Below are positions 1-64,000 of a stretch of DNA of 64,000 nucleotides, piece by piece. How positions within the stretch are numbered: the first letter of the stretch is position 1; every line of letters begins with the position of its first letter. The position numbers and the translations under genes are program-made. This stretch comes from Candidatus Omnitrophota bacterium (GTDB taxonomy: Bacteria; Omnitrophota; Gorgyraeia; Duberdicusellales; 4484-171): contig JAIPHA010000004.1 of the NCBI GenBank assembly GCA_021735445.1, forward strand, positions 1,508 through 65,507, in the 5' to 3' direction. The notes beneath the pieces are model-generated. The model was given only the letters and a program-made list of their open reading frames with translations. It was not told the origin of the DNA and searched no databases.

Positions 1-71
1 AAGCGAATTTTTTTTTCACTTACTCCTTTTTTGCTGCTTATGTATTGTATGAGTTTTTCTTTTATAGCCAT
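1..71 (-). CDS. partial ORF (first 23 codons, runs off the left edge); next gene downstream of the secretion ATPase
   Basis: ATG at 69-71 (complement), 30 nt after the ATPase stop; translates MAIKEKLIQYISSKKGVSEKKIR; too short to assign. Confidence 0.3.
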   Translation of the reverse strand, partial: MAIKEKLIQYISSKKGVSEKKIR

Positions 72-101
72 AATAAACTACGCCCTTCAAGACATGCTGT
101 T

Positions 102-1832
102 TTATCTTTTTTTGTTTACCCTTTTTTCTTTAATCAATAGCTGATCCGTGCTGGTTACCTTGATGACTTCTTCTAAAGAAGTTATTCCCGCTTTTACTTT
201 AACCATCCCGTCTTCTCTTAATGTCCTCATCCCTTGACTACGGGATTCTTTTTTTATCACAGCTTCCGAAGAAGATTTATCTATCAAGCCCCTAATCGAA
301 GGGGTAACCCGGAGATATTCTGTTAAAGAAAGCCTGCCCTTGTAACCTGTATGCTGACAATGGCGGCAGCCTTTAGGCCGGTATAAATTCTTGTTATTGC
401 TGATTTTGTACTTTTTTATAATTTTATCTGAAAAAGGTATTTTTTGCTTGCATTTAGGACAAAGTTTTCTGACCAACCTCTGAGATATAACTCCGATAAG
501 AGTAGATGAAGTTAAAAAAGGTTCAACCCCCATATTAATTAGCCGGGTTACAGAACCAGCGCTGGTTGTTGTATGAAGGGTGGAAAGAACCAGGTGGCCG
601 GTTAAAGCTGATTTGATAGCCATATCAGCGGTTTCGGAATCCCTGATTTCTCCAATCATTATTACGTCCGGATCCTGGCGTAAAATCGAACGCAAGCACT
701 TGGCAAAGCTAAGGCCGATAGCAGGATTAATGCTTACCTGATTTATCCCCTTAAGCTGGTATTCTACCGGATCCTCTACAGTTACTATATTTTTTTCGGG
801 GGTATAGATATGGTTAATAATCGAATAAAGAGATGTGGTTTTGCCTGAGCCGGTGGGCCCGCAAGCCAATATCAAACCATGCGGTTTTAGGCTGTCTTCT
901 TTCAGTTGTTTTAAGACATCGTCTTCTATGCCTAATGAGTCTAAATTTAGGAGAGCAGTGGTTTTATCTAAAATTCTTATTGCGCATTTTTCCCCAGAGC
1001 TGGAAGGAAGAATCGATATTCTGAAATCTACATCTCTTCCGGCAACTTTTCTTCTGAACCTTCCTTCCTGGGGGAGGCGATGCTCGGCGATATTTAAATT
1101 ACACATAACCTTTATTCTCGAAATTACAAACGGATGCATTTTTTTAGAAAACCGGTCCGACTCCTGCAAGACCCCGTCTATGCGCAGCCTAATTCTGCCT
1201 TTATCTTCCAACGGCTCAATCAACAAATCAGAAGCTTTTTCTAAAACAGCTTTGGTTAAAACAGAGTTGGTAAATTTAATTACCGGCGCCTCTGTTACAG
1301 ATTCAGTCATTTTTTTCTCAGAAACTTCTTTTTTCTTGTTCTTGATTATTTTTAATTCATCAACGGTTTGTTTTTTGATTATAGATTCTAAGGATTCATT
1401 AGGCTCGGGTGAATAATGAACAGAAACTGCTTCTTTTATTTCAGAAAAAGGCGCAACTACCCGATTGATTTGACAACCGGTAATTTTTTTAATATCTTCT
1501 AAGGCTAAAAGATCCAAGGGATTAACCATAGCAACAGTTAAAGCGCTGCCTATCTTGCTTACCGGGATAAGGCAATTACGCCGGGCAATTTCTTTTGGCA
1601 CAATATTTAATATTTGTTTCGGAATTTTAAGATTTTTTATCTGGACCCGGGGAATGGAAAGGTATTTGGAAAAAATATCGACTAGTTTTTGTTCTTTAAT
1701 ATAGCCGAGTTTTATAATTAGCTCTATTAAGGGTGCTTCTTTTTTTTTTCGTAAAGCTAAAAGATTGTCCAAATTATCTTTAGTTAAATAACCTCTTTCT
1801 ACTAAATAATCTGTTATCTTTAATTTTGCCAT
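102..1832 (-). CDS. GspE/PilB/MshE-family secretion ATPase
   Basis: 576-aa ORF; T2SSE_N-type N-domain, Walker A GPTGSGKTT, tetracysteine CPKC...CRHC motif. Confidence 0.9.
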   Translation of the reverse strand: MAKLKITDYLVERGYLTKDNLDNLLALRKKKEAPLIELIIKLGYIKEQKLVDIFSKYLSIPRVQIKNLKIPKQILNIVPKEIARRNCLIPVSKIGSALTVAMVNPLDLLALEDIKKITGCQINRVVAPFSEIKEAVSVHYSPEPNESLESIIKKQTVDELKIIKNKKKEVSEKKMTESVTEAPVIKFTNSVLTKAVLEKASDLLIEPLEDKGRIRLRIDGVLQESDRFSKKMHPFVISRIKVMCNLNIAEHRLPQEGRFRRKVAGRDVDFRISILPSSSGEKCAIRILDKTTALLNLDSLGIEDDVLKQLKEDSLKPHGLILACGPTGSGKTTSLYSIINHIYTPEKNIVTVEDPVEYQLKGINQVSINPAIGLSFAKCLRSILRQDPDVIMIGEIRDSETADMAIKSALTGHLVLSTLHTTTSAGSVTRLINMGVEPFLTSSTLIGVISQRLVRKLCPKCKQKIPFSDKIIKKYKISNNKNLYRPKGCRHCQHTGYKGRLSLTEYLRVTPSIRGLIDKSSSEAVIKKESRSQGMRTLREDGMVKVKAGITSLEEVIKVTSTDQLLIKEKRVNKKR

Positions 1833-1860
1833 AATTTTATCCTTGCGGCGGTGCTATATT

Positions 1861-2364
1861 TTATTTACTTTTTTCGCTCTCTTTTTCTGTTTTTTCAGGC
1901 TGAAAAAGTCTCTTTATTACCTGCCTAATATCAGAAGGGGTGGCGACAAAAACCTGGATATCGCATCCGGTTGCATCCTCTAAATCTTCTATAGCCTGAG
2001 CATTCAAGGGATTAGCCATTGCAATAGTTAAAGAATTTTCTACCTTATCGATAGGGATAAGGCAATAATGGCTGCATACCCGCTTGGAGATTAACTTTGC
2101 CACCTCCTTTGATACTTCATAATTTTCTAAAGGCAGATAAGGATACCCGAATTGCAAAGAGAGGCAATGAGCGATATCTTCTTCCTTAGCAAAACCTAAT
2201 TCTACGATAATTTCTCCGATTAATCCACCCTGTTGATATTGGAGCTCAAGGGCTTTCTGGAGCTGGCTATTAACAATAATTCCGCGTTCTACTAAAATTT
2301 GGCCGAGAGGTTTTTCTCGTTTTTTCTTAGGCTTCATTGGTTTATTTAAAACTAGACTGGACAA
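1861..2364 (-). CDS. stand-alone MshEN / T2SSE_N domain protein (putative c-di-GMP receptor)
   Basis: 167 aa; two tandem 24-residue MshEN-like motifs (PLGQILVERGIIVNSQLQKALELQ, LIGEIIVELGFAKEEDIAHCLSLQ) followed by a T2SSE_N-like fold (LIPIDKVENSLTIAMANP). Confidence 0.7.
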   Translation of the reverse strand: MSSLVLNKPMKPKKKREKPLGQILVERGIIVNSQLQKALELQYQQGGLIGEIIVELGFAKEEDIAHCLSLQFGYPYLPLENYEVSKEVAKLISKRVCSHYCLIPIDKVENSLTIAMANPLNAQAIEDLEDATGCDIQVFVATPSDIRQVIKRLFQPEKTEKESEKSK

Positions 2365-3649
2365 AAGAGAGGATTTCTTCAGAAGTTACGCCATCTATCG
2401 GACTTTCGGCAACACAAAAATCAAATTCTATCTTATCACTACAGCCCTTTTTTAAGTCTTCTTTTAGAATATTAGAAAACTCTTGAGACTCTCTTTTATT
2501 TTTTTCTATTAAGATAACTGCCAGAGCATCCGAAGAAATTCTGCCTCCGACATCGATAGGCCTTATATCTGCTTTTAAAATTTTTGCGGTTTTTTTAATT
2601 GCTTTTTCTGCGTCGATATTCCCAAACTCTTTTTGGAGTTTTGAATAATTATTTATTTTTACCGCTACAAACCCGCAGGGCCTCTGGTAGGTCACCCCTC
2701 TTCTTATTTCTTCATTTAACCTTGTTTTGATCATTTTTAAATTATAAAGCCCTGTTAAATCATCAAACATCTCAAGCTCTTCTACTTTAGAAGATACTCT
2801 TTCATACTCCCAAATCAAAGTAACGTTTTGAGAAAAAAGGTTTAATACATCTATATCATCCTTTTGAAAAGTAAAATCGGGAGTGTTTACTCCTATCCCC
2901 ACTAATCCAATCGTTACCCCCTTAGAGACGACAGGGAAAAGGATAAGGTTTTTTAATTCCAAATCTTCGGCCCAGTTGCGATAGACCGGTGCTCTATTTT
3001 GATTGTCTACAACCACCATTTTTTTGACATTTTCAATAGTACCTTGCCTTTGGGCAAGAGTTTGTTCGATTTTTTTATAATCGATACCCAAGGCTGAAAT
3101 CACCCTTAAATTATCCGAATAGTGTGAATGCAAAACACAAAAAGCAACCCGCATAGTCAATAAGTTTTTAAGATGATAAGTAAGAAACTGCACCACTTCT
3201 TCTGCCGGAGTATCTTTAGAATAAAGATCATTTGCTTGTAAGATCGTAGAAAGGATAAGAACTTTTTTCGATACTTCCCGGTTTAACTGCTCTGTTTTAT
3301 GGCCGAACTCCCTAAGGTCTTCAAAACCGGTTTTGACTTTACTGGATAACAGGTTGATAATTTGCTCTAAGCCTTGGACTTCGTCGGGGATAGACGGAGC
3401 ATCTTCGCCGATAGTCTTTAAAGTTTTTTTTGATTGGTTATGGATTTTATGGATAGATTTTGAAATTTCTATGATAATCCACCAGCCTAATATTATCAAA
3501 AATATCAAAATCGCAGTGGCAGCTACAGAAACATAGTAACCGAAAAAGTAATGAAGAAGGACAACTGCAGGGATTAACGAAACCAGTGCTGCAGCAATCC
3601 AGATTCTGCGGCTTAAACTTAGATGTGTTATAGAAAAATTAACTTGCAT
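2342..3649 (-). CDS. membrane protein with sensor-like middle region and a degenerate GGDEF domain
   Basis: 435 aa; 2 N-terminal TM helices; DDLTGLYN start of GGDEF fold; SSDAL in place of GGDEF; RPID (RxxD) five residues upstream. Confidence 0.7.
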   Translation of the reverse strand: MQVNFSITHLSLSRRIWIAAALVSLIPAVVLLHYFFGYYVSVAATAILIFLIILGWWIIIEISKSIHKIHNQSKKTLKTIGEDAPSIPDEVQGLEQIINLLSSKVKTGFEDLREFGHKTEQLNREVSKKVLILSTILQANDLYSKDTPAEEVVQFLTYHLKNLLTMRVAFCVLHSHYSDNLRVISALGIDYKKIEQTLAQRQGTIENVKKMVVVDNQNRAPVYRNWAEDLELKNLILFPVVSKGVTIGLVGIGVNTPDFTFQKDDIDVLNLFSQNVTLIWEYERVSSKVEELEMFDDLTGLYNLKMIKTRLNEEIRRGVTYQRPCGFVAVKINNYSKLQKEFGNIDAEKAIKKTAKILKADIRPIDVGGRISSDALAVILIEKNKRESQEFSNILKEDLKKGCSDKIEFDFCVAESPIDGVTSEEILSFVQSSFK

Positions 3650-3720
3650 ATCTGTAATTGATTATACCTATTTTATATAAGATTACCATTATTAAAAGAG
3701 CGTGTCAATATCAACCCTGT

Positions 3721-4623
3721 TTAATATATCCGCTGCCAAGCAACAATTTCTTTAGATGAATAACCCACATTGCTTAAGGCTTCACTTATAGCGCTCGGGT
3801 CGTAAGTAACGGCAACGTTGCCTTTTAACTCTGTGTCTATATTGGTTTCGCTCCCGGATAAAACAGCTCCGTTTATATCAACGGTACCGGTTATGGTAAG
3901 CCCTCCAATAACATAAATGATTCCATCAAAGTTTTCTGTTCCGGAAATATGGCAATCTCCATTTACAATCAGAATCCCCTCTCCTTGTAAATTGCCGGCT
4001 GTTTTTAACTGTTGATCCGATGAAACCTCTACCCAGGTTATCCCGTCAACCGGTTCTGCGAAATTGTCTTCAGTATAAAGATGGTCGGCATTGTTTTTTA
4101 TTTCGTCCTTGGTCGCGGTGAAAAGTCCTGAAAAATTTAATGCCGCATTTGGATTTTGAGTGCCGTTAATTTCGACACTTCCCTTTTCTATGATATCACC
4201 GTTGCTTTCGATAGCATGTTGAAAATTAGAAGCATCCGGATATTCGGTTTGCGCGGTCGCCGAAAGTTCGGTTGATAAACTTGCGCCGCCTGGTAAGATA
4301 ACTTCACCGGTAGCATCTATTTTATAATAGTTATGTTGGGGATCGGAATTCGGAATTAAACTAACCGTCGCCTGGTAAGAGCAGGCTGCTCCGGGAAGAC
4401 AACCTTCAGCTTGAGTTACAACCGTTGAGGAAACCGAATCAGGAAGATTAATAAACCCTTGCGAAAGAGCAGCTTCGGCTAACCAAAAAGATTTAACAGT
4501 GTTTACGTGCCTTTTAACAAGCTGCCTTTCGTTGATAACTTTAATAAAAAGCGAAGCGATAATAATCGATAAAACCGCAACAGCCCATAAAGCAACCGCT
4601 AAAGCAATCCCTTTTTTATTCAT
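3721..4623 (-). CDS. PilX/GspK-like minor pilin-associated protein
   Basis: 300 aa; N-terminal KKGIALAVALWAVAVLSIIIA hydrophobic segment; 8-nt ATGAATAA overlap with the upstream pseudopilin gene. Confidence 0.5.
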   Translation of the reverse strand: MNKKGIALAVALWAVAVLSIIIASLFIKVINERQLVKRHVNTVKSFWLAEAALSQGFINLPDSVSSTVVTQAEGCLPGAACSYQATVSLIPNSDPQHNYYKIDATGEVILPGGASLSTELSATAQTEYPDASNFQHAIESNGDIIEKGSVEINGTQNPNAALNFSGLFTATKDEIKNNADHLYTEDNFAEPVDGITWVEVSSDQQLKTAGNLQGEGILIVNGDCHISGTENFDGIIYVIGGLTITGTVDINGAVLSGSETNIDTELKGNVAVTYDPSAISEALSNVGYSSKEIVAWQRIY

Positions 4624-5191
4624 TTCTTACCTTCACCCTCTGGGTTAAAGAAGCGCCAATAACGCTTCCGCTGTTATTCTGCTCTTCTATCCGAACATTA
4701 ACTATAATAAGTTTTTGGTTGTTTAGATCGTCTTTATTAAGGCAAGTAATATTTTCTTGGGAATCCAAAGTATAAAAAACATTTTCGCCTACATTTCCAT
4801 ACTCAACAGTTGACAACACAGCTCCATCCGGGTCCACCTGAGAATAAAAAAGTTTGCCGGATTCCTGGTCATAAAAATATTCGCTATAATTGGCAGTTAA
4901 ATCATATGAATGTGACCCTTCGGATATATCAACCCCCTTAACCTTACGAAATTTAGCATGAAAGCAAGAAGGGTCATTGTTGGCTATATCGGCAAGATAC
5001 GCCCCTCTTAGGTCATTTGCTATTTTACTTATAACTATTCTGGATTTAGAGGTTATATCGGCCCGGCCTAAATTAAGAGGTGAAGACGACTCTCCAATGT
5101 TGAGGGTTAAAAAAATACCGCTTAAGGCGATGATTAATACCGCAAACGAAACTATAATTTCAATTAAAGTAAATGATTTTTTTCTATTCAT
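4616..5191 (-). CDS. pseudopilin (prepilin-type N-terminal methylation domain)
   Basis: MNRKKSFTLIEIIVSFAVL; start moved to the internal ATG at 5189-5191, which overlaps the upstream stop (ATGAATAG). Confidence 0.75.
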   Translation of the reverse strand: MNRKKSFTLIEIIVSFAVLIIALSGIFLTLNIGESSSPLNLGRADITSKSRIVISKIANDLRGAYLADIANNDPSCFHAKFRKVKGVDISEGSHSYDLTANYSEYFYDQESGKLFYSQVDPDGAVLSTVEYGNVGENVFYTLDSQENITCLNKDDLNNQKLIIVNVRIEEQNNSGSVIGASLTQRVKVRNE

Positions 5192-5549
5192 TTTTATGAA
5201 AAACCGTAAAAAGCGTAAAGCTGTTTTCCCGGCCTCTTTCATCCCAAGCCACGTCTACCAAAACTTCTTTTTTATTTGCCCCCGCTGTAACGTTAATCAT
5301 TATAGTTTCATTTTTTAAGTTATTAAACCCGGGATGGGCCTGAGTTGCTATTTGGTCGTAGGAGCCGGAAGCCAGTTCTTCTAAAACATGTTGAGCATTA
5401 TTTGCCGCTTTAGTTAAGTTACGATTTGATAAGCTTAAAAAAACACACGAGCTATAGGCGGTAAGCAGGCTGGTAGCTAAAAGGGCTAATATGGCAATAG
5501 CTACCATTAGTTCTATTAAGGTAAATGATTTGGCTGTTTTGAACTCCAT
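5184..5549 (-). CDS. pseudopilin (prepilin-type N-terminal methylation domain)
   Basis: MEFKTAKSFTLIELMVAIAILALLA; 121 aa. Confidence 0.8.
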   Translation of the reverse strand: MEFKTAKSFTLIELMVAIAILALLATSLLTAYSSCVFLSLSNRNLTKAANNAQHVLEELASGSYDQIATQAHPGFNNLKNETIMINVTAGANKKEVLVDVAWDERGRENSFTLFTVFHKNE

Positions 5550-5645
5550 AAAAAAACCCCTTCACCTAAAATATACCACCTTTGAAGGCAAGTTGCAATC
5601 ATCCTATTTCCCTTCAAAGGAAAGCCCTCAAAAGAGGACGTTACC

Positions 5646-6167
5646 CTAAGAATTTTTTACTATTTTGATTATCTTTTCGACAAAACCTTCCTCGGCATCA
5701 AGAAGGTTTTGGTGATGCTGAAGAAGCATTCGTTGGTGAATTGGGAATTTTTTTGGTAGTTTGAGATTATCAGCAAGCCACTCTTTTACCTTTTCAAGAA
5801 ACCTTTTCCTCAACCTGAGGCGGGATAAAACTTCTTTTTTATCCAGATAGGGTAAAAAATATAGAGGGATATCTATATCTATAAAAGGGCGCTTTTGGGA
5901 CATAAGAGTTTTTAAGGCAAGCCTTGAAAATTCTTTTTTCCCTTTCTGGGTTATCGAATAAACATAGCGAACCGGGCCTTCCTGGCTTTGAGTTTTTTCC
6001 TTAGTTATCAACCCCTTCTCTTCCATTATTTTAAGGGGATAATAAAATGACTTATTTTCCAGAGAGCTAAATATCCCTAACTTTTCTTTAGCAATTTTTT
6101 TTATTTCGTAACCATGGCGGGAGGATTCTTTAAGCAATCCTAAAATTATTATTTCTTGGATTTGCAT
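5646..6167 (-). CDS. PadR-family transcriptional regulator
   Basis: 173 aa; winged-helix pattern GLLKESSRHGYEIKK...YYPLKIMEEKGLI. Confidence 0.7.
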   Translation of the reverse strand: MQIQEIIILGLLKESSRHGYEIKKIAKEKLGIFSSLENKSFYYPLKIMEEKGLITKEKTQSQEGPVRYVYSITQKGKKEFSRLALKTLMSQKRPFIDIDIPLYFLPYLDKKEVLSRLRLRKRFLEKVKEWLADNLKLPKKFPIHQRMLLQHHQNLLDAEEGFVEKIIKIVKNS

Positions 6168-6172
6168 AAATT

Positions 6173-7156
6173 TTATTCTACGAATTTACCGATTTTTCTA
6201 AAGCGCTGATACCTCTCCTCGATCAACTGATCTGGATTTAGCTCGTCAAGTTGGGAAAGATTTTCTAATAGGAATTTTTTAAGATTAGCTGCCGATTTAT
6301 CTGGATTCCAATGGGCGCCTCCTTCTGCTTCGGGAATAATTTGATCCACAATGCCTAAATCCAAAAGCTCCGGCGCAGTCAACTTTAAAACCCTGGCTGC
6401 TTCTTCTCTTTTTGCCGCATCCTTCCAAAGAATAGCCGCGCACCCTTCCGGCGATATCACAGAATAGTAGCCGTATTGAGTAATAAGCACCTTATCGCCA
6501 ACCCCTATCCCTAAAGCCCCGCCGCTTCCACCTTCTCCGATCACTGTAACTATAATCGGAATTTTTAAGCTAAACATATCCCTAATATTTTCGGCGATAG
6601 CTTGAGCCTGGCCTCTTTCTTCGGCTCCAATCCCGGGATATGCCCCCGGAGTATCGATAAAACACACCAAGGGAAGCCCGAAACGCTGAGCTAATCTCAT
6701 AATCCGCATCGCTTTTCGGTAACCTTCAGGATGAGCGCAACCAAAGTTACGTTTTATATTCTCGGATGTATCCCTGCCTTTTTGATGCCCTACAAAGGCA
6801 ATTTTTTTTCCTTCTATGGTTGCAAGCCCACAAATTAAAGCTTGATCGTCTTTAAAAAATCTATCTCCTGAGAGAATAATGTAATTATCGGTTATATTTT
6901 GGAGATAATCTAAAGTGGTCGGGCGCCTGGGATGACGAGAAATTTGTACTTTTTGCCAGGGAGTAAGCTTAGAATAAATATCTTTTTTTAAACTTTTTAG
7001 TTTCTTTTCTAAATTATTGATTTCCGAAGACATTTCTACTTTTTTATCCGTAGAAAAACTTCTTAATTCTTCTATTTTTTCGGTAAGCTCGATTATAGGC
7101 TTTTCAAAATCCCAACCTTGCATCACACTCTCCTGGTTAGCTTTGCTTATGATCAA
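6173..7156 (-). CDS. accA: acetyl-CoA carboxylase carboxyltransferase alpha subunit
   Basis: 327 aa; FIDTPGAYPGIGAEERGQAQAIA motif. Confidence 0.92.
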   Translation of the reverse strand: MIISKANQESVMQGWDFEKPIIELTEKIEELRSFSTDKKVEMSSEINNLEKKLKSLKKDIYSKLTPWQKVQISRHPRRPTTLDYLQNITDNYIILSGDRFFKDDQALICGLATIEGKKIAFVGHQKGRDTSENIKRNFGCAHPEGYRKAMRIMRLAQRFGLPLVCFIDTPGAYPGIGAEERGQAQAIAENIRDMFSLKIPIIVTVIGEGGSGGALGIGVGDKVLITQYGYYSVISPEGCAAILWKDAAKREEAARVLKLTAPELLDLGIVDQIIPEAEGGAHWNPDKSAANLKKFLLENLSQLDELNPDQLIEERYQRFRKIGKFVE

Positions 7157-7161
7157 CGAAT

Positions 7162-7989
7162 TTATTCTACTATAGTCACTTCTGCCCCTACCGGAATAAT
7201 AGTATAAAGCTCTTCTACTTCTTGGTTGGCCATGCGGACGCAGCCCAGAGTTACCTGCTGGCCGAGGCTCTCCGGCTCGGTAGTACCATGAATACCGTAG
7301 CCTGCTTTATCTATACCCAACCAACGCGACCCTAAAATATTCTCCGGATTATCAGGCAAAACCACTGCCCCTGCTTTATACCAAGTTGGCTTAACTAATT
7401 TATTTATTATTTTAAAATCACCTTCCGGAGTCCTCCCGTTTTTTCCGGTAGCAACAGTATAAGTTTTAAACACTTCCCCGTCTCTTTTTAAAAAAAGCAA
7501 ATTTTGGGACTTATCTACCACTAGCGAAAATTCACACACATTGACTTTTAATTCCTGGCCGGGAATAATTTTTGTCGAAGACAAGTTGTTCGCTTTTTTA
7601 ATTAAATCTACGGTGGTATTAAATTTTCTCGCGATTTTTGCCAAAGCATCCCCGCGTTTTACTGTATAAATTTTACTGCATTTATCTTCGTTATCAGGAG
7701 AAAACAGCATTTTTAGATTAATCTCATATATTTTATCCTGAATCCGGCTAATCATTGCAGGGTTAGTTGTTTCTTGCTTTTGATCATCAAGGAGCTTTTT
7801 CCCTTCTTTATACCTGCCCTGTTCTACTAATGCGTTTACCGGAGCAAAAGAAAAAGAATCTTCTTTTTTAACTTCTTCTTTAATTTCTTTTTGTGTAGCG
7901 CCATTTTTTTCTCCGGAGCTAAAAATTAATCCTGCGATTAGCCCTAACAAGACTACTCCAGCTATAATAAAAATATTTTTTTTATTCAA
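7162..7989 (-). CDS. LysM domain / L,D-transpeptidase (YkuD) protein
   Basis: Signal/TM N-terminus; LysM YTVKRGDALAKIARKF; YkuD catalytic HGT...LGCVRM. Confidence 0.85.
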   Translation of the reverse strand: MNKKNIFIIAGVVLLGLIAGLIFSSGEKNGATQKEIKEEVKKEDSFSFAPVNALVEQGRYKEGKKLLDDQKQETTNPAMISRIQDKIYEINLKMLFSPDNEDKCSKIYTVKRGDALAKIARKFNTTVDLIKKANNLSSTKIIPGQELKVNVCEFSLVVDKSQNLLFLKRDGEVFKTYTVATGKNGRTPEGDFKIINKLVKPTWYKAGAVVLPDNPENILGSRWLGIDKAGYGIHGTTEPESLGQQVTLGCVRMANQEVEELYTIIPVGAEVTIVE

Positions 7990-8001
7990 ATCTTACCCCC
8001 G

Positions 8002-8451
8002 TCATAGATAAAAAACTATTGCCATAATAACTCCGATCAAACCCCCGGCAAAAATTTCGACAGGGGTATGGCCTACCAATTCTTTCATTCTCTTTTCTTT
8101 CAACTTTTTCCCTTCCTGAAAATCCTCCATAATTTTATTTAATATTCTGGCCTGCACGCCGATTGAACGGCGCCAAGTTTGAGCGTCAAACATTGTAATC
8201 AGGGCAAAAATAGCCGAGAGAGCAAAAAAGGGTGACTGGAAACCTACCTCTTGCCCTAAGGCTACGGCTAAAGCGACAACCGCAGCGCTATGAGCAGAAG
8301 GCAACCCGCCAGTCCTTAAAATCCAATAGAAATTAAATTTTTTGCCCTGGGATAATCCAATGACAATTTTGATTCCCTGGGCGATAGCCCAACTTAATAA
8401 GGTTATCCACAAAACTTTATTAGCAAAAATTTGATTCCAAAAATTTTCCAT
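8002..8451 (-). CDS. divergent PAP2 / DUF212 family membrane protein
   Basis: 149 aa; GGLPSAHSAAV and GHTPVEIFAGG motifs. Confidence 0.7.
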   Translation of the reverse strand: MENFWNQIFANKVLWITLLSWAIAQGIKIVIGLSQGKKFNFYWILRTGGLPSAHSAAVVALAVALGQEVGFQSPFFALSAIFALITMFDAQTWRRSIGVQARILNKIMEDFQEGKKLKEKRMKELVGHTPVEIFAGGLIGVIMAIVFYL

Positions 8452-8901
8452 CTAAAATAAGTTATTTATCTCTTTTTGCCTTTCCCGCAATATTTTTATT
8501 TTTTTAGCCAGATTTAATTCTTTTTTCAGCAAATTAATTTCCCGCTTTAAAGCGTTAATTCCTCTTTTTAACTTCCCCGCCCTTTCTTTTGCTTCCACCA
8601 GAACCCGGGTTTCTTCCTGAGACCGGCCAAATCCAAAAAAACCGGTCCTGGCAGCTTCTTTAAGGCTTATTTTCGCTTTTCTGTATTCCTTTTTCCTTAT
8701 TATTAATTCTTGCCTTTTTTCTTCTAAAAGGTTTTCTATTTGTTTTGGGGCCTTTAATTGCGTGAGGCCTGGAGATGCTTGCGGATTATCTGCCTCCGTA
8801 GCTCCCTCTGAACCGGGCAGAGCAGTTTCAGCTAAAAGGCCAGCGGGCATAATTAGAATAGCCGATAAAAATAAAAACGTTATTAAAGATATTTGTCTCA
8901 T
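8452..8901 (-). CDS. hypothetical secreted coiled-coil protein
   Basis: Signal peptide-like N-terminus, Lys/Glu-rich heptad C-terminus; adjacent to the stop of the upstream gene. Confidence 0.5.
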   Translation of the reverse strand: MRQISLITFLFLSAILIMPAGLLAETALPGSEGATEADNPQASPGLTQLKAPKQIENLLEEKRQELIIRKKEYRKAKISLKEAARTGFFGFGRSQEETRVLVEAKERAGKLKRGINALKREINLLKKELNLAKKIKILRERQKEINNLF

Positions 8902-8971
8902 GATTTTAATTAAAAACTGGCTGTTATTATACTATAAATATGATTAAAACAAAGTGGTTTAAACAAAGGTA

Positions 8972-9045
8972 TGGCGGCGACAGGATTTGAACCTGTGACA
9001 TAACGGGTATGAGCCGTTTGCTCTGCCAGACTGAGCTACGCCGCC
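8972..9045 (-). tRNA. tRNA-Met(CAT), elongator-type (Ile2/lysidine not excluded)
   Basis: Cloverleaf GGCGGCG/CGCCGCC acceptor, anticodon loop CTCATAC, T-loop TTCAAAT. Confidence 0.85.
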
Positions 9046-9066
9046 GGAATTACCTGATTCTTAACT

Positions 9067-9933
9067 TTAAAAGGGAGTTTTGTTTAAAAGAGCTCCAATA
9101 ATTTTCGTATTTCTGTTTAAAATGTTCTTTACTTTTACCAATGAATTCAAATGATTTTTTTGCGCTGAAACGACTAAAATTATCCCATCACATTTATCTC
9201 CGATTAAGGAAGCATCCGCACAAGTTAAAGCCGGCGGCAAACTTATAACTATTTTTTTAAATTTTTTCTTTGCAGCCTCGATTAAATTATCAAGATTTTT
9301 TGTTTTAAGTAATTCTTGAGGATTAGGAAAAACTGGCCCTTGAGGCATGAAGAAAAAATGATCTAAATCAGTAGAAGATATCGCTTCGTCAAAAGAAGAC
9401 TCCTTTGAACAAAAATCACTTAGCCCTTTGTTGGATTTGGTGCCGAATACAGATAAAAACTGTTTGCGTAGGTTAGCATTAATTAATAAAGTATCTTCTT
9501 TCTCTTCTGCAAAAGCAATAGCCAAATTAGCTGCGCAAAAGCTTTTCCCTTCTTTAGGGAATGCGCTGGTAACCCCTAGAACAACCGGATTGTTGTTGTT
9601 GTTTAAAAAAGGAGTAGCCGATTTAATTTTTGTAAAAGCGGTTTTCAAGCCGGTTTCTTTTTTCCGTAACTCAAAAATGTTTTGGCAGCTTTCTTTTTTG
9701 ACATAGGGAATTTCTCCCAAAAAATCTATATTGAGGCTCGACTTAATAAGAGTGGCATCGGGAGAAACAATGTCTCGATATTTAAAAAAATAAATTAGAA
9801 TTATTCCAATAAAAAAAATAATGGCTGGAATAAAAAAAATGCTTTTAGAGAAAGAAGCCGGTTTTTGATAAATAAGAAAAAAAGCTACACTCAATAGCAG
9901 GATAAAAATAAGCCAAATAATCTTTTTTAGCAT
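9067..9933 (-). CDS. membrane-anchored BY-kinase/CpsD-like P-loop protein with degenerate Walker A' and B motifs
   Basis: 288 aa; 2 TM helices; Walker A SAFPKEGKS; LLINANLRK instead of DxDxR; VISLPP instead of DTPP; no C-terminal Tyr cluster. Confidence 0.6.
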   Translation of the reverse strand: MLKKIIWLIFILLLSVAFFLIYQKPASFSKSIFFIPAIIFFIGIILIYFFKYRDIVSPDATLIKSSLNIDFLGEIPYVKKESCQNIFELRKKETGLKTAFTKIKSATPFLNNNNNPVVLGVTSAFPKEGKSFCAANLAIAFAEEKEDTLLINANLRKQFLSVFGTKSNKGLSDFCSKESSFDEAISSTDLDHFFFMPQGPVFPNPQELLKTKNLDNLIEAAKKKFKKIVISLPPALTCADASLIGDKCDGIILVVSAQKNHLNSLVKVKNILNRNTKIIGALLNKTPF

Positions 9934-9981
9934 AATATTTAATAAGAGGTAGTTATACTCTGTTGTAATTTAAACAGAGTA

Positions 9982-10060
9982 TGGCGGGGCCGATGGGATT
10001 CGAACCCACGATCACCTGATCGACAGTCAGGGGACTTAAGCCATACTAATCGACGGCCCC
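9982..10060 (-). tRNA. tRNA-Asp(GTC) with encoded CCA
   Basis: Acceptor GGGGCCG/CGGCCCC, anticodon loop CTGTCGA, T-loop TTCGAAT, discriminator G then CCA. Confidence 0.8.
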
Positions 10061-10188
10061 GAATTTAGAATTTAGCTATTAGCCTATTATTTACCGCTAA
10101 TGGTAAACAGGGTATTAATTTTATATTATTACACAAAAAAGTCAATCATAACTTCTCAAAACTATAAACCCTCAGCAACTGGCCAAAA

Positions 10189-10263
10189 TGGGCGGTACAG
10201 GATTCGAACCTGTGACCCCTACCATGTCAAGGTAGTACTCTAACCAGCTGAGCTAACCGCCCA
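10189..10263 (-). tRNA. tRNA-Val(GAC)
   Basis: GGGCGGTTAGCTCAG..., anticodon loop TTGACAT, T-loop TTCGAAT. Confidence 0.88.
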
Positions 10264-10271
10264 AAAGAAAA

Positions 10272-10357
10272 TGCCGGGGGCGGGACTTGAACCCGCACGT
10301 CCCTTTCGGGACACCGGATTTTAAGTCCGAGTTGTCTGCCAATTCCAACACCCCGGC
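10272..10357 (-). tRNA. tRNA-Leu(TAA), class II with long variable arm
   Basis: GCCGGGGTGTTGGAATTGGCAGAC..., anticodon loop CTTAAAA, variable-arm hairpin GTCCC-GAAA-GGGAC. Confidence 0.88.
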
Positions 10358-10480
10358 GGTAAGTTTATCTTCAATCTTTTAGTTTATCAAACCAGCAATA
10401 GTTGTGTTTTATCTCCAAAGTCTTTGGGAAGAACTATGCACGCATAAACAAACCAGCTTGCCTTCGGCAAGAAGTTCTTG

Positions 10481-10501
10481 CCAACACCCCGGCGGTAAGT
10501 T
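10481..10501. repeat. 21-nt duplicate of the tRNA-Leu(TAA) 5' end plus its upstream flank
   Basis: ccaacaccccggcggtaagtt is identical at 10345-10365 and 10481-10501. Confidence 0.8.
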
Positions 10502-10579
10502 CCCTCTTTAATTTATCAGTTTAAAGCATAGCGCTAAGCGCTTTGCGCTATGCAAAAACTCTAAGTTAATAGCCAACTA

Positions 10580-10651
10580 AGGCGCGGACCGGATTCGAAC
10601 CGGTGAATAATGGTTTTGCAAACCACTGCCTTGCCCCTTGGCTACCGCGCC
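10580..10651 (-). tRNA. tRNA-Cys(GCA)
   Basis: GGCGCGG acceptor, anticodon loop TTGCAAA, discriminator U. Confidence 0.85.
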
Positions 10652-10666
10652 AATTATGTCAAAAAG

Positions 10667-10930
10667 CTACCCCTTTTCTTCTTTCTTTTCTTCTTTAGCC
10701 GATTTTGGCGGTTTCGCCTTTTTCTTTTTTTCTCCCCTGGGTTCGGCAATTCTTTTTTGAGCTATTTCTTCTAAAGCTATATCGAGTAATTTCTCGGTTC
10801 TTTTTGCGACCAAAGGCTTTTCCCCTCCTGCAAGGCTCATGGCCCGTTTTGCAGCTAACGCTGCTAATTTATAAATAGACCCGTTTGTTGCCCCTAATAA
10901 TCTTTCTCGCGGTATGTAATCTCCCGACAT
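10667..10930 (-). CDS. rpoZ: DNA-directed RNA polymerase omega subunit
   Basis: RERLLGATNGSIYKLAALAAKRA; start set at the second ATG, which is preceded by AAAGGAGG. Confidence 0.8.
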   Translation of the reverse strand: MSGDYIPRERLLGATNGSIYKLAALAAKRAMSLAGGEKPLVAKRTEKLLDIALEEIAQKRIAEPRGEKKKKAKPPKSAKEEKKEEKG

Positions 10931-10969
10931 CCTGCCTCCTTTAATCAGCAAATAATTTAGGTAATTTTG

Positions 10970-11539
10970 TTATTTATGATGTTTTACTATTATATCTTTT
11001 ACTTTTTTCGCTGTAGTATTGATATTTTTGTTTTGTACTAAATAATCATATTTTTTAGAAAATTGCAACTCTTTTTTTGCAAGACTGATTCTTTTTTCGA
11101 TTATGTCTTTGGCTTCTTCGCGTTTCTTCATTCGCGCATATAACTCCTGTTTTTTGGCAACGCTGATGAATATGCTGGTTACCCGGGTTTTATACCGGTT
11201 TTTTAAGGTCATTGCTCCTTTGACATCTATGCATAAAAGAAGGCTTTTATTTTTTAGCCGCGCAATTTTTAAATAAAGCTTAGGAGTGCCGTAATAATTG
11301 TTTAAAACTTTTTCGTTTTCTAAAAAAAACTTTCTTTTTTTTAGGTATAAAAATTCATCTTTGCTCACAAAAAAATAATCGGTGCCGTCCCGTTCCTGAG
11401 GCCTTTCTTCTCTGGTTGTAACGGTAACCGACCTTAGCAAAATATCGCGGATAACTTTTTTGCGAAAAAGATGCTTCACTAAAGTAGTCTTGCCTACTCC
11501 TCCCGGGCCGGATAAGATAAAAATTTTTGGTTTTTGCAT
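10970..11539 (-). CDS. gmk: guanylate kinase
   Basis: P-loop GPGGVGKTTL; 189 aa; canonical rpoZ-gmk neighbourhood. Confidence 0.88.
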   Translation of the reverse strand: MQKPKIFILSGPGGVGKTTLVKHLFRKKVIRDILLRSVTVTTREERPQERDGTDYFFVSKDEFLYLKKRKFFLENEKVLNNYYGTPKLYLKIARLKNKSLLLCIDVKGAMTLKNRYKTRVTSIFISVAKKQELYARMKKREEAKDIIEKRISLAKKELQFSKKYDYLVQNKNINTTAKKVKDIIVKHHK

Positions 11540-11563
11540 ATCGTATAGTTAGTTATTTGCCTG

Positions 11564-12352
11564 TCATTCAATATTTTGAGCCTGCTCCCTGATTCTGCCC
11601 AGATAATTTTTTGCCTCTACTATTAAACTGGCCATTTTTTTCTGCCTGGTTTTGCTTGATGCCGCGTTTAATTCACGAAGAATCTCCTGGCTTAAAAAAT
11701 TAATCGCTTTTCCCTTGCGTATTTGTTTTTTTGAATTGATTATTGTTTTCGCCTTTTTAGAATAAAACTCGACCAAAGATAATTCTTCTTCAATATCCTC
11801 TTTGCCGTCTACTTCTTTAGAGGGCCTTTTTTTTGCTTTTTTAATTTTGCTAATATTGTCATCTAATAGATTTAAATTTTTGGTTATTTCCTTGCTTATC
11901 GCCCGGCCTTTTTCTTTTTTGAATTCAACCAGTTTTTTTAAAGACTTTTTCAAAACAGAGACTAACTGTGTTTTCGAAACACCGCTTCTGCTATAGGACG
12001 CAATTACCCCCGGTAAATTCAATATTTCCAATGGTGATATTTTTTCTTCTAAATTAAAATCTTTAGCTAAAGATTTTAATTGGTTTACATAATTGGCAAA
12101 TTCTTTTTTATTTACAGAAAATTTATTCTGATTTCTAGATTCCTGATAAAAATAAACTTCTATTTTCCCCCTGGTTATATTTTTTTTGATTTCTTCCTGT
12201 ATTTGTTCTTCTAAAACAAGCGCTTGCTGGGGAAGATTGTAAACCGAAATATCAAGATGCTTATAATTTAAAGATCGTAAAACAATTTTAGTTTTGCCTG
12301 CCTTATTGCTTTCTTGGGCCGCAGAGTAAGCTGTCATTGACCTCATTGCCAA
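11564..12352 (-). CDS. yicC: YicC-family protein
   Basis: MTAYS N-terminus and C-terminal ...REQAQNIE typical of YicC; yicC-gmk-rpoZ synteny. Confidence 0.8.
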   Translation of the reverse strand: MAMRSMTAYSAAQESNKAGKTKIVLRSLNYKHLDISVYNLPQQALVLEEQIQEEIKKNITRGKIEVYFYQESRNQNKFSVNKKEFANYVNQLKSLAKDFNLEEKISPLEILNLPGVIASYSRSGVSKTQLVSVLKKSLKKLVEFKKEKGRAISKEITKNLNLLDDNISKIKKAKKRPSKEVDGKEDIEEELSLVEFYSKKAKTIINSKKQIRKGKAINFLSQEILRELNAASSKTRQKKMASLIVEAKNYLGRIREQAQNIE

Positions 12353-12849
12353 ACTCTCCTGGTTTGACTAGAAAATTGTTTTTCTAAAGCAGGGTAAAGA
12401 TCATAAACTATTTCGTCGGGATTAAACCACAACTTTATCTCTCTTTCGGCTTCGCTTGACTCGCTTGAAGCGTGAATAACATTTTCATAAAGGCCGGTAG
12501 TAAGTATCCTGCCGTAAGCGCCGCGAATAGATATTGGATCAGCTTCTTCCGGATTGGTAGCGCCGGCAATCCGCCGAACTTTTCCGATTGCATTTTCTCC
12601 ACAATAGACCAAAGACATAACTCGATTTTCTCCGTGTAATTTCCCTCTAATGTATTTGATTAACTCTTGAAAAAAAGGTTTATCTTTCAAGTGGCTATAG
12701 TGAGTATTGGCTAAATCTTCTTTAACCTCCACCACCTTAGCTCCGATTATCTTTAACTTCGCCTCGGAAAGACGAGTCAGGATATTTCCGGTTAAAGACT
12801 TTTTCAACCCATCCGGTTTAATAATAACTAATGTTGCTTCTTGATCCAT
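12343..12849 (-). CDS. ndk: nucleoside diphosphate kinase (long form)
   Basis: TLVIIKPDG, NVIHAS active-site region. Confidence 0.85.
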   Translation of the reverse strand: MDQEATLVIIKPDGLKKSLTGNILTRLSEAKLKIIGAKVVEVKEDLANTHYSHLKDKPFFQELIKYIRGKLHGENRVMSLVYCGENAIGKVRRIAGATNPEEADPISIRGAYGRILTTGLYENVIHASSESSEAEREIKLWFNPDEIVYDLYPALEKQFSSQTRRVWQ

Positions 12850-12876
12850 AAAGCCTCCTCTAAAACTTTTTATTTT

Positions 12877-13698
12877 TTAGCCAATCCGTTTTATAATCCT
12901 TTCGAAATCATTCAAGCTGTAATAATGCAGAATAATTTTCCCTCTTTTATTTTTTGAGCCGGCAATCTTTACCTTTGTCCCTAATTTTTTTTGCAGCTGT
13001 TCCTCGGCTTCTTCAATAAAGGGGTCGGCCTTTGTTTTTTTATTTTTCCGGAAAGCTTGTTTTTCCACATCTCTTACCGTAAGGCCTTTTTCTAAAATTT
13101 TATAAAATATTTTTTCCTGTTGAATTTTACTTTTAAAAGAAAGTATCGTCCTTGCCTGGCTCCGGTTAATAAGATTTTTTTTCAAAGCATCTTTAACCTT
13201 TTCGGGTAGCTTAAGCAAACGCATTGTATTTAAGACGGTTGTTTTATCTTTGCTGACAAATTGAGCAATTTCGTCTAAAGAAAAATTAAATTCATCTTTG
13301 AGGCGTTGAAGGGCTTGAGCCTCTTCAAGAGGATTAAGATTTTTCCGTTGTAAATTTTCAACTATCGCAGCGATAAAAGAATCTTTATTATCTAGATCCC
13401 TGACTATTGCAGGTATCTCCTTGATGCCCAGTAACTTAGCCGCCTCTAACCTTCTCCCGCCGGCTACAACTTCATATCTTCCCTCTTTAGTATCCCGAGC
13501 TAAAATCGGTTGAATGAAACCCTTTTCTTTAATCGAACGGGTTAATTCGGCTAAATCCTTCTGGTTCATCTCTTTACGCGGCTGAAATTTATTCGGATCA
13601 ACCCTTTCTAGGGGAAGATAGACAAACTGATCTCCACCAGAAATTTTCTTTTTGGGAATTAAGGCATCTAATCCTTTTCCTAACACTCTTTTACCCAT
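12877..13698 (-). CDS. parB: chromosome partitioning protein ParB
   Basis: 273 aa; ParB-box VVAGGRRLEAAKLLG; HTH region. Confidence 0.92.
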   Translation of the reverse strand: MGKRVLGKGLDALIPKKKISGGDQFVYLPLERVDPNKFQPRKEMNQKDLAELTRSIKEKGFIQPILARDTKEGRYEVVAGGRRLEAAKLLGIKEIPAIVRDLDNKDSFIAAIVENLQRKNLNPLEEAQALQRLKDEFNFSLDEIAQFVSKDKTTVLNTMRLLKLPEKVKDALKKNLINRSQARTILSFKSKIQQEKIFYKILEKGLTVRDVEKQAFRKNKKTKADPFIEEAEEQLQKKLGTKVKIAGSKNKRGKIILHYYSLNDFERIIKRIG

Positions 13699-14491
13699 GG
13701 TTTACCTCACTCTTTGCAAAGTCCTCTATTTTTCTAGCTTGACCGATAACCTCATTAGTTAAACTTAAATAAGCTTTTGAACCCACACAATTAGATTCAT
13801 AAAAATAAATTGGTTTACCAAAACTAGGCGCTTCGGCTAATTTCACATTTCTCGGAACTACGATGCCAAAAGCTTTATTTTGAAAATAGCTTCGCACCTC
13901 CTCTATTACTTGTAAGGTAAGGCGGGTTCTAAAATCCGCCATGGTTAATAAAACACCTTCTATTTCTAAGTGTTGATTTAATCTCTCTTTTATTAATTCA
14001 ACAGTATGGATTAGCTTTGAAACTCCTTCTAAAGCATAATACTCGCATTGGATTGGTATAATTAAGCTGTCAGCGGCGGATAATACATTTACTGTAAGCA
14101 AGCCTAATGAAGGCGGTGCGTCGATAACTATATATGAATAATCGCTTACTATCTTTTCAAGCCTTTTCCTTAAAAGAACTTCTCTGCCCTCCAATGAAAC
14201 GAATTCAACTTCTCCTCCCGTTAAAGAAATATCTGAAGGCATAATTGAAAGATTAGGCCAATTAGTAGCATAAATTGCTCCCTCAGCCGGAACATCCCCA
14301 GAGATGACATCGTAAACTGAATTTTTGTCTTCCGGAGCTAGGCCAACGCCGGAAGAAGCATTGCCTTGAGGATCCATATCGATAAGAAGAGTTTTTTTGC
14401 CCGCTAACCCTAAGAAAGAACTAAAATTAATGGCGGTAGTGGTTTTACCAGTTCCGCCTTTTTGATTACAAATACCGATTATTTTACCCAT
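13691..14491 (-). CDS. parA: chromosome partitioning ATPase ParA/Soj
   Basis: Deviant Walker A NQKGGTGKTTT; 8-nt overlap with parB. Confidence 0.93.
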   Translation of the reverse strand: MGKIIGICNQKGGTGKTTTAINFSSFLGLAGKKTLLIDMDPQGNASSGVGLAPEDKNSVYDVISGDVPAEGAIYATNWPNLSIMPSDISLTGGEVEFVSLEGREVLLRKRLEKIVSDYSYIVIDAPPSLGLLTVNVLSAADSLIIPIQCEYYALEGVSKLIHTVELIKERLNQHLEIEGVLLTMADFRTRLTLQVIEEVRSYFQNKAFGIVVPRNVKLAEAPSFGKPIYFYESNCVGSKAYLSLTNEVIGQARKIEDFAKSEVNHG

Positions 14492-14602
14492 ATTTTTCTA
14501 TTCTAATACTATCTCAGTTAAATTGCAACTGTTTTTATCCCTGCCTTACCTAAAAATTAACAGGCAAAATGAAAATCTTCAATAGAATCAAGGGGTTCTG
14601 GC

Positions 14603-15093
14603 GTTTTCACGTGGAAATGGCTCCACAACAAACATAAAAGAGCCATTTCCACGTGGACTTTTCCCGCTAACCATTTAAGACAAAACAACCTTAATGTCAT
14701 TCTGAGGCGAAGCCGAAGAATCTCAATGAGGCTTATTCGCCAGAGGCGGATGTAGCCGAATTGATCCTGAACGAAGTGAAAGATCTAAAACCATTGCAGA
14801 GATCCTTCGTCGCTCCCGCAGCTTTTGAGCCCGGAGATCCTCAGGATGACATCAGAGAAAGACTGCCTCGCTTTATTTGCTTCGCTCATTTCGCTCGCAA
14901 TGACAATAATAGAACATCTTTCCCGTCTTGGAAATAAAGATTGATACATTTTAATAGTCAAAATGAAAATCGTTAATAAAATCAGGGGGTTCTGGCGTTT
15001 TCACGTGCACTTTTCGCATTCACCAATCGAGCGGAAAAGTCCACGTGGAAACCATCTAGAAGCTAAAGAGGGAGATGGTTTTCACGTGAAAAC
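14603..15093. promoter_or_regulatory. cluster of five parS-like CACGTG-centred 16-mers
   Basis: Sites at 14603-14618, 14645-14660, 14997-15012, 15037-15052 and 15078-15093; the core resembles the parS consensus TGTTNCACGTGAAACA; directly upstream of parAB. Confidence 0.65.
15078..15093. promoter_or_regulatory. best parS-like site, a perfect 16-bp palindrome GTTTTCACGTGAAAAC
   Basis: The central 12 bp TTTCACGTGAAA are identical to the parS consensus core. Confidence 0.65.
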
Positions 15094-15141
15094 GCAGAAA
15101 GGCCTTGAAAAATAAGCGTCTTTGGGTTTTGGCTGTTTTTT

Positions 15142-16590
15142 TTAGGTGGTGCGGGCTTTTTTGAGCCGAACTTGGTAAAGAAGGGTAAGCAAATTCTGGA
15201 CAAACCAGTATAAAACTAATGCGGAGGGGAATTTATAAAAAATTATCCCAATAAAAACCCCCATAAATAATCCTATTTTTTTCTGCTGAGGATTAGAGGA
15301 TGAAGCGGTTATATGTTGCTGAATAAGGCCTAAGCCCATTACTAAAATAGGAAGAAGGTTAAAATACTCCACACCTACAACCGGAATAATAAAGGGAAGG
15401 CGAAAAAGCCTGTCCGGCATCGATAAATCTTTAATCCAGAGAAAAGAGGCCCCTTGGAGCCGGCTAAATCTAAAGACTACTTGGTAAAAAGCGATAATTA
15501 TGGGAAACTGGAACAAAAGAGGAAGACAGCCCCCCAAAGGGTTTACCTTATGTTTTTTATATAACTCTACAGTTTTTTTCTGCATTTTTTGAGGATTATC
15601 TTTATGTTTTTCCTTTAGCTCCTGCATTAAAGGCTGAATTTCCTGCATCTTCTTCATCGCCTTGGTGCTTTTTGAGGTAAAAGGGAAAAGAAGCGCGTAG
15701 GTAGAAAAGGAAAGAAAAATTATACTTAGTCCCCAGTTATGGAGAAAACTATAGAAAAAATATAGAACTTTTATGATTCCAACCGCGAGAAAATGCCAAA
15801 ATCCATAATAAACAATCTCTTCTAAGCCGTATTCTCCCATCTCTTGGGCCACCTGCGGGCCAAGGTAAAAAGATATTGTTGAGGGAGGATTATTCAAATA
15901 GAAATTAGCTCTTTTTTGTTTTTTTGTTAATTCAAGGTTATAGCTGCCTGGCAGCAAACTAATCGCATAATAACGGCTTCTTGCTCCGGCAAATCTTACT
16001 TCTGAATATTTTTCATTTTGAACCTTTTTAGGGTGCCTGCGTTCAATGGAATCACCTTTTTTATAAAAAGATTCAAAATAGCGTTTACTAATGTGGGATT
16101 TAGCTGAATCAAGAGGGAAAGAGAAAAATAAAATAGAGGAGTTGTCAATATTTTTCACCTCAACGGTATTTCCTTTAAAGACAAACTTTTTGGGGGGAGA
16201 ACCCTGGCTGAGAAAAGAAATAGTGTTTTGGTTAATATTAACCTTATAGTTTATATTTTGGGTAGAGGGCTGAAAACCCAAATCCTGAAAAGGCAGGGTA
16301 TTAGCAGGCGCATTGAGAGCAATTGAATGAATATAGCCCCCCTTAGCCGAATAGGTAATATAATAAGGCCCTATCGCTGTTTCTTCTAAGATATTTTCCG
16401 CTAAGGGCAAGCGGTTTTGAGTCCGCCCGGCTGGCTGCGGCCTGCTTGACTCTTGAATTGAATTGTTTGGACTATCAGCGCTAACTTCTTGATTATCAAT
16501 TGGTTGCACAGGTTGTTTTGGCGCAAACTGCGACCAAACCATAAAAAATCCAATTAGAAGAAGAAATGCAAAAAGTGTTCTTTTTTCCAT
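15142..16590 (-). CDS. yidC: membrane protein insertase YidC
   Basis: 482 aa; C-terminal Oxa1 core NPLGGCLPLLFQFPI. Confidence 0.92.
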   Translation of the reverse strand: MEKRTLFAFLLLIGFFMVWSQFAPKQPVQPIDNQEVSADSPNNSIQESSRPQPAGRTQNRLPLAENILEETAIGPYYITYSAKGGYIHSIALNAPANTLPFQDLGFQPSTQNINYKVNINQNTISFLSQGSPPKKFVFKGNTVEVKNIDNSSILFFSFPLDSAKSHISKRYFESFYKKGDSIERRHPKKVQNEKYSEVRFAGARSRYYAISLLPGSYNLELTKKQKRANFYLNNPPSTISFYLGPQVAQEMGEYGLEEIVYYGFWHFLAVGIIKVLYFFYSFLHNWGLSIIFLSFSTYALLFPFTSKSTKAMKKMQEIQPLMQELKEKHKDNPQKMQKKTVELYKKHKVNPLGGCLPLLFQFPIIIAFYQVVFRFSRLQGASFLWIKDLSMPDRLFRLPFIIPVVGVEYFNLLPILVMGLGLIQQHITASSSNPQQKKIGLFMGVFIGIIFYKFPSALVLYWFVQNLLTLLYQVRLKKARTT

Positions 16591-16592
16591 TA

Positions 16593-16799
16593 TTACCTTA
16601 CAGGGTCAAATCCACCTTGTGAAAAGGGGTTACAACGTAAAATTCGCAACAGACTTAACCATAGAGCTTTTGAGAAAGGGCGCTTTTTGAAAGCTTGTTT
16701 TGCATACTCCGAGCAAGTAGGAGTATAAATGCACGAACCAGGAACAAGCCTGAAAAAGTTTTGATATATTTTAATAAAAAAAAGGGCAACCCGGTTCAT
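16593..16799 (-). CDS. yidD: membrane protein insertion efficiency factor YidD
   Basis: 68 aa; CIYTPTCSEYAKQA...GGFDPV. Confidence 0.9.
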   Translation of the reverse strand: MNRVALFFIKIYQNFFRLVPGSCIYTPTCSEYAKQAFKKRPFSKALWLSLLRILRCNPFSQGGFDPVR

Positions 16800-16933
16800 A
16801 AAGAGATCTTGTGCCGCCCTTTTTTCCGGCGCTGATTTATAATCTTTTTGCCGTTTTTAGAGCTCATTCTTTTGCGAAAACCGTGTTTTCTCTTGCCTTT
16901 AAGTTTAGTGGGTGTTTTGAGATTTTTTTTCAT
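16796..16933 (-). CDS. rpmH: 50S ribosomal protein L34 (not in the ORF track, 45 aa)
   Basis: Translates MKKNLKTPTKLKGKRKHGFRKRMSSKNGKKIINQRRKKGRHKISL; its stop overlaps the yidD ATG (ATGA). Confidence 0.9.
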   Translation of the reverse strand: MKKNLKTPTKLKGKRKHGFRKRMSSKNGKKIINQRRKKGRHKISL

Positions 16934-16937
16934 GTCT

Positions 16938-17200
16938 TTGTAATTGGTTATCTATTTTTTTATCAAAAATCAGCTATGCTTATATAGCTCATCGCTGTTT
17001 GTGAGTCTAATACATTACATGGATGTGATAGATTCTCTTAGGTTTAAGCAAGAGAATTATCCGGCTGCGCCGGATATCACATACATATTTTGTAATTGAT
17101 TATCTATCTTTATTATCAAAAATAAACTGCGTTTATCTAGCTCATCGCTGTTTGTGAGCCTGATGCATTATCTTACCAGCCTAATACATTATTAGGTAAG
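16938..17200. repeat. intergenic structured repeat, family B (two tandem units plus a three-helix core)
   Basis: Units at 16938-17017 and 17090-17170 are about 80% identical; homologous in inverted orientation to 46208-46389. Confidence 0.75.
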
Positions 17201-17321
17201 TTGAAATTGTAGCATAAAATATTTGGGTGTCAACCAGAAAAAAGCTTAGGTAAATGCAAAACTGTTGTCAACAAAAATGTTACATTTGCCATTACAATCT
17301 TTTTACTCGTGTTGGGTACGT

Positions 17322-18579
17322 GTTGACTCATAAGTAAATGTTACCGAAATGGTTTTTAAGCATAAAGAGCATTTTTTCTGTTTACACTAAATATTTTCTT
17401 AAGTTTTTTCTCCATAGCACGTCTTAATTGAAAGGGGTTAAGCCCCTTCATTTGTTCTTTGAGATTTCGTTTTGCAGAAGCCGGCACATGTTTGGATTCT
17501 AAAACTCTTCTGTAAGGAGTCTTTGGCTTATCATAACGTTTAACGGTTTTAGAGGCAATCCTTTTTTTGGAAATTAGCTTTACCGAAGGACAGAAGAAGT
17601 TATGATACAGGCGCCACTCGGAAGTATACAAATCATTCATCAAAGGTACAACATTCGGATTATCTAATCGAATATAACCCAGCCATTGCCTTATGTGAGT
17701 CCAATTCTTCTGTTCTATGTGGCAGTTATCCTGTTTCTGGTAAGATCTGCTTCTGGTAAACTGAATAGGCATTTTTCTTTGGGTAAAATGCCTAAACAGA
17801 TGCCAGTTTAGGAATTCACTGCCGTTGTCAGAATCAAAGCCAAGAATCGAAAAAGGCAAGCTGTCTTCAACATCTTTGATTTGTCCTAAAACGCCTCTTT
17901 CGCCTTTGCCCCAGACAGCCCGTTGTTCGCTCCAGCCGGTAGCTATATCTACAAAATCGACTGTATAAGCATACATTCCTTCTAAAGAACCGCCGCAATG
18001 GGCAACAGTATCAGCTTCTAGAAAGCCTGGTTTGTTTTCATTCCATTGTTCGGTCTTAACCGGAATATGTTGCTTGAGCAAAGTGCCGGGTTTAGTAGTA
18101 GCCCTGCCGCGGGTTTTGTATCTAATTTTTATGTTTTCAAGCAGCCGGTCAATGGTAGCAGGAGATATCTTAAATAAAGCTTTGGTTGCCTCTAAGGATA
18201 GAGGGCTGTATTCTTGGGCATAGTGCGGCAGCCATAAAGGCAGCATAGCTTTAAGTAGCTTAGAACAAGGCAGGTTTGCTGCTAGCCAAATACGCTTTAG
18301 AGGCTCTATAACAGAATCTTTATTGTACATAGACGGCCTGCCCCGTTTTTTTGGTTTGGGTTTTGTAAAGCGTTTATAATTATTAAGTAGCCGTATAGCA
18401 TGTTTTCTATGATGGTTGCAATTAATGCAAAACTCATTAAGAATAATAGTTTTTTCTTTTTTAGAAGCTTTTTTATAACGCAAATAAATTTTTTCAAGAT
18501 ATTCCATTTTTGCTCCGGGACTCATAATATACCTCCTTTTCTAGAGGTATATTTTCGGTAACATTAATTATGAGTCAAC
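17322..18579 (-). mobile_element. insertion sequence with rve (DDE) transposase, ISNCY/IS481-like
   Basis: About 27-bp terminal inverted repeats (gttgactcataagtaaatgttaccgaaa at 17322-17349; tttcggtaacattaattatgagtcaac at 18552-18579); extra subterminal copies at about 17264-17290 and 18601-18627. Confidence 0.8.
17356..18525 (-). CDS. DDE transposase/integrase (rve superfamily)
   Basis: 389 aa; N-terminal HTH-like region; catalytic triad context EADTV ... DSDNGSEF ... HIEQKNW. Confidence 0.85.
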   Translation of the reverse strand: MSPGAKMEYLEKIYLRYKKASKKEKTIILNEFCINCNHHRKHAIRLLNNYKRFTKPKPKKRGRPSMYNKDSVIEPLKRIWLAANLPCSKLLKAMLPLWLPHYAQEYSPLSLEATKALFKISPATIDRLLENIKIRYKTRGRATTKPGTLLKQHIPVKTEQWNENKPGFLEADTVAHCGGSLEGMYAYTVDFVDIATGWSEQRAVWGKGERGVLGQIKDVEDSLPFSILGFDSDNGSEFLNWHLFRHFTQRKMPIQFTRSRSYQKQDNCHIEQKNWTHIRQWLGYIRLDNPNVVPLMNDLYTSEWRLYHNFFCPSVKLISKKRIASKTVKRYDKPKTPYRRVLESKHVPASAKRNLKEQMKGLNPFQLRRAMEKKLKKIFSVNRKNALYA

Positions 18580-18643
18580 GAAACAATTGAGAATTAATTT
18601 GAGTAACATTTAATATGAGTCAATTCGGGGTAAGTAAAAAAAG

Positions 18644-18672
18644 TTGCAAAGATATTTTATTGAGGTATAATT
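18644..18672 (+). promoter_or_regulatory. putative dnaA promoter
   Basis: TTGCAA (18644-18649), 17 nt spacer, TATAAT (18667-18672). Confidence 0.45.
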
Positions 18673-18707
18673 TGTTACTCTTAAACACAATTAACCTTCC
18701 GCAAAAT

Positions 18708-18716
18708 GTGAATAAC
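18708..18716 (-). promoter_or_regulatory. DnaA box (TTATTCACA)
   Basis: Fits TTATNCACA on the complement; one-mismatch box TTAAACACA at 18682-18690. Confidence 0.5.
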
Positions 18717-18739
18717 TTGTTAACTTTGTGAAAACAAAC

Positions 18740-20074
18740 ATGAAAAAAGATATTTGGGAAAGTTGTAAAAAGAAGCTTAAAGAGCGGTTGGGAGAAACCT
18801 CTTTTGATACTTGGATATCGCCCTTACAATTAAAAGAAGTTTCGCGAGACCGTTTGATCCTAGAAGCTCCTGATAGCTTTTTTAAAAGTTGGGTAGAAAG
18901 CAACTATCTTTCTTCTCTGGAAGAAGTTTCCCAAGAAGCGTCGGGAAAAAAAATAACAATAGAATTCAGAGTTAACCCTGGAATTCTTAAGAGTAAAACC
19001 ACAAAGATTTTTCGCTCTTTTAATAAAAGTTTTGGAGAAAAAAGCCAAACATCTTTGCGCCTTAACCCTCGTTTTACCTTTGATAATTTTGTGGTGGGGT
19101 CCTCAAACCGGATGGCTCATGCCGCATCTTTAGCTGTATCTAAAGCCCCGGGTAAATCATACAACCCTATTTTTATTTATGGAGGGGTTGGGTTGGGAAA
19201 AACCCACCTAATGCAGGCTATTTCTAACCATCTGCTCGCTCAAAACTCTCAAACGAGAGTGAAATATATTTCTTCCGAAAGCTTCGCTAATGACTTAATC
19301 CTTTCTATCCGGCAAAGAAACACCGATAAATTCAGGAAAAAATACAGGGAGATAGATATTTTGTTGATTGATGATATCCAGTTTTTGTCGGGTAAAGAAG
19401 CTTCTCAAGAAGAGTTTTTTCATACCTTTAATGTTTTATATGACCATCATAAACAAATTGTTGTCTCCTCAGACCGCCCTCCAAAGGAAATTCCTGATTT
19501 AGAAGAACGGTTAGTCTCCCGATTTAATTGGGGTTTAGTGGTTGATATCCAGCCTCCGGATTACGAAACCCGGGTGGCAATTCTAGAAAAAAAGCTGGAA
19601 AACGAAGCGGTAAAAGTAGAACCGGAGGTTATTCGTTTCATTGCAGAAAATATTTCATCTAACATTCGTGAGTTGGAAGGGGCTTTAGTGAGAATCATAG
19701 CTTATTCATTAATAGAAAATAAAACAATAACTGTTGATTTAGCTAAAGGGATTTTGAAAGATATGGTTAAAGAAATCGGCGCGAGGGTCACCCCGGAGGT
19801 TATTTTAACTAAGGTTAGTAATTTCTTTGGGGTTGAGAAAGAAGACTTAAAAAAAAACAAGAGAAGCAAAACTTTAGTTTTGCCGCGTCAGGTAGCAATG
19901 TATTTAACCCGGGAATTAACCGAGAATTCGCTTCCGGAAATAGGTAGTTTTTTCGGGGGAAAGCACCATACTAATATTTTATACGCTTGCAAAAAAATTA
20001 AGAATGTTTTATCCAAAGATGATAAGTTAAAAACAACCGTTAACAGCCTTACACAGGAAATTAAAAACTTATGA
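18740..20074 (+). CDS. dnaA: chromosomal replication initiator DnaA
   Basis: AAA+ Walker A GGVGLGKTHL, C-terminal DNA-binding domain; ATG at 18740 preferred over GTG at 18728 (uncertain). Confidence 0.93.
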   Translation: MKKDIWESCKKKLKERLGETSFDTWISPLQLKEVSRDRLILEAPDSFFKSWVESNYLSSLEEVSQEASGKKITIEFRVNPGILKSKTTKIFRSFNKSFGEKSQTSLRLNPRFTFDNFVVGSSNRMAHAASLAVSKAPGKSYNPIFIYGGVGLGKTHLMQAISNHLLAQNSQTRVKYISSESFANDLILSIRQRNTDKFRKKYREIDILLIDDIQFLSGKEASQEEFFHTFNVLYDHHKQIVVSSDRPPKEIPDLEERLVSRFNWGLVVDIQPPDYETRVAILEKKLENEAVKVEPEVIRFIAENISSNIRELEGALVRIIAYSLIENKTITVDLAKGILKDMVKEIGARVTPEVILTKVSNFFGVEKEDLKKNKRSKTLVLPRQVAMYLTRELTENSLPEIGSFFGGKHHTNILYACKKIKNVLSKDDKLKTTVNSLTQEIKNL

Positions 20075-20170
20075 TAACTTTTTTTCTTTGTTTTAATCTT
20101 CTTTTTTTAATTATGCATTGTTTAAAAACAAAAGTTAACAGTTTTAACAAGCCCTACTTATACTAATACT

Positions 20171-21268
20171 ATGAATTTAATCATTGATAGAAGAGATTTA
20201 GTAGAAAGCTTGAAAAGTGTGATTGGCCCAACCACAACCAAACAAGATTTTCTTGCCTTAGGCAGTGTCTTGATTACCGCAGAAAAAGACCAAGTAAAGT
20301 TTATAACTACTGACCTGGATTTAACCATAACCACACAAACCAAAGGAGATATAAAATCCGCCGGTAAAGTGCTGGTGCCGATGCGCAGGTTTATTTCTAT
20401 TGCCAGAGAGCTTCCCGATGCTAAAATAAGTTTAGAAAAAGCTAAGAATATTCTTTTAATAAGATGTGAAAATGTTGAGTTTAAAATAAACACACTGAAA
20501 GAAGAAGAGTTTCCCAGGATTCAAGAAAAGAAAGAAGCAGTAACTGTAAAAATGCTCCCGGAAGTTATCGAGGAAATGATCAGATTAACCTCTTTTTGCG
20601 CCGGGTACGAAGATGTTAATTATGTTTTAAGCGGAGTGTTGTTTGAGATCGAAGGCAGCAAAATAAAACTAGTTGCCACCGATGGGAAAAGGCTTTCTTG
20701 CGTCACCAGGGAGTTTCCCGACAACCAAGCCGAAGTGGAGGAAAAGATAGATTTCATTCTGCCTAATAAGGCAGTGGGGGAGATAGCAAGGATAACCAAA
20801 GAAAAACAAAATCCGTTTTATTTATCGTTTTCAAAAAAGAATATCGAGTTTGATTTTAAAGAAACAAAAATTATTGCCCGGTTAATCGAAGGTGAATTCC
20901 CCAACTACTCACAATATATACCCAAACAGAGAGGGAACCAATTAAAAGTAAACAAAAATAATTTTATGGCTTCTTTAAGGAGGGTTGGTTTACTGACCAC
21001 AACAGAATACCAAGGGGTAAAGCTAAACCTAAAGAAAAATAAAATGGTTGTTTATAAAACAACGCCTCAACTAGGGGAAGCAAAAGAAGAGATAAACACA
21101 AAATACCAGGGGCCGGGGCTGGATGTAGAATTTAACCCGAACTATTTTATCGACGTTTTAAAGCAAATAAACGACCAGGAAATCACAATTGATTTTTTCG
21201 GCTCGGAAAAACCGGCAGTCATTAAAAGAGAAAACCACACTTATTTGCTTCTACCAATGAAAACATAA
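20171..21268 (+). CDS. dnaN: DNA polymerase III beta sliding clamp
   Basis: 365 aa; dnaA-dnaN synteny; typical ...YLLLPMK C-terminus. Confidence 0.92.
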   Translation: MNLIIDRRDLVESLKSVIGPTTTKQDFLALGSVLITAEKDQVKFITTDLDLTITTQTKGDIKSAGKVLVPMRRFISIARELPDAKISLEKAKNILLIRCENVEFKINTLKEEEFPRIQEKKEAVTVKMLPEVIEEMIRLTSFCAGYEDVNYVLSGVLFEIEGSKIKLVATDGKRLSCVTREFPDNQAEVEEKIDFILPNKAVGEIARITKEKQNPFYLSFSKKNIEFDFKETKIIARLIEGEFPNYSQYIPKQRGNQLKVNKNNFMASLRRVGLLTTTEYQGVKLNLKKNKMVVYKTTPQLGEAKEEINTKYQGPGLDVEFNPNYFIDVLKQINDQEITIDFFGSEKPAVIKRENHTYLLLPMKT

Positions 21269-21271
21269 AAA

Positions 21272-21547
21272 ATGACAGAACATATAAAAACAATAGTTGA
21301 GAGGTATGTAAAAAAAGGACAAGAGAAAAACAAGCAATATAAAGAAATAAAAAATATCCTTAAAGAAGAGCTAAGAGAACAGGTGTTAGAAAAGGTTAAG
21401 ATAGAGTCAACAAACAGCAAAGAGGTGGTATTTTTTCTAAATTCGTCAAGCGCTGTTTACGAGTTTAAGCTTCAAGAGGGAAAAATAAAAAATAAAATAA
21501 AAGAAAAACTTCCAGAGATAAAAAAAATAAAAACAAAGGTAGAGTAA
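21272..21547 (+). CDS. DUF721/DciA-like small protein
   Basis: 91 aa; pattern EVVFFLNSSSAVYEFKLQEGKIKNKIKEKLPEIKKIKTKV resembles DUF721; sits where recF/DUF721 usually lie. Confidence 0.45.
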   Translation: MTEHIKTIVERYVKKGQEKNKQYKEIKNILKEELREQVLEKVKIESTNSKEVVFFLNSSSAVYEFKLQEGKIKNKIKEKLPEIKKIKTKVE

Positions 21548-23902
<2,355 letters not shown>

Positions 23903-23923
23903 AAATAGAAGATAGATTGTATT

Positions 23924-26365
23924 ATGCAAAAAAACTATAAAGAAAAAATTATAACCCGGTTTTTAGAAGAGGAAATGAAGGAGTCATACCTCTCTTATGC
24001 GATGAGCGTTATCGTGGGGAGGGCTTTACCGGATATAAGAGATGGGCTTAAGCCGGTGCAAAGGCGGATTCTTTATGCTATGGAGGGTCTGCATCTACGT
24101 TACAATCAATCTTATAAAAAAAGCGCTCGGGTAGTGGGAGAGGTGTTAGGAAAGTATCATCCTCATGGCGATTCAGCAGTTTATGACGCGCTGGTGAGAA
24201 TGGCTCAGGATTTTTCTCTGCGTTATCCTTTAATTGACGGCCAAGGCAATTTTGGCTCGATTGACGGGGATCCGGCCGCAGCTATGCGCTACTCCGAATG
24301 CCGTATGTCCAGGCCCTCAGACTATATATTACAAGATATAGAAAAAGACACGGTGAAATTTTTCCCTAATTTCGATAATTCTCTCAAAGAACCGGAAGTG
24401 CTCCCTTCAGTTTTACCTAATCTTATTTGCAACGGAGCCAGCGGTATTGCTGTAGGGATGTCGACTAACATCCCCCCTCACAATTTAGGCGAGGTTTGTG
24501 ATGCGCTTATGTACCTAATAGACAACCCACAGGCTTCAGTTAAAAAACTCCATAAATACATAAAGGGCCCTGATTTTCCTACCGGGGGGATTATTTGCGG
24601 CAAAACAGATATTCTAAATATTTATAAAAGCGGGCGGGGAAAACTTACTGTAAGAGCCCGGGCTGCTGTTGAAAAGGAAAAAAACAGAGAGTATATCGTG
24701 ATTACCGAAATACCCTATCAATTGAATAAAACCACTCTTTTAGAACAAATAGCCAATATTATAAATAAAGGAAAAATAGAAGGAGTGTCGGATTTACGAG
24801 ATGAATCGGATCGAGACGGGATAAGGGTTGTAATTGAATTAAAAAGAGCAGCGCAAGCCGAGATAATTTTAAATCAACTCTATAAGCATACCAGCATGGA
24901 AACGACTTTCGGGGCAATATTTTTGGCTTTGGTTAACCGGACTCCCCAGCTGCTTGGCTTAAAAGAGATGCTGGCTCACCATATAAGTTTTAGAAAAGAG
25001 GTTATTGTCCGGCGCACCAAATTTCTTCTGAAAAAAGCAGAAAGAAGAGCCCATATTTTAGAGGGGCTGAAGATAGCTTTAGAAAATTTAGATAGGATAA
25101 TCCAAATAATTAAAAAAGCTAAAGACCCGGCTGCGGCCGAAAAGACTCTAATAAAAGAATTTAAATTAACCCATTTGCAGGCGCAAGCTATTTTACAGAT
25201 GCAGCTGCAAAGATTGTGCGCGTTAGAAAGGAAAAAAATAGAACAAGAATATGAAGAGCTGCTAAAAAAAATCGAACAATTAAAAAGTATTCTTGTTTCA
25301 GAAAAAAAACAGGAAAGCCTGATTAAGGAAGAACTAAAAGAAATAAAAGAAAAATTTTCCGATCCACGCCGCACAGATATCGTCGCGGAAAAAGAGGAAA
25401 TAGAAGTAGAAGACTTAATAGTCGAAGAAGAAATGGTAATTGCCATCAGCCGGCTGGGTTATATAAAAAGAATGCCCCTTACTACCTATCGCCACCAAAA
25501 AAGAGGCGGTAGGGGGGTTACTGCTATGGCGACAGGGGATACTGATTTTGTCCAGCATCTTTTTGTAGCTTCAAGCAAAGACACTCTTTTAATTTTTACC
25601 GATGAGGGGAAGGCTTATCCCCTTAAGACTTATGAGGTGCCCCAAGGTTCCAGGACTTCTAAAGGAAGAGCAATCGTTAACGTTTTAAGATTAGACAATA
25701 ATGTCCAAACTACTGCTGTTTTGGCAGTAAAGGAGTTTGAATCAAATTCCTTTATTATTATGGCTACCCAGCAGGGTATGGTAAAAAGATGTTCTTTAAA
25801 GCTGTTTGCCAACGCGCGCAAAAGCGGTATTATTGCCATAACTTTAAAAAAAGAAGACAGGCTTATTGGAGTACAACTTTCAACCGAACAGGAAGATATA
25901 GTGCTTGCGACTAAAAAAGGGCATTCAATTCGTTTTGGAGTTAAACAAGCCAGGGCTACCGGCAGGCAATCACAAGGCGTTCGCGGGATTAAGCTTGCAA
26001 AAACAGATATCGTCTTGGGGATGGAAGTCATTGAACCAAGTTTAAAAAAAGAAGATTTATTTCTCCTTACTGCAACCGAAAAAGGATTTGCCAAAAGAAC
26101 TCAAACTAAGGAATATCGAAGCCAATCCCGGGGAGGCAAGGGAATAATTAATATAAAACTTGCTTCTAAAGTGGGCGAGGTAAAGGGGATTCTTTTGGTT
26201 GAGAGCCAGGATGAAGTAATGTATATTACCGAAAAAGGAATTTTGATTAGAACTAAAGTAAAAGATATCCGTACTTCCGGGCGTTCCACCCAAGGGGTTA
26301 AGGTTATAAACCTGGGTAAAGGGGATAAACTTGCCGCCATAGCCCATGTTGTTTCGGACGGATAA
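23924..26365 (+). CDS. gyrA: DNA gyrase subunit A
   Basis: 813 aa; AAMRYSE active-site Tyr region, GyrA box-like QRRGGRG, beta-pinwheel C-terminal domain. Confidence 0.95.
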
Positions 26366-26415
26366 TTTTGTTGACAAATTTTTTTAAAAACTTAAAATTA
26401 ACTAGTTTTAAAAAT

Positions 26416-26490
26416 GTCCCCATCGTCTAGCCTGGTCTAGGACACGGGCCTTTCGAGCCTGCGGCGCCGGTTCAAATCCGGCTGGGGACG
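26416..26490 (+). tRNA. tRNA-Glu(TTC)
   Basis: GTCCCCATCGTCTAGCCTGG..., anticodon loop CTTTCGA, T-loop TTCAAAT. Confidence 0.88.
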
Positions 26491-26535
26491 TTAGTTTTTA
26501 TTTTTACCAACAATACTATCGGATGCAACCTTTCC

Positions 26536-26991
26536 ATGCAGAATGAAAAAACAAAGAAACTCCCCAAAGGTATTGTAGTTTTAGGGGTATTGATTATTAT
26601 TTTGGGAGTAGTTTCTTTGATTAATCACATTAATTTAGATTATTACCGCTATCGGGATTCTTTGGAAAAAATCGGCCAGGGAGAAATCAGCTCTCAGATT
26701 AGTCAAAGCCAGGTTAAAACTATCAATACTATTTCTTTGATTTTTTCCGGATTTCTCTTATTTGCGGGCGTTGGAATTCTCTACCACAAAGAAAAAGCCA
26801 GAAAAGCCTTAGTCTACTTTTCAGCAGTGATAGTTATTGCTTTTCTTTTAGCAGCCGCAATCCACCCAAGCTCAATCGTTTTTTTATTTCCTCAATTTTT
26901 GTTGTTTTCGATAGTTATCCTTTATTTTACTAATAAAGATGTAAAAAAAATTTTTGCAGAGAAAAGGAAAGGCAAAAATAGCAATCAATAA
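26536..26991 (+). CDS. hypothetical membrane protein (4 predicted TM helices)
   Basis: 151-aa ORF; hydrophobic segments; its stop overlaps the glmS start. Confidence 0.5.
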   Translation: MQNEKTKKLPKGIVVLGVLIIILGVVSLINHINLDYYRYRDSLEKIGQGEISSQISQSQVKTINTISLIFSGFLLFAGVGILYHKEKARKALVYFSAVIVIAFLLAAAIHPSSIVFLFPQFLLFSIVILYFTNKDVKKIFAEKRKGKNSNQ

Positions 26992-28820
26992 TGTGTGGTA
27001 TTTTTGGATATAAAGGGAAAAAGGTTAAACTGTCCTGCCTTCTTGACGGGCTACAAAGATTAGAATATCGGGGATATGATTCTTGCGGAGTCGCAGCTTA
27101 TAATGCAGGCAATTTTTTGTGCAAAAAAAACTCAGGGAAAATCACTCAGTTAAAAACTAACCTTAAGGCTAATTTAGGCAACCAATATTCTTTGGCCCTA
27201 CTTCACACTCGCTGGGCCACTCACGGCCAACCGACCAAGGCAAATGCCCATCCTCACAAAAGCTTTAAAAAAAATATTTATATGGTGCATAATGGAATTA
27301 TCGAAAACTATCTTGATTTAAAAAATAAATTAAAAGGAAAAGGCTATAAATTTAAAAGCGACACAGATTCGGAAGTAGCGGTAAATCTGATTGCCAGCCA
27401 TTACAGGGGATCGATAGAAAAAGCGGTTTTTTCCGCAGTAAAAGAGTTGAAAGGTTCTTTTGCTTTGGCGGTTTTTTCCGAATCCGAGCCGGATAAAGTG
27501 GTGGGCGTCCGCAATAAAAGCCCGCTTCTTGTTGGAGTTTCACCCCAAGGTTATTTTCTTGCTTCCGATTTACCGGCTATAGTGCCTTTAGCTAAGGAAG
27601 CGGTTTACTTAAAAGAAAAACAAGTAGTTGTTTTGGATTCAAACAAGATAAATATTTATGATTTTCAGCAAAAAAAGGTAAAAGTTAATAAAGAAAAAAT
27701 AAAGATAAAAAACGAAGAAGCTAAAAAGAAAGGGTTTAAGCATTTTATGTTGAAAGAGATTTATCAACAACCGAAAGTGCTGCAGGATGCTCTGAATATT
27801 TACACCAAGAAAAATCAAATTAATTTTAATCAGCTTAAATTAAGCAAGAGTTATCTAAAAGGAATAAAAAATATTTTTATTACTGCTTGCGGCACAGCTT
27901 TTCATGCGGCTTGTGTGGCTAAATATTTTTTGGAGCGGCATACCAAAATTAAAATTGAGGTCGATACTTCTTCTGAGTTTCGTTACCGGGATTTTAATGT
28001 CGATAAAGGAGATTTATTTATTGCTATTTCTCAATCAGGAGAAACGGCGGATACTTTGGCTGCCTTGAAGAAGGCAAAAAAGCAAAAGGCAAAAGTGTTG
28101 TCAATTTGCAATGTTTTAGGGTCAAGCTTAGTCAGAGAAAGTGATAGTTTTATCTATACCCCCGCCGGCCCGGAAATTGGCGTTGCTTCAACCAAGGCTT
28201 ACACTGCTCAATTGTTCTGCCTTTATCTGTTCTCTTTATATTTAGCCACCATCAAAGGAACTGTATCCGGGCGGGAAAAAAATAAAATGTTAGAAGAGTT
28301 ATCCCGGGTTCCTTTCCATCAAAGAAAAATCTTAAAACAAACCAGAAAAATTTCGGCTATTGCTAAAAAATTTTCAAAAATGGGCTGTTTTCTTTTTTTA
28401 GGAAGAGGTATAAATTTTCCTTCGGCCTTAGAAGGAGCCCTTAAGCTAAAGGAAATTTCTTATATACCCGCAGAAGGGTATCCGGCCGGAGAGATGAAGC
28501 ATGGCCCGATTGCGTTAATTGATGAGTACCGGGCAGTGGTTTGTATCGCTCCGATGGATTCTCTGCATGAAAAGATGACGTCCAATCTTCAGGAGATAAA
28601 AGCCCGCAAGGGCAAAATTTTGGCGATAATCAATCCGGCTGATAAAGCAATCCTATCTTTTGCCGATCAAGCGGTCTATATTCCCAAGTTAAAATTTCAA
28701 GAATTCTCTCCTTTGCTTGTAGCGGTGGCTCTCCAGCTTTTTGCTTACTCAGTCGCAAAAAATTTAGGAGCAGAGATAGATCAACCGCGTAACTTGGCAA
28801 AATCGGTAACAGTCGAATAA
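26991..28820 (+). CDS. glmS: glutamine--fructose-6-phosphate aminotransferase
   Basis: MCGIFGY N-terminal nucleophile; two SIS domains; C-terminal ...KSVTVE. Confidence 0.95.
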   Translation: MCGIFGYKGKKVKLSCLLDGLQRLEYRGYDSCGVAAYNAGNFLCKKNSGKITQLKTNLKANLGNQYSLALLHTRWATHGQPTKANAHPHKSFKKNIYMVHNGIIENYLDLKNKLKGKGYKFKSDTDSEVAVNLIASHYRGSIEKAVFSAVKELKGSFALAVFSESEPDKVVGVRNKSPLLVGVSPQGYFLASDLPAIVPLAKEAVYLKEKQVVVLDSNKINIYDFQQKKVKVNKEKIKIKNEEAKKKGFKHFMLKEIYQQPKVLQDALNIYTKKNQINFNQLKLSKSYLKGIKNIFITACGTAFHAACVAKYFLERHTKIKIEVDTSSEFRYRDFNVDKGDLFIAISQSGETADTLAALKKAKKQKAKVLSICNVLGSSLVRESDSFIYTPAGPEIGVASTKAYTAQLFCLYLFSLYLATIKGTVSGREKNKMLEELSRVPFHQRKILKQTRKISAIAKKFSKMGCFLFLGRGINFPSALEGALKLKEISYIPAEGYPAGEMKHGPIALIDEYRAVVCIAPMDSLHEKMTSNLQEIKARKGKILAIINPADKAILSFADQAVYIPKLKFQEFSPLLVAVALQLFAYSVAKNLGAEIDQPRNLAKSVTVE

Positions 28821-28824
28821 AAGG

Positions 28825-28852
28825 ATAGAAAATAGAAAATAGAAGATAGAAA
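28825..28852. repeat. heptanucleotide tandem array (ATAGAAA/ATAGAAG, 4 units)
   Basis: atagaaa atagaaa atagaag atagaaa immediately after the glmS stop. Confidence 0.85.
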
Positions 28853-28912
28853 CGATCAAAATAAATATTTAACCCAACCCCTACCTTCTATTATCTAACA
28901 TCTTTTAATAAT

Positions 28913-29572
28913 ATGTTGTATATAGTTGCCACTCCTATTGGGAATCGAGAAGATATAACCTTGCGGGCTTTAGGCGTTTTAGGAAAGGTTGATTTTATAT
29001 TAGCCGAAGATACGCGCAAAACGGGAGCTTTGTTAAAACATTTTAATATAAAAAACAAATTGGTAAGTTTTTATGACCACAACGAAGATAAAAAAACCAT
29101 TCCAGTTTTAAATGAATTAAGAAAAGGCAAAGAAATAGCTCTGGTTTCAAGCGCCGGTACTCCTACTATCTCTGATCCCGGCTTTAAACTTATCCGCCGC
29201 TGCAGAGAAGAAAAGATTGAAGTTACCTCCTTGCCGGGAGCTTCCAGTTTGATTACAGCGCTTTCGCTAAGCGGGATAAGTTCAGATAAGTTTACTTTTT
29301 TCGGTTATTTGCCCAGAAAAAAAGGAGCCCGGCTCAAACTTATTTCTCAAATGCCAAACTGTCCGGGAAGCAGTGTTTTTCTTGAGTCGCCCTATCGCAT
29401 TCTTCGTACTCTGGAAGAACTGGAAAAAACTTTAGGAGACAAAAAAATAACAGTTTGCCGTGAATTAACTAAAAAGTTCGAAGAGGTTTTTGAAGCGAAC
29501 CTAAACGAAGCAGTTGAGCATTTCAGGAAAAAGAAACCAAGGGGAGAGTTTACTCTCGTTTTAGGAAAATAA
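28913..29572 (+). CDS. rsmI: 16S rRNA (cytidine1402-2'-O)-methyltransferase
   Basis: LYIVATPIGNREDITLRAL; tetrapyrrole-methylase fold. Confidence 0.88.
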   Translation: MLYIVATPIGNREDITLRALGVLGKVDFILAEDTRKTGALLKHFNIKNKLVSFYDHNEDKKTIPVLNELRKGKEIALVSSAGTPTISDPGFKLIRRCREEKIEVTSLPGASSLITALSLSGISSDKFTFFGYLPRKKGARLKLISQMPNCPGSSVFLESPYRILRTLEELEKTLGDKKITVCRELTKKFEEVFEANLNEAVEHFRKKKPRGEFTLVLGK

Positions 29573-29599
29573 TCATTCCCTAAGAGGACGTTTTTATCC

Positions 29600-29628
29600 T
29601 TGACAGGCAAGGAGAGAGATAATAGTAT
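29600..29628 (+). promoter_or_regulatory. putative pyr operon promoter
   Basis: TTGACA (29600-29605), 17 nt spacer, TAGTAT (29623-29628). Confidence 0.45.
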
Positions 29629-29635
29629 TAAATAA

Positions 29636-29666
29636 CCTTTAAACTGGTTCAGCGAGGCCAGGAAGG
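29636..29666 (+). promoter_or_regulatory. PyrR-binding-loop-like hairpin overlapping the pyrR RBS
   Basis: CCUUUAAACUGGUUCAGCGAGGCCAGGAAGG: UUUAA, a CUGG/CCAG stem and loop UUCAGCGAGG, resembling the ..UCCAGAGAGGCU.. PyrR site. Confidence 0.55.
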
Positions 29667-29672
29667 ATTATT

Positions 29673-30233
29673 ATGGAAAACGCTAATCAAGAAAAGATAA
29701 TTTTAACTTCCCAAGATATCGAAAAAAGCCTAAAAAGGCTTTCTCACCAGATTTTAGAAAAAACCCCCAATCCAACTAAACTAGCTTTAGTGGGGATACA
29801 GACCCGAGGGGTTCCTTTAGCTAAAAGGATAAAAACGATAATTAGAGATATAAGCCGGGTTGACCTGCCTTTGGGAGAATTAGATATTACCCTTTACAGG
29901 GATGATCTAACCGTTATCGGGCCAAAGCCGATAGTTAAAAAGACTGTAATCGATTTTGATATTTATCAAAAAGTAATTATTTTAATTGATGATGTTTTGT
30001 TTACCGGCAGGACCATAAGAGCTGCTTTAGACCAAATTATGGATTTTGGCCGTCCGGAGAAGATTCGGCTTTTAACTTTAATTGACCGGGGCCACAGGGA
30101 GCTTCCCTTTAGGGCTGATTTTGTCGGCAAAAATATTCCCACGGCTAGAGACCAGATTGTTGAGGTGAAGTTAAAGGAAGTAGATTCGCAAGACAAGGCA
30201 GTGTTGCGGGGGAAGATAAATCCTCTTAAATAA
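29673..30233 (+). CDS. pyrR: pyr operon regulator / uracil phosphoribosyltransferase PyrR
   Basis: 186 aa; PRPP-binding loop ILIDDVLFTGRTIRAA. Confidence 0.9.
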   Translation: MENANQEKIILTSQDIEKSLKRLSHQILEKTPNPTKLALVGIQTRGVPLAKRIKTIIRDISRVDLPLGELDITLYRDDLTVIGPKPIVKKTVIDFDIYQKVIILIDDVLFTGRTIRAALDQIMDFGRPEKIRLLTLIDRGHRELPFRADFVGKNIPTARDQIVEVKLKEVDSQDKAVLRGKINPLK

Positions 30234-30236
30234 TTT

Positions 30237-31208
30237 ATGAAAAAATTAAAGCAAAAAAATAGAGAATTTAGAAAATGGCATAAGAAAGATTTATTGGGCC
30301 TAAGGGAGTTAAGCAAAGAAGAGATAGAAAATTTACTCCAAACAGCCGCTTCTTTTAAAGAAGTCACTACTCGCCAGATTAAAAAAGTTCCGGCTTTACG
30401 CGGTAAAACTATAGTCAATCTGTTTTATGAGCCTTCGACAAGAACCAGAGTTTCTTTTGAAGTAGCGGCTAAAAGGCTTTCGGCGGATGTAATAAATATA
30501 GCAACCGAATATTCAAGTGTGCGTAAAAGCGAAACTCTTAATGATACCGGCAGAAATATTGAAGCTTTAAAAGCAGATATAATTGTGGTCAGGCATAATG
30601 CAGCCGGAGCAGCGGCTATGCTTTCCCGCCATCTCAATATAAGCGTAGTTAATGCCGGAGACGGATGGCATGAGCATCCTACTCAAGCCTTACTGGATAT
30701 TTTTACTTTAGAAGAAAAAAAAGGAAAAATTAAAGGATTAACTGTAACTATTGTGGGTGATATTGCTCATTCAAGAGTAGCGCGTTCAAATATTTGGGGG
30801 TTGACTAAGTTAGGAGCAAAAGTAATAGTTTGTGCTCCGGAGATACTTATTCCGCCGGAGGTTGAAAAAATGGGCGTTTCGATAGTTGCGGATATAGACG
30901 AGGCTTTATCCCAATCTGACGCGGTAAACGTCTTGAGGATGCAGTTTGAAAGAGACCAACTTTCAGCTTTTCCCCAAAAATTAGAATATTTTAAAAAATA
31001 CGGGATTACTCAAAAAAGAATAGAAAAAACCAATAAAGATATATTAGTTATGCATCCGGGCCCGATTAATAGAGGAGTCGAGATATCTTCTCAGGTGGCA
31101 GATGGGCCTAACTCGGTCATTTTAGAACAAGTAACCAACGGAATTGCGGTTCGGATGGCGGCTTTATATCTTGTGGCAGGGGCAAAAAATAAAGATGCTG
31201 ATATATAG
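30237..31208 (+). CDS. pyrB: aspartate carbamoyltransferase catalytic subunit
   Basis: FYEPSTRTR and HPGP motifs. Confidence 0.93.
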   Translation: MKKLKQKNREFRKWHKKDLLGLRELSKEEIENLLQTAASFKEVTTRQIKKVPALRGKTIVNLFYEPSTRTRVSFEVAAKRLSADVINIATEYSSVRKSETLNDTGRNIEALKADIIVVRHNAAGAAAMLSRHLNISVVNAGDGWHEHPTQALLDIFTLEEKKGKIKGLTVTIVGDIAHSRVARSNIWGLTKLGAKVIVCAPEILIPPEVEKMGVSIVADIDEALSQSDAVNVLRMQFERDQLSAFPQKLEYFKKYGITQKRIEKTNKDILVMHPGPINRGVEISSQVADGPNSVILEQVTNGIAVRMAALYLVAGAKNKDADI

Positions 31209-31223
31209 TTTCGGAGGATATTT

Positions 31224-32492
31224 ATGAAGATATTAATTAAAGAAGGCAAAATTATCAACCCTAAGAAAAGGGAAGAAAGAATAGCCGATATTTTAATTGA
31301 TAAGGGGAAAATAGTAAAGATAGCTCCGCGGATAAACTGTGCAGGAATCGAAAGAGAAATTAACGCAGCAGGAAAAATAGTAATGCCAACTCTTGTAGAT
31401 ATGCATGTTCATTTGCGTGAACCGGGCAGAGAAGATAAAGAAACTGTAGCAACCGGCACGAAAGCGGCTTTAGCCGGAGGCGTGACGACTGTTTTGGCTA
31501 TGCCTAACACAGAACCGGCTATAGATTCCCGGGAAGCCGTAAAGTTGCTTAAAGAAATAATTAAAGAAAAAGCCCATTCAGATGTATTGATTTCAGCAGC
31601 AATAACCAAAGGCAGAAAAGGAAATGAACTTGTCGATATAGAAAATTTGGCCAAAGAAGGAGTAAAGGCAATAACCGATGACGGTAGTTCGGTAGATGAC
31701 AGCCAATTAATGCTTAAGGCTTTTGAGCAAGCTAAAAAAAATGACATTCTTGTAATTTGTCATAGCGAGGACAGGTCATTAGCGAAAAAAGGGGTGCTTA
31801 ATTTAGGATTTAGTTCTACCTGTTTAGGGTTGCGGGGGATACCGAAATCAGCAGAGTTTGAGAGAGTGGCCAGAGATATAAGATTGGCGGAAGAAGCAGA
31901 AGCAAGAATACATATTGCTCATGTAAGCTGCAAAGAATCAGTGGAGATTATTTCTCAAGCTAAAAAAAGAGGTGTCGGCGTTAGCGCAGAAACCGCGCCG
32001 CACTACTTTTCTTTATCCGAAGAAGACCTTTGGGGGTTTGATACTAATAAAAAAATTAATCCGCCCTTGCGGACCCAGGCAGATTCTTTCGCTATTAAAC
32101 AGGCTTTAAAAGAAGGTGTTATTGACTTGATTGCCTCCGATCATGCTCCTCATACCGAAAACGAAAAAGATATTGAGTTCCAAAGAGCTGAATTCGGGAC
32201 AATCGGATTAGAAACCGCGTTGGCTGTTGCGGCTACAGAGTTAATACAGGGAAAATTTTTGGATTGGCCGGATTTGGTTAATAAGTTTACAGTTAAGCCG
32301 GCCGAAGTTTTAGGGATAGCTAAGCCGGAAATCAGAGAAGGCAGAGAAGCTGCGCTTATAGTCTTTGACCCTGTAAAAGAGTGGGTGGTAGAGGAAAACA
32401 ATTTTTTTTCCAAGTCAAAAAACTCTTGTTTTTTAGGGAAAAAGCTCAAAGGAAAAATCGAGATGGTTTTTTATAAAGGAAGGTTTATTTAG
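31224..32492 (+). CDS. pyrC: dihydroorotase
   Basis: DMHVHLREPG metal-binding motif; 422 aa. Confidence 0.92.
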   Translation: MKILIKEGKIINPKKREERIADILIDKGKIVKIAPRINCAGIEREINAAGKIVMPTLVDMHVHLREPGREDKETVATGTKAALAGGVTTVLAMPNTEPAIDSREAVKLLKEIIKEKAHSDVLISAAITKGRKGNELVDIENLAKEGVKAITDDGSSVDDSQLMLKAFEQAKKNDILVICHSEDRSLAKKGVLNLGFSSTCLGLRGIPKSAEFERVARDIRLAEEAEARIHIAHVSCKESVEIISQAKKRGVGVSAETAPHYFSLSEEDLWGFDTNKKINPPLRTQADSFAIKQALKEGVIDLIASDHAPHTENEKDIEFQRAEFGTIGLETALAVAATELIQGKFLDWPDLVNKFTVKPAEVLGIAKPEIREGREAALIVFDPVKEWVVEENNFFSKSKNSCFLGKKLKGKIEMVFYKGRFI

Positions 32493-32496
32493 GCAG

Positions 32497-33744
32497 ATGC
32501 AATTTATTGCAGATTTTCATATTCATTCGAAATATTCACGGGCTACGTCTAAAGATATGGATCTTGATCATCTTGCTGAATGGGCCAAAAGGAAAGGAGT
32601 CAATCTTTTAGGCACAGGAGATTTCACTCATCATCTATGGCTCCAGGAATTAAAAAGCTGCCTAAGGCCAAAAGAAAAAACAGGGCTTTATCAATACCGG
32701 GGGGTAAATTTTATCCTCTCCGGCGAAATATCCAGTATATATTCACAAGGCGGCAAAACCTACCGGGTTCACAATTTGCTGATGGCGCCTTCCTTTGAAG
32801 TTGTAGGCGAGATAAACAGAATGCTTTCTTTCTATGGGAATATTTCTTCAGACGGGAGGCCAATTTTAGGCCTTAGCTGTTTTCGCCTCGCAGAAGAATT
32901 ATTTAGAATTTCTGACCAGATAATGCTTATTCCGGCTCATATCTGGACTCCCTGGTTTTCGGTGTTTGGTTCGCGTTCGGGTTTTGATTCATTAGAAGAA
33001 GCTTTCGGAAAATATAGAGAAAAGATTACCGCTCTTGAAACGGGCCTGTCTTCGGACCCGGCCATGAACTGGATGATTTCGGCTTTAGACAAATTTTCTC
33101 TGGTATCCAATTCAGATTCCCATTCTCCTAGCCGGATTGGCAGGGAGGCTAACGTATTTAATTGTGAACTAAATTATTGGCAGATAAAGGAAACTTTGGA
33201 GAAAAAAGATAAAAGTAAGTTTCTCTATACCATAGAGTTTTTTCCTCAGGAAGGAAAATACCATTATGATGGCCACCGGAATTGTAAAAAAAGCTTTCAT
33301 CCTAAGCAAACAAAAGAATATAATGGCATTTGTCCGGTTTGCAAAAAGCCCTTAACCAAAGGAGTGTTGAACCGGGTGAATCAGTTAGCCGATAGAGAAG
33401 AAGGTTTTATTCCCGAGGGCGCAATAGGATATAAAAGCCTGGTTCCTTTAGATGAAATCATTGCCGAAGCTGAAGGGGTAGGCAAGAACACAAAAACTGT
33501 AGCTAGAATTTATCTGGATTTAGTTACAAATATCGGGCCGGAACTTGAGTTGCTTGATCGGCTTTCTGGAGAAGAGCTAGACTTAAAGTTGCCGGAGAAG
33601 CTTTCAAGTGGTATAAGAAGGGTAAAGGAAAAACAGGTTGAACTTATTCCAGGCTATGATGGCGAGTATGGCCGGGTCAAAGTTTTTCAGGAAAAAGAAA
33701 ATCGAGGAGAAGACGGCCAGGAAAATCAATTAACTTTGTTTTAA
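32497..33744 (+). CDS. endonuclease Q-like PHP-domain nuclease
   Basis: N-terminus MQFIADFHIHSKYSRATSKDM...LLGTGDFTH and Zn ribbon CPVCKKPLTKGVLNRV, as in archaeal/Bacillus EndoQ. Confidence 0.65.
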   Translation: MQFIADFHIHSKYSRATSKDMDLDHLAEWAKRKGVNLLGTGDFTHHLWLQELKSCLRPKEKTGLYQYRGVNFILSGEISSIYSQGGKTYRVHNLLMAPSFEVVGEINRMLSFYGNISSDGRPILGLSCFRLAEELFRISDQIMLIPAHIWTPWFSVFGSRSGFDSLEEAFGKYREKITALETGLSSDPAMNWMISALDKFSLVSNSDSHSPSRIGREANVFNCELNYWQIKETLEKKDKSKFLYTIEFFPQEGKYHYDGHRNCKKSFHPKQTKEYNGICPVCKKPLTKGVLNRVNQLADREEGFIPEGAIGYKSLVPLDEIIAEAEGVGKNTKTVARIYLDLVTNIGPELELLDRLSGEELDLKLPEKLSSGIRRVKEKQVELIPGYDGEYGRVKVFQEKENRGEDGQENQLTLF

Positions 33745-33748
33745 AAAA

Positions 33749-33820
33749 GTCCCCGTAGCTCAATGGATAGAGCGTTGGCCTCCGGAGCCAGAAATGCAGG
33801 TTCGAATCCTGCCGGGGACA
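33749..33820 (+). tRNA. tRNA-Arg(CCG)
   Basis: GTCCCCGTAGCTCAATGGATAGAGC, anticodon loop CTCCGGA, T-loop TTCGAAT. Confidence 0.88.
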
Positions 33821-33926
33821 TTATTAAGTTAATGTGTATATGTGTAAATGGGTGTATGAGTAAAAGTGTTTATGAAAGCGAATATTTTTTCCCATATACT
33901 CATCAACTCATATACTAATCATAACC

Positions 33927-34382
33927 ATGAATATAGCAGTAATTGGTGGTTCAAAATGTTCAGAAAAATATTATAAAACAGCAAAAGCTGTTGGAGAACT
34001 TATTGCTAAAGAAGGATGGACATTAATCTGTGGTGGTGGTCCGGGAGTTATGGAGGCGGCTTGTTCTGGAGCAAAAAAGAAAAAGGGGCTTACTGTAGGC
34101 ATTCTGCCTTCTTATGACGGGCATGAAGCCAACTCTTATTTAGATGTTAAAATACCTACAGGCCTTGGTTTTATTCGAAATACTTTAGTGGTGCGGGCGG
34201 CAGATTATTTAATTGCCATTGATGGAAAATACGGAACTCTTTCTGAAATTGGCTTTGCTTTATCTGAAGGCAAGATTGTGGTAGGGATAGATACTTGGGA
34301 TATAAAAGGGATAATAAAAACAAAAACAGCTAAAGACGCAATAGGGGAGATAAAACGTTATGTTAAGCAAGAAGGAAATTGA
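33927..34382 (+). CDS. SLOG / TIGR00725-family (LOG-like Rossmann) protein
   Basis: IAVIGGS...LICGGGPGVMEAACSGAKKKKGLTVGILP. Confidence 0.65.
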   Translation: MNIAVIGGSKCSEKYYKTAKAVGELIAKEGWTLICGGGPGVMEAACSGAKKKKGLTVGILPSYDGHEANSYLDVKIPTGLGFIRNTLVVRAADYLIAIDGKYGTLSEIGFALSEGKIVVGIDTWDIKGIIKTKTAKDAIGEIKRYVKQEGN

Positions 34383-34872
34383 GAATTTAATAAAAGAAAA
34401 AAAGCTAATTGAAAATTATATAAGTTTAGAAAAACAGCTTACTCCAAACGGGGTTGATCTAACCGCAGCTAAAGTATCAAAATTTTTAGAAGCCGGATCT
34501 TTAGATTTTTCCAACAAAGAAAGAACAATCCCCAAAACAGAAGAAATTATTCCCGATAAAAAAAATCCAGAGGATAAATATGGTTGGTGGAATCTTTCTG
34601 CGGGCTCTTATAAGATAAAGACCAATGAGGTGGTAAATTTACCGAATAACTTAACTGCTTTAGCTTTTAGCCGTACTTCTATTTTACGTATGGGGTGTTT
34701 TAGCTCTCATGGGGTTTGGGATGCTGGATTTTCAGGGAAGGGGGAATTTATTTTATCTGTTTTAAATCCATCCGGAGTAAAGATAAAAGAAAATGCCCGG
34801 ATATTTCAACTTGTTTTTTTTCAAGTAGAAAAAACTATAGAGTATAATGGAATCCATAAACACCTAACCTGA
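34360..34872 (+). CDS. dCTP deaminase-superfamily protein, archaeal-type dUTPase-like
   Basis: 170 aa; LTPNGVDLT, AFSRTSILRMG, VWDAGFSGKG, ARIFQLVFF; 23-nt overlap with the SLOG gene. Confidence 0.6.
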   Translation: MLSKKEIENLIKEKKLIENYISLEKQLTPNGVDLTAAKVSKFLEAGSLDFSNKERTIPKTEEIIPDKKNPEDKYGWWNLSAGSYKIKTNEVVNLPNNLTALAFSRTSILRMGCFSSHGVWDAGFSGKGEFILSVLNPSGVKIKENARIFQLVFFQVEKTIEYNGIHKHLT

Positions 34873-34897
34873 GCTTAAAACAGATTAGCCGGCAAAG

Positions 34898-35122
34898 ATG
34901 AGAGAAGATTTTTTTAGCTATAATCAGGAAACTGAACAAAAAGAAGATCTAGACTTTAATCAGTTAGTTAAATGTCCTCATTGCAAAAAACCTATCCCTC
35001 AAGATGCGATCAGTTGTTACTATTGTGGTAGTCAGGTAGATTTCAATAAAAAACCAAAGTGGGTTTATTTGGTGGTTTTCTTAGTAACTATCATTTTATT
35101 AAGTTATTTGATTTTTTTCTAA
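34898..35122 (+). CDS. small zinc-ribbon protein with a C-terminal TM helix
   Basis: CPHCKK...CYYCGS then WVYLVVFLVTIILLSYLIFF. Confidence 0.5.
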   Translation: MREDFFSYNQETEQKEDLDFNQLVKCPHCKKPIPQDAISCYYCGSQVDFNKKPKWVYLVVFLVTIILLSYLIFF

Positions 35123-35136
35123 AAAGGGGAGTAAAT

Positions 35137-35538
35137 ATGGAAATAATTAATATCTCTACTAAAAAAAGAAATGAATTTATCGATATTAGCTCACAGCTAA
35201 AAGAGATGGTAAGAAAAACACAGCTAAAACAGGGAATTTGTTTTTTATCTTGCGCTCATACTACCGCTGCTTTAACCATAAATGAAAATGCTGATCCGGC
35301 AGTTTGCGAAGATATCATAAATCACCTAAACCAGCTTGTTCCCGCCGGGAGAGCTTACAGGCACAGAGAAGGTAATTCTGATTCTCATATAAAAAGCTCT
35401 CTTTTAGGGCCTACCCTGGAGTTAATCATCGAAAACAATGAGATTGTTTTAGGGACTTGGCAAGGAATATATTTTTGTGAATTTGACGGCCCCCGGGAAA
35501 GAAAAGTGTATGTGAAAATTATAAGCGATAAGGACTAG
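35137..35538 (+). CDS. yjbQ: YjbQ/UPF0047 family protein
   Basis: HTTAALTINENADP ... SDSHIKSSL; start set at the ATG preceded by AAGGGGAG. Confidence 0.8.
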   Translation: MEIINISTKKRNEFIDISSQLKEMVRKTQLKQGICFLSCAHTTAALTINENADPAVCEDIINHLNQLVPAGRAYRHREGNSDSHIKSSLLGPTLELIIENNEIVLGTWQGIYFCEFDGPRERKVYVKIISDKD

Positions 35539-35586
35539 GGAGTATGAGCCAAGTGAACATTTTCACTTATCACTTAACCCTAAGGT

Positions 35587-35649
35587 ATGCCTGAGTTACC
35601 AGAAGTTGTATCCAAAAAGAATAAAACAAAGGATAAAAGTTATGCCTGA
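35587..35649 (+). other. 20-codon upstream ORF that repeats the first 7 codons of fpg
   Basis: The 21-mer atgcctgagttaccagaagtt occurs at 35587-35607 and 35642-35662; the uORF stop TGA overlaps the fpg start region. Confidence 0.4.
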
Positions 35650-36442
35650 GTTACCAGAAGTTGAGACAATAAAAAGAGAACTAGAGAAAAAACTTTTAGA
35701 TAAAAAAATTATTGGCTTAAAAGTTAATAACCCTAAAGTCATCAAAGAGCCGGCACCTTCTGAATTCAAAAATCAAATTATTAACGAAAAGATTAAAAAG
35801 ATAACAAGAAGAGGCAAGCTCCTTATTATTGAATTAAAAAAAGATAAGTTTTTAATTATTCACCTAAGGATAACCGGGTGGCTTAGATATGGGAAAGAAG
35901 AGACTAAAGCAAGGGTGTTGTTTAAGCTTTCAGACGGAAATTTTCTTAATTACATGGACTCTCGCCTTCTCGGGCATCTACGGCTGAGAGAGGCATACAA
36001 AGACTTAAATTTTTTAAAAAAACTGGGCCCGGAGATTTTCGAATTAACCGCTAAACAATTCAAGCAAATGTTAAAGCAAAAGAAGGGAAACATTAAGGCT
36101 TTAATCATGAATCAAAGTTTTATCGCCGGGGTCGGGAATATTTATGCTCAAGAAGCTTTATTTTTAGCTAAGATAGATCCGCGCCGAACTGCACCGAGTT
36201 TAACCGTCAAAGAAAAGGATAAGCTTTATAAAGAACTTAAGGCAGTATTAGCTGAGGCGATAGAATACAGAGGATCTTCGGTTGATTCTTACAGGAATTT
36301 AGAAGGCCAAGCCGGAGGCATGGAAAAAAGGCTTAAAGTCTATGGGAAAAAAAATCAACCATGCCCCACCTGTAAGAAACTACTTAAAAAAACAACTATA
36401 GCAGGAAGAGGAACTTGTTTTTGCCCTAATTGCCAAAAATGA
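35642..36442 (+). CDS. mutM: formamidopyrimidine-DNA glycosylase
   Basis: MPELPEVE N-terminus (catalytic Pro2), H2TH, C-terminal zinc finger CPTC...CPNC. Confidence 0.92.
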   Translation: MPELPEVETIKRELEKKLLDKKIIGLKVNNPKVIKEPAPSEFKNQIINEKIKKITRRGKLLIIELKKDKFLIIHLRITGWLRYGKEETKARVLFKLSDGNFLNYMDSRLLGHLRLREAYKDLNFLKKLGPEIFELTAKQFKQMLKQKKGNIKALIMNQSFIAGVGNIYAQEALFLAKIDPRRTAPSLTVKEKDKLYKELKAVLAEAIEYRGSSVDSYRNLEGQAGGMEKRLKVYGKKNQPCPTCKKLLKKTTIAGRGTCFCPNCQK

Positions 36443-36446
36443 ACCA

Positions 36447-36519
36447 TTCCACCTCGTAGGTGGAAGGAAAAAAAGCAAGCTAGGCAAGGCCCAATTCTGT
36501 CCACCTCGTAGGTGGACAG
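36447..36519. repeat. twin hairpins sharing the 17-mer TCCACCTCGTAGGTGGA
   Basis: ttccacctcgtaggtggaa (36447-36465) and ctgtccacctcgtaggtggacag (36497-36519), each followed by (C)AGGAAGGA. Confidence 0.8.
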
Positions 36520-36535
36520 GAAGGACTAAAATTGT

Positions 36536-38374
36536 ATGTTATCTTTATCTTTGGAAAAATTGTCTAAGTTGAAACCCCCTTATGTTTTTTTGGATACAAC
36601 CAGAAAGGATCGGGAAAACAAGGAGTCATTACTTTTTTCCAAAGTCGTCGATGTTTTGAGGTTTAATCATAACGACTCGCTTGATTCTTTTTTTGAAAAA
36701 ATAGAGAGTTATTTAAAAAAAGGTTTTTGGCTGGCAGGGTGTTTTTGCTATGAGTTTGGTTACTATCTGGAAGACGCTTTAGAGAGCCTGCAAGAAAAAA
36801 ATGACTTTCCTTTAGCTTGGTTTCTTGTTACGGCGGACCCCGACAGGGTAGAATTAGAAGATTCGTTGCATCAACAGAATAAAAATTCTTTGGCTAAAAA
36901 TTTTAAAGCAAATATCAGCAAAAACGATTATATAAAAAAAGTAGAAAAAATTAAGTGTTTTTTAAAAGATGGTTTTAGTTACCAGGTTAATTTTACTTTT
37001 AAGATAAACTTTGATTTTTTAGGGAATCCGGTTGAACTTTATAGTTCTTTACGCAATAGCCAGCCGACCCCATATACAGCTTTAGTAAGGCTTAATAAAA
37101 GTGAGTCTTTACTTTCTTTTTCTCCGGAACTCTTTATTAGAAGCGACGGGAAAAAAATTATAACCCGGCCGATGAAAGGAACTATCGCCCGCGGGGCAAC
37201 TAGCAGCAAAGATAAAGATAAAAAAAGGCAGCTTGCCAGAAGCAAGAAAATTAAAGCAGAAAATGTTATGATTACCGACCTTTTAAGAAATGATTTAGGA
37301 AAAATTTCAACCAAGATAACAGTACCCGAACTTTTTAATGTAGAAAAATACAGAACTCTTTACCAGATGACTTCTACTGTTGAAGCAAGGTTATGCAAAA
37401 ATAAGAAACTAAAAGATATATTTTCTTCTCTTTTTCCCTGCGGGTCAGTTACCGGAGCGCCCAAGATAGAGACTATGAAGATAATTAAAAAATTAGAAAA
37501 AGAGCCAAGAGGAATTTATACTGGTGCGATTGGGTATATTAATCCCAAAAAGCAATTTTGTTTTAATGTGGCAATAAGAACTGCGCATATTAAAGAAAGT
37601 AAAGGCCAACTAGGTGTTGGCGGAGGAATTTTGTATGATTCCCAAAAAGAAGCAGAATACAGAGAAGCCCTGCTTAAGTCAAATTTTTTCACAAAAATCA
37701 ATTTTTCGCTAAAGCTAATTGAAACAATGCTTTGGTCTAAAAATAAAGGGTTTTGGCTTCTTGATCTGCATTTAGCGAGGCTGAAAAATTCCTCGGATTA
37801 TTTTTCATTTCCTTTTTGTCAAGATGAGATAAAAGCAGGGCTGGAGAAGAAGGTAAAGGGAAAAAAGAAAGATATTAAAATTAGCATTTTCGTTGATTCA
37901 AAAGGTAAAATCGATTTTTTTGCGACAAAATTAAAAAAAACACGACAACCAGTTAAGATTAAAATAAATTCCCAGACAATTGACTCTAATGATATTTTTT
38001 TTTACCACAAAACAACTAATCGAAACTTTTATAATCGGGAAAGGAAAAAGGCTCAAAAAGAAGGGTTTTTTGAGACCATCTTTTTAAACAAATTCAAAGA
38101 GGTGACAGAAGGAACAATTACAAATATATTTTTGGAAAAAAAGAAAAAGCTTTTTACCCCGCCTGTCTCCTGCGGCCTTCTGGGGGGAGTTTTGAGAAAG
38201 CATTTAATCAAGGAAAAGAAAGCTTTCGAAAAAAAGATTTATCTAAAAGACTTAAAAGAGGCAGATAAAATATATATAGGGAATTCAGTGCGAGGATTGC
38301 TTGAGGCTGAATTCAGAGACGACAAAGGAGGCGCCCTCCTGGCTTGTAGCCGCTTGAGCAAGAAGAGGGCGTGA
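36536..38374 (+). CDS. pabB: aminodeoxychorismate synthase component I fused to an ADC lyase-like class IV aminotransferase domain
   Basis: Chorismate-binding motif PCGSVTGAPK...GIYTGAIGY; C-terminal FFYHKTTNRNFY class IV fold. Confidence 0.8.
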   Translation: MLSLSLEKLSKLKPPYVFLDTTRKDRENKESLLFSKVVDVLRFNHNDSLDSFFEKIESYLKKGFWLAGCFCYEFGYYLEDALESLQEKNDFPLAWFLVTADPDRVELEDSLHQQNKNSLAKNFKANISKNDYIKKVEKIKCFLKDGFSYQVNFTFKINFDFLGNPVELYSSLRNSQPTPYTALVRLNKSESLLSFSPELFIRSDGKKIITRPMKGTIARGATSSKDKDKKRQLARSKKIKAENVMITDLLRNDLGKISTKITVPELFNVEKYRTLYQMTSTVEARLCKNKKLKDIFSSLFPCGSVTGAPKIETMKIIKKLEKEPRGIYTGAIGYINPKKQFCFNVAIRTAHIKESKGQLGVGGGILYDSQKEAEYREALLKSNFFTKINFSLKLIETMLWSKNKGFWLLDLHLARLKNSSDYFSFPFCQDEIKAGLEKKVKGKKKDIKISIFVDSKGKIDFFATKLKKTRQPVKIKINSQTIDSNDIFFYHKTTNRNFYNRERKKAQKEGFFETIFLNKFKEVTEGTITNIFLEKKKKLFTPPVSCGLLGGVLRKHLIKEKKAFEKKIYLKDLKEADKIYIGNSVRGLLEAEFRDDKGGALLACSRLSKKRA

Positions 38375-38420
38375 AGGCGGGCTTTGGAAAACTGCTTATT
38401 GTAAGTCTTTGTAGAAGAAT

Positions 38421-38457
38421 GAGTTATAAACGAGGGAAACGTCCCCTTTTGAGGGGG
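38421..38457 (+). repeat. short intergenic motif GAGTTATAA(C)..AGGGAAACGTCCCCT
   Basis: Near-identical at 60056-60086; diverged copies on the opposite strand at 5625-5646 and 29578-29595. Confidence 0.7.
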
Positions 38458-38499
38458 TAAAAGAATTGAGAAAGTGGTGATTTCTGATAGAATAAGGCA

Positions 38500-39297
38500 A
38501 TGCAGGCAAAGGTAAAACAATTCAACGTAAAGCTAAGAGAAGTTAAAAAGGTAAAGGATGATATCTTTTTACTTAGCTTTCAGTCAAGCCATATCGCCAG
38601 GGTTGCCCAACCGGGCAATTTTCTTCATCTAAAACTACAATCAACTATATTACGCAGGCCTTTGAGCATTCACAAAATAGAAAACAACTTAATCTATATA
38701 CTTTTTAAAGTAAGGGGCCGGGGGACAAAGGCTTTGGCGCAAAAGAGAAAAAATGACCGGTTAGATATTATTGGGCCGCTAGGAAATGGATTTAAAATAA
38801 AAAAAGGCGAAAATTCAATTTTAGTTGGCGGAGGAATTGGAGTCGCTCCTTTGTTGTTTTTGGCGCAGAAGTTGGTAGAATGTTCAACGTTCAACGTTCA
38901 ACGTTCAACGTTAGAAAATATAATATTGCTGGGGGCTAAGGATAGAAAAGAAGTTGTTTGCGAAAAAGAATTTAAGAATTTGGGTTTTCGAATAAAAGTT
39001 GCTACTGAAGACGGATCAAAAGGCCAAAAAGGTTTTGTTACTGACTTATTAAAAAAACAACTGATGGCTTATGACTTAGAACTTAGGACTCATGTATACG
39101 CTTGCGGCCCCAAAGGTATGTTCTATCAAATAAGTAAAATTGTGAAACAGTACAAGGATTTGGATACACAGCTTTCTTTTGAACAATTTATGGGCTGCGG
39201 CCTAGGAGTATGTTGCGCCTGTGTTATTCTTACTAAGGCTGGTTATAAAAAAGTATGTCAAGATGGGCCGGTGTTTAGTTTAAAAGAGATATATTAA
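38500..39297 (+). CDS. pyrK: dihydroorotate dehydrogenase electron-transfer subunit
   Basis: FAD/NAD-binding RPLSI, GGGIGVAPL; C-terminal 2Fe-2S CGLGVCCAC. Confidence 0.88.
   Translation: MQAKVKQFNVKLREVKKVKDDIFLLSFQSSHIARVAQPGNFLHLKLQSTILRRPLSIHKIENNLIYILFKVRGRGTKALAQKRKNDRLDIIGPLGNGFKIKKGENSILVGGGIGVAPLLFLAQKLVECSTFNVQRSTLENIILLGAKDRKEVVCEKEFKNLGFRIKVATEDGSKGQKGFVTDLLKKQLMAYDLELRTHVYACGPKGMFYQISKIVKQYKDLDTQLSFEQFMGCGLGVCCACVILTKAGYKKVCQDGPVFSLKEIY
38882..38912 (+). repeat. heptanucleotide tandem repeat (GTTCAAC, 4.4 units) inside pyrK
   Basis: gttcaac gttcaac gttcaac gttcaac gtt; encodes STFNVQRSTL. Confidence 0.9.
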
Positions 39298-39313
39298 TAT
39301 TAAGGAGGGGAAT

Positions 39314-39670
39314 GTGTGGTATTTATATATAGCTTTAGGGCTGGGAGCAGGAGTGTTTAGTGGTTTTTTGGGTTTAGGAGGAGGAGCTGTAATGATTCCC
39401 GCCTTAGTTTATCTGGTTGGGTTTAGCCAGCATCAAGCCCAGGGCACAACTTTAGCGATGATGATCCCCCCGATTGGCCTACTTGCCGCAATTAGGTATT
39501 ATCAGGCTGGTAATGTAAAAATAAAGGTAGCGGCTTTAATGTGTATAGGTTTTTTTGTGGGAGGGTATCTGGGGGCAAAATTTGTCCATAAAATACCAGA
39601 TTTGGCTCTGAGAAGATTTTTTGGCTTGTTTTTATTCGTTATTTCTTTAAAGATGATTTTAGGCAAGTAG
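39314..39670 (+). CDS. half-size TSUP (TauE/SafE-like) membrane protein
   Basis: 118 aa; 4 TM helices; GxGGG motif LGLGGGAVMIPAL; GTG start after AAGGAGG. Confidence 0.65.
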   Translation: MWYLYIALGLGAGVFSGFLGLGGGAVMIPALVYLVGFSQHQAQGTTLAMMIPPIGLLAAIRYYQAGNVKIKVAALMCIGFFVGGYLGAKFVHKIPDLALRRFFGLFLFVISLKMILGK

Positions 39671-39715
39671 CTTTTATTGTTTGAAAATTAAATGGTTATA
39701 GAATAGAATAAAAAG

Positions 39716-40621
39716 ATGAATTTAGCAGTTAATATTGGTAAGTTAAAATTAAAAAATCCAATCATTTGCGCTTCCGGCACCTTTGGCTTTGGTGATGAGT
39801 TAAAAAGATTAGTGGATTTTTCTTCGATTGGCGCGGTAGTTTCAAAAACTATTACAGCAGAGCCAAGAGAGGGCAATATCCCCCCGCGAATTTATGAAAC
39901 TGACTGCGGAGTGATTAATTCGATAGGGCTTGCTAATCCGGGTGTTGATTCATTTATTAAAGAAAAACTTCCGGCATTGGGAAGGTTAAAGACCAACCAT
40001 ATTATAAGTTTAGGAGGTTTTTCAGAAAAAGAATATAAGCAGTTAGTGGAGAAGCTTGATAAGCAAGATAAGGTCGATGCTTTTGAGCTTAATCTATCTT
40101 GCCCTAATCTGGGTAAAGAAAAATTAATTTCACAAAGCCAAAAATTAAGTTCTGATTTAGTAAAAGGTTTAAGAAAGTTAACTAAAAAAACCTTAATCGT
40201 AAAGCTTACTCCCGAGGTCACCGATATCGTAAAGATTGCCAAGGCCGTAGAAAGGGCAGGCGCAGATGCGATTTCAATGGTAAATACATATTTTTCTTTA
40301 GCTATCGATATCGAAACCAAAAAGCCTTATTTAGGCAATGTTACCGGAGGCTATTCCGGGCCAGCAATAAAACCGATGAGTTTATACCGGGTCTGGAAGG
40401 TAGCTAATTCTTTAAGAATTCCCGTAGTTGGCGGAGGCGGAATTACCGATTATAAAGATGCCCTGGAATTTTTGCTGGCCGGCGCGGCCGCGGTAAGCTT
40501 GGGGACGATAAACTTGACCGATCCTAATGCGGCAAAGGATATCTTATCGGGGGTTAAAGCTTATATGGATAAAAATAAAATGAAAAAAATAAGCGATTTA
40601 AGGAGGAGTTTTAATGGTTGA
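39716..40621 (+). CDS. pyrD: dihydroorotate dehydrogenase, class 1B catalytic subunit
   Basis: NPIICASGTFGFG, NLSCPN, GGGI motifs. Confidence 0.92.
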   Translation: MNLAVNIGKLKLKNPIICASGTFGFGDELKRLVDFSSIGAVVSKTITAEPREGNIPPRIYETDCGVINSIGLANPGVDSFIKEKLPALGRLKTNHIISLGGFSEKEYKQLVEKLDKQDKVDAFELNLSCPNLGKEKLISQSQKLSSDLVKGLRKLTKKTLIVKLTPEVTDIVKIAKAVERAGADAISMVNTYFSLAIDIETKKPYLGNVTGGYSGPAIKPMSLYRVWKVANSLRIPVVGGGGITDYKDALEFLLAGAAAVSLGTINLTDPNAAKDILSGVKAYMDKNKMKKISDLRRSFNG

Positions 40622-41306
40622 TTTATGGCCCGGTTTAGTTGTCGCCCTTGATCTGGATTCAGAAGAAAAAATAAAAAGTATAGTTGAACAACTGACGCCT
40701 AAGGTAAAGAAGTTTAAAATAGGCCCGGTAGCCTATACTAGATTTGGCCCGGAAGCTATTAATTGGGTTTGTAAAAAAGGCGCAGATGTATTTTTAGATT
40801 TTAAACTTTATGATATTCCAAATACTATGATTGAAACCGCTAAAGCTTTTGTCGACCTGGGTATCTGGGCTTTTACTGTGCATCTAAAAGCGGGGAGAGA
40901 AAGCATTTCAATGCTAACTGATCAAGTTGCGGATTATGCTAAAGAAAATAATAAAAGAGCCCCCTTGGCCTTTGGAGTTACGGAGTTAACTTCAAAAGAA
41001 GCTTCTTTAGAGCAAATTTTAAATTTGGCCAAAGAAGGGAAAGAAGCAGGGATTCAAGGGATTGTTTGCAGTGTTTGGGAAGCAAAGACGATTAAAGAAG
41101 AAACAGGCTTACTTGCTATAACTCCCGGGATAAGGATTACTTCCCAGCAAGCAGGAAAAGGTGTATCTTCTGATGATCAAAAAAGAATTGCGAGCCTGGC
41201 TGATGCAGTTAAAGCGGGTTCTGATTATTTTGTAGTAGGCCGTCCGATAGTTAAAAGCCATAATCCTTTTTTGGCAGCAGAAAACCTGGTCAAGAGCGCC
41301 CTTTGA
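40614..41306 (+). CDS. pyrF: orotidine 5'-phosphate decarboxylase
   Basis: LDFKLYDIPNT, VVGRPI. Confidence 0.9.
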   Translation: MVDLWPGLVVALDLDSEEKIKSIVEQLTPKVKKFKIGPVAYTRFGPEAINWVCKKGADVFLDFKLYDIPNTMIETAKAFVDLGIWAFTVHLKAGRESISMLTDQVADYAKENNKRAPLAFGVTELTSKEASLEQILNLAKEGKEAGIQGIVCSVWEAKTIKEETGLLAITPGIRITSQQAGKGVSSDDQKRIASLADAVKAGSDYFVVGRPIVKSHNPFLAAENLVKSAL

Positions 41307-41413
41307 AATAATTTGCATTTTTAAGCGAAAGTTTTATAATTTTGTTTCAAATAGATATACACAGATTTTTAAAATACACACAGATATCGGCATAAGTTTA
41401 CCGGGAGGCAATA

Positions 41414-42025
41414 ATGGATGTTAAATTAGAAAGTTTAATCGAAAAGATTCAGAAAGAAGGAGTCGAGCAGGCTGAGCAAAAATCGAATCAAATAATAAAA
41501 GAGGCTCAGCAAAAAGGAAAAGAAATAATCAAAAAAGCGCAAGAAGAGGCAGAAAAGACCAAAGAAGAGGCTAAAAAAGAAGCAGAGAAGTTTCAAAAAA
41601 ACGCAGAAAGCTCTCTTGAGCAGGCCGCGCGCAACGTAATACTGTCGGTGAAAGAAAAGCTCACTTTTATATTTGACGCTATTTTAAAGAAAGAGCTAAA
41701 AAAAACATTGACGCCTGAATTGATGGCAAAAATGTTAGAAAATATAGTGGTAAAATGGGCTGAAGGCAAAAGTAAGAGTCTTGAGGTTTTAGTAAACCAC
41801 GATGACAAAGAAAAGATAGAGGAACTCCTGTTGCTTAGGTTTAAAGAAGAAGCAAAAAAAGAAATAGAGATAAAAAGTTCGGGATCTTTTGCCAAAGGTT
41901 TTCAAATTGGGATAAAAGGCGAAGACACCCATTATGATTTTTCTGATGAAGGGATAACCGAGGCCTTATCGGTTTTTTTAAACCCGGCTATTTCAGATTT
42001 AATTTCAGTTAAAAAGAATGGATAA
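41414..42025 (+). CDS. atpE: V-type ATP synthase subunit E
   Basis: 203 aa; long N-terminal Lys/Glu/Ala coiled coil; first gene of the V-ATPase operon. Confidence 0.75.
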   Translation: MDVKLESLIEKIQKEGVEQAEQKSNQIIKEAQQKGKEIIKKAQEEAEKTKEEAKKEAEKFQKNAESSLEQAARNVILSVKEKLTFIFDAILKKELKKTLTPELMAKMLENIVVKWAEGKSKSLEVLVNHDDKEKIEELLLLRFKEEAKKEIEIKSSGSFAKGFQIGIKGEDTHYDFSDEGITEALSVFLNPAISDLISVKKNG

Positions 42026-42524
42026 ATACTACTATCTTATTGCTCAGCTGCCATTGCTTAAGTTCGGGGAAAGGGTTTATTTAGATAAAAATCTTTTTTT
42101 AGAAGAAGCTAAGAAATGGTTAAGCGAGGAAGAGTTTGTTAAACTTAAAGGAGCCGGAATCGATGATTTGGAAAAAAAGGGTAAAACTTCTTTTACAAAA
42201 GAGTATAAAGGATTTGAGCTGGCTTTAAGGGAAAGTTTAGCGGCATACAGGGAAAGCAAAAAAAATAAACAAGAATATCAGGCCGGGCCGGTATTGGATA
42301 AAAAACTTTTGCAAGGGAATCCGCTTGAAGTTGAAAAAAAGTTATTTTTATATAGGTGGCAGAAAGTTGACCATCTCTCCCAAGGGAATGTTTTTAATCT
42401 CGAAGCGGTAATAGCGTATTTTATTAAATTACAAATATTAGAAAAAGTATTAAGCTTTGACAAAGAAGAAGGAACTAAAAAATTTGATTCATTAACAGAG
42501 GTGGAAGATGAAAAAATCCGGTAA
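42018..42524 (+). CDS. DUF2764-like V-ATPase-associated protein
   Basis: MDKYYYLIAQLPLL N-terminus and position between E and A, as in Bacteroidetes/Chlamydia-type operons. Confidence 0.6.
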   Translation: MDKYYYLIAQLPLLKFGERVYLDKNLFLEEAKKWLSEEEFVKLKGAGIDDLEKKGKTSFTKEYKGFELALRESLAAYRESKKNKQEYQAGPVLDKKLLQGNPLEVEKKLFLYRWQKVDHLSQGNVFNLEAVIAYFIKLQILEKVLSFDKEEGTKKFDSLTEVEDEKIR

Positions 42525-44250
42525 AATAATCGCAATTAGCGGGAACATGATTACAGTTGAATTTGCTGAAAGCATCTCACAGAATGAAGTAGGTTATGTT
42601 ATAGCCGGCCAGCAACGCCTTAAATCAGAAGTGATTCGCATAAGCCAAAATACTGCTTCTATGCAGGTTTTCGAAGACACAAAAGGCATAAAAGTAGGGG
42701 ACAAAGTTGAATTTTCAGGGGAGATGATCTCAGTTGAGCTTGGCCCCGGGCTCCTAGGCCAGGTTTATGACGGACTGCAAAATCCTCTTCATGATTTAGC
42801 CAAGGAGGTGGGGGTTTTTTTGCCAAGAGGCAAACAGCTTGAAGCCGTGGATAGCGAAAAAAAGTGGCACTTTAAGCCCCAAGAGGGTGTCGAAGGCAAA
42901 AAGGTTATAGCCGGCCAGCCTCTGGGCTATGTGGAAGAAGGAATTTTTAAGCATTTTATTTTTGTTCCTTTTTCTGCAAAAGGAGATTTAACTGTTAAAA
43001 AGATATCCTCAGAGGGCGATTATAAGGTCAAAGATAAAATAGCTGTTTTAGAAGATCAATCCGGAGCTAAGATCGAAGTAACTATGATAACTACTTGGCC
43101 GGTTAAGGTTCCAATTTCAGCTTATACTCAAAAATTTACGCCGCAAGAATCATTGGCCACCAAGATGAGAATCTTGGATACTTTTTTCCCGGTGGCTAAG
43201 GGAGGAACTTATTGTATTCCCGGCCCATTTGGATCAGGGAAAACAGTTTTACAGCAACTTATAAGCCGCTACGCGGATGTAGACGTGGTAATTCTTGCTG
43301 CTTGCGGGGAAAGAGCCGGAGAAGTTGTGGAGACTTTAAAAGAATTTCCTAAATTAGAAGACCCGCGTACAGGGCGTTCGCTTATGGAAAGAACTATTGT
43401 TATTTGCAACACAAGCTCGATGCCGGTTGCAGCCAGGGACGCGTCGGTTTATACCGCGGCAACATTAGGCGAATACTACCGGCAAATGGGGTTAAATGTT
43501 TTGCTTTTGGCAGATTCAACTTCGCGCTGGGCTCAAGCAATGCGCGAAATATCGGGGAGGCTGGAAGAAATACCCGGAGAAGAAGCTTATCCTGCCTATC
43601 TCGAATCTCGTATTGCCGAATTTTACGAAAGAGCCGGACAGGTCAAACTTCCTTTTGATAAAAAGGGAAGCCTTACTATTGGGGGAACGGTTTCTCCGGC
43701 GGGAGGCAACTTTGACGAACCGGTTACTCAATCCACTCTTAAGGTTGTAGGGGCTTTCCATGGATTATCCCGGGATAGAGCCAATGCCCGTAAATACCCT
43801 TCGGTTGACCCGCTGCAGAGCTGGTCACGCTATCAAACTCCGTTAAACAAAGACAAAGTGCAAAAAGCTAGAAATATTTTGAAAAAAGGCGATGAGGTTG
43901 ACCAGATGATGAAAGTTGTGGGAGAAGAAGGGACTTCTTTGGACGATTATCAAATTTACTTAAAGTCGGATTTTTTAGATGCGGTTTATTTGCAGCAAAA
44001 TGGATTTAATCCAATAGATGCAGCCACAGGAATTGAGAGACAGGCTTATGTTTTTGATAAGATATTTTTTATCCTTGATTCTAAGTTTAAGTTTTCCGAT
44101 AAAGATCAGGCAAGGAAAATGTTTTATAAGCTAAGGTCACTTTTTATTGACTGGAACTATACAGAAAAAGACTCAGATAAATATAAAAACTCAGAAAAAG
44201 AAATTGACCAATTTTTAAGTTCACAAAAACAAAAAGAGGAAGAAAAATGA
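42508..44250 (+). CDS. atpA: V-type ATP synthase catalytic subunit A
   Basis: Walker [10 protein letters not shown]; 580 aa. Confidence 0.93.
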
Positions 44251-45560
44251 GAAAAGTTCATAGTAAAATTTTAAGCATTGTCGGAAATGTAATTACAGTT
44301 AAAGCAAAAGATGTTTCTTATGAAGAGTTGGCTGAGGTTAGAAGCAGCAGGGGCAAATCTTTAGCCCAGGTTATAAAAGTTGATAATGATTTAGTATCTT
44401 TGCAGGTTTTTGCGGGAAGCCGCGGGGTTTCAACTAATGATCAAGTGATATTTTTAGGGCATCCGATGAAAGTTTCTTTTTCAGAAGATATGCTAGGCAG
44501 AGTTTTTGACGGAAGCGGCAGGCCCCGGGATAAAGGCCCCGGTTTAGGGGAAAATACGATTGAGATTTCCGGCCCCACAGTTAATCCGGTTAAAAGGACT
44601 ATACCAAAGAGGATGATTAGGACAAATATACCGATGATTGATGTTTTTAACTCTTTGGTTGTCTCGCAAAAGCTGCCTATATTTTCTATATCCGGAGAAC
44701 CTTATAATGAGTTATTAGCCAGAATCGCTTTACAAGCTGAGGCTGATATGATTATTTTAGGGGGAATTGGTTTAAAGCACGATCAATATTTATTTTTTAA
44801 AAATAAATTAGAAGAAGGCGGAGCTCTCCCGCGTTCGGTATTTTTTGTCCATACTGCGTCGGACCCTGTGGTTGAAGGGTTGATGATTCCGGATCTTTGT
44901 TTGGCGGTAGCAGAAAAATTTGCGCTTAAAAATAAAGATGTTTTAGTTTTGCTTTCAGATATGACTAATTTTGCTGATGCTTTAAAAGAGATTGCGATTA
45001 CTATGGAGCAGGTTCCTTCAAATAGAGGTTATCCAGGTGATCTTTACAGCCAGTTAGCTAAAAGATATGAAAAAGCAGTTGAGTTTGAAGACGCAGGTTC
45101 CATCACTATTCTTTCGGTGACAACTATGCCCGGAGATGACGTAACCCATCCGGTTCCCGATAATACAGGCTATATTACAGAAGGCCAGTTTTATCTGCGC
45201 GGTGGCTCAATAGAGCCTTTTGGTTCTCTCAGCCGCCTTAAGCAGCAGGTAAACGATAAGACCAGAAAAGACCACCGGGCGATTATGGATGGGATGATTC
45301 AGCTTTATGCTAAATACCGGGACACCGAAGAAAAACGTTCTATGGGTTTTAGAATGAGTTCTTGGGATAGAAAACTTCTTAAATACGGAAAGCTCTTTGA
45401 AGCAGAGATGATGGATTTAGCCGTAAATATTCCTATTGAAAAAGCTTTAGATAAAGGATGGCAGATGCTTTCTGATTGTTTTGAACCCGAAGAAACTAAT
45501 TTTAGAAGTGATTTAATAAAAGAGTTTTGGCCAGAACCACAGAACCACAAAAAAATATAG
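44247..45560 (+). CDS. atpB: V-type ATP synthase subunit B
   Basis: 437 aa; [10 protein letters not shown] motif; 4-nt overlap with A. Confidence 0.93.
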
Positions 45561-45631
45561 AAACACAGAAAATATGAAAGATTTAATGCGATAAAAGCGT
45601 TGACAACAGTTTTGTTGCATAAAGAAGGATT

Positions 45632-46222
45632 ATGGGTCAGGTTAGAATAACCAAGCAAGAGCTAAGAAAACAAAAAGATTCCCTGGCAAGGTTTAGGCGT
45701 TACCTGCCTACCCTGCAGCTTAAAAAAAAGCAATTGCAGCAACAGATTGTAAAGGTCCACCAGCAAATCGATAAAGTATCCAAGGAAGAAGAGGACTTCA
45801 GAAACGAAGTTATTAACTGGGTGGATTTGTTCGCTCAGCAGAATTCAATCAGAGAAGTTTTAAGCTTGAAGGCTATAAAAACCGGGCGGGGGAATGTGGC
45901 CGGTGTTGATTTGCCTATATTTGATAGAGTTGATTTCGAATTAAAAAGTTACAATCTGGTGGAAACTCCTCTTTGGCTTGATTCTGGTATTGAAGCTGTT
46001 AAAAAGGTAATTAACTATAAGGCAGAATTGATTGTGTTGCATAGGCAACTGGATGCTTTAAAAGAAGAGCTGAGGCTTACTAATCAAAGGGTTAATCTAT
46101 TTGAAAAGGTTAAGATTCCCGAATCAGAAGGCAATATCCGGATGATCCAAATTTACTTGGGAGAAAGAAGGACAGCCGCTGTAGTTAGAGGTAAAATCGC
46201 CAAAGCCAAAATAGATAAATAA
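45632..46222 (+). CDS. atpD: V-type ATP synthase subunit D
   Basis: 196 aa; TKQELRKQKDSLARFRRYLPTLQLKK typical N-terminus. Confidence 0.88.
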   Translation: MGQVRITKQELRKQKDSLARFRRYLPTLQLKKKQLQQQIVKVHQQIDKVSKEEEDFRNEVINWVDLFAQQNSIREVLSLKAIKTGRGNVAGVDLPIFDRVDFELKSYNLVETPLWLDSGIEAVKKVINYKAELIVLHRQLDALKEELRLTNQRVNLFEKVKIPESEGNIRMIQIYLGERRTAAVVRGKIAKAKIDK

Positions 46223-46389
46223 TCAATTACAAGTATGTATACGCTTTTTTGCCAAAGGCAAAACATTCTCCGGATATAACCTAAGAGAATACAGCGTATC
46301 CATATAATGTATTAGACTCACGAATTACGATGAACTTTTTAATGGCTGTTTTACTTTTGTTAAAATAGATAAATAATCAATTACAAGAT
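46208..46389. repeat. family B structured repeat between atpD and atpI
   Basis: A perfect 26-bp direct repeat aaaatagataaataatcaattacaag (46208-46233, 46362-46387) flanks a 128-bp core homologous to 16938-17100 (inverted). Confidence 0.8.
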
Positions 46390-48159
46390 ATGATTGTAAA
46401 GATGCGCAAACTCACAATTTTAGTATCAAAGACAAGCATTGATTCAGCTTTACATGATCTGCGTGAGCTAGGGGTGTTTCATGTATCTCATTTAAGAAAA
46501 CCCCATGCCGATTATATAGACACGGTAAGGAAAAGGTTGTCAAGATTAAATAAAGTTTTGGATATAGTAGGGGAATCAAAAAAGCAAAAAAAACTTAGCA
46601 GAGAAGAGCTAATTTCTGCTTCTAAAGAAATTGTGGGTTTGGTTCAAGAAAGAAGCAAACTTAAAAGCCGACTGGCGGAATTAAGCCAAAAAACCGCCTG
46701 GTTTGGGCAATGGGGAGATATTTCAAAAAAGGATTTGGAAAAACTGGCGGATAAAAATATTTTCATCAAATTATATTTTTGCAGCGAAAAAGAATTCAAA
46801 AAGTTAAACAAGGATAAATTAGTTTACATTGTTGGGCGAAAAGGATCTAATTTACGCTTAATCCATATATCTACAAGCAAAAATGAAGAGCTAAAGTTTC
46901 AGCGGGACGAAGTTCCTCAGGAGAGTTTGAGCTCACTTAATAAAGAAATTAATTATATTCAACAGAGCAGGAAAGCAATCGAGGGAAAAATAAGTTCATT
47001 TTCAGTTTACCGGGATTGTTTTACCGGGTACAAGAAGAAATTGCTTAATAAGCTTGAGTTTATAAAAGTGAAATTTGGAATGGAAGGCAGCGAAGCTTTA
47101 GCCTGGCTCCAGGGGTTTTGCCCCCTGGATTCAGTAAAAAAAATAAAAAAAACCGCTCAAAAAAATGGTTGGGCAATAGCCGTTGAGAAACCTGATAACC
47201 CAAGAGAAGTACCTACTTTAATCAGAAATCCAAAGTGGGTCGAAATTATAAAACCGGTTTTTAATTTTATGGGTACTTTGCCCGGTTATAAGGAGTATGA
47301 TATCAGTTTTTGGTTTTTATTATTTTTTAGCCTATTTTTTGCTATGCTGGTGGGAGACGCAGGGTATGGGGTTATTTTTCTTACAGCTACTTATTTGGCC
47401 AGAAGGAAATTCAAACAAGCTCCGGCTGCGCCCTTTTTTTTAATCTACAGCTTAAGCTTTGCAACCGTTGTTTGGGGCGCTTTATCGGGTAATTGGTTCG
47501 GGGTAGAAGCTGTCACTAAATTGCCTTTTTTTAATTTTTTAGTTGTTGACCGGATTAACAGTTTTGCAAAAACTAATCAAAATTTTATGATTTATTTTTG
47601 TTTTGTAATCGGGGTGGTGCATTTATCGATAGCCCATTTAATAAAAGCTTTTCGTTATTTGAATTCTTTGAAAGTTTTGGCGGAAATTGGCTGGGTTTGT
47701 ATTTTGTGGACAGCCTTTTTTGTGGCCAGCCAGTTGCTTGTGGGCAAACCGGCTCCGGATTTTATCTCAGGGTTAGGTATAGCCGGTATAACCGCCGTTA
47801 TTTTATTCTCTAACTTTCAAAAGAATATTTTAAAAGGCGCCCTTTCGACTTTAGGGACTTTACCTTTAGACGTAATCAGCTCTTTTACCGATATTATTTC
47901 TTACCTGCGCCTTTTTGCTGTAGGGTACGCAACGCTTGCTGTTGCCACCGCTTTTAATACAATGGCAACAAGTACGGGCCTGGGGGGATTCTTAGGCGGA
48001 GTTGCGGCCGCAATAATTCTTTTTCTCGGGCATAGTTTAAATATTTTGTTATGTTTGATGTCGGTTGTAGTTCACGGAATCAGATTGAATTTACTTGAAT
48101 TTTCCGGGCAATTAGGAATGGAGTGGTCCGGCAAAGAGTACCGGCCATTCCGGGAGTAA
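46390..48159 (+). CDS. atpI: V-type ATP synthase subunit I (a-subunit)
   Basis: 589 aa; cytoplasmic N-domain plus a multi-TM C-domain with the conserved Arg region LRLFAVGYA. Confidence 0.9.
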   Translation: MIVKMRKLTILVSKTSIDSALHDLRELGVFHVSHLRKPHADYIDTVRKRLSRLNKVLDIVGESKKQKKLSREELISASKEIVGLVQERSKLKSRLAELSQKTAWFGQWGDISKKDLEKLADKNIFIKLYFCSEKEFKKLNKDKLVYIVGRKGSNLRLIHISTSKNEELKFQRDEVPQESLSSLNKEINYIQQSRKAIEGKISSFSVYRDCFTGYKKKLLNKLEFIKVKFGMEGSEALAWLQGFCPLDSVKKIKKTAQKNGWAIAVEKPDNPREVPTLIRNPKWVEIIKPVFNFMGTLPGYKEYDISFWFLLFFSLFFAMLVGDAGYGVIFLTATYLARRKFKQAPAAPFFLIYSLSFATVVWGALSGNWFGVEAVTKLPFFNFLVVDRINSFAKTNQNFMIYFCFVIGVVHLSIAHLIKAFRYLNSLKVLAEIGWVCILWTAFFVASQLLVGKPAPDFISGLGIAGITAVILFSNFQKNILKGALSTLGTLPLDVISSFTDIISYLRLFAVGYATLAVATAFNTMATSTGLGGFLGGVAAAIILFLGHSLNILLCLMSVVVHGIRLNLLEFSGQLGMEWSGKEYRPFRE

Positions 48160-48162
48160 AAA

Positions 48163-48360
48163 GAAACGAAAGATACAAGAGACAAGAAACAATGACCAAA
48201 CAAGATACAATATCCAGATTCAAATCCTTCGACTGTGCTCAGGATGGTTCGAAGGATGGTGAGCAGAGTCGAACCATAACCAAATATTTGGTTTGATTAT
48301 TGGATATTGGAATTTGGGATTTGTTTGTATCTTGTGTCTTGGTTATTGGTTATTTCGATT
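48163..48360. repeat. family A intergenic element (CAA-heptamer arm / TTG-heptamer arm), copy 1
   Basis: Shares aaacgaaagatacaaga, caagatacaata, tattggatattgga, tttgtttgtatcttgt and ttggttattggttatttc with 50983-51158. Confidence 0.8.
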
Positions 48361-48387
48361 ATTAACGTATTATATGAGGAGGTTGAA

Positions 48388-48834
48388 ATGATACAAGGTT
48401 TTGGCGATATGAGTTTGTCTCTGGCATTTGCCGCAGTAGGTTCTGCCTTAGGTACGGGAGTAGCCGGGATGGCTGCGGTAGGAGCATGGAAAAAAGCTTT
48501 TGCTTTGAATAAAACAGCCCCGTTTACTTTGCTTGCCTTTGTAGGCGCGCCTTTAACCCAAACAATCTATGCTTGGATATTGCGGGATCAAATTATTGCC
48601 GCGAATTTGCCCGCTACTGTTGCCACTTATGTATTTCAGGCTGTACTTGGGCTAGCTGCTGGTATTGCCATGGGAATGTCTGCTTACATGCAAGGCAAAG
48701 CGGCAGCAAGAGCTTGTGATGCTTTAGCAGAAACCGGAAAAGGGTTTGGCCAATATATAACAGTACTGGGGATAATTGAGACTGTTGCTTTATTTGTGAT
48801 GGTATTTTGTATGATGGCCCTTCCTTCGGCCTAG
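48388..48834 (+). CDS. atpK: V-type ATP synthase subunit K (proteolipid)
   Basis: Gly/Ala-rich TM hairpins; start set at the ATG preceded by GAGGAGG; the ORF-track start at 48307 lies in the repeat. Confidence 0.88.
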   Translation: MIQGFGDMSLSLAFAAVGSALGTGVAGMAAVGAWKKAFALNKTAPFTLLAFVGAPLTQTIYAWILRDQIIAANLPATVATYVFQAVLGLAAGIAMGMSAYMQGKAAARACDALAETGKGFGQYITVLGIIETVALFVMVFCMMALPSA

Positions 48835-49012
48835 TTCGTTAATTTTACTCTCAAGAAACAGTTACTCAATTACTGAGCATTAACAATGTTTGCTAAAAGG
48901 GTTGATTTTTTCATCAATTCTTGTTATTATTGCGGATATGGCACTTCGCTGAGTAATTCAGCTTAAGTGCCATTGAAAAATAAGGTATACTCTAAATATG
49001 TTCTTTTTCAAT

Positions 49013-49087
49013 GGGCGGTTAGCTCAGTTGGTTTAGAGCGTCTCGTTTACACCGAGAGGGTCGTGGGTTCGAATCCTACACCGCCCA
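49013..49087 (+). tRNA. tRNA-Val(TAC)
   Basis: GGGCGGTTAGCTCAGTTGG..., anticodon loop TTTACAC, T-loop TTCGAAT. Confidence 0.88.
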
Positions 49088-49268
49088 TGTTTTTTTGTTC
49101 ATAATGTTTATAGCTGGGAACACAGCAGAATGGCTAAAAATTTCCTCCCAGCGCTTCGCGGCTCGTCAATTTTTTATACGCCATTTTCCTGTTAAAATCA
49201 TAAAGCGTTCAAAAAAGCTGTTTCTTTTTTATTCGTAACAATGAAATCTAACTGATATTTTAAAGATT

Positions 49269-50978
49269 ATGGATTTAAAAACTTTACGACATTCATGTTC
49301 TCATGTTCTAGCTTCAGCGGTTAAGAAGCTCTATCCGGAGGCGAAATTAGGCATAGGTCCTGCTATCGAAGAAGGGTTTTACTATGATTTTGATATTCCC
49401 GGAGGCTTAAGCGAAGAAGATTTGCCAAAAATTGAAGAGCTAATGGAAGAAGAGATAAGGTCAGCGCTACCATTTGCTCAAAAAGATTTAGGCAAAGAAG
49501 AAGCTATAGATTTTTTTAAGCAAAAAGGAGAAATTTATAAGATAGAATTGATTAAAGATTTAGAAAAAGACCGGGTTTCAACTTTTCAGCATAATGATTT
49601 TATAGATTTATGCAAAGGGCCTCATTTAAAAGATACAGGGCCTTTAAAAAATTTTAAATTACTTTCGGTATCAGGGGCTTATTGGCGGGGAAGCCAAGAA
49701 AACGCTCAGCTAAGCCGGGTCTATGGAACGGTTTTTCCCGACAGAAAAAGTTTAAAAAAATATCTAAACCGGTTAGAAGAGGCAAAAAAAAGAGATCATC
49801 GCAAGTTAGGCAAGGAATTAGGCCTATTTGATATATATCCGGAACAAGCCGGGGCAGGATTAGTTTTTTATCTGCCTAACGGTGCGATTTTAAGAAAAAT
49901 TATCATCGATTGGGAGATAAACGAACACTTCAAAAGAGGGTATCAAATGATAAATACGCCTCATATTATGGATAAAAATCTTTGGGAAAAAAGCGGCCAC
50001 CTTGACCATTACCAGGAGTATATGTATCCGATAGAAAAAGCCAAACAAGAGTTTATCTTAAAACCTATGAATTGCCCCGGGCATATTTTAGTTTATAAAT
50101 CAAAGCTCCACAGCTTTAGAGACCTTCCTTTTAGATTGTTTGAACTAGGGACGGTCTACCGGTTCGAAAAAAGCGGAGTTTTACATGGTTTGCTTCGCTT
50201 GCGGGGCTTTACCCAAGATGACGCGCATATTTTTTGTAAAAAAGAAGACCTTTATTCAGAAATAGAAGGAGTAATTGATTTTGTTAAATCTACCATGGAT
50301 AAGTTTGGGTTTAAAGACTATAGCGCTGAATTAAGCACTCGCCCGGATAAATTTATCGGAAAATTAAAAGATTGGCAGATGGCCGAAAATATTTTAGAAG
50401 GAGTTTTAAAAGATAAAAAGCTTAACTATAAACTCAATCCCGGTGACGGAGCTTTTTATGGCCCCAAGATAGATATTATTTTAAAAGACGCGATAGGAAG
50501 GAGTTGGCAATGCGCTACTATCCAGCTTGATTATAATATTCCTGAGAGGTTCGATTTAACTTATCGTTCCAGAGAGGATAAAGATGAAAGAGTGGTTATG
50601 ATTCATCGAGTAGTTTTAGGAAGCTTGGAGAGGTTTATCGCAACGCTGGTAGAGCATTTTGCGGGGGCTTTTCCGCTCTGGCTTGCTCCCATTCAAGTTA
50701 GCGTTTTAAATATAAATAAAGATGTGGCCGATTATGCGGATAAAATAAAAGAAAGGTTGTTAGAAGAAGGCTTTAGGGCTGAATCCGACTTAAGAGAAGA
50801 GACTTTGCAAAAGAAAATCAGGGAAAAAGAGGCCCAAAAAATACCTTATATGCTTATAGTCGGCCGGCGGGAAAAAGAAGCCGGGACGGTTTCGCTGCGC
50901 CAAAGGGGAATGAAAAAAATGGGAACAAAAAAAACAGAAGAGTTGGTAAAATTTTTAAGAAAACAATCGAACAAATAG
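49269..50978 (+). CDS. thrS: threonine--tRNA ligase (no N-terminal TGS domain)
   Basis: Begins in the editing domain (RHSCSHVLA); class II motifs; 569 aa. Confidence 0.92.
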   Translation: MDLKTLRHSCSHVLASAVKKLYPEAKLGIGPAIEEGFYYDFDIPGGLSEEDLPKIEELMEEEIRSALPFAQKDLGKEEAIDFFKQKGEIYKIELIKDLEKDRVSTFQHNDFIDLCKGPHLKDTGPLKNFKLLSVSGAYWRGSQENAQLSRVYGTVFPDRKSLKKYLNRLEEAKKRDHRKLGKELGLFDIYPEQAGAGLVFYLPNGAILRKIIIDWEINEHFKRGYQMINTPHIMDKNLWEKSGHLDHYQEYMYPIEKAKQEFILKPMNCPGHILVYKSKLHSFRDLPFRLFELGTVYRFEKSGVLHGLLRLRGFTQDDAHIFCKKEDLYSEIEGVIDFVKSTMDKFGFKDYSAELSTRPDKFIGKLKDWQMAENILEGVLKDKKLNYKLNPGDGAFYGPKIDIILKDAIGRSWQCATIQLDYNIPERFDLTYRSREDKDERVVMIHRVVLGSLERFIATLVEHFAGAFPLWLAPIQVSVLNINKDVADYADKIKERLLEEGFRAESDLREETLQKKIREKEAQKIPYMLIVGRREKEAGTVSLRQRGMKKMGTKKTEELVKFLRKQSNK

Positions 50979-50982
50979 ATAA

Positions 50983-51158
50983 AAACGAAAGATACAAGAT
51001 ACAAGAAACAATAATCAAGCAAGATACAATAACCAAATTTCAATGATCAAACAAAACGATAAAGAAATATAATTTAAAAATTGATGATGTTTGGTAATTG
51101 GGTATTGGATATTGGAGTTTGTTTGTATCTTGTTTTTTGGTTATTGGTTATTTCAATT
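50983..51158. repeat. family A intergenic element, copy 2
   Basis: See 48163-48360; lies between the thrS stop and the infC RBS. Confidence 0.8.
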
Positions 51159-51187
51159 GTAAACATGTTAAAAAGGAGGCTAAATAG

Positions 51188-51694
51188 GTGAAGAAAAGAG
51201 TAAGGGTAAATTTGAGAGTTGTTGCAGAAAGTTTAAGATTAATCAGCCCCGACGGAGAACAATTAGGAGTAGTGAGCCGTAAGGAGGCTTTAGATAAAGC
51301 AAGGGAGCATGGCCTTGATTTAGTCGAAATTGCTCCTTCTGCAAAACCACCGGTTTGCCGGGTAATGGATTTTACTAAATATAAATACGAACAGAGCAAA
51401 CGAGAAAAAGAATTAAAAAAACACCAGAAGCAATCTCAGCTAAAAGAAGTGAGAATTACTCCGCGAACCGAAAAGCATGATTATCAAGTTAAATTAAAAA
51501 GAATAAAAGGGTTTTTAGAAAAGCGGCATAAAGTAAGGATAAGAATGTGGTATAAAGGCAGAGAAATTACTCATAAAGAAATCGGAAGAAGAATTGTAGA
51601 TAATATTATAGAAGATACCAAGCCTATAGCTCAAATTGATAAAGAGCCTGTAATGAGAGGGAAAACTATGATATTTACTTTGAGCCCGAAATAG
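51188..51694 (+). CDS. infC: translation initiation factor IF-3
   Basis: GTG start after AAAGGAGG; INLRVVAESLRLISPDGEQLGVV. Confidence 0.92.
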   Translation: MKKRVRVNLRVVAESLRLISPDGEQLGVVSRKEALDKAREHGLDLVEIAPSAKPPVCRVMDFTKYKYEQSKREKELKKHQKQSQLKEVRITPRTEKHDYQVKLKRIKGFLEKRHKVRIRMWYKGREITHKEIGRRIVDNIIEDTKPIAQIDKEPVMRGKTMIFTLSPK

Positions 51695-51785
51695 CTATAA
51701 TAGAACCACAGATAACACAGAAAGCAGGTAATAGAAAGATTTACAGAAGACACAAAGAAAGAATAATAGATGAGGAGGAAGAGGT

Positions 51786-51986
51786 ATGCCGAAATTAAAA
51801 ACAAAAAAAGCATTAGCGAAAAGGATTAAAATTACGAAAAAGAAAAAAGCTTTACGGTCAAAAGCCGGCAGAAGGCATTTGTTGAGCGGAAAGGGGCGAA
51901 AAAGAAAAAGGAATTTACGGAAAAAAGATAAAATGCCAAAAGAATTAAGTAAGCTGGTAAAGAGGGCCTTACCTTATTCAGCTTAA
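51786..51986 (+). CDS. rpmI: 50S ribosomal protein L35
   Basis: MPKLKTKKALAKRIKITKKKK; 66 aa. Confidence 0.93.
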   Translation: MPKLKTKKALAKRIKITKKKKALRSKAGRRHLLSGKGRKRKRNLRKKDKMPKELSKLVKRALPYSA

Positions 51987-52012
51987 AAGATTATTAATAA
52001 AAGGAGTTTGTT

Positions 52013-52357
52013 ATGAGAGCAAGAAGTCCTGTAGCTTCTCGAAAAAGAAAGAAAAAAGTATTAAAGCAAGCCAAAGGGTATTGGGGCAGGCGTTCTAAAA
52101 ATTACCGCAGAGCCATTGAAACCCTAAGGCGGGCTTACGTTTATGCCTACAACCACAGACGGCTTAAAAAAAGAGAGTTTCGTTCTTTATGGATTACCCG
52201 TCTCAATGCAGCTGCCAGAGAGAGAGGTACATCTTACCGGGAATTAATCAATGATTTGAAAAATAATAATATAATTCTTTCCCGAAATGTCCTAGCGTTG
52301 ATTGCCTCGGAAAATCCAGAGGTTTTTGATAAAATCGTTGAAACAGTAAAGAAATAA
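52013..52357 (+). CDS. rplT: 50S ribosomal protein L20
   Basis: KGYWGRRSKNYRRAIETLRRA. Confidence 0.94.
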   Translation: MRARSPVASRKRKKKVLKQAKGYWGRRSKNYRRAIETLRRAYVYAYNHRRLKKREFRSLWITRLNAAARERGTSYRELINDLKNNNIILSRNVLALIASENPEVFDKIVETVKK

Positions 52358-52368
52358 AAGACAAAAGC

Positions 52369-52764
52369 ATGCGTTATATTATTATCGTAGGATGTAGCCG
52401 AACCGGAAGGGTTTTAGCCAGAGAATTATCTAATACCGATAATGTGGTTATAATTGATAAAGACCTGAAAAAACTGGATTCTTTTAAAGAGGATTTTAAC
52501 GGAAAAAAAATATGGGCGGATGCTTTAGACGTTAACACTCTTGAAAAAGCGGGGATAAAAGAAGCCGATGCTCTTTTTTTGCTTACCGGAAATGATAATC
52601 TCAATCTAGTTGTAGGTAAAGTTGCTAAAAGAAAATATAAAATTAAAAAGATCATCTTACAAGTAAATGACACTATGAAAAAAAAGATATTCGGGGAAGA
52701 AGGCCTAACTGTAATTAATAAAACCTATCTTCTCGGAGAGGTGTTGAAGAAGTGTATATCGTAA
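52369..52764 (+). CDS. TrkA-N (RCK N-terminal) domain protein
   Basis: IIIVGCSRTGRVLAREL Rossmann motif; 131 aa; no TrkA-C domain. Confidence 0.75.
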   Translation: MRYIIIVGCSRTGRVLARELSNTDNVVIIDKDLKKLDSFKEDFNGKKIWADALDVNTLEKAGIKEADALFLLTGNDNLNLVVGKVAKRKYKIKKIILQVNDTMKKKIFGEEGLTVINKTYLLGEVLKKCIS

Positions 52765-53417
52765 TTGCTGGAGCAGGCAGGTTAGGCTTAATTTTGGCAA
52801 AAAGGCTTACAGAAGATAAGCATCAGGTCTGCTTGATAGATAAAAGCCAGAGGCTATGTGGCTTGTTGGCCAGAGAGTTGGATAAAGTGATGATTATTTG
52901 CGGAGACGCGACTTATCCCGAGATATTAAGGGAAGCTCAAATAGAAAAGGCCGACGTTTCGGTTGCAGCAACCTCAGGCGATGAAGATAATATAATCATT
53001 TCATACCTAGCTAAGGAACTGTTTGGAATAAAGAGAACGGTGTCCCGGGTAAATGACCCCAAGCATATACCATTGTATAAATATATGAAAGTCGATAACC
53101 CCGTAGATTCGACTTCAATCATTGCAAGAGTTGTCGAGGAAGAAGCTTCTTTTTCCGATGTGATGAATCTTTTAAGTATTAAGAAGGGAAGGCTTTCTAT
53201 AGTCAGGGTAGATATTCCGGAAAATTCTCCTGTTGCGAATAAATCCTTAAAAGACATTAAATTGCCCGCTAATTCAGTTTTAATTTCTATATTGCGAGGG
53301 CCAGAAATTGTTATTCCTTCTGGCTCAACATCTATTTTGCCCGGAGATGAAATAATTGCAGCTACCTTAATTGACAGCGAGGCAGATTTGACTAAGTCTC
53401 TTATCGGTAAAGTATAA
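52752..53417 (+). CDS. trkA: Trk/Ktr system potassium uptake protein TrkA (N plus C domains)
   Basis: GTG start; IVIAGAGRLGLILAKRL; C-terminal RCK_C. Confidence 0.85.
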   Translation: MYIVIAGAGRLGLILAKRLTEDKHQVCLIDKSQRLCGLLARELDKVMIICGDATYPEILREAQIEKADVSVAATSGDEDNIIISYLAKELFGIKRTVSRVNDPKHIPLYKYMKVDNPVDSTSIIARVVEEEASFSDVMNLLSIKKGRLSIVRVDIPENSPVANKSLKDIKLPANSVLISILRGPEIVIPSGSTSILPGDEIIAATLIDSEADLTKSLIGKV

Positions 53418-53531
53418 TATGAAGCCATTCTTGGGTATTGTTTTAGAGATTTGTTGTTGTTTGGCTATTATTTTAGCGGGGTATTTACTTGCGCTGGGGT
53501 TAAACTTCTTTTTTCCTTTTAGAATTTAATT

Positions 53532-55016
53532 ATGGTAATTTCTCCCACCAAAAAAGATCTGTCTACGATTTTAAACCTCCTGGGAAGATTAATTTTAGGT
53601 TTAAGTTTTTTTATGTTGGTGCCTCTTTTTGTGGCCGTGGCTATGGCCGAAAGTTCTCCTTTTTTTGATTTTGTTATCGGAGTTTCTCTAAGCGGGGCTT
53701 TTGGATTGATTTTGTTAATCTTTTTCCCGATTAAAAACGAAATTTCCTGGATACATACTTTTTTTACAGTTAGCCTGGGGTGGCTGTTTTTTTCATTATT
53801 GGGCGCGATTCCTCTTTTTTTATCAGGGCATTTTGGTTCTTTTTTGGATGCTTGTTTTGAAGCGATGAGCGGATTCGCCACAACAGGGTTGATTTTAATC
53901 CAAGATTTGGATCACCTGTCTTTTTCACACAATACCTGGCGCCATCTCACCATGTTTATCGGAGGCCAGGGCATAATTTTGGCAAGCCTTTCGATATTAT
54001 CTCAAGCTAAATCAGTTGCGGTAGGTTTTTATCTTGGTGAAGCAAGACAGGAAAAAATTTTTCCTAATGTAATGGGAACTGCCCGTTTTATCTGGAAAGT
54101 CAGCTTTATTTTTTTAATTACAGGGGTTGCGGCGTATTCTCTGATTCTAAGCAAAATCGGCTTACCTATCCTTAAATCAGTTTTTCAGGCTTTTTGGCTT
54201 TTTTTCGCTGCTTTTGACACCGGAGGTTTTACTCCCTATAAACAAAGCATTGCTTACTACCATAGCTTCCAATTAGAAATAGCTACAATTGTTTTTATGA
54301 TTCTAGGGGCCTTTAATTTTAATTTGCATTTCTGGCTTTGGCATAAAGAGAAAAAAGAAATATTTAAAAATTTTGAAATTAAAACTTTTCTTTTTACTTT
54401 TTTTTCACTGCTTTTATTAATTTATTTACCTTTTCTAGGTACTAATTTTACCGGATTATTCAGGGGCGGTTTTTACCAGCTTATATCGGCTCATACCGGT
54501 TGTGGTTTTACTAACCTAGAGGGAGGGGTTTTAATGGGTTTTCCTCTTCTTTCGATTTTAGCGGTAATTTTTGCAATGATGATTGGCGGAGGAGTGTGTT
54601 CGACTACCGGCGGAATCAAATTGATGCGGATTGGAATTATTTTTAAAACTATTTTTGCCGAGGTTAAGCGCTGGATTATGCCTCCTAATGCAGTTTTTAA
54701 GGAAAAATACCATCATTTAAATAATTTGCTTTTATCTAATAAGCGGATAAAAGACGCCTTTGTAATTTTTATTTTATTTATTATTACCTATGTAGCAGGA
54801 GCCTTAATTGCTATTGGTTTAGGTTATCCGGGGATAGCTGCCTTATTTGAATCGGTTTCTGCGACTGCAAACGTTGGTTTATCAAGCGGCATAACCAGTC
54901 CCGATATGCCAAATCTTTTAAAAGTAGTATATATAGTTCAAATGTGGGTAGGCCGGTTGGAATTTATTGCGGTTTTTGTTACATTAGGGGTATTGCTGTC
55001 ATTTTTTAAAAAGTAG
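53532..55016 (+). CDS. trkH: TrkH-family potassium transporter
   Basis: 494 aa; multi-TM; GFATTG, FDTGGF and TTGGIK selectivity-filter-like motifs. Confidence 0.88.
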   Translation: MVISPTKKDLSTILNLLGRLILGLSFFMLVPLFVAVAMAESSPFFDFVIGVSLSGAFGLILLIFFPIKNEISWIHTFFTVSLGWLFFSLLGAIPLFLSGHFGSFLDACFEAMSGFATTGLILIQDLDHLSFSHNTWRHLTMFIGGQGIILASLSILSQAKSVAVGFYLGEARQEKIFPNVMGTARFIWKVSFIFLITGVAAYSLILSKIGLPILKSVFQAFWLFFAAFDTGGFTPYKQSIAYYHSFQLEIATIVFMILGAFNFNLHFWLWHKEKKEIFKNFEIKTFLFTFFSLLLLIYLPFLGTNFTGLFRGGFYQLISAHTGCGFTNLEGGVLMGFPLLSILAVIFAMMIGGGVCSTTGGIKLMRIGIIFKTIFAEVKRWIMPPNAVFKEKYHHLNNLLLSNKRIKDAFVIFILFIITYVAGALIAIGLGYPGIAALFESVSATANVGLSSGITSPDMPNLLKVVYIVQMWVGRLEFIAVFVTLGVLLSFFKK

Positions 55017-55024
55017 GAACACAG

Positions 55025-55582
55025 ATGAACACAGATAAGATATTGAATAACAGTTTTTGCAGATGCACACAGATTTGGAAAGATAAGGGCGCACTACCAT
55101 TCTTTATTTTGATCCTAACTTTCTTGTTTTCTTTAGCTGTTTACGCTGAAGCCCAAACTATAAATTTAAAATCTTTAATAGCTAAGCCGGAAACATATGA
55201 TGGGAAAATGGTTTCTTTTGAGGCTGAAGCAATCGGGGACCCGCTTCGTGGCAAAAAAGGAAGCTGGTTTAATGTCCAGTCAGGAGAATATAATATGGGC
55301 ATTTTTGTAAAAAATCAGAGCATTATCAACTCAATCAATTATTGGGGCAATTACAAAGAAAGAGGAGATTTAATTAAGATTAAAGGTATTTTTTATAAAA
55401 ATTGCTCTGTTCACGGCGGCAGGGATTTGCATCTGGTTGATCTTGAAGTTGTAGAAAAAGGAAAAAAAATAAAACTTAAGGTGGCGGATGGGAAAAAAAG
55501 GTTTGCTTTATTTAGTTTTGTAATTTTCTTGACATTAGGATCTATTTATCTTATAAAAATAAGATTATGGCAGCAGAAATAA
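55025..55582 (+). CDS. hypothetical exported protein with a C-terminal TM anchor (start uncertain)
   Basis: Signal-like ALPFFILILTFLFSLAVYAEA; beta-rich middle; C-terminal FALFSFVIFLTLGSIYLI; 16-nt overlap with pheS. Confidence 0.45.
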   Translation: MNTDKILNNSFCRCTQIWKDKGALPFFILILTFLFSLAVYAEAQTINLKSLIAKPETYDGKMVSFEAEAIGDPLRGKKGSWFNVQSGEYNMGIFVKNQSIINSINYWGNYKERGDLIKIKGIFYKNCSVHGGRDLHLVDLEVVEKGKKIKLKVADGKKRFALFSFVIFLTLGSIYLIKIRLWQQK

Positions 55583-56613
55583 AAAAGATAAAAAATAATT
55601 TTCAAAAAGATTTAGAGAACGCAAAAAACAGCGGGTCTTTAAAGAAGCTAAAGATAAAATATCTGGGGAGAAAATCAAAGATCTCAGAACTTTTTTCTAA
55701 TATCCCGAATTTGGCTAAGCAAGAAAGAGGTTACTGGGGGAAAGAGCTAAATATTTTAAAAAACCAAATAAGTGCGGCTATCGAGGCAAGGCTAGCAGAA
55801 AAAAACCAGCAAGAAGAAAGAATGGATTTAACCTATCCGGCCAGGCTGCCGGATAAAGGCTCCAGCCATATTTTAAGCTCGGTTACAAGCGATATTTGTT
55901 TGATATTTAAAGAACTGGGTTTTCATATAATTTCCGGGGATGAGGTGGAAGACGAATGGCATAATTTTTCTGCCTTGAATATTCCTTTGGAGCATCCTTC
56001 CCGCGACGCTTTTGACACTTTTTATCTCGATTTATCTAAAAAAAATCAAAAAAGCGGGGATTGGCTGTTACGCAGCCATACTTCTCCCTCTCAAATTCGA
56101 ATGATGCAAAAATTAACCCCTCCCTTAGCTGTAGTTTCTCCGGGCCGGGTCTATCGTCCCGATGTAGTCGATGCGACTCATTCTTTTATGTTTTATCAAA
56201 TAGAAGGCTTTGCGGTTGGGGAGAATTTAAGCTTTGCTGATTTAAAAGGAGTTCTTCTTCATTTTGCCAAACAATTTTTTTCTCAAAAAGTTCAGCTTCG
56301 TTTCCGGCCTCATTTCTTTCCTTTTACCGAGCCTTCGGCGGAGGTGGATGTATCTTGTGTTATCTGCGGAGGCAACCAGGCAGAAGGAGAAGGCCGATGC
56401 AGCGTATGCAAGGGCAAAGGTTGGCTTGAAATATTAGGGTGCGGGATGATTCATCCCAATGTACTTGAGGCTTGCGGGATAGACAGCAATAAATACCAAG
56501 GGTTTGCTTTTGGGATGGGAGTAGATAGAATAGTTATGCAGAAATACCAGATAAACGACATTAGGCTTTTTTATGAAAACGATCTAAACTTTTTAAAACA
56601 ATTTCCGATTTAA
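55567..56613 (+). CDS. pheS: phenylalanine--tRNA ligase alpha subunit
   Basis: Class II motifs; FRPHFFPFTEPSAEVD; GMGVDRI. Confidence 0.94.
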   Translation: MAAEIKKIKNNFQKDLENAKNSGSLKKLKIKYLGRKSKISELFSNIPNLAKQERGYWGKELNILKNQISAAIEARLAEKNQQEERMDLTYPARLPDKGSSHILSSVTSDICLIFKELGFHIISGDEVEDEWHNFSALNIPLEHPSRDAFDTFYLDLSKKNQKSGDWLLRSHTSPSQIRMMQKLTPPLAVVSPGRVYRPDVVDATHSFMFYQIEGFAVGENLSFADLKGVLLHFAKQFFSQKVQLRFRPHFFPFTEPSAEVDVSCVICGGNQAEGEGRCSVCKGKGWLEILGCGMIHPNVLEACGIDSNKYQGFAFGMGVDRIVMQKYQINDIRLFYENDLNFLKQFPI

Positions 56614-56617
56614 AGAT

Positions 56618-58621
56618 ATGAAATTCAGTTTAAATTTTTTAAAACAATTTGTCGAAATTACAATTCCGGCCAAGGAATTAGCTAATAAGCTTACTCTGGC
56701 TGGTTTAGAAATCGAAAGCTTAAAGAAAGTATCGGATGATTGGGTTTTTGATGCCGAAGTTACTACTAACAGGTACGATTGGCTTTCTCTGCTTGGGGTT
56801 GCGCAGGAAGCAGCTGCTGTGTTGGGCAAAAAGGTAAAAATAAATTATCCCAAGATAAAAATAAGGCCCAGCCTAACGGATATAAGTGTTTTAGTAGAAG
56901 ACAAAAAAGATTGCCCTTATTATTTAGCCAGGGTGATAGAAGGTATTAAGGTAGCGCCTTCACCGGATTGGTTGAAAAAGCTTGTTGTAAATTGTGGTAT
57001 GGCTTCGGTAAATAATATTGTTGATATTACAAATTATTGTATGCTCAAATGGGGGAACCCCCTCCATGCTTTCGATAGGGATAAAATTGAAGGAGATATT
57101 CGGATAAGAAGGGCGAAAGAAAAAGAAGAGTTTATAGGTATCGACCAGAAGAGGCGAATTTTAAGCAAAGAAAATTTAATTATTGCTGATAGTAAAAAAA
57201 CCATTGCACTAGCCGGGGTCATGGGCGCTAAGAATACAGAAGTTACTCCTTCAACCGAAAATATATTTTTAGAAGCAGCTAAATTTTCTCCGGTTACCGT
57301 TAGGCGTTCACGCAGGCATTTGGGCCTTGATACCGAATCTTCTTACCGGTTTGAAAGAAGAGTGTCTGAGTTTTTTGTAAGCTATGCGTCGCAAGAGGCA
57401 ACTGATTTGATTGAAGAGCTAGCAAAAGGAAAAAATCCTAAGTTTAAAGAGATAGGCAAAAAAACGGAGAAACAACCGAAGGATATAATAATAAAATTAT
57501 CAGAGATGAAAAACTATCTGGGGACGGATTTTAAGGTAGGTAAAGTTAAGAAAATTTTAGAGTCCCTTAATTTCAAAATTAAAAAAGCAACAACAGATAA
57601 GATAAAGGTAAAACCTGCTTTGTCCCGGCTTGATATAGAAAGAGAAGTTGATGTTTATGAAGAGTTTGCAAGAATTTATGGTTATGACCGGATTAAAGCA
57701 AAGATACCTTTTTTAAAAAAATCTCAGAAAAATTTTTCTGTTTTAGGCAAAGAGGAAAAATTTTGGGAATTTAAAAATAAAATAAGAAGTTTTGTTTCTC
57801 TTTCCGGCTTTTCAGAAATTATTACCTATAGCATTGAAAATAACCAGGAGCTTTCTTTGTTTACAGAAAAGAGAGGTCCAAAATTAAAAAATCCTTTGCG
57901 CCGTCAGGAAGACAGCTTAAGGCCGGTTCTCTTGTTAGGGATGGTAAAAGCTGCAAAACACAATTTAAATAGAGGCAAGTCTGGCCTGAAATTTTTTGAA
58001 ATAGCAGATACCTATCAAGAGGATAAAAATAGCGTTAAAGAAAAGCCATTTTTATCGCTGGGAATAAGCGGGAAAAAAACAAAATTTTTTTTACTAAAGG
58101 GGCAGGTTTTAGAAATTTTAAATTATCTGAACATAACAACCGTTCAGTTTAAAGAATCTAAGAAAAAGAGCCTAGGCAATGCTTTAGAAGTTATTGTCAA
58201 AGGCAAAGTCATTGGGTTTTTGGGCAAAATTAATAAAAAAGAAAAAGGCCGGCTTGGGCTAAAAGAAGATTTATTTATATCCGAGCTTGACTTAAGATTG
58301 CTAGAGAAATACAAAAGGGATAAAAAATTCAAACCTTTTTCTAGATTTCCGGCAGTTGGGCGGGATATAAGTTTAGCTATAGAAGAAAAAATAAAGTTTA
58401 AAGAAGTTCGCAAAATTATAGAAGAAGAGGGAGAGTATTTGGTGGATTTAGCGGTTATTGATAGTTATCAGAGTAAAGAATTACCAAAGGGTTACTTTGC
58501 TTTTACCCTGAGGCTTTTTTACCAGTCAAAACTGAAAACATTGAATTCGAACGAAGTGGATGATTACCATAATAAAATTAGGGAAAAATTAGATAAAAAA
58601 ACCGGTATAATTTTAAGATAA
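56618..58621 (+). CDS. pheT: phenylalanine--tRNA ligase beta subunit (short form lacking the N-terminal OB tRNA-binding domain)
   Basis: B3/4, B5 and FDX-ACB regions; 667 aa. Confidence 0.9.
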   Translation: MKFSLNFLKQFVEITIPAKELANKLTLAGLEIESLKKVSDDWVFDAEVTTNRYDWLSLLGVAQEAAAVLGKKVKINYPKIKIRPSLTDISVLVEDKKDCPYYLARVIEGIKVAPSPDWLKKLVVNCGMASVNNIVDITNYCMLKWGNPLHAFDRDKIEGDIRIRRAKEKEEFIGIDQKRRILSKENLIIADSKKTIALAGVMGAKNTEVTPSTENIFLEAAKFSPVTVRRSRRHLGLDTESSYRFERRVSEFFVSYASQEATDLIEELAKGKNPKFKEIGKKTEKQPKDIIIKLSEMKNYLGTDFKVGKVKKILESLNFKIKKATTDKIKVKPALSRLDIEREVDVYEEFARIYGYDRIKAKIPFLKKSQKNFSVLGKEEKFWEFKNKIRSFVSLSGFSEIITYSIENNQELSLFTEKRGPKLKNPLRRQEDSLRPVLLLGMVKAAKHNLNRGKSGLKFFEIADTYQEDKNSVKEKPFLSLGISGKKTKFFLLKGQVLEILNYLNITTVQFKESKKKSLGNALEVIVKGKVIGFLGKINKKEKGRLGLKEDLFISELDLRLLEKYKRDKKFKPFSRFPAVGRDISLAIEEKIKFKEVRKIIEEEGEYLVDLAVIDSYQSKELPKGYFAFTLRLFYQSKLKTLNSNEVDDYHNKIREKLDKKTGIILR

Positions 58622-58641
58622 ATTTTATAAAAGTTCTTTAC

Positions 58642-58670
58642 TTGAAAAGAAAAGATGAGGCTGTTATAAT
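58642..58670 (+). promoter_or_regulatory. near-consensus sigma70-type promoter
   Basis: TTGAAA (58642-58647), 17 nt spacer, TATAAT (58665-58670). Confidence 0.55.
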
Positions 58671-58676
58671 TATATT

Positions 58677-58836
58677 CACCCTGCCTGTTGCGTTGGAGGT
58701 GTGAGCGCTACAGCCAACATCAGTCATAAGGGAGCCAAATTTCTTAAACAAAAGTTTAGGATGCGGTGCCCACCTGTGTGAGAAGAGGACTGATAGCGTT
58801 GGCCTCGAACGGACTTATGGTGGGGTTTATTTTTTT
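58677..58836 (+). ncRNA. candidate structured RNA (unclassified; sRNA/6S-like or cis-leader of the PAC2 gene)
   Basis: About 160 nt, GC-richer than its surroundings; long-range pairings (GCCAAC/GUUGGC, AUCAGUC/GACUGAU, CACC/GGUG), apical hairpin CUUAAAC-AAAA-GUUUAGG, ends in GGUGGGGUUUAUUUUUUU. Confidence 0.4.
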
Positions 58837-58842
58837 AAAAAA

Positions 58843-59814
58843 ATGGTTAAACAATTATCTAATCCAAAATTAAGACAACCGATTTTTATAGCCGCTTGGC
58901 CGGGCATGGGCGAAGTAGCTTACCGTAGTGCTTTGTTTTTAAAAGAAGCGATGAATTTCAAGGTATTTGCAAAGCTTGATATGGAAGATTTCTTTAAACC
59001 GGCGGCGGTAGTGGTTGAAGATGGAATAACCGATATCCCCAAACCCCCTACGGGTTTATTTTATTACTATAAAGGCAAGGAGGGGCCGGATATAGTTCTT
59101 TTTTTGGGTCAGGCTCAGCCTCCTTTAGAACATGCAGAAGAGCTTTCTTTAACTGTAATTAAATTTATTAAAAAATATAAACCACGATTAGTGGTTACTT
59201 TTGCCGCAAAACCGGAATCCGTTGACCATAAGCATAATTCTTCGTTGTGGTTAGCAACCACTCATTTATCTGTTGCCAAAAAATTTGAAAAAACTGAAAT
59301 TAAAATATTAAAAAAAGGCCAAATTAGCGGATTAAACGGTATTATTTTAGGCATAGCTAAACGTAAAGGGCTTAAGGGCGCTTGTCTTTTAGCCGAGATC
59401 CCCTTTTATACTGCACAAATCGAAAACCCTAAAGCTACGGCAGTTATTCTAGACTTGCTTGTTCATTTTTTCCGAATTAAACTGGATACCTCTTCTATTT
59501 GGAAAAGAGCAAAATTTATCGAAAAAGAGATAGATAAACTTATTAGTTATCTGAAAGGAGATGCCAAGCCGGAAGGCCCTACCCCTTTAAGCGAAGAAGA
59601 CGTAAGAAGAATTAAAAAAGATTTAGCAGCCTACACCAAGGTTCCCCAATCAGTTAGGAAGAACATCGAAAATCTTTTTAAAAAAGCAAAACGCGATATA
59701 GCTGCTGCCAGTGAATTAAAAAAAGAGCTTGATGACTGGAATGTCTATAAAGAATACGAAGACAGATTCCTTGATCTTTTTCGTAATAAAGGCAATGATA
59801 AGGGAACTCATTAA
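58843..59814 (+). CDS. PAC2 (proteasome assembly chaperone 2-like) family protein with a C-terminal coiled-coil extension
   Basis: PIFIAAWPGMGEVAYRSALFL typical PAC2 N-terminus; 323 aa. Confidence 0.55.
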   Translation: MVKQLSNPKLRQPIFIAAWPGMGEVAYRSALFLKEAMNFKVFAKLDMEDFFKPAAVVVEDGITDIPKPPTGLFYYYKGKEGPDIVLFLGQAQPPLEHAEELSLTVIKFIKKYKPRLVVTFAAKPESVDHKHNSSLWLATTHLSVAKKFEKTEIKILKKGQISGLNGIILGIAKRKGLKGACLLAEIPFYTAQIENPKATAVILDLLVHFFRIKLDTSSIWKRAKFIEKEIDKLISYLKGDAKPEGPTPLSEEDVRRIKKDLAAYTKVPQSVRKNIENLFKKAKRDIAAASELKKELDDWNVYKEYEDRFLDLFRNKGNDKGTH

Positions 59815-59934
59815 CTCCTCGTCGTTTTATTATTTTTTCAAAAGGTAAGTATGGTAAGAGTCTTTAAACCGGGCGTATGCGACCAAACAGCTTCAAACGG
59901 AAATGTTGCACAACGATAGCGTAGGTTAAATTAA

Positions 59935-60017
59935 GCGAGGGTGGCGGAATGGCAGACGCGCTAGCTTGAGGGGCTAGTGGTAGAAATATCGTAGGGGTTC
60001 AAGTCCCCTCCCTCGCA
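59935..60017 (+). tRNA. tRNA-Leu(GAG), class II
   Basis: GCGAGGGTGGCGGAATGGCAGAC, anticodon loop TTGAGGG, long variable arm, T-loop TTCAAGT. Confidence 0.88.
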
Positions 60018-60086
60018 TATTATTATTCATAAACAAAAAGCTCTTGTTAGCCAAGGAGTTATAACAGAGGGAAACGTCCCCTGAGG

Positions 60087-61016
60087 TTAGTCTTTACGGC
60101 GATCGAAGATATATTTACTTTCAGGAAATTTTTTGGCCAGGCCTTTTAATTCTGCGCCTCGTGAACCTATTTGAGCCACGTGGCTGAAGTTTTTTTGTTC
60201 ATTAGTTATTATCCCTATTGAAATAGTAGGAAAACTGAATTTTGAATGCTCACCGTCTCTGGTTTTTGCCTCGATATAACCCTTCTCCCTATCCTTTGTG
60301 TCAAAAAAATTAGGGGAAAAGCTATCAAATTTAGAAATTATATCTTTTGAAATTATTTCCGCTTTTTCGATGGAGGTTATTATTACAAAATCATCTCCGC
60401 CGATATGGCCAATAAAGTCACTAAATTGGCCTTTTTCCTGGATAGAGGCGGCAAGAATCCGGGAAGTTTCCTTGATGACCTCATCGCCCCTGCCAAAGCC
60501 ATAGTAGTCATTTAACGCTTTAAAATTATCTATATCTATGTAGAGGACGGCAAATTTCTCGTTAGTTTTTAATTTATTTTCTAACTCTTTATTTATCGAG
60601 ATATTCCCGGGAAGCCGGGTCAGAGGATTAGCGTCGAGGTTTAAGCTTGATCTTCTGATTAACATTCTGATCCTTGCGATTAATTCCTGAGGCAAAAAAG
60701 GTTTAGTCATATAATCATCAGCTCCAGATTCTAAACCTTTTACCTTGTCTTCCACTTCTCCTTTGCCGGTAAGCATTAGTACAGGTAAATTCATAAGTAA
60801 AACATTTTGTCTTATTTTTTTACAGATTTCGTCTCCATTTATATCGGGGAGCATATAGTCTAATATAAGCAAGTCCGGAGTATTCTCTTTTAGTTGGATA
60901 AAAGCCTGGCTGCCACTATCAGCCCTGAAAACTTCAAATTCGCTTTCTAAGGTAGCTTCTATTAAATCTAAAATGTCTAAATTGTCGTCTACAACTAGTA
61001 TTTTTAATTTATTCAT
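60087..61016 (-). CDS. response regulator with REC and GGDEF-type (GGDDF) output domain
   Basis: REC DDN...D...K pattern (LILDYMLPDING); LTRLPGN; YIDIDNFKALND; GHIGGDDFVII. Confidence 0.85.
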   Translation of the reverse strand: MNKLKILVVDDNLDILDLIEATLESEFEVFRADSGSQAFIQLKENTPDLLILDYMLPDINGDEICKKIRQNVLLMNLPVLMLTGKGEVEDKVKGLESGADDYMTKPFLPQELIARIRMLIRRSSLNLDANPLTRLPGNISINKELENKLKTNEKFAVLYIDIDNFKALNDYYGFGRGDEVIKETSRILAASIQEKGQFSDFIGHIGGDDFVIITSIEKAEIISKDIISKFDSFSPNFFDTKDREKGYIEAKTRDGEHSKFSFPTISIGIITNEQKNFSHVAQIGSRGAELKGLAKKFPESKYIFDRRKD

Positions 61017-62505
61017 CTTGTTTTTTTTCCAGGGTAAAGAAAAAAGAAGTCCCTTTACCTACTTCTGATTCAGCCCAGATTTTTTCTTTATGGCTATCAA
61101 TTATTCTTTTTACCAAAGAAAGCCCCAGGCCGCTTCCTTCGATTGCTCTTTTTTCCATGCTTTTTACCCGGTAAAATTCTTGAAATATTTTATCTAGATT
61201 TTCTTTAGACATTCCAAAACCGGTATCAGTGATAGATATTATAGCTTTTTTATTGTCATCTTTGCAACTAATTTTTATCTTTCCTTCCTCCGGCGTGAAT
61301 TTAATAGCGTTATTAAGAATATTAATTAAAACCCTTTCAATTAAATTCTTGTCCATATAGACAAAAAGTTTTTCCGGAGTATCTATTGTAATTTTTATAT
61401 TTTGGGCCTGGCTTTGCGGCTCAAAAAAGTCTGCAACATTGTTGATTAAAGCAACAATATCGTGAGGGATTATGTTTATTTCCATTTTACCCGATTCAAT
61501 CCGGGAGATGTCTAAAAGAGTGTTGACTATATCCATTAATTTATCAACATTTGTAACTACCTTGGTGAGCCGATCTTTGGCTTTATCCGGAAGCTTGCCA
61601 AATTTTTCCTCAGCCAGAAGTGAAGAAAACCCTTTAACCGAGGTAAGAGGGGTTCTTAGTTCGTGAGATACGCTGGAGATAAAATCTGATTTTGTCTTGC
61701 TAACGGTTTCTACTTTTTTTAAACTTTTGGCGAGTTCTTGGGTCCGGGTTTTTATTTTATTTTCCAAATCTTCTTTAGTTTTATAGATTTGTTCAAAAAG
61801 GTCTATGTTGCTAAGGCATTTAGCTAAATACATACAGAGGATTAAAAAAGAATTTTTGGTGGTTTCTCTGATAAATTTAGAGGAAGCCAGTTCGGCTAAA
61901 ACAAAAATGCTATAAATTTTATTTTTAGTCTTGATTGGGCAGACAAGTATATTTTTTGTATTTAATTTAAATGAAAGGGTTTTGCAGATTTCGGATTCAG
62001 GAGTCATTATGCTTTTTTCTTTCAGGTAATTTTTGTTTCTAAAAATGACATCAGAGATGGCTTTAATCTCTCCGGGACCGAAGCCATTTTGATATATTTG
62101 TTCTAAGTCGGGAAAATTTATAAGCAGACCCTTTTTAAAACCAAATTTTTGAATCAGATTGTTATCTATTTTAGAGAAAAGCTCATCAGTGCTAAGCAAG
62201 TGGAGGCTGGATAATATAAATTTTCTTAAAAGGCCAAGTTTGTTAGCCTGGTCCTCTATCTCTTGCTGGTATAGTTTAACATCCATATCGCTTTTTAAAA
62301 TTATTTTTGCCTGCTGGTCCAACCGTTCTAAAGAACAGTCTAGATTAGCAATAGTTTCTTTGAGGTTGGTTATAGTTTTTAATTTTTTGACGATATAGAT
62401 AAAAATGATAATTATAGATAAAGCAAAAAATAAAGTAATATTTAAAACAGTGTCAACGGAAACATTTATAATTTCAGATATTAAAAAAAAGCTAAGTCCA
62501 AACAT
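61009..62505 (-). CDS. sensor histidine kinase (TM, GAF-like, HisKA, HATPase_c)
   Basis: H-box SHELRTPLTS; N-box NAIKFT; G-boxes DTGFGM and GSGLGLS. Confidence 0.9.
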   Translation of the reverse strand: MFGLSFFLISEIINVSVDTVLNITLFFALSIIIIFIYIVKKLKTITNLKETIANLDCSLERLDQQAKIILKSDMDVKLYQQEIEDQANKLGLLRKFILSSLHLLSTDELFSKIDNNLIQKFGFKKGLLINFPDLEQIYQNGFGPGEIKAISDVIFRNKNYLKEKSIMTPESEICKTLSFKLNTKNILVCPIKTKNKIYSIFVLAELASSKFIRETTKNSFLILCMYLAKCLSNIDLFEQIYKTKEDLENKIKTRTQELAKSLKKVETVSKTKSDFISSVSHELRTPLTSVKGFSSLLAEEKFGKLPDKAKDRLTKVVTNVDKLMDIVNTLLDISRIESGKMEINIIPHDIVALINNVADFFEPQSQAQNIKITIDTPEKLFVYMDKNLIERVLINILNNAIKFTPEEGKIKISCKDDNKKAIISITDTGFGMSKENLDKIFQEFYRVKSMEKRAIEGSGLGLSLVKRIIDSHKEKIWAESEVGKGTSFFFTLEKKQDE

Positions 62506-63619
62506 TTAATAACAAGCCCCCGCTTTCTATACTGATATCCTGAGTTTGCAAATCAGGAAAAAGGTAGTAATCGGAATAGACGCCGAACATCTCTTTTTTA
62601 GGAAAAATTACCTCTTTTATATTTTCAATTTCTTGTGTCGATTTTTGGCCTAAAATTTTCCTTCTGTTTAAAGAGTTAATTATAAAAACAAGGCCTTCCC
62701 GGTCGTTCTTTTTTTCTCCCCAATTGGCCATAAGGTCTTCTCTGGAGTAGTGCTCTCTAAGGGTCATTAAATTACCTTTAGTTTTGTTTCTTAAATTTCC
62801 TCTGAATAGAAAAGAACCGTCTTCTAGTATATCAACTATAGTTAATAGCCGAAACGAATTTTTGCTTGATATTCCTAAGGGGTAATAAGTAAAAAGGCGG
62901 TTTTCGATGAAAGTGTTAAATTTTTCTTCAAAGTAATGTTTATAAATTTCTACAGCGGGTTTATTATTGATTTCATAAATTATTTGTTGTTTCGGGTTCA
63001 GCCGGGTTATAGTAAAGGGTTTACCGAAGATAACAAAATTTTGTAAGCGGAAAATATCGTTAGTAATACCATCAAAGGCTAAATTGACCAGGCCGTTGCC
63101 TACACCTTTTTTAAGGATAAAATCTGCCTGGGGAGAGTATTTATGGTGGCAGCCTGCTCCGGAAAAATTAATCAGTTTCCCTAAAGAAAACCTTAATCCT
63201 TCCAGAAAAGATAAAGAATTTATCTGGGGTGAGAGGAAGGATATAAGCTTTATGTCTTTTCTTTTAATCTGCTTAAAATGTTTTTTTAAATTATATTCGA
63301 TTTTTTCCGAATCCTGAGATCCGATAAATAAGCTATTAATATTGGTTTTTTCTTTACAAATACAGCAGCCGATAATGCCTTTTTCGATAAATTTATTTTT
63401 ATAGATTAAAAGAGGAGCTTGGACTCCAAGTAGATTAGGGTTGTTTAAAGTTAGGTTAAAGACCTGTGATAGCTCTTTAGGGTTATAGTCTGGAGTAAAA
63501 AGAATAAAGATAAAAAAAGGTTTGTTTCTAAATTTAGCCTTAATTTCTAAGGAAATTTGCTTTGCTGATTCAGCTGTGTTTTTTTGGCTTAAGTGGAGGG
63601 AATATTCATCATTTTTCAT
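62492..63619 (-). CDS. FIST-domain sensory protein
   Basis: 375 aa; size and pattern (EINNKPAVEIYKHYF...) fit FIST_N/FIST_C; overlaps the kinase gene. Confidence 0.5.
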   Translation of the reverse strand: MKNDEYSLHLSQKNTAESAKQISLEIKAKFRNKPFFIFILFTPDYNPKELSQVFNLTLNNPNLLGVQAPLLIYKNKFIEKGIIGCCICKEKTNINSLFIGSQDSEKIEYNLKKHFKQIKRKDIKLISFLSPQINSLSFLEGLRFSLGKLINFSGAGCHHKYSPQADFILKKGVGNGLVNLAFDGITNDIFRLQNFVIFGKPFTITRLNPKQQIIYEINNKPAVEIYKHYFEEKFNTFIENRLFTYYPLGISSKNSFRLLTIVDILEDGSFLFRGNLRNKTKGNLMTLREHYSREDLMANWGEKKNDREGLVFIINSLNRRKILGQKSTQEIENIKEVIFPKKEMFGVYSDYYLFPDLQTQDISIESGGLLLNVWT

Positions 63620-63746
63620 ATTTACTTTATGAGATAATGTTTTGGGCTCATTTTACTTTGTTTAAGCCCAGGGTAAAATCATTCCACAGGATAAAGCTTA
63701 TCATAAAGAAAAAAAGAAATCAATGCGTTAATCTATTGGTGTCAAG

Positions 63747-63796
63747 CCAAAGTTAAAATGTCCGGTTTTTACCAAAGTTAGAATGTCTGGTTTTAG
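63747..63796. repeat. two tandem 25-nt repeats upstream of the FIST operon
   Basis: ccaaagttaaaatgtccggttttta / ccaaagttagaatgtctggttttag; on the minus strand they are immediately followed by (abut) CTTGACA. Confidence 0.8.
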
Positions 63797-64000
63797 GTTT
63801 TCAATAAAACTAACTCTTCTTTGGCTTTTTTGTTTTCTAAACAAGCTTTTTTATCAAGCATCTTCTTATAAGAGTCTTTTCTCCAGGGATGATCAGAAGA
63901 AGGCCTGACAATCTTTCTGCTCTTAGGTTTTTGCTTTGCTTTTTTCAGCCTAGTTGTTATTGCTTTATATTTCAGCCTTCTTCCTTTGTAAGTAATGCGT
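63793..64000 (-). CDS. partial ORF (C-terminal 69 codons, runs off the right edge), Lys-rich, unknown function
   Basis: Open frame to the edge: ...[68 protein letters not shown]. Confidence 0.3.
   Translation of the reverse strand, partial: RITYKGRRLKYKAITTRLKKAKQKPKSRKIVRPSSDHPWRKDSYKKMLDKKACLENKKAKEELVLLKT

Follow-up and report, generated by a model that had tools for sequence, protein, structure and literature searches.

The small protein m, encoded in a conserved Omnitrophota type IV pilus/type II secretion-like operon of pilin-like genes, G, m, A1, and A2, is probably a trans-acting c-di-GMP receptor for the twin pilus ATPases A1 and A2; the membrane protein G would probably be a second receptor or a scaffold. 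In the window, i.e. the whole 64-kb stretch of Candidatus Omnitrophota DNA analyzed, three pilin-like proteins are followed on the minus strand by G, m, A1, and A2 (Table 1), and the three genes G, m, and A1 are present as open reading frames (ORFs) at the coordinates claimed in an earlier note on this DNA. Close relatives add a PilC/GspF platform protein and further pilins to the operon.

Table 1 Features of the pilus/secretion-like locus, in order of position in the window.
Feature	Position	Strand	Basis or remark
A2, 5′ part of second PilB/GspE-type ATPase gene	1..71	-	ATG 71-69; continues past window edge
A1, PilB/GspE-type ATPase, 576 aa, degenerate MshEN N-domain	102..1832	-	PF00437 T2SSE, PF05157
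m, stand-alone MshEN protein, 158 aa	1861..2337	-	NF053729 and PF05157; conserved ATG
c-di-GMP motif II of m, LIGEIIVELGFAKEEDIAHCLSLQ	2152..2223	-	5 residues past motif I
c-di-GMP motif I of m, PLGQILVERGIIVNSQLQKALELQ	2239..2310	-	fits published relaxed motif
G, membrane-anchored coiled-coil/GAF/degenerate GGDEF protein, 435 aa	2342..3649	-	PF00990, GAF_2
I-site-like RPID (363-366) and SSDAL (372-376) at the GGDEF place of G	2522..2563	-	alignment to solved cyclases
Candidate GspK/PilX-like minor pseudopilin, 300 aa	3721..4623	-	weak N-terminal NF037980 match; hydrophobic N-terminus
Pilin-like protein with prepilin N-methylation motif	4616..5242	-	PF07963 N_methyl, residues 18-44
Pilin-like protein, 121 aa, with prepilin N-methylation motif	5184..5549	-	PF07963 and TIGR02532
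PadR-family regulator, upstream of pilin genes	5646..6167	-	PF03551

The match of the candidate pseudopilin to NF037980 T2SS_GspK is weak (E = 0.011) and confined to its N-terminal part. The start of the neighboring pilin-like gene (4616..5242) probably lies near 5191. Genes for PilM/N/O and a secretin are absent from the window. The PadR gene is syntenic, occupying the equivalent place in the related loci L001, L002, and L003; the stretch from there to the first pilin gene has a terminator-like and a promoter-like site, both by consensus match alone.

The ORF at 1861-2364 (167 aa, opening with TTG) holds PLGQILVERGIIVNSQLQKALELQ, then YQQGG, then LIGEIIVELGFAKEEDIAHCLSLQ. The published MshEN motif consists of two tandem 24-mers, RLGxx(L/V/I)(L/V/I)xxG(L/V/I)(L/V/I)xxxxLxxxLxxQ, about 5 residues apart, of which relaxed and extended forms exist, and both motifs of m, which are 5 residues apart, fit the relaxed pattern. 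The two MshEN motifs recognized in the earlier note are confirmed by the profiles: NF053729 'c-di-GMP_motif' (NCBIfam, cutoff 38 bits) matches residues 19-71 of the ORF with 59.0 bits, and Pfam PF05157 MshEN matches residues 72-159 with 77.2 bits (cutoff 23.1). When the entire window is translated in six frames, the relaxed motif is matched by the two 24-mers of m and by nothing else; as patterns, they are not due to chance. The lack of a leading Arg, which had been listed as an exception to the motif, is none, since the first-position residues, Pro in motif I and Leu in motif II, are both inside the published relaxed/extended consensus. Indeed, Thermus PilF has a first-position Pro (P335) in GSPII-C, whose affinity is about that of MshEN, and a first-position Leu (L196) in GSPII-B, which binds c-di-GMP at 6 nM. 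The conserved start of m is the ATG at 2337, which corresponds to Met10 of the 167-aa ORF (48/52 orthologs), and the resulting 158-aa protein is identical to database entry P0121. The small gene, which had been read as overlapping the upstream G gene, therefore does not overlap it, a 4-nt gap lying between them.

Full-length alignments of m to MshEN domains from Thermus PilF, Geobacter PilB, and Myxococcus PilB have E-values down to 1e-40. Structure prediction gave an AF2 model (pLDDT 86) that consists of a four-helix bundle and an alpha/beta T2SSE_N1 subdomain. In fold comparisons, the model comes closest to 5HTL (MshE with c-di-GMP) and also resembles c-di-GMP-bound PilF GSPII-B; in Foldseek, TM-scores against 5HTL and PilF GSPII are about 0.69-0.80 when target-normalized and 0.62-0.78 when query-normalized. 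The motif contacts G21, L24, Q42, G50, I64, and Q71 are invariant in the 52 orthologs of m, and the MshEN_C/T2SSE_N1 part is very strongly conserved, with many invariant residues. From alignment and model, m is a complete MshEN domain and a predicted c-di-GMP binder.

A1 is matched by PF00437 T2SSE (E = 4.8e-131) and, at residues 59-144, by PF05157. Walker A, Walker B, the Asp box, the His box, and CxxC...CxxC (the Zn-binding tetracysteine) are intact in A1 and in 49-50 of 50 orthologs. Nevertheless, its N-terminus scores 33.7 bits with NF053729, under the cutoff, and T and I stand in place of the motif glycines. Position 3 of each motif is never Gly in the A1 orthologs (n = 50), which have T/S/A/L in one motif and V/S/A/I in the other. 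In MshE, the G11L mutation made binding undetectable and G40I weakened it 72-fold, and by comparison with these published mutants, the substitutions of the A1 type are predicted to abolish or weaken c-di-GMP binding. The earlier description of this N-domain as degraded is right for the G-to-T change but wrong for the R-for-Q change, which the relaxed motif allows; it is G-to-T and G-to-I that disqualify the motifs. The N-terminus of A2, MAIKEKLIQYISSKKGVSEKKIR, agrees with the A2 consensus of the related loci, in 42 of which A2 comes after A1. Both N-domains are predicted to be binding-incompetent.

The earlier note had suggested a survey of relatives for recurrence of the trio. The gene order G-m-A1-A2 is invariant over 53 related Omnitrophota loci, wherever the sequence extends far enough, and this includes loci whose G is only about 35% identical; G is always directly upstream of m in these loci, and T2SSF and pilin genes lie downstream. 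The c-di-GMP motif is present in 49/52 m, 0/50 A1, and 0/42 A2 sequences; a strict tandem regular expression misses 12 of the 52 m orthologs, and three are without any match. Pairwise identity averages 0.68 for m, the highest of the four proteins and above that of the ATPases, and 0.47 for G. The motif counts bear out, across the phylum, the earlier claim that the signature sits on a separate protein and not on the ATPases.

We propose that c-di-GMP input would be supplied to the motor in trans. The N-terminal four-helix bundle of m would bind one c-di-GMP via its two intact 24-residue motifs, while both PilB/GspE-type ATPases have the same N-domain scaffold with the binding glycines lost. Ligand-bound m may then act on the ATPases or on the membrane platform through its conserved T2SSE_N1 subdomain, which would license filament assembly. 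For G, which is membrane-anchored and presumably dimeric, the most likely role would be that of a further c-di-GMP receptor, of the I-site type, or of a membrane scaffold adding a GAF-sensed signal, or both. We infer that the ligand is bound, that these proteins contact one another, and which way the regulation runs.

G is matched by PF00990 GGDEF (E = 1.4e-14, profile positions 3-108 of 161) and by GAF_2. In its AF2 model (pLDDT 82), a TM hairpin (residues 12-62) is followed by a GAF domain (149-254), an S-helix (263-292), and a GGDEF fold (295-434), and a fold search shows resemblance to sensor-GGDEF cyclases. Alignment to solved cyclases places SSDAL under GGEEF and RPID under RxxD, five residues apart (R363-P-I-D366, VGGRI, then S372), with K331/N333 under DxD, YS under FK, QK under ND, GN under GH, and AE under GD. 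The residues corresponding to D327, K332, N335, and D344 of PleD are K331, S336, Q339, and E348. Neither GG[DE]EF nor an Asp at the PleD D327 position occurs in any of the 42 homologs of G. This alignment supports both the dead GGDEF and the RPID five residues upstream of SSDAL reported earlier; by its residues, G is catalytically dead as a diguanylate cyclase.

The view of the earlier note that G is a membrane GGDEF-type receptor is partly supported and uncertain. In its favor, the RxxD motif is kept in sequences down to about 35% identity (Asp in 42/42, Arg in 38/42, i.e. 90%), next to a hypervariable GGDEF position with 33 different pentapeptides, the exact five-residue spacing expected of PelD/PopA-type receptors is retained, and PelD provides a precedent with the same architecture. 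On the other side, I394 of G is aligned with the secondary I-site Arg (PleD R390), and this position varies in the family, which makes ligand binding by G uncertain, although R386, two helical turns earlier, is invariant. Furthermore, at least one related m-A-A-PilC module lacks G and has a bona fide HD-GYP protein in its place, so that G is dispensable for the core mechanism. It is thus quite possible that G is not a c-di-GMP receptor and that its dead GGDEF domain is a dimerization/output scaffold for GAF, or binds another ligand or partner via the family-specific patches YQRPCG and IEKNKRQSQ, RxxD being kept for structure. The family-invariant residues outside the I-site (Y321, R323, P324, C325, E382, and R386) are consistent with this alternative, as is the failure of PelD to appear within the best 60 of 92 profile-versus-PDB matches or the best 50 Foldseek matches for G. 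We keep the reading of G as probably a second receptor or a scaffold. The module is also tied to c-di-GMP by independent observations: the HD-GYP protein of the related m-A-A-PilC module, a weak PilZ match in the gene after another m homolog, PilZ fusions of close m homologs, and, in three loci, canonical and apparently active cyclases encoded less than 10 kb away.

In a library of 1.8 billion proteins, the best-scoring relatives of m are (MshEN)4-T2SSE and (MshEN)2-T2SSE proteins. This would suit a gene fission, in which m is the detached outer MshEN domain of a PilF-like multi-MshEN ATPase ((MshEN)2-4-T2SSE) with its logic unchanged, m forming part of the A1 (or A2) hexamer constitutively and in stoichiometric amounts and c-di-GMP acting as in PilF. 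[quoted passage not shown] We nevertheless consider this reading unlikely. A fused m-A1 gene occurs in none of 50 species-level loci, and some m orthologs duplicate the MshEN_N part alone. Homologs of m also sit apart from ATPases, in the neighborhood of a gene with a weak PilZ match and after a PAS kinase and receiver pair, and PilZ fusions are found among close homologs. Both the location away from ATPases and the fusion to PilZ suggest a free-standing module. As to the origin of m, fission of a multi-MshEN ATPase and the move of a domain off an ATPase are equally possible.

Less probable still is that m serves, under c-di-GMP control, as a competitor or decoy instead of an activator. On this reading, its T2SSE_N1 subdomain would fill the platform site (of GspL, PilM, or PilC type) used by the ATPase N-domains, so that m would decide which one of the ATPase pair gains access to the machine, or would block assembly. 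The strong conservation of the C-terminal part of m fits such a role, and this part shares the fold of the GspL-binding GspE N1 domain (2BH1 and 4PHT are partial fold matches). The two paralogous ATPases, whose His boxes differ (TGH in A1, TGE in A2), would also need arbitration. However, domain searches of the window and related loci found no GspL- or PilM-like gene in the operon, and competition is a reading of sequences from which the sign of regulation cannot be read. Finally, the small ORF directly upstream of an ATPase with a homologous N-domain might have been a frameshifted or pseudogenized ATPase N-terminus, or a chance ORF, but this is refuted by a separate gene in more than 50 species-level genomes, with an identity (68%) above that of the ATPases, by the complete N-domain of A1 itself, and by the exact 158-aa protein being recorded on 28 contigs.

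The preferred reading, m as a receptor acting in trans, can be compared with several known systems. With the MshE/PilB2/PilF ATPases (V. cholerae MshE, 5HTL; Thermus PilF GSPII-B and GSPII-C), m shares the domain, the tandem 24-residue motifs, the 5-residue spacer, and the fold, and in both cases a T2SSE ATPase, a PilC-type platform protein, and pilins are associated. The difference is that here the MshEN domain with intact motifs is a separate 158-aa polypeptide, whereas the neighboring ATPases are without the motif glycines. In C. perfringens PilB2, c-di-GMP left ATP hydrolysis unchanged, which counts against the preferred reading. An MshEN without an ATPase domain is also found in Cyanothece cce_1044 ((MshEN_N)2) and in P. 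aeruginosa PA3740 (MshEN-xT2SSE_N1), the latter listed as an experimentally characterized c-di-GMP binder. Nevertheless, the C-subdomain of PA3740 is highly diverged, whereas the T2SSE_N1 subdomain of m is canonical, and PA3740 is not described in the literature searched as encoded with pilus ATPases, whereas m is fixed between G and two of them in all loci examined. Geobacter lovleyi Glov_1971 (GAF-MshEN-T2SSE) likewise unites a GAF sensor, MshEN, and a T2SSE ATPase in one functional unit, but as one polypeptide without GGDEF, instead of three proteins with GAF fused to a dead GGDEF.

In the FimX-PilZ-PilB relay of Xanthomonas and Pseudomonas, c-di-GMP reaches PilB in trans through accessory proteins. 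The relay likewise has a receptor with a degenerate GGDEF, and the MshEN-like N-terminal domain of PilB is the docking site; the X. citri PilB N-domain docked to PilZ (7LKO) is indeed a fold match to m. However, FimX binds the ligand by a degenerate EAL and the adaptor is a non-binding PilZ, whereas here the predicted binder is MshEN and profile searches found no EAL or PilZ domains in the operon proteins. The resemblance would thus lie in function and logic alone. Like PelD, a proven receptor in P. aeruginosa and B. cereus that binds c-di-GMP by RxxD and a further Arg (R402/R395), G combines a membrane anchor, GAF, and a dead GGDEF retaining RxxD; unlike in PelD, the aligned secondary Arg is variable, and the output is a pilus/secretion motor, not Pel polysaccharide synthesis. 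Precedents therefore exist for every part: PA3740 for the stand-alone-like MshEN, FimX-PilZ for trans input to PilB, and PelD for a GAF-degenerate-GGDEF receptor. The G-m-A1-A2 arrangement itself, which the earlier note did not know as a described one, is also undescribed in the literature searched; it appears analogous to FimX-PilZ-PilB and PelD while belonging to neither system, and would represent a new wiring of a known regulatory idea.

The minus-strand pilus operon (see table) encodes the core of a filament machine: pilins, a pair of PilB/GspE ATPases and, as seen in relatives, also PilC. In a relative of 78% identity, A2, the second ATPase, is followed by genes for the PilC/GspF platform protein and for two additional pilins. 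The nearest homologues of G, the degenerate GGDEF protein, are up to 97% identical and all come from Candidatus Omnitrophota MAGs. A scan for promoters and terminators was uninformative, with promoter-like sites at chance level (18 versus 17.2 expected) and terminator-like sites at about twice the shuffled mean (13 versus 6.9, sd 2.7). The window also contains the region of the chromosomal replication origin, with the turning point of the cumulative GC skew at about 14-18 kb, and the position of this region puts the pilus operon some 13-18 kb from dnaA.

Pilus operon, in transcription order, and other features of the window
Feature	Coordinates	Strand	Remark
PadR regulator	5646-6167	minus	first in transcription order
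Pilin-like protein	5184-5549	minus	prepilin N-methylation motif
Pilin-like protein	4616-5242	minus	prepilin N-methylation motif
Weakly GspK-like protein	3721-4623	minus	300 aa
G, TM-GAF-GGDEF-like protein	2342-3649	minus	435 aa
m, small MshEN protein	1861-2364 (ORF)	minus	start ATG 2337
A1, PilB/GspE-type ATPase	102-1832	minus	576 aa
A2, 5' end	ATG 71-69, runs off window	minus	N-terminus matches second ATPase 3' of A1 in related loci
Replication origin region	12877-26365		parB, parA, yidC minus; dnaA, dnaN, gyrB, gyrA plus
dnaA	18728-20074	plus	
V/A-type ATPase operon (apparent)	41414-48159	plus	
V/A-type A subunit	42508-44250	plus	
V/A-type B subunit	44247-45560	plus	
V/A-type I-subunit-like protein	46390-48159	plus	
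FIST-domain protein, histidine kinase, REC-GGDEF response regulator	60087-63619	minus	apparent operon

[quoted passage not shown] This is borne out by several comparisons: m scores 59.0 bits (residues 19-71) against NCBIfam NF053729 ('cyclic di-GMP-binding domain, MshE-related'; cutoff 38 bits) and 77 bits (residues 72-159) against Pfam PF05157, the MshEN/GSPII domains of the solved PilF, PilB and MshE structures align with it end to end, and the best PDB match of its AlphaFold2 model (pLDDT 86) is 5HTL, MshE bound to c-di-GMP. Both of its 24-mers fit the relaxed motif of the domain's discoverers, [RKPN]hGxxhhxx[GAS]hhxxxxhxxxhxx[QNKRYWST] (PMC5013675), provided that position 1 may also be Leu, for which PilF GSPII-B later gave the example (PMC11731258). 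Pro at this position has its precedent in P335 of PilF GSPII-C, a domain whose affinity for c-di-GMP is similar to that of MshE (PMC11731258). The positions of m corresponding to ligand contacts, G21, L24, Q42, G50, I64, and Q71, are invariant among 52 orthologues. A chance origin of the motif is ruled out, since the six-frame translation of the 64 kb contains just two matches, both in m, and since related loci, 286,000 residues in all, have the motif in 52 ORFs, 49 of which are m.

The gene start had to be corrected. Translation from Met10 of the ORF, a methionine shared by 48 of 52 orthologues, yields a 158-aa protein identical to the database entry P0121. A TTG start and the overlap with G described previously are rejected in its favor; the ATG at 2337 leaves a 4-nt gap between the two genes. 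Apart from this start and overlap, all sequence statements of the earlier note on the small ORF, the ATPase and the GGDEF protein were correct. The suspicion that the small ORF is an artefact is refuted, and its interpretation as a pseudogene or a frameshifted ATPase N-terminus is rejected. Some orthologues of 200-218 aa (P0123, P0124, and P0130) have the 53-residue MshEN_N module doubled, giving four motifs followed by a single T2SSE_N1 subdomain. Invariant cysteines are found in both m (C58 and C92, 158-aa numbering) and G (C325, in the YQRPCG patch) and may point to a site that is redox-sensitive or part of an interface.

The motif stretches of the adjacent ATPase A1 are degraded, as had been proposed: A1 scores 33.7 bits against NF053729, under the cutoff, and the glycines required by the two motifs are Thr and Ile here. 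Throughout the A1 family, these glycines are replaced by T/S/A/L and V/S/A/I, respectively, with Gly in none. In MshE, binding was not detectable for the G11L variant and was 72-fold weaker for G40I (PMC5013675, supplement). The catalytic boxes of A1 are canonical, with TGH in the His box. A2 has GPTGSGKS as Walker A and, with the first histidine of the His box replaced, TGE instead of TGH in all 42 orthologues (SLTGE[LFM]I[FL]STLHT; loci L001-L053), a difference from A1 which hints that the two tandem motors are not functionally equivalent.

We compared 50 loci from a scan with a G profile, taking one genome per species, and three further loci from exact-protein look-ups. The recurrence of the MshEN-only/dead-GGDEF/ATPase trio, which the earlier note had proposed to survey, is confirmed, as the order G, MshEN-only gene of about 145-150 aa, ATPase, second ATPase is kept in every locus with enough DNA, and T2SSF lies downstream of the module wherever examined. 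The relaxed motif is found in m in 49 of 52 loci (40 of them tandem), in A1 in 0 of 50, and in A2 in 0 of 42, which strongly supports the idea that the c-di-GMP input resides in a trans-acting MshEN sensor; judging from these sequences, the binding-competent signature is on the free protein m alone. With a mean pairwise identity of 0.68, m is better conserved than A2 (0.66), A1 (0.64), and G (0.47). All 50 scan loci are of Omnitrophota type, although some MAGs carry other labels, and all named short m homologues that were looked up are from Omnitrophota, the representative library itself being nameless. The deviating labels are 'uncultured Planctomycetia' (TPA assemblies) and one 'Methanosarcinales archaeon' (L007, L010, L018, L034, L036-L038, L040, L041, L043, L047, and L050-L052); these contigs are likely taxonomically mislabelled or mis-binned.

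Alignment of G to solved cyclases matches SSDAL to GGEEF and RPID, separated from it by five residues, to RxxD, in agreement with the degenerate domain recognized earlier. K331 and N333 align under DxD, Y335-S336 under FK, Q339-K340 under ND, G343-N344 under GH, and A347-E348 under GD. Among 42 full-length homologues, the GGDEF position is occupied by 33 different pentapeptides, GG[DE]EF occurs in none, and Asp is never found at the metal-binding position, while the Asp of RxxD is present in 42/42 and the Arg in 38/42. By these alignments, G is catalytically dead yet has kept RxxD. The family is further marked by invariant patches of its own: DxLTxxYN, YQRPCG, and IEKNKRQSQ with R386. The layout of the AlphaFold2 model (pLDDT 82) is that of dimeric sensor cyclases and comprises a TM hairpin, long helices, GAF, S-helix and a regular GGDEF fold.

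The proposal that G is a membrane c-di-GMP receptor is only weakly favored, as RxxD is kept but the residue opposite R390 of PleD, the secondary I-site arginine, varies within the family, which weakens the case for I-site binding. G may instead be a pure scaffold, or a sensor without c-di-GMP binding. We also considered that G senses GTP through its remnant active site, given that N335 and D344, the residues that bind guanine, are conservatively replaced by Q339 and E348 and that E348 does not vary in the family, but the metal-binding Asp is gone, and this reading seems unlikely. An informal reading of the C-terminal sequence suggests that the phosphate-binding Lys/Arg region is absent. G as a true PelD homologue is unsupported, PelD being absent among the best profile and fold matches listed. 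The REC-GGDEF regulator elsewhere in the window is likewise a non-canonical GGDEF protein: it has GGDDF, keeps DxD, FK, ND, and GD, and is without RxxD.

Other c-di-GMP genes accompany the module. In L055, a more distant related module (8001-14602), the order is MshEN-only (46% identical to m), ATPase, ATPase, HD-GYP, T2SSF (PilC), pilin; a bona fide HD-GYP (HHERYDGKGYP) lies between A2 and PilC, and G is missing upstream, with rodA in its place, indicating that the accessory c-di-GMP gene is interchangeable. The gene after another m homologue gives a weak match to PilZ. The closest non-orthologous relatives of m (P0283, P0287, P0306, and P0325) have MshEN domains 42-51% identical to it, fused to PilZ in three and to a DnaA-type ATPase domain in one, a fusion which could be real or a gene-calling artefact. 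In three loci, canonical cyclases, complete in their catalytic motifs, are encoded no more than 10 kb from the module. HD-GYP, PilZ and nearby cyclases indicate that c-di-GMP signalling is present in the phylum and repeatedly tied to the module.

We propose that m would bind c-di-GMP with sub-micromolar affinity and act in trans on the ATPases or the platform via its very conserved T2SSE_N1 subdomain. The membrane-anchored, probably dimeric G would add GAF-sensed input, either as an I-site c-di-GMP binder or as scaffold of the complex. The sign of regulation cannot be read from sequence. Alternatively, a multi-MshEN ATPase may have been split by fission, leaving m as a constitutive subunit; the best-scoring m relatives are indeed (MshEN)2-4-T2SSE proteins, but no locus showed m fused to A1, and proteins like m are also encoded away from ATPases. 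m might also compete for a site on the platform. Returning to trans action of m, a more speculative and rather doubtful extension is an Omnitrophota-specific three-tier relay of a type not described before, in which the G dimer senses a small ligand and I-site c-di-GMP and recruits or releases the high-affinity adaptor m, which selects A1 (TGH) or A2 (TGE) to drive the filament machine. If true, these ultra-small, possibly host-dependent bacteria would switch pilus functions by a new principle.

MshEN and PilZ were long the only two broadly distributed c-di-GMP receptor domains recognized, ComFB having recently been proposed as a third. To our knowledge, work on MshEN has dealt almost exclusively with the domain in cis, at the N-terminus of pilus and secretion ATPases. 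If our reading is right, Omnitrophota have a phylum-wide module whose ligand-binding domain is a free protein and whose ATPases have lost binding, a natural 'split' system to probe how the MshEN signal affects PilB-type motors, which has yet to be settled even for MshE and PilB2. It would also give functions to hundreds of Omnitrophota proteins annotated as 'hypothetical protein' or misnamed 'PilB' or 'diguanylate cyclase', and add c-di-GMP-controlled pili to the biology of this poorly understood, uncultured phylum.

In the open-access papers searched, among them a 2024 review on the cofactors of PilB and publications mentioning Omnitrophota and PilB, we found no description of a free binding-competent MshEN combined with a dead-GGDEF membrane protein and a pair of binding-incompetent ATPases, nor of trans-acting MshEN cofactors of PilB. 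Precedents exist for every part of the module. In MshE, PilB2, and PilF, MshEN is a cis domain of the ATPase, whereas PA3740 and cce_1044 are MshEN proteins without an ATPase, as is m. FimX with PilZ delivers c-di-GMP in trans to PilB, docking on its N-domain, PelD is a membrane GAF/dead-GGDEF I-site receptor, and GAF-MshEN-T2SSE fusions bring together GAF, MshEN and the ATPase in a single protein.

Follow-up and report, generated by a model that had tools for sequence, protein, structure and literature searches.

A Small Folded Element, Probably Mobile DNA, at rpmH, atpI, and tRNA Genes in Omnitrophota

Introduction

Two described systems come close to the element reported here. The transposon IS608 recognizes a target tetranucleotide beyond its own ends by means of a guide of four nucleotides at the foot of a hairpin, and changes in this guide retarget insertion (PMC3201880; PMC5934647). 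REP/BIME sequences associated with RAYT (TnpA-REP) are short non-coding hairpin repeats; an HUH enzyme acting in trans is believed to process them as single-stranded DNA, using a short guide-like tetranucleotide adjoining the hairpin (PMC6006769; PMC8266576).

The element that we analyzed was recognized upstream of rpmH and atpI in a stretch of 64,000 nt from a Candidatus Omnitrophota bacterium (hereafter the window). Like members of the IS200/IS605 family (IS608, PATEs), it lacks terminal inverted repeats and is inserted in a strand-specific manner, 3' of a tetranucleotide which stays outside the element and complements an internal 4-nt guide at the base of the folded DNA, guide variants tracking their targets. 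It departs from this family in having one three-way junction, at the junction-proximal end only, instead of a hairpin at each end; in its guide, which lies 3' of the stem as a plain extension of it; and in its variable distal end and the absence of any TnpA gene that we could find. Moreover, IS608 inserts with no gain or loss of DNA, whereas here every insertion is accompanied by an 18–75-nt target duplication. With REPs, the element shares its short, non-coding, and hairpin-forming nature, but REPs are intergenic single hairpins with a conserved GTAG-type motif and a high copy number, and they neither insert into tRNA loops or start codons nor generate long gene-restoring duplications.

Three further systems share some features with the element. 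The tRNA-targeting integrative elements (prophages, islands, and CIMEs) also insert in the T-loop, leave partial tRNA fragments beside the gene, and keep the tRNA intact through a direct repeat that covers the stretch between the crossover and the 3' end of the tRNA; however, they are kilobases long, encode an integrase with one target each, and carry the repeat themselves, whereas here the flank supplies it. Eukaryotic SINEs and non-LTR retrotransposons are likewise non-autonomous, with one precise and one variable end, target duplications of variable and sometimes great length, distal microhomology, donor flank, and, for some, an association with tRNA genes; unlike SINEs, of which we know none in bacteria, the present element has neither an A-rich tail nor an internal promoter, and its helix statistics favor DNA over RNA. 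Finally, integron attC sites and the attP hairpin of CTX phage, recognized as folded single-stranded DNA, keep their structure while their sequence varies, as does our element, but they are tyrosine recombinase substrates at fixed partner sites, without guide–target pairing or long duplication.

Organization of the rpmH and atpI Loci

The upstream regions of rpmH (16934–17200, minus strand) and atpI (46208–46392, plus strand) align as described in an earlier note on this window, with 72% identity over about 180 nt (blastn). The element comprises, over about 60–125 nt, one pyrimidine, a 7–8-bp stem (P1) around a hairpin (P2) and a variable third arm, a mismatched C, and a 4-nt guide. Family B, to which both copies belong, adds a conserved 30-nt head (TAATGTATTAGRCTCACAAA..GATGR), and the core and its TAATGTATTAG head, about 95 nt together, probably make up a mobile element of the non-autonomous kind.

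At rpmH, on the minus strand, a sigma-70 promoter (TTGACA-16-TACAAT with a TG extension; 17206–17233), kept in all relatives, lies upstream of the entire repeat array. It is followed by a partial core-less head, TAATGTATTAGGCT (17191–17178), left by an older copy, and by an older core-less head, TAATGCATCAGGCTCAC...GATGAGC (17170–17140). Next comes the left leader copy, which is the duplicated target (17139–17084; repeat family D8, 84% identity) and closes in a decoy ATG (17086–17084). What had been taken for a third, partial unit is thus indeed a repeat, but it consists of a complete second head and leader copy plus an extra head fragment. The element proper spans 16987–17083. Its core (17083–17018) starts with a single T (17083) and contains P1 (17082–17075/17030–17023), P2 (TCCGGC-GCA-GCCGGA; 17074–17060), P3 (17057–17032), the mismatched C (17022), and the guide CATG (17021–17018); the head, TAATGTATTAGACTCAC...GATGAGC, occupies 17017–16987. 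The right, functional leader (16986–16934), which evolves along with the host locus and not with the element, leads to the rpmH ATG (16933–16931). The −10 box formerly proposed in the tail found no support, promoter-like matches there being at chance level while the strong conserved promoter lies upstream.

At atpI, on the plus strand, the duplicated target is the atpD–atpI junction, whose left copy is a 30-nt tail (46208–46237) comprising the last atpD codons and stop, a spacer, and a decoy ATG. The element proper (46238–46335) consists of a core (46238–46304) with a single T (46238), P1 (46239–46245/46293–46299), P2 (TTTTGCC-AAA-GGCAAAA; 46247–46263), P3 (46265–46290), the mismatched C (46300), and the guide CATA (46301–46304), followed by the head (46305–46335). 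A spacer (46336–46361) shows homology to the beginning of the rpmH leader and on sequence grounds is donor flank brought in with the element; it separates the head from the right junction copy (46362–46392). The latter closes in the real atpI ATG (46390–46392) and is identical to the uninterrupted junction of the relative L214.

A Three-Way Junction Maintained by Covariation

Both cores fold as three-way junctions (z = −5.3 to −6.2), and the 17-nt head gives four matches at up to three mismatches versus 0.07 expected, which bears out the view of the earlier note that the element is structured and non-random. Its claim that the three-helix core keeps pairing despite different sequence was likewise confirmed over 16 copies: all 221 of 221 P1/P2 cells are Watson–Crick, with no G-U pair, in an alignment of N-padded rows hand-registered to the structure (because MAFFT set the P1 strands out of register), which biases the percentage paired towards structure. 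Compensatory changes, sought in the further copies, are present, 12 of the 16 P1/P2 pairs being doubly changed. None of 500 shuffles reached the observed pairing values, slid controls were 28–44% paired, and a structure scan returned 20 matches against 1.4 in shuffles.

By our own count, GNA triloops cap 12 of the 16 P2 hairpins, and it is in DNA, not in RNA, that such loops are unusually stable. Together with the lack of G-U pairs, they point to a structure formed at the DNA level and not at the RNA level.

Junction, Guide, and Target

At 10 of 10 sites, the element is joined directly 3' of a tetranucleotide NNNG whose next base in the uninterrupted target is A (NNNG^A). The junction reads TTCG^A in the T-loop of tRNAs and TATG^A or CATG^A at start codons, and TTGG^A also occurs; T-loops and start codons are the best targets. 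The guide, that is, the four bases after the second P1 strand, is complementary to the last four bases of the target at 35 of 40 positions (10 distinct combinations; permutation P about 1e−4), and in 26 of 30 when positions −2 to −4 alone are considered (P about 5e−5). Since the guide complements the target tetranucleotide, P1 extends across the junction: the P1 strands listed in the earlier note do pair, but the stem runs further, into the preceding ATG. Guides that occur naturally (CGAA, CAAA, CATA, CATG, CCAA, and CGAC) each accompany matching targets. To judge by these pairings, target choice appears to rest on base pairing, but the guide could also have been templated by the target during insertion instead of existing beforehand.

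Target Duplications and Empty Sites

The target is directly duplicated 5' of the junction (over the 18–75 nt given above), and this duplication restores either the tRNA end that was interrupted or the 5' UTR with its ATG. The gene survives insertion because its interrupted end is duplicated, and for the same reason the same module occurs twice, with constant spacing to the real start codon. The earlier note had rightly seen that the spacing is constant; the reason is that the ATG itself serves as insertion site and is copied.

Comparison with related Omnitrophota MAGs revealed empty sites at several loci. The atpI site is empty in L214, L219, and L221 and filled in the window and L223; the tRNA-Val site is empty in the same three genomes and filled in L215, L217, L211, and L212; the tRNA-Leu site is empty in L230 and L231 and filled in L228, L229, L224, and the window; and the fpg site is empty in L221. 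It is these empty sites, along with antisense copies at tRNA genes, that identify the start-codon-proximal module as duplicated target. About 75 nt of locus-specific sequence are duplicated at tRNA-Leu in L228, and a 65-nt duplication in L003 takes in the tRNA trailer. The duplications would, on this sequence evidence, have arisen in situ. The distal end of the element varies in sequence and length, with microhomology and donor flank.

Element identity is uncoupled from host divergence. At rpmH, the window and L228 share 94.8% identity in the element, versus 63% in the leader and 73.6% in coding DNA, whereas with its closest relative, L039, the window shares only 77.6% in the element and 87.7% in coding DNA. 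The rpmH copy was found in all seven lineages sampled, none of which offered an empty rpmH site. Since every sampled lineage has a copy there, the element may have a secondary host role, at rpmH only. At some rpmH loci (L228 and L230), the left and right leader copies are unlike each other, which needs age, conversion, or repeated insertion as an explanation.

Other Copies in the Window and in Relatives

A related element occurs at the 5' end of tRNA-Leu (10345–10501, minus strand). Its left duplicate (10501–10481) contains 8 nt of leader and tRNA nt 1–13; a C (10480) precedes the core (10479–10427; P1 AAGAACT/AGTTCTT, P2 CTTGCC-GAA-GGCAAG, mismatched C, and guide CCAA), and the native upstream region, which is duplicated, extends to 10345. 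At fpg (35582–35663, plus strand), the duplicated gene start (Shine–Dalgarno sequence, ATG, and seven codons; repeat family D15) flanks a decayed element remnant (TATCC...), and L219 has a fuller element at that site. A solo tail without core, AAAATAGGTATAATCAATTACAGATATG (3677–3647, minus strand), closes in the start codon of a GAF-GGDEF gene; the resemblance noted earlier was correct, with about 26 of 28 bases agreeing by eye.

Family B copies with the identical head are found at rpmH, atpI, dnaG, two tRNA-Ser genes, and tRNA-Pro. Among the matches listed, copy number is low, with at least about 19 copies at 10 sites, all from MAG or metagenome contigs; the dnaG copy (L082) is close to a contig end. 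Metagenome and viral scans with the head 17-mer yielded chance matches only and no true copy. The insertion units measure 140–190 nt and have no ORF. No mobilizing enzyme was found, either in the elements or among the checked neighbors of tRNA-linked copies, which are housekeeping genes only, and neither a circle nor an excision junction was observed. As for replication, all three window copies fit insertion on the lagging-strand template (skew minimum near 16 kb), while the tRNA-Val copies of relatives would be on the other strand, so that orientation relative to replication varies among copies.

Several candidate identities were considered and rejected. A hammerhead-type ribozyme core (CUGANGA/GAAA) was looked for by eye, and the junction strands have no conserved nucleotides. 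A leader peptide or small ORF does not fit, the decoy ORFs being unlike between copies, and the 26-aa antisense ORFs have only DNA-level conserved bases in common. ATAATGTAT resembles the center of the E. coli dif site, but a XerD-type arm and inverted arms are missing. A classical MITE would have terminal inverted repeats and a short duplication of fixed length, whereas the ends here share no inverted repeat and the duplication varies in length. Had flank been captured by read-through to the next target-like site, each duplication should end, on its outer side, in a tetranucleotide that matches the guide; none was found by eye at atpI, tRNA-Val, tRNA-Leu, tRNA-Pro, and fpg. In the case of tRNA-primed reverse transcription, the duplicates lack CCA, except for one explicable by a natively encoded CCA, as some tRNA genes here do encode it. 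A nearby transposase was also dismissed: the IS adjoining rpmH (17241–18631) is an unrelated insertion, missing from L039, and housekeeping genes flank the tRNA-linked copies.

Discussion

We consider it probable that family B is a small non-coding, non-autonomous mobile DNA of an Omnitrophota clade and that the rpmH and atpI copies are insertions, not leaders. The favored mobilization intermediate would be single-stranded DNA. In the mechanism that we propose, an enzyme supplied in trans, for which the HUH or another single-strand-DNA type is the likeliest, would read the folded three-way junction and join the 5' end of the element to a target 3'-OH positioned by the guide. The other end would have no enzymatic definition; renewed priming at an upstream point of the target, in some cases at microhomology, would resolve it and create the duplication, and selection would keep a duplication only if its length suffices to restore the gene. 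A further step, which we take only tentatively, is to see here a new class of guide-directed mobile DNA, made of a 60–125-nt three-way junction and a 4-nt guide, with a gene-restoring duplication and a partner transferase of the HUH type or otherwise acting on single-stranded DNA.

The alternative that fares best, though we hold it to be unlikely, is an RNA-mediated, SINE-like retroelement. Reverse transcription, primed at a site-specific nick, of an element RNA that terminates 3' in the three-way junction, followed by variable second-strand cleavage, would account for duplications that are long and variable in length and have a fixed polarity relative to the element, as well as for the variable distal end with its microhomology and accompanying donor flank. 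The tRNA-linked copies, read in tRNA orientation, lie right after N73, so that co-transcription and tRNA 3' processing could free the RNA, and on the antisense strand the junction looks like a 7-bp acceptor stem plus one purine. This reading is at odds with the absence of G-U pairs from the 221 helix cells and with the prevalence of GNA triloops (12 of 16 P2 loops), and the guide of an antisense RNA would be same-sense as its target, which makes pairing impossible. No reverse transcriptase gene was seen; a tRNA-like element, also considered in its own right, received no tRNA call from ARAGORN and no match in Rfam.

Quite unlikely, too, in our view, are miniature integrative elements that would be moved by a tyrosine integrase directed at tRNA T-loops and gene ends and carry their own copy of the gene end, the repeats being attL/attR identity blocks. 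The T-loop insertions lend themselves to such an origin: four different tRNAs have the junction between T-loop positions 55 and 56, and in four of five cases, namely, tRNA-Ser(GCT), tRNA-Pro, and tRNA-Val in two lineages, the repeat is exactly nt 56–73, the exception being tRNA-Ser(GGA) with 65 nt. A repeat from the T-loop to the 3' end was reportedly described by Williams in 2002 as the classical signature of tRNA-targeting integrases. One left partial tRNA-Ser has CCA after the repeat where the resident gene has TAA, and a common tail recurs before atpI, dnaG, and the GGDEF gene. Yet closely related copies occupy ten different targets, their duplications take in 44–75 nt of locus-specific, non-functional flank, and the units, at 140–190 bp and without an integrase gene, are far below known integrative elements in size. 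In addition, inverted core-type binding sites were not seen around the junction, and guide–target complementarity is foreign to integrase att sites.

The earlier note had favored a functional structured element, either a leader RNA or a mobile cassette of promoter and leader. The mobile cassette came close to the explanation that we retain; control of the downstream gene by a cis-regulatory leader, or by a cassette carrying promoter and leader, now seems improbable. At rpmH, the core does lie inside the 5' UTR, 3' of a strong conserved promoter, the copy there is common to all seven sampled lineages, the stems covary, and a decoy ATG followed by a structure makes an attenuator-like layout. Nevertheless, close relatives are without the element at atpI, tRNA-Val, tRNA-Leu, and fpg, so that it is dispensable at atpI and the tRNA sites, and the operon-internal atpI copy needs no promoter. 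Random orientation relative to genes had been named as an observation that would count against a leader, and some copies are indeed found 3' of tRNA genes on the opposite strand. Rfam had no match at the gathering threshold and only noise at E up to 10, G-U pairs are wholly lacking from the helices, and the core types at rpmH are distributed in conflict with the host phylogeny. Finally, local tandem duplication of gene starts by hairpin-induced replication slippage, without any mobile element, can draw on the strong hairpins of the core and on the tandem rpmH arrays (153-nt period), but we find it hardly credible, as it is contradicted by a head identical at 17 of 17 bases, with the same architecture, at unlinked loci in different genomes, by element identity exceeding flank identity, and by the specificity of the junction motif and guide complementarity.

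If family B is indeed mobile DNA of the kind proposed, a minimal element would be able to enter essential genes and yet leave their function intact, by duplicating the end that it interrupts, and could in this way colonize the T-loops of tRNA genes and essential start codons without killing its host. The transposon-directed target choice of IS200/IS605 would then operate in another architecture as well, and in a phylum about which little is known, and the guide variants with their matching targets suggest a simple 4-nt programmable insertion signal. There are also consequences for genome annotation, since the insertions leave behind decoy start codons, partial tRNA fragments, and 5' UTRs in tandem, all of which may pass for regulatory leaders, and for assembly, as these elements break MAGs and several contigs stop inside copies. 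The copy fixed at rpmH, beside the replication origin, gives a handle on the partner enzyme through phylogenetic profiling.

The Element Upstream of rpmH and atpI

The regions upstream of rpmH (17200-16931, minus strand) and of atpI (46208-46392) contain the same parts in the same order: first an AT-rich tail that ends in ATG, next a core of three helices, then the sequence CCAT.TAATGTATTAGACTCAC...CGATGA, and finally the tail again, which this time ends in the real start codon. The earlier note had described this shared module over about 180 nt, a length over which blastn finds 72% identity; the P1 and P2 stems that it had located are in place, with sequences that differ between copies and pairing that is kept. 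The predicted fold of both cores is a three-way junction (z-scores -5.3 to -6.2, either strand), and a 17-nt head sequence occurs four times with at most three mismatches (0.07 expected). The atpI copy lies within the V-ATPase operon, its left tail overlapping the end of atpD (final codons and stop). The window, placed in Omnitrophota by its AtpD and YidC homologues, has a GC-skew minimum near 16 kb, with rpmH-yidD-yidC-parAB running leftwards and dnaA-dnaN-gyrBA rightwards, which puts the rpmH copy next to the replication origin. Upstream of the entire rpmH array, and conserved in all relatives, lies a near-consensus sigma-70 promoter (TTGACA-16-TACAAT, 17233-17206).

The -35 region of this promoter (GGTTGA) can pair with TCAACT immediately past the -10 box (17198-17233), as it can at the same place in L032, L039, L224, L228, and L230 (L-numbers denote relatives' sequences, from Omnitrophota MAG or metagenome contigs), and in part of the clade ..CC-NNN-head comes after TCAACT, an arrangement shared with P1'-CC-guide-head. 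Given this pairing and layout, the promoter may lie inside an ancient, degenerate element copy. Just upstream of it, an insertion sequence with terminal inverted repeats (17241-18631), which L039 lacks, carries a 389-aa ORF (17356-18525, minus strand) without a Pfam match at E≤0.001. A different insertion in L224 and L225 ends at exactly the same point (before TTTTTTCTGGTTGACACCC), and this end point shared by two different insertions suggests a hot spot next to the origin. Downstream, yidD and yidC directly follow rpmH (16593-16933) with no rnpA between them, the usual arrangement being rpmH-rnpA. A 57-nt direct repeat (89% identical) and an inverted copy, containing GGGGTTCTGGCGTTTTCACGTG (14557-14613, 14951-15007, and 15079-15108), lie in the 650 nt of non-coding sequence that separate parA from yidC, a region rearranged in L039.

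Core Structure and Guide-Target Complementarity

Omnitrophota sequence totalling about 270 kb was scanned for hairpins enclosed by a 7-bp stem that is followed by CC; this gave 20 matches (1.4 in shuffles), about 14 of which were judged by inspection to be real elements. P1 was mis-registered by MAFFT, and 16 copies were registered by hand; in this alignment, made to fit the structure row by row, Watson-Crick pairs fill all 221 P1/P2 cells, and 12 of the 16 pairs show changes on both sides. These values were reached by none of 500 shuffles, and a control with the 3' partner slid paired at only 28-44%. Structured RNAs are usually rich in G-U pairs; none occurs among the 221 cells of the 16 copies. 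The P2 loops are G-N-A triloops in 12 of 16 copies, closed mostly by C-G, a mark of unusually stable DNA mini-hairpins and not of RNA. Together, the lack of G-U pairs and the triloops point to a structure constrained as DNA rather than RNA.

At each of the ten independent sites, the junction follows a G, and the next base of the intact target is A: in the T-loops of four tRNAs (GATTCG^AAC, between positions 55 and 56), at start codons (GATATG^A, ACATG^A), in tRNA-Leu (GTTGG^AAT), and inside fpg (AGTCG^AGA). P1' is followed by one mismatched C and then by four bases, the guide, that complement the final four of the left flank (target/guide pairs TTCG/CGAA, TTTG/CAAA, TATG/CATA, TTGG/CCAA, and GTCG/CGAC). 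Over ten distinct combinations, 35 of 40 positions are complementary (permutation P about 1e-4), or 26 of 30 without the invariant G (P about 5e-5). P1 therefore extends over the insertion junction, interrupted by one mismatch, in which C faces the first pyrimidine of the element. Identical heads occur with different guides, and each guide matches its own copy's target.

Empty and Filled Sites in Relatives

Our census counts about 19 copies at 10 sites among the matches listed, all on MAG or metagenome contigs; in the scan of one genome per species, true copies among the matches listed were confined to Omnitrophota MAGs, and two metagenome scans and one viral scan yielded chance matches only. 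The element precedes rpmH in L032, L037/L076, L039, L224-227, L228/229, and L230/231, and dnaG in one relative, L082. The same head and kind of core lie just 3' of tRNA-Ser(GGA), tRNA-Ser(GCT), and tRNA-Pro, each copy being preceded by a partial tRNA 3' end. A uniform orientation relative to genes, which the earlier note had set as a test, fails at these three genes, where the copies are antisense and downstream.

The atpD-atpI junction of L214, whose AtpD is 90% identical, reads ...GCCAAAATAGATAAATAATCAATTACAAGATATG-ATCGTA and is empty; in the window, this 30-nt stretch is present twice, around a 124-nt insert. L223 is filled, and more distant relatives have short, different junctions. The tRNA-Val site is empty in L214, L219, and L221 and filled in L215, L217, L211, and L212 by a 121-nt insert of the same architecture, bordered by a repeat of tRNA nucleotides 56-73. 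At tRNA-Leu, L230 and L231 are empty; in L228 and L229 an insert of about 62 nt separates tRNA nucleotides 13 and 14, and about 75 nt of upstream sequence particular to the locus is duplicated around it. The window shares this insert, the left copy having eroded (10345-10501), and L224 has lost part of the core. The fpg start is empty in L221, holds a full element in L219, and a decayed one in the window (35582-35663). Because relatives differ in presence or absence at these four loci, the elements are insertions, recent on the scale of these genomes. The empty sites and the antisense tRNA copies contradict, at atpI and the tRNA sites, the leader RNA suggested earlier, and such a function is nowhere needed; a secondary role may exist at rpmH, where the element occurs in seven lineages and no empty site was seen.

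The sequence past tRNA-Val in the window (49089-49115, TGTTTTTTTGTTCATAATGTTTAT) resembles the tRNA-proximal end of the L215/L211 tRNA-Val element; neither core nor partial tRNA follows, and a decayed copy is the probable explanation. L219 has an old element of the same architecture (6838-6973; P1 AACCAAT/ATTGGTT, guide CATC), with diverged flanking repeats, where the V-ATPase A subunit gene has its start codon, a junction uninterrupted in the window, L214, and L221. The dnaG copy (L082 7701-7900, JAWOBO010000001.1), near a contig end, is 89% identical to its atpI counterpart in the window and bears a tail of the atpI type on each side, even though the genomes are only about 77% identical; either flanking sequence travelled between loci and genomes, or the contig is a chimera joined at the repeat. 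Several MAG contigs terminate within the element.

Other repeats share these neighborhoods. A long imperfect palindrome of GTTTGATTATTGGATATTGG-type sequence occurs twice (83-84% identity), just past atpI (48157-48372) and past thrS (50976-51170), with similar sequence downstream of tRNA-Val in L219 and L221; this may be the other repeat family of the earlier note. An insert unrelated to the element, hairpin-rich and about 133 nt long with many GACGA/TCGTC repeats, is bordered by two copies of GGATGAGGGA (Shine-Dalgarno region) and occupies the atpD-atpI junction in L211 (10589-10721), L212, L213, and L215-L218; a similar GACGA-rich block lies downstream of tRNA-Val (L214, about 13320-13400).

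Target Duplication and Mobility

Around every insertion, the stretch of target 5' of the junction (element orientation) is present as a direct repeat. Its length is 18, 18(-20), and 19 nt at three T-loop targets and 65 nt at the fourth, about 75 nt at tRNA-Leu, 23-27 at fpg, 30 at atpI, 35 at dnaG, and about 60 at rpmH; the tRNA-Val target is filled in two lineages. The 65- and 75-nt repeats contain fast-evolving trailer or spacer sequence of their own locus and were therefore made in situ, not imported. The duplication always rebuilds the gene, be it the 3' or 5' part of a tRNA or the ribosome-binding region and ATG (at fpg, the ATG and seven codons), and the shortest repeats are barely long enough for this, which fits a variable length subsequently filtered by selection. 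The conserved module that the earlier note described, and its fixed distance from the ATG, are explained by the ATG being the duplicated insertion point. At several rpmH loci, left and right leader copies are now mismatched, which may reflect age, conversion, or insertion more than once.

The inserts differ at their far end, which in L003 is joined to the repeat at an 8-nt microhomology (CGATGGAC) and in the atpI copy carries 26 nt with homology to the beginning of the rpmH leader. A SINE-like retroelement would account for variable duplications and a variable distal end; the helix statistics speak against it, as does the sense of the guide. A tyrosine-integrase mini island carrying its own gene end would produce the 56-73 repeats but does not explain ten targets, locus-specific repeats of 65-75 nt, or the guide.

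Between the window and L228, identity is 94.8% in core and head, 63% in the leader on the right, and 73.6% in rpmH-yidD-yidC DNA; with L037 it is 95.9%, 70.4%, and 74.4%, and with L039, the closest relative, 77.6% (a different core type), 94.3%, and 87.7%. Core and head are therefore exchanged as a unit, and the leader goes with its locus. The rpmH tandem arrays, with a 153-nt period and at least 2.7 units in L037, fit repeated insertion at a regenerated target.

Probable Mechanism and Classification

The element is mobile and junction-specific, its guide is complementary to the target, its stems are constrained, and its target is duplicated in situ; it contains no ORF. A trans-acting enzyme handling folded single-stranded DNA would read the three-way junction and join the element's 5' end to a target 3'-OH positioned by the 4-nt guide. 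The other end would have no enzymatic definition and would be resolved via re-priming on the target upstream of the junction, re-copying a target segment into the direct repeat; insertions with a repeat too short to rebuild the gene would be lost. The nearest precedent is IS608, whose insertions fall on the 3' side of TTAC; these four bases lie outside the element, and a 4-nt guide at the base of a hairpin reads them. Changes in the guide retarget insertion predictably, and DNA is neither gained nor lost (PMC3201880, PMC5934647, PMC5027513).

Classical MITEs were ruled out by the absence of terminal inverted repeats and of a fixed duplication length, and REP elements and Rfam families were ruled out as identities. 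The element resembles IS200/IS605 in how it chooses its target, but that family makes no target duplication and has hairpins at both ends; as these two defining features fail, we do not file it there. Literature searches turned up no account of such elements; as evidence for their absence this is weak. We rate the element as non-autonomous, structure-guided mobile DNA, with a fair chance of its proving a new class once its enzyme and intermediate are known.
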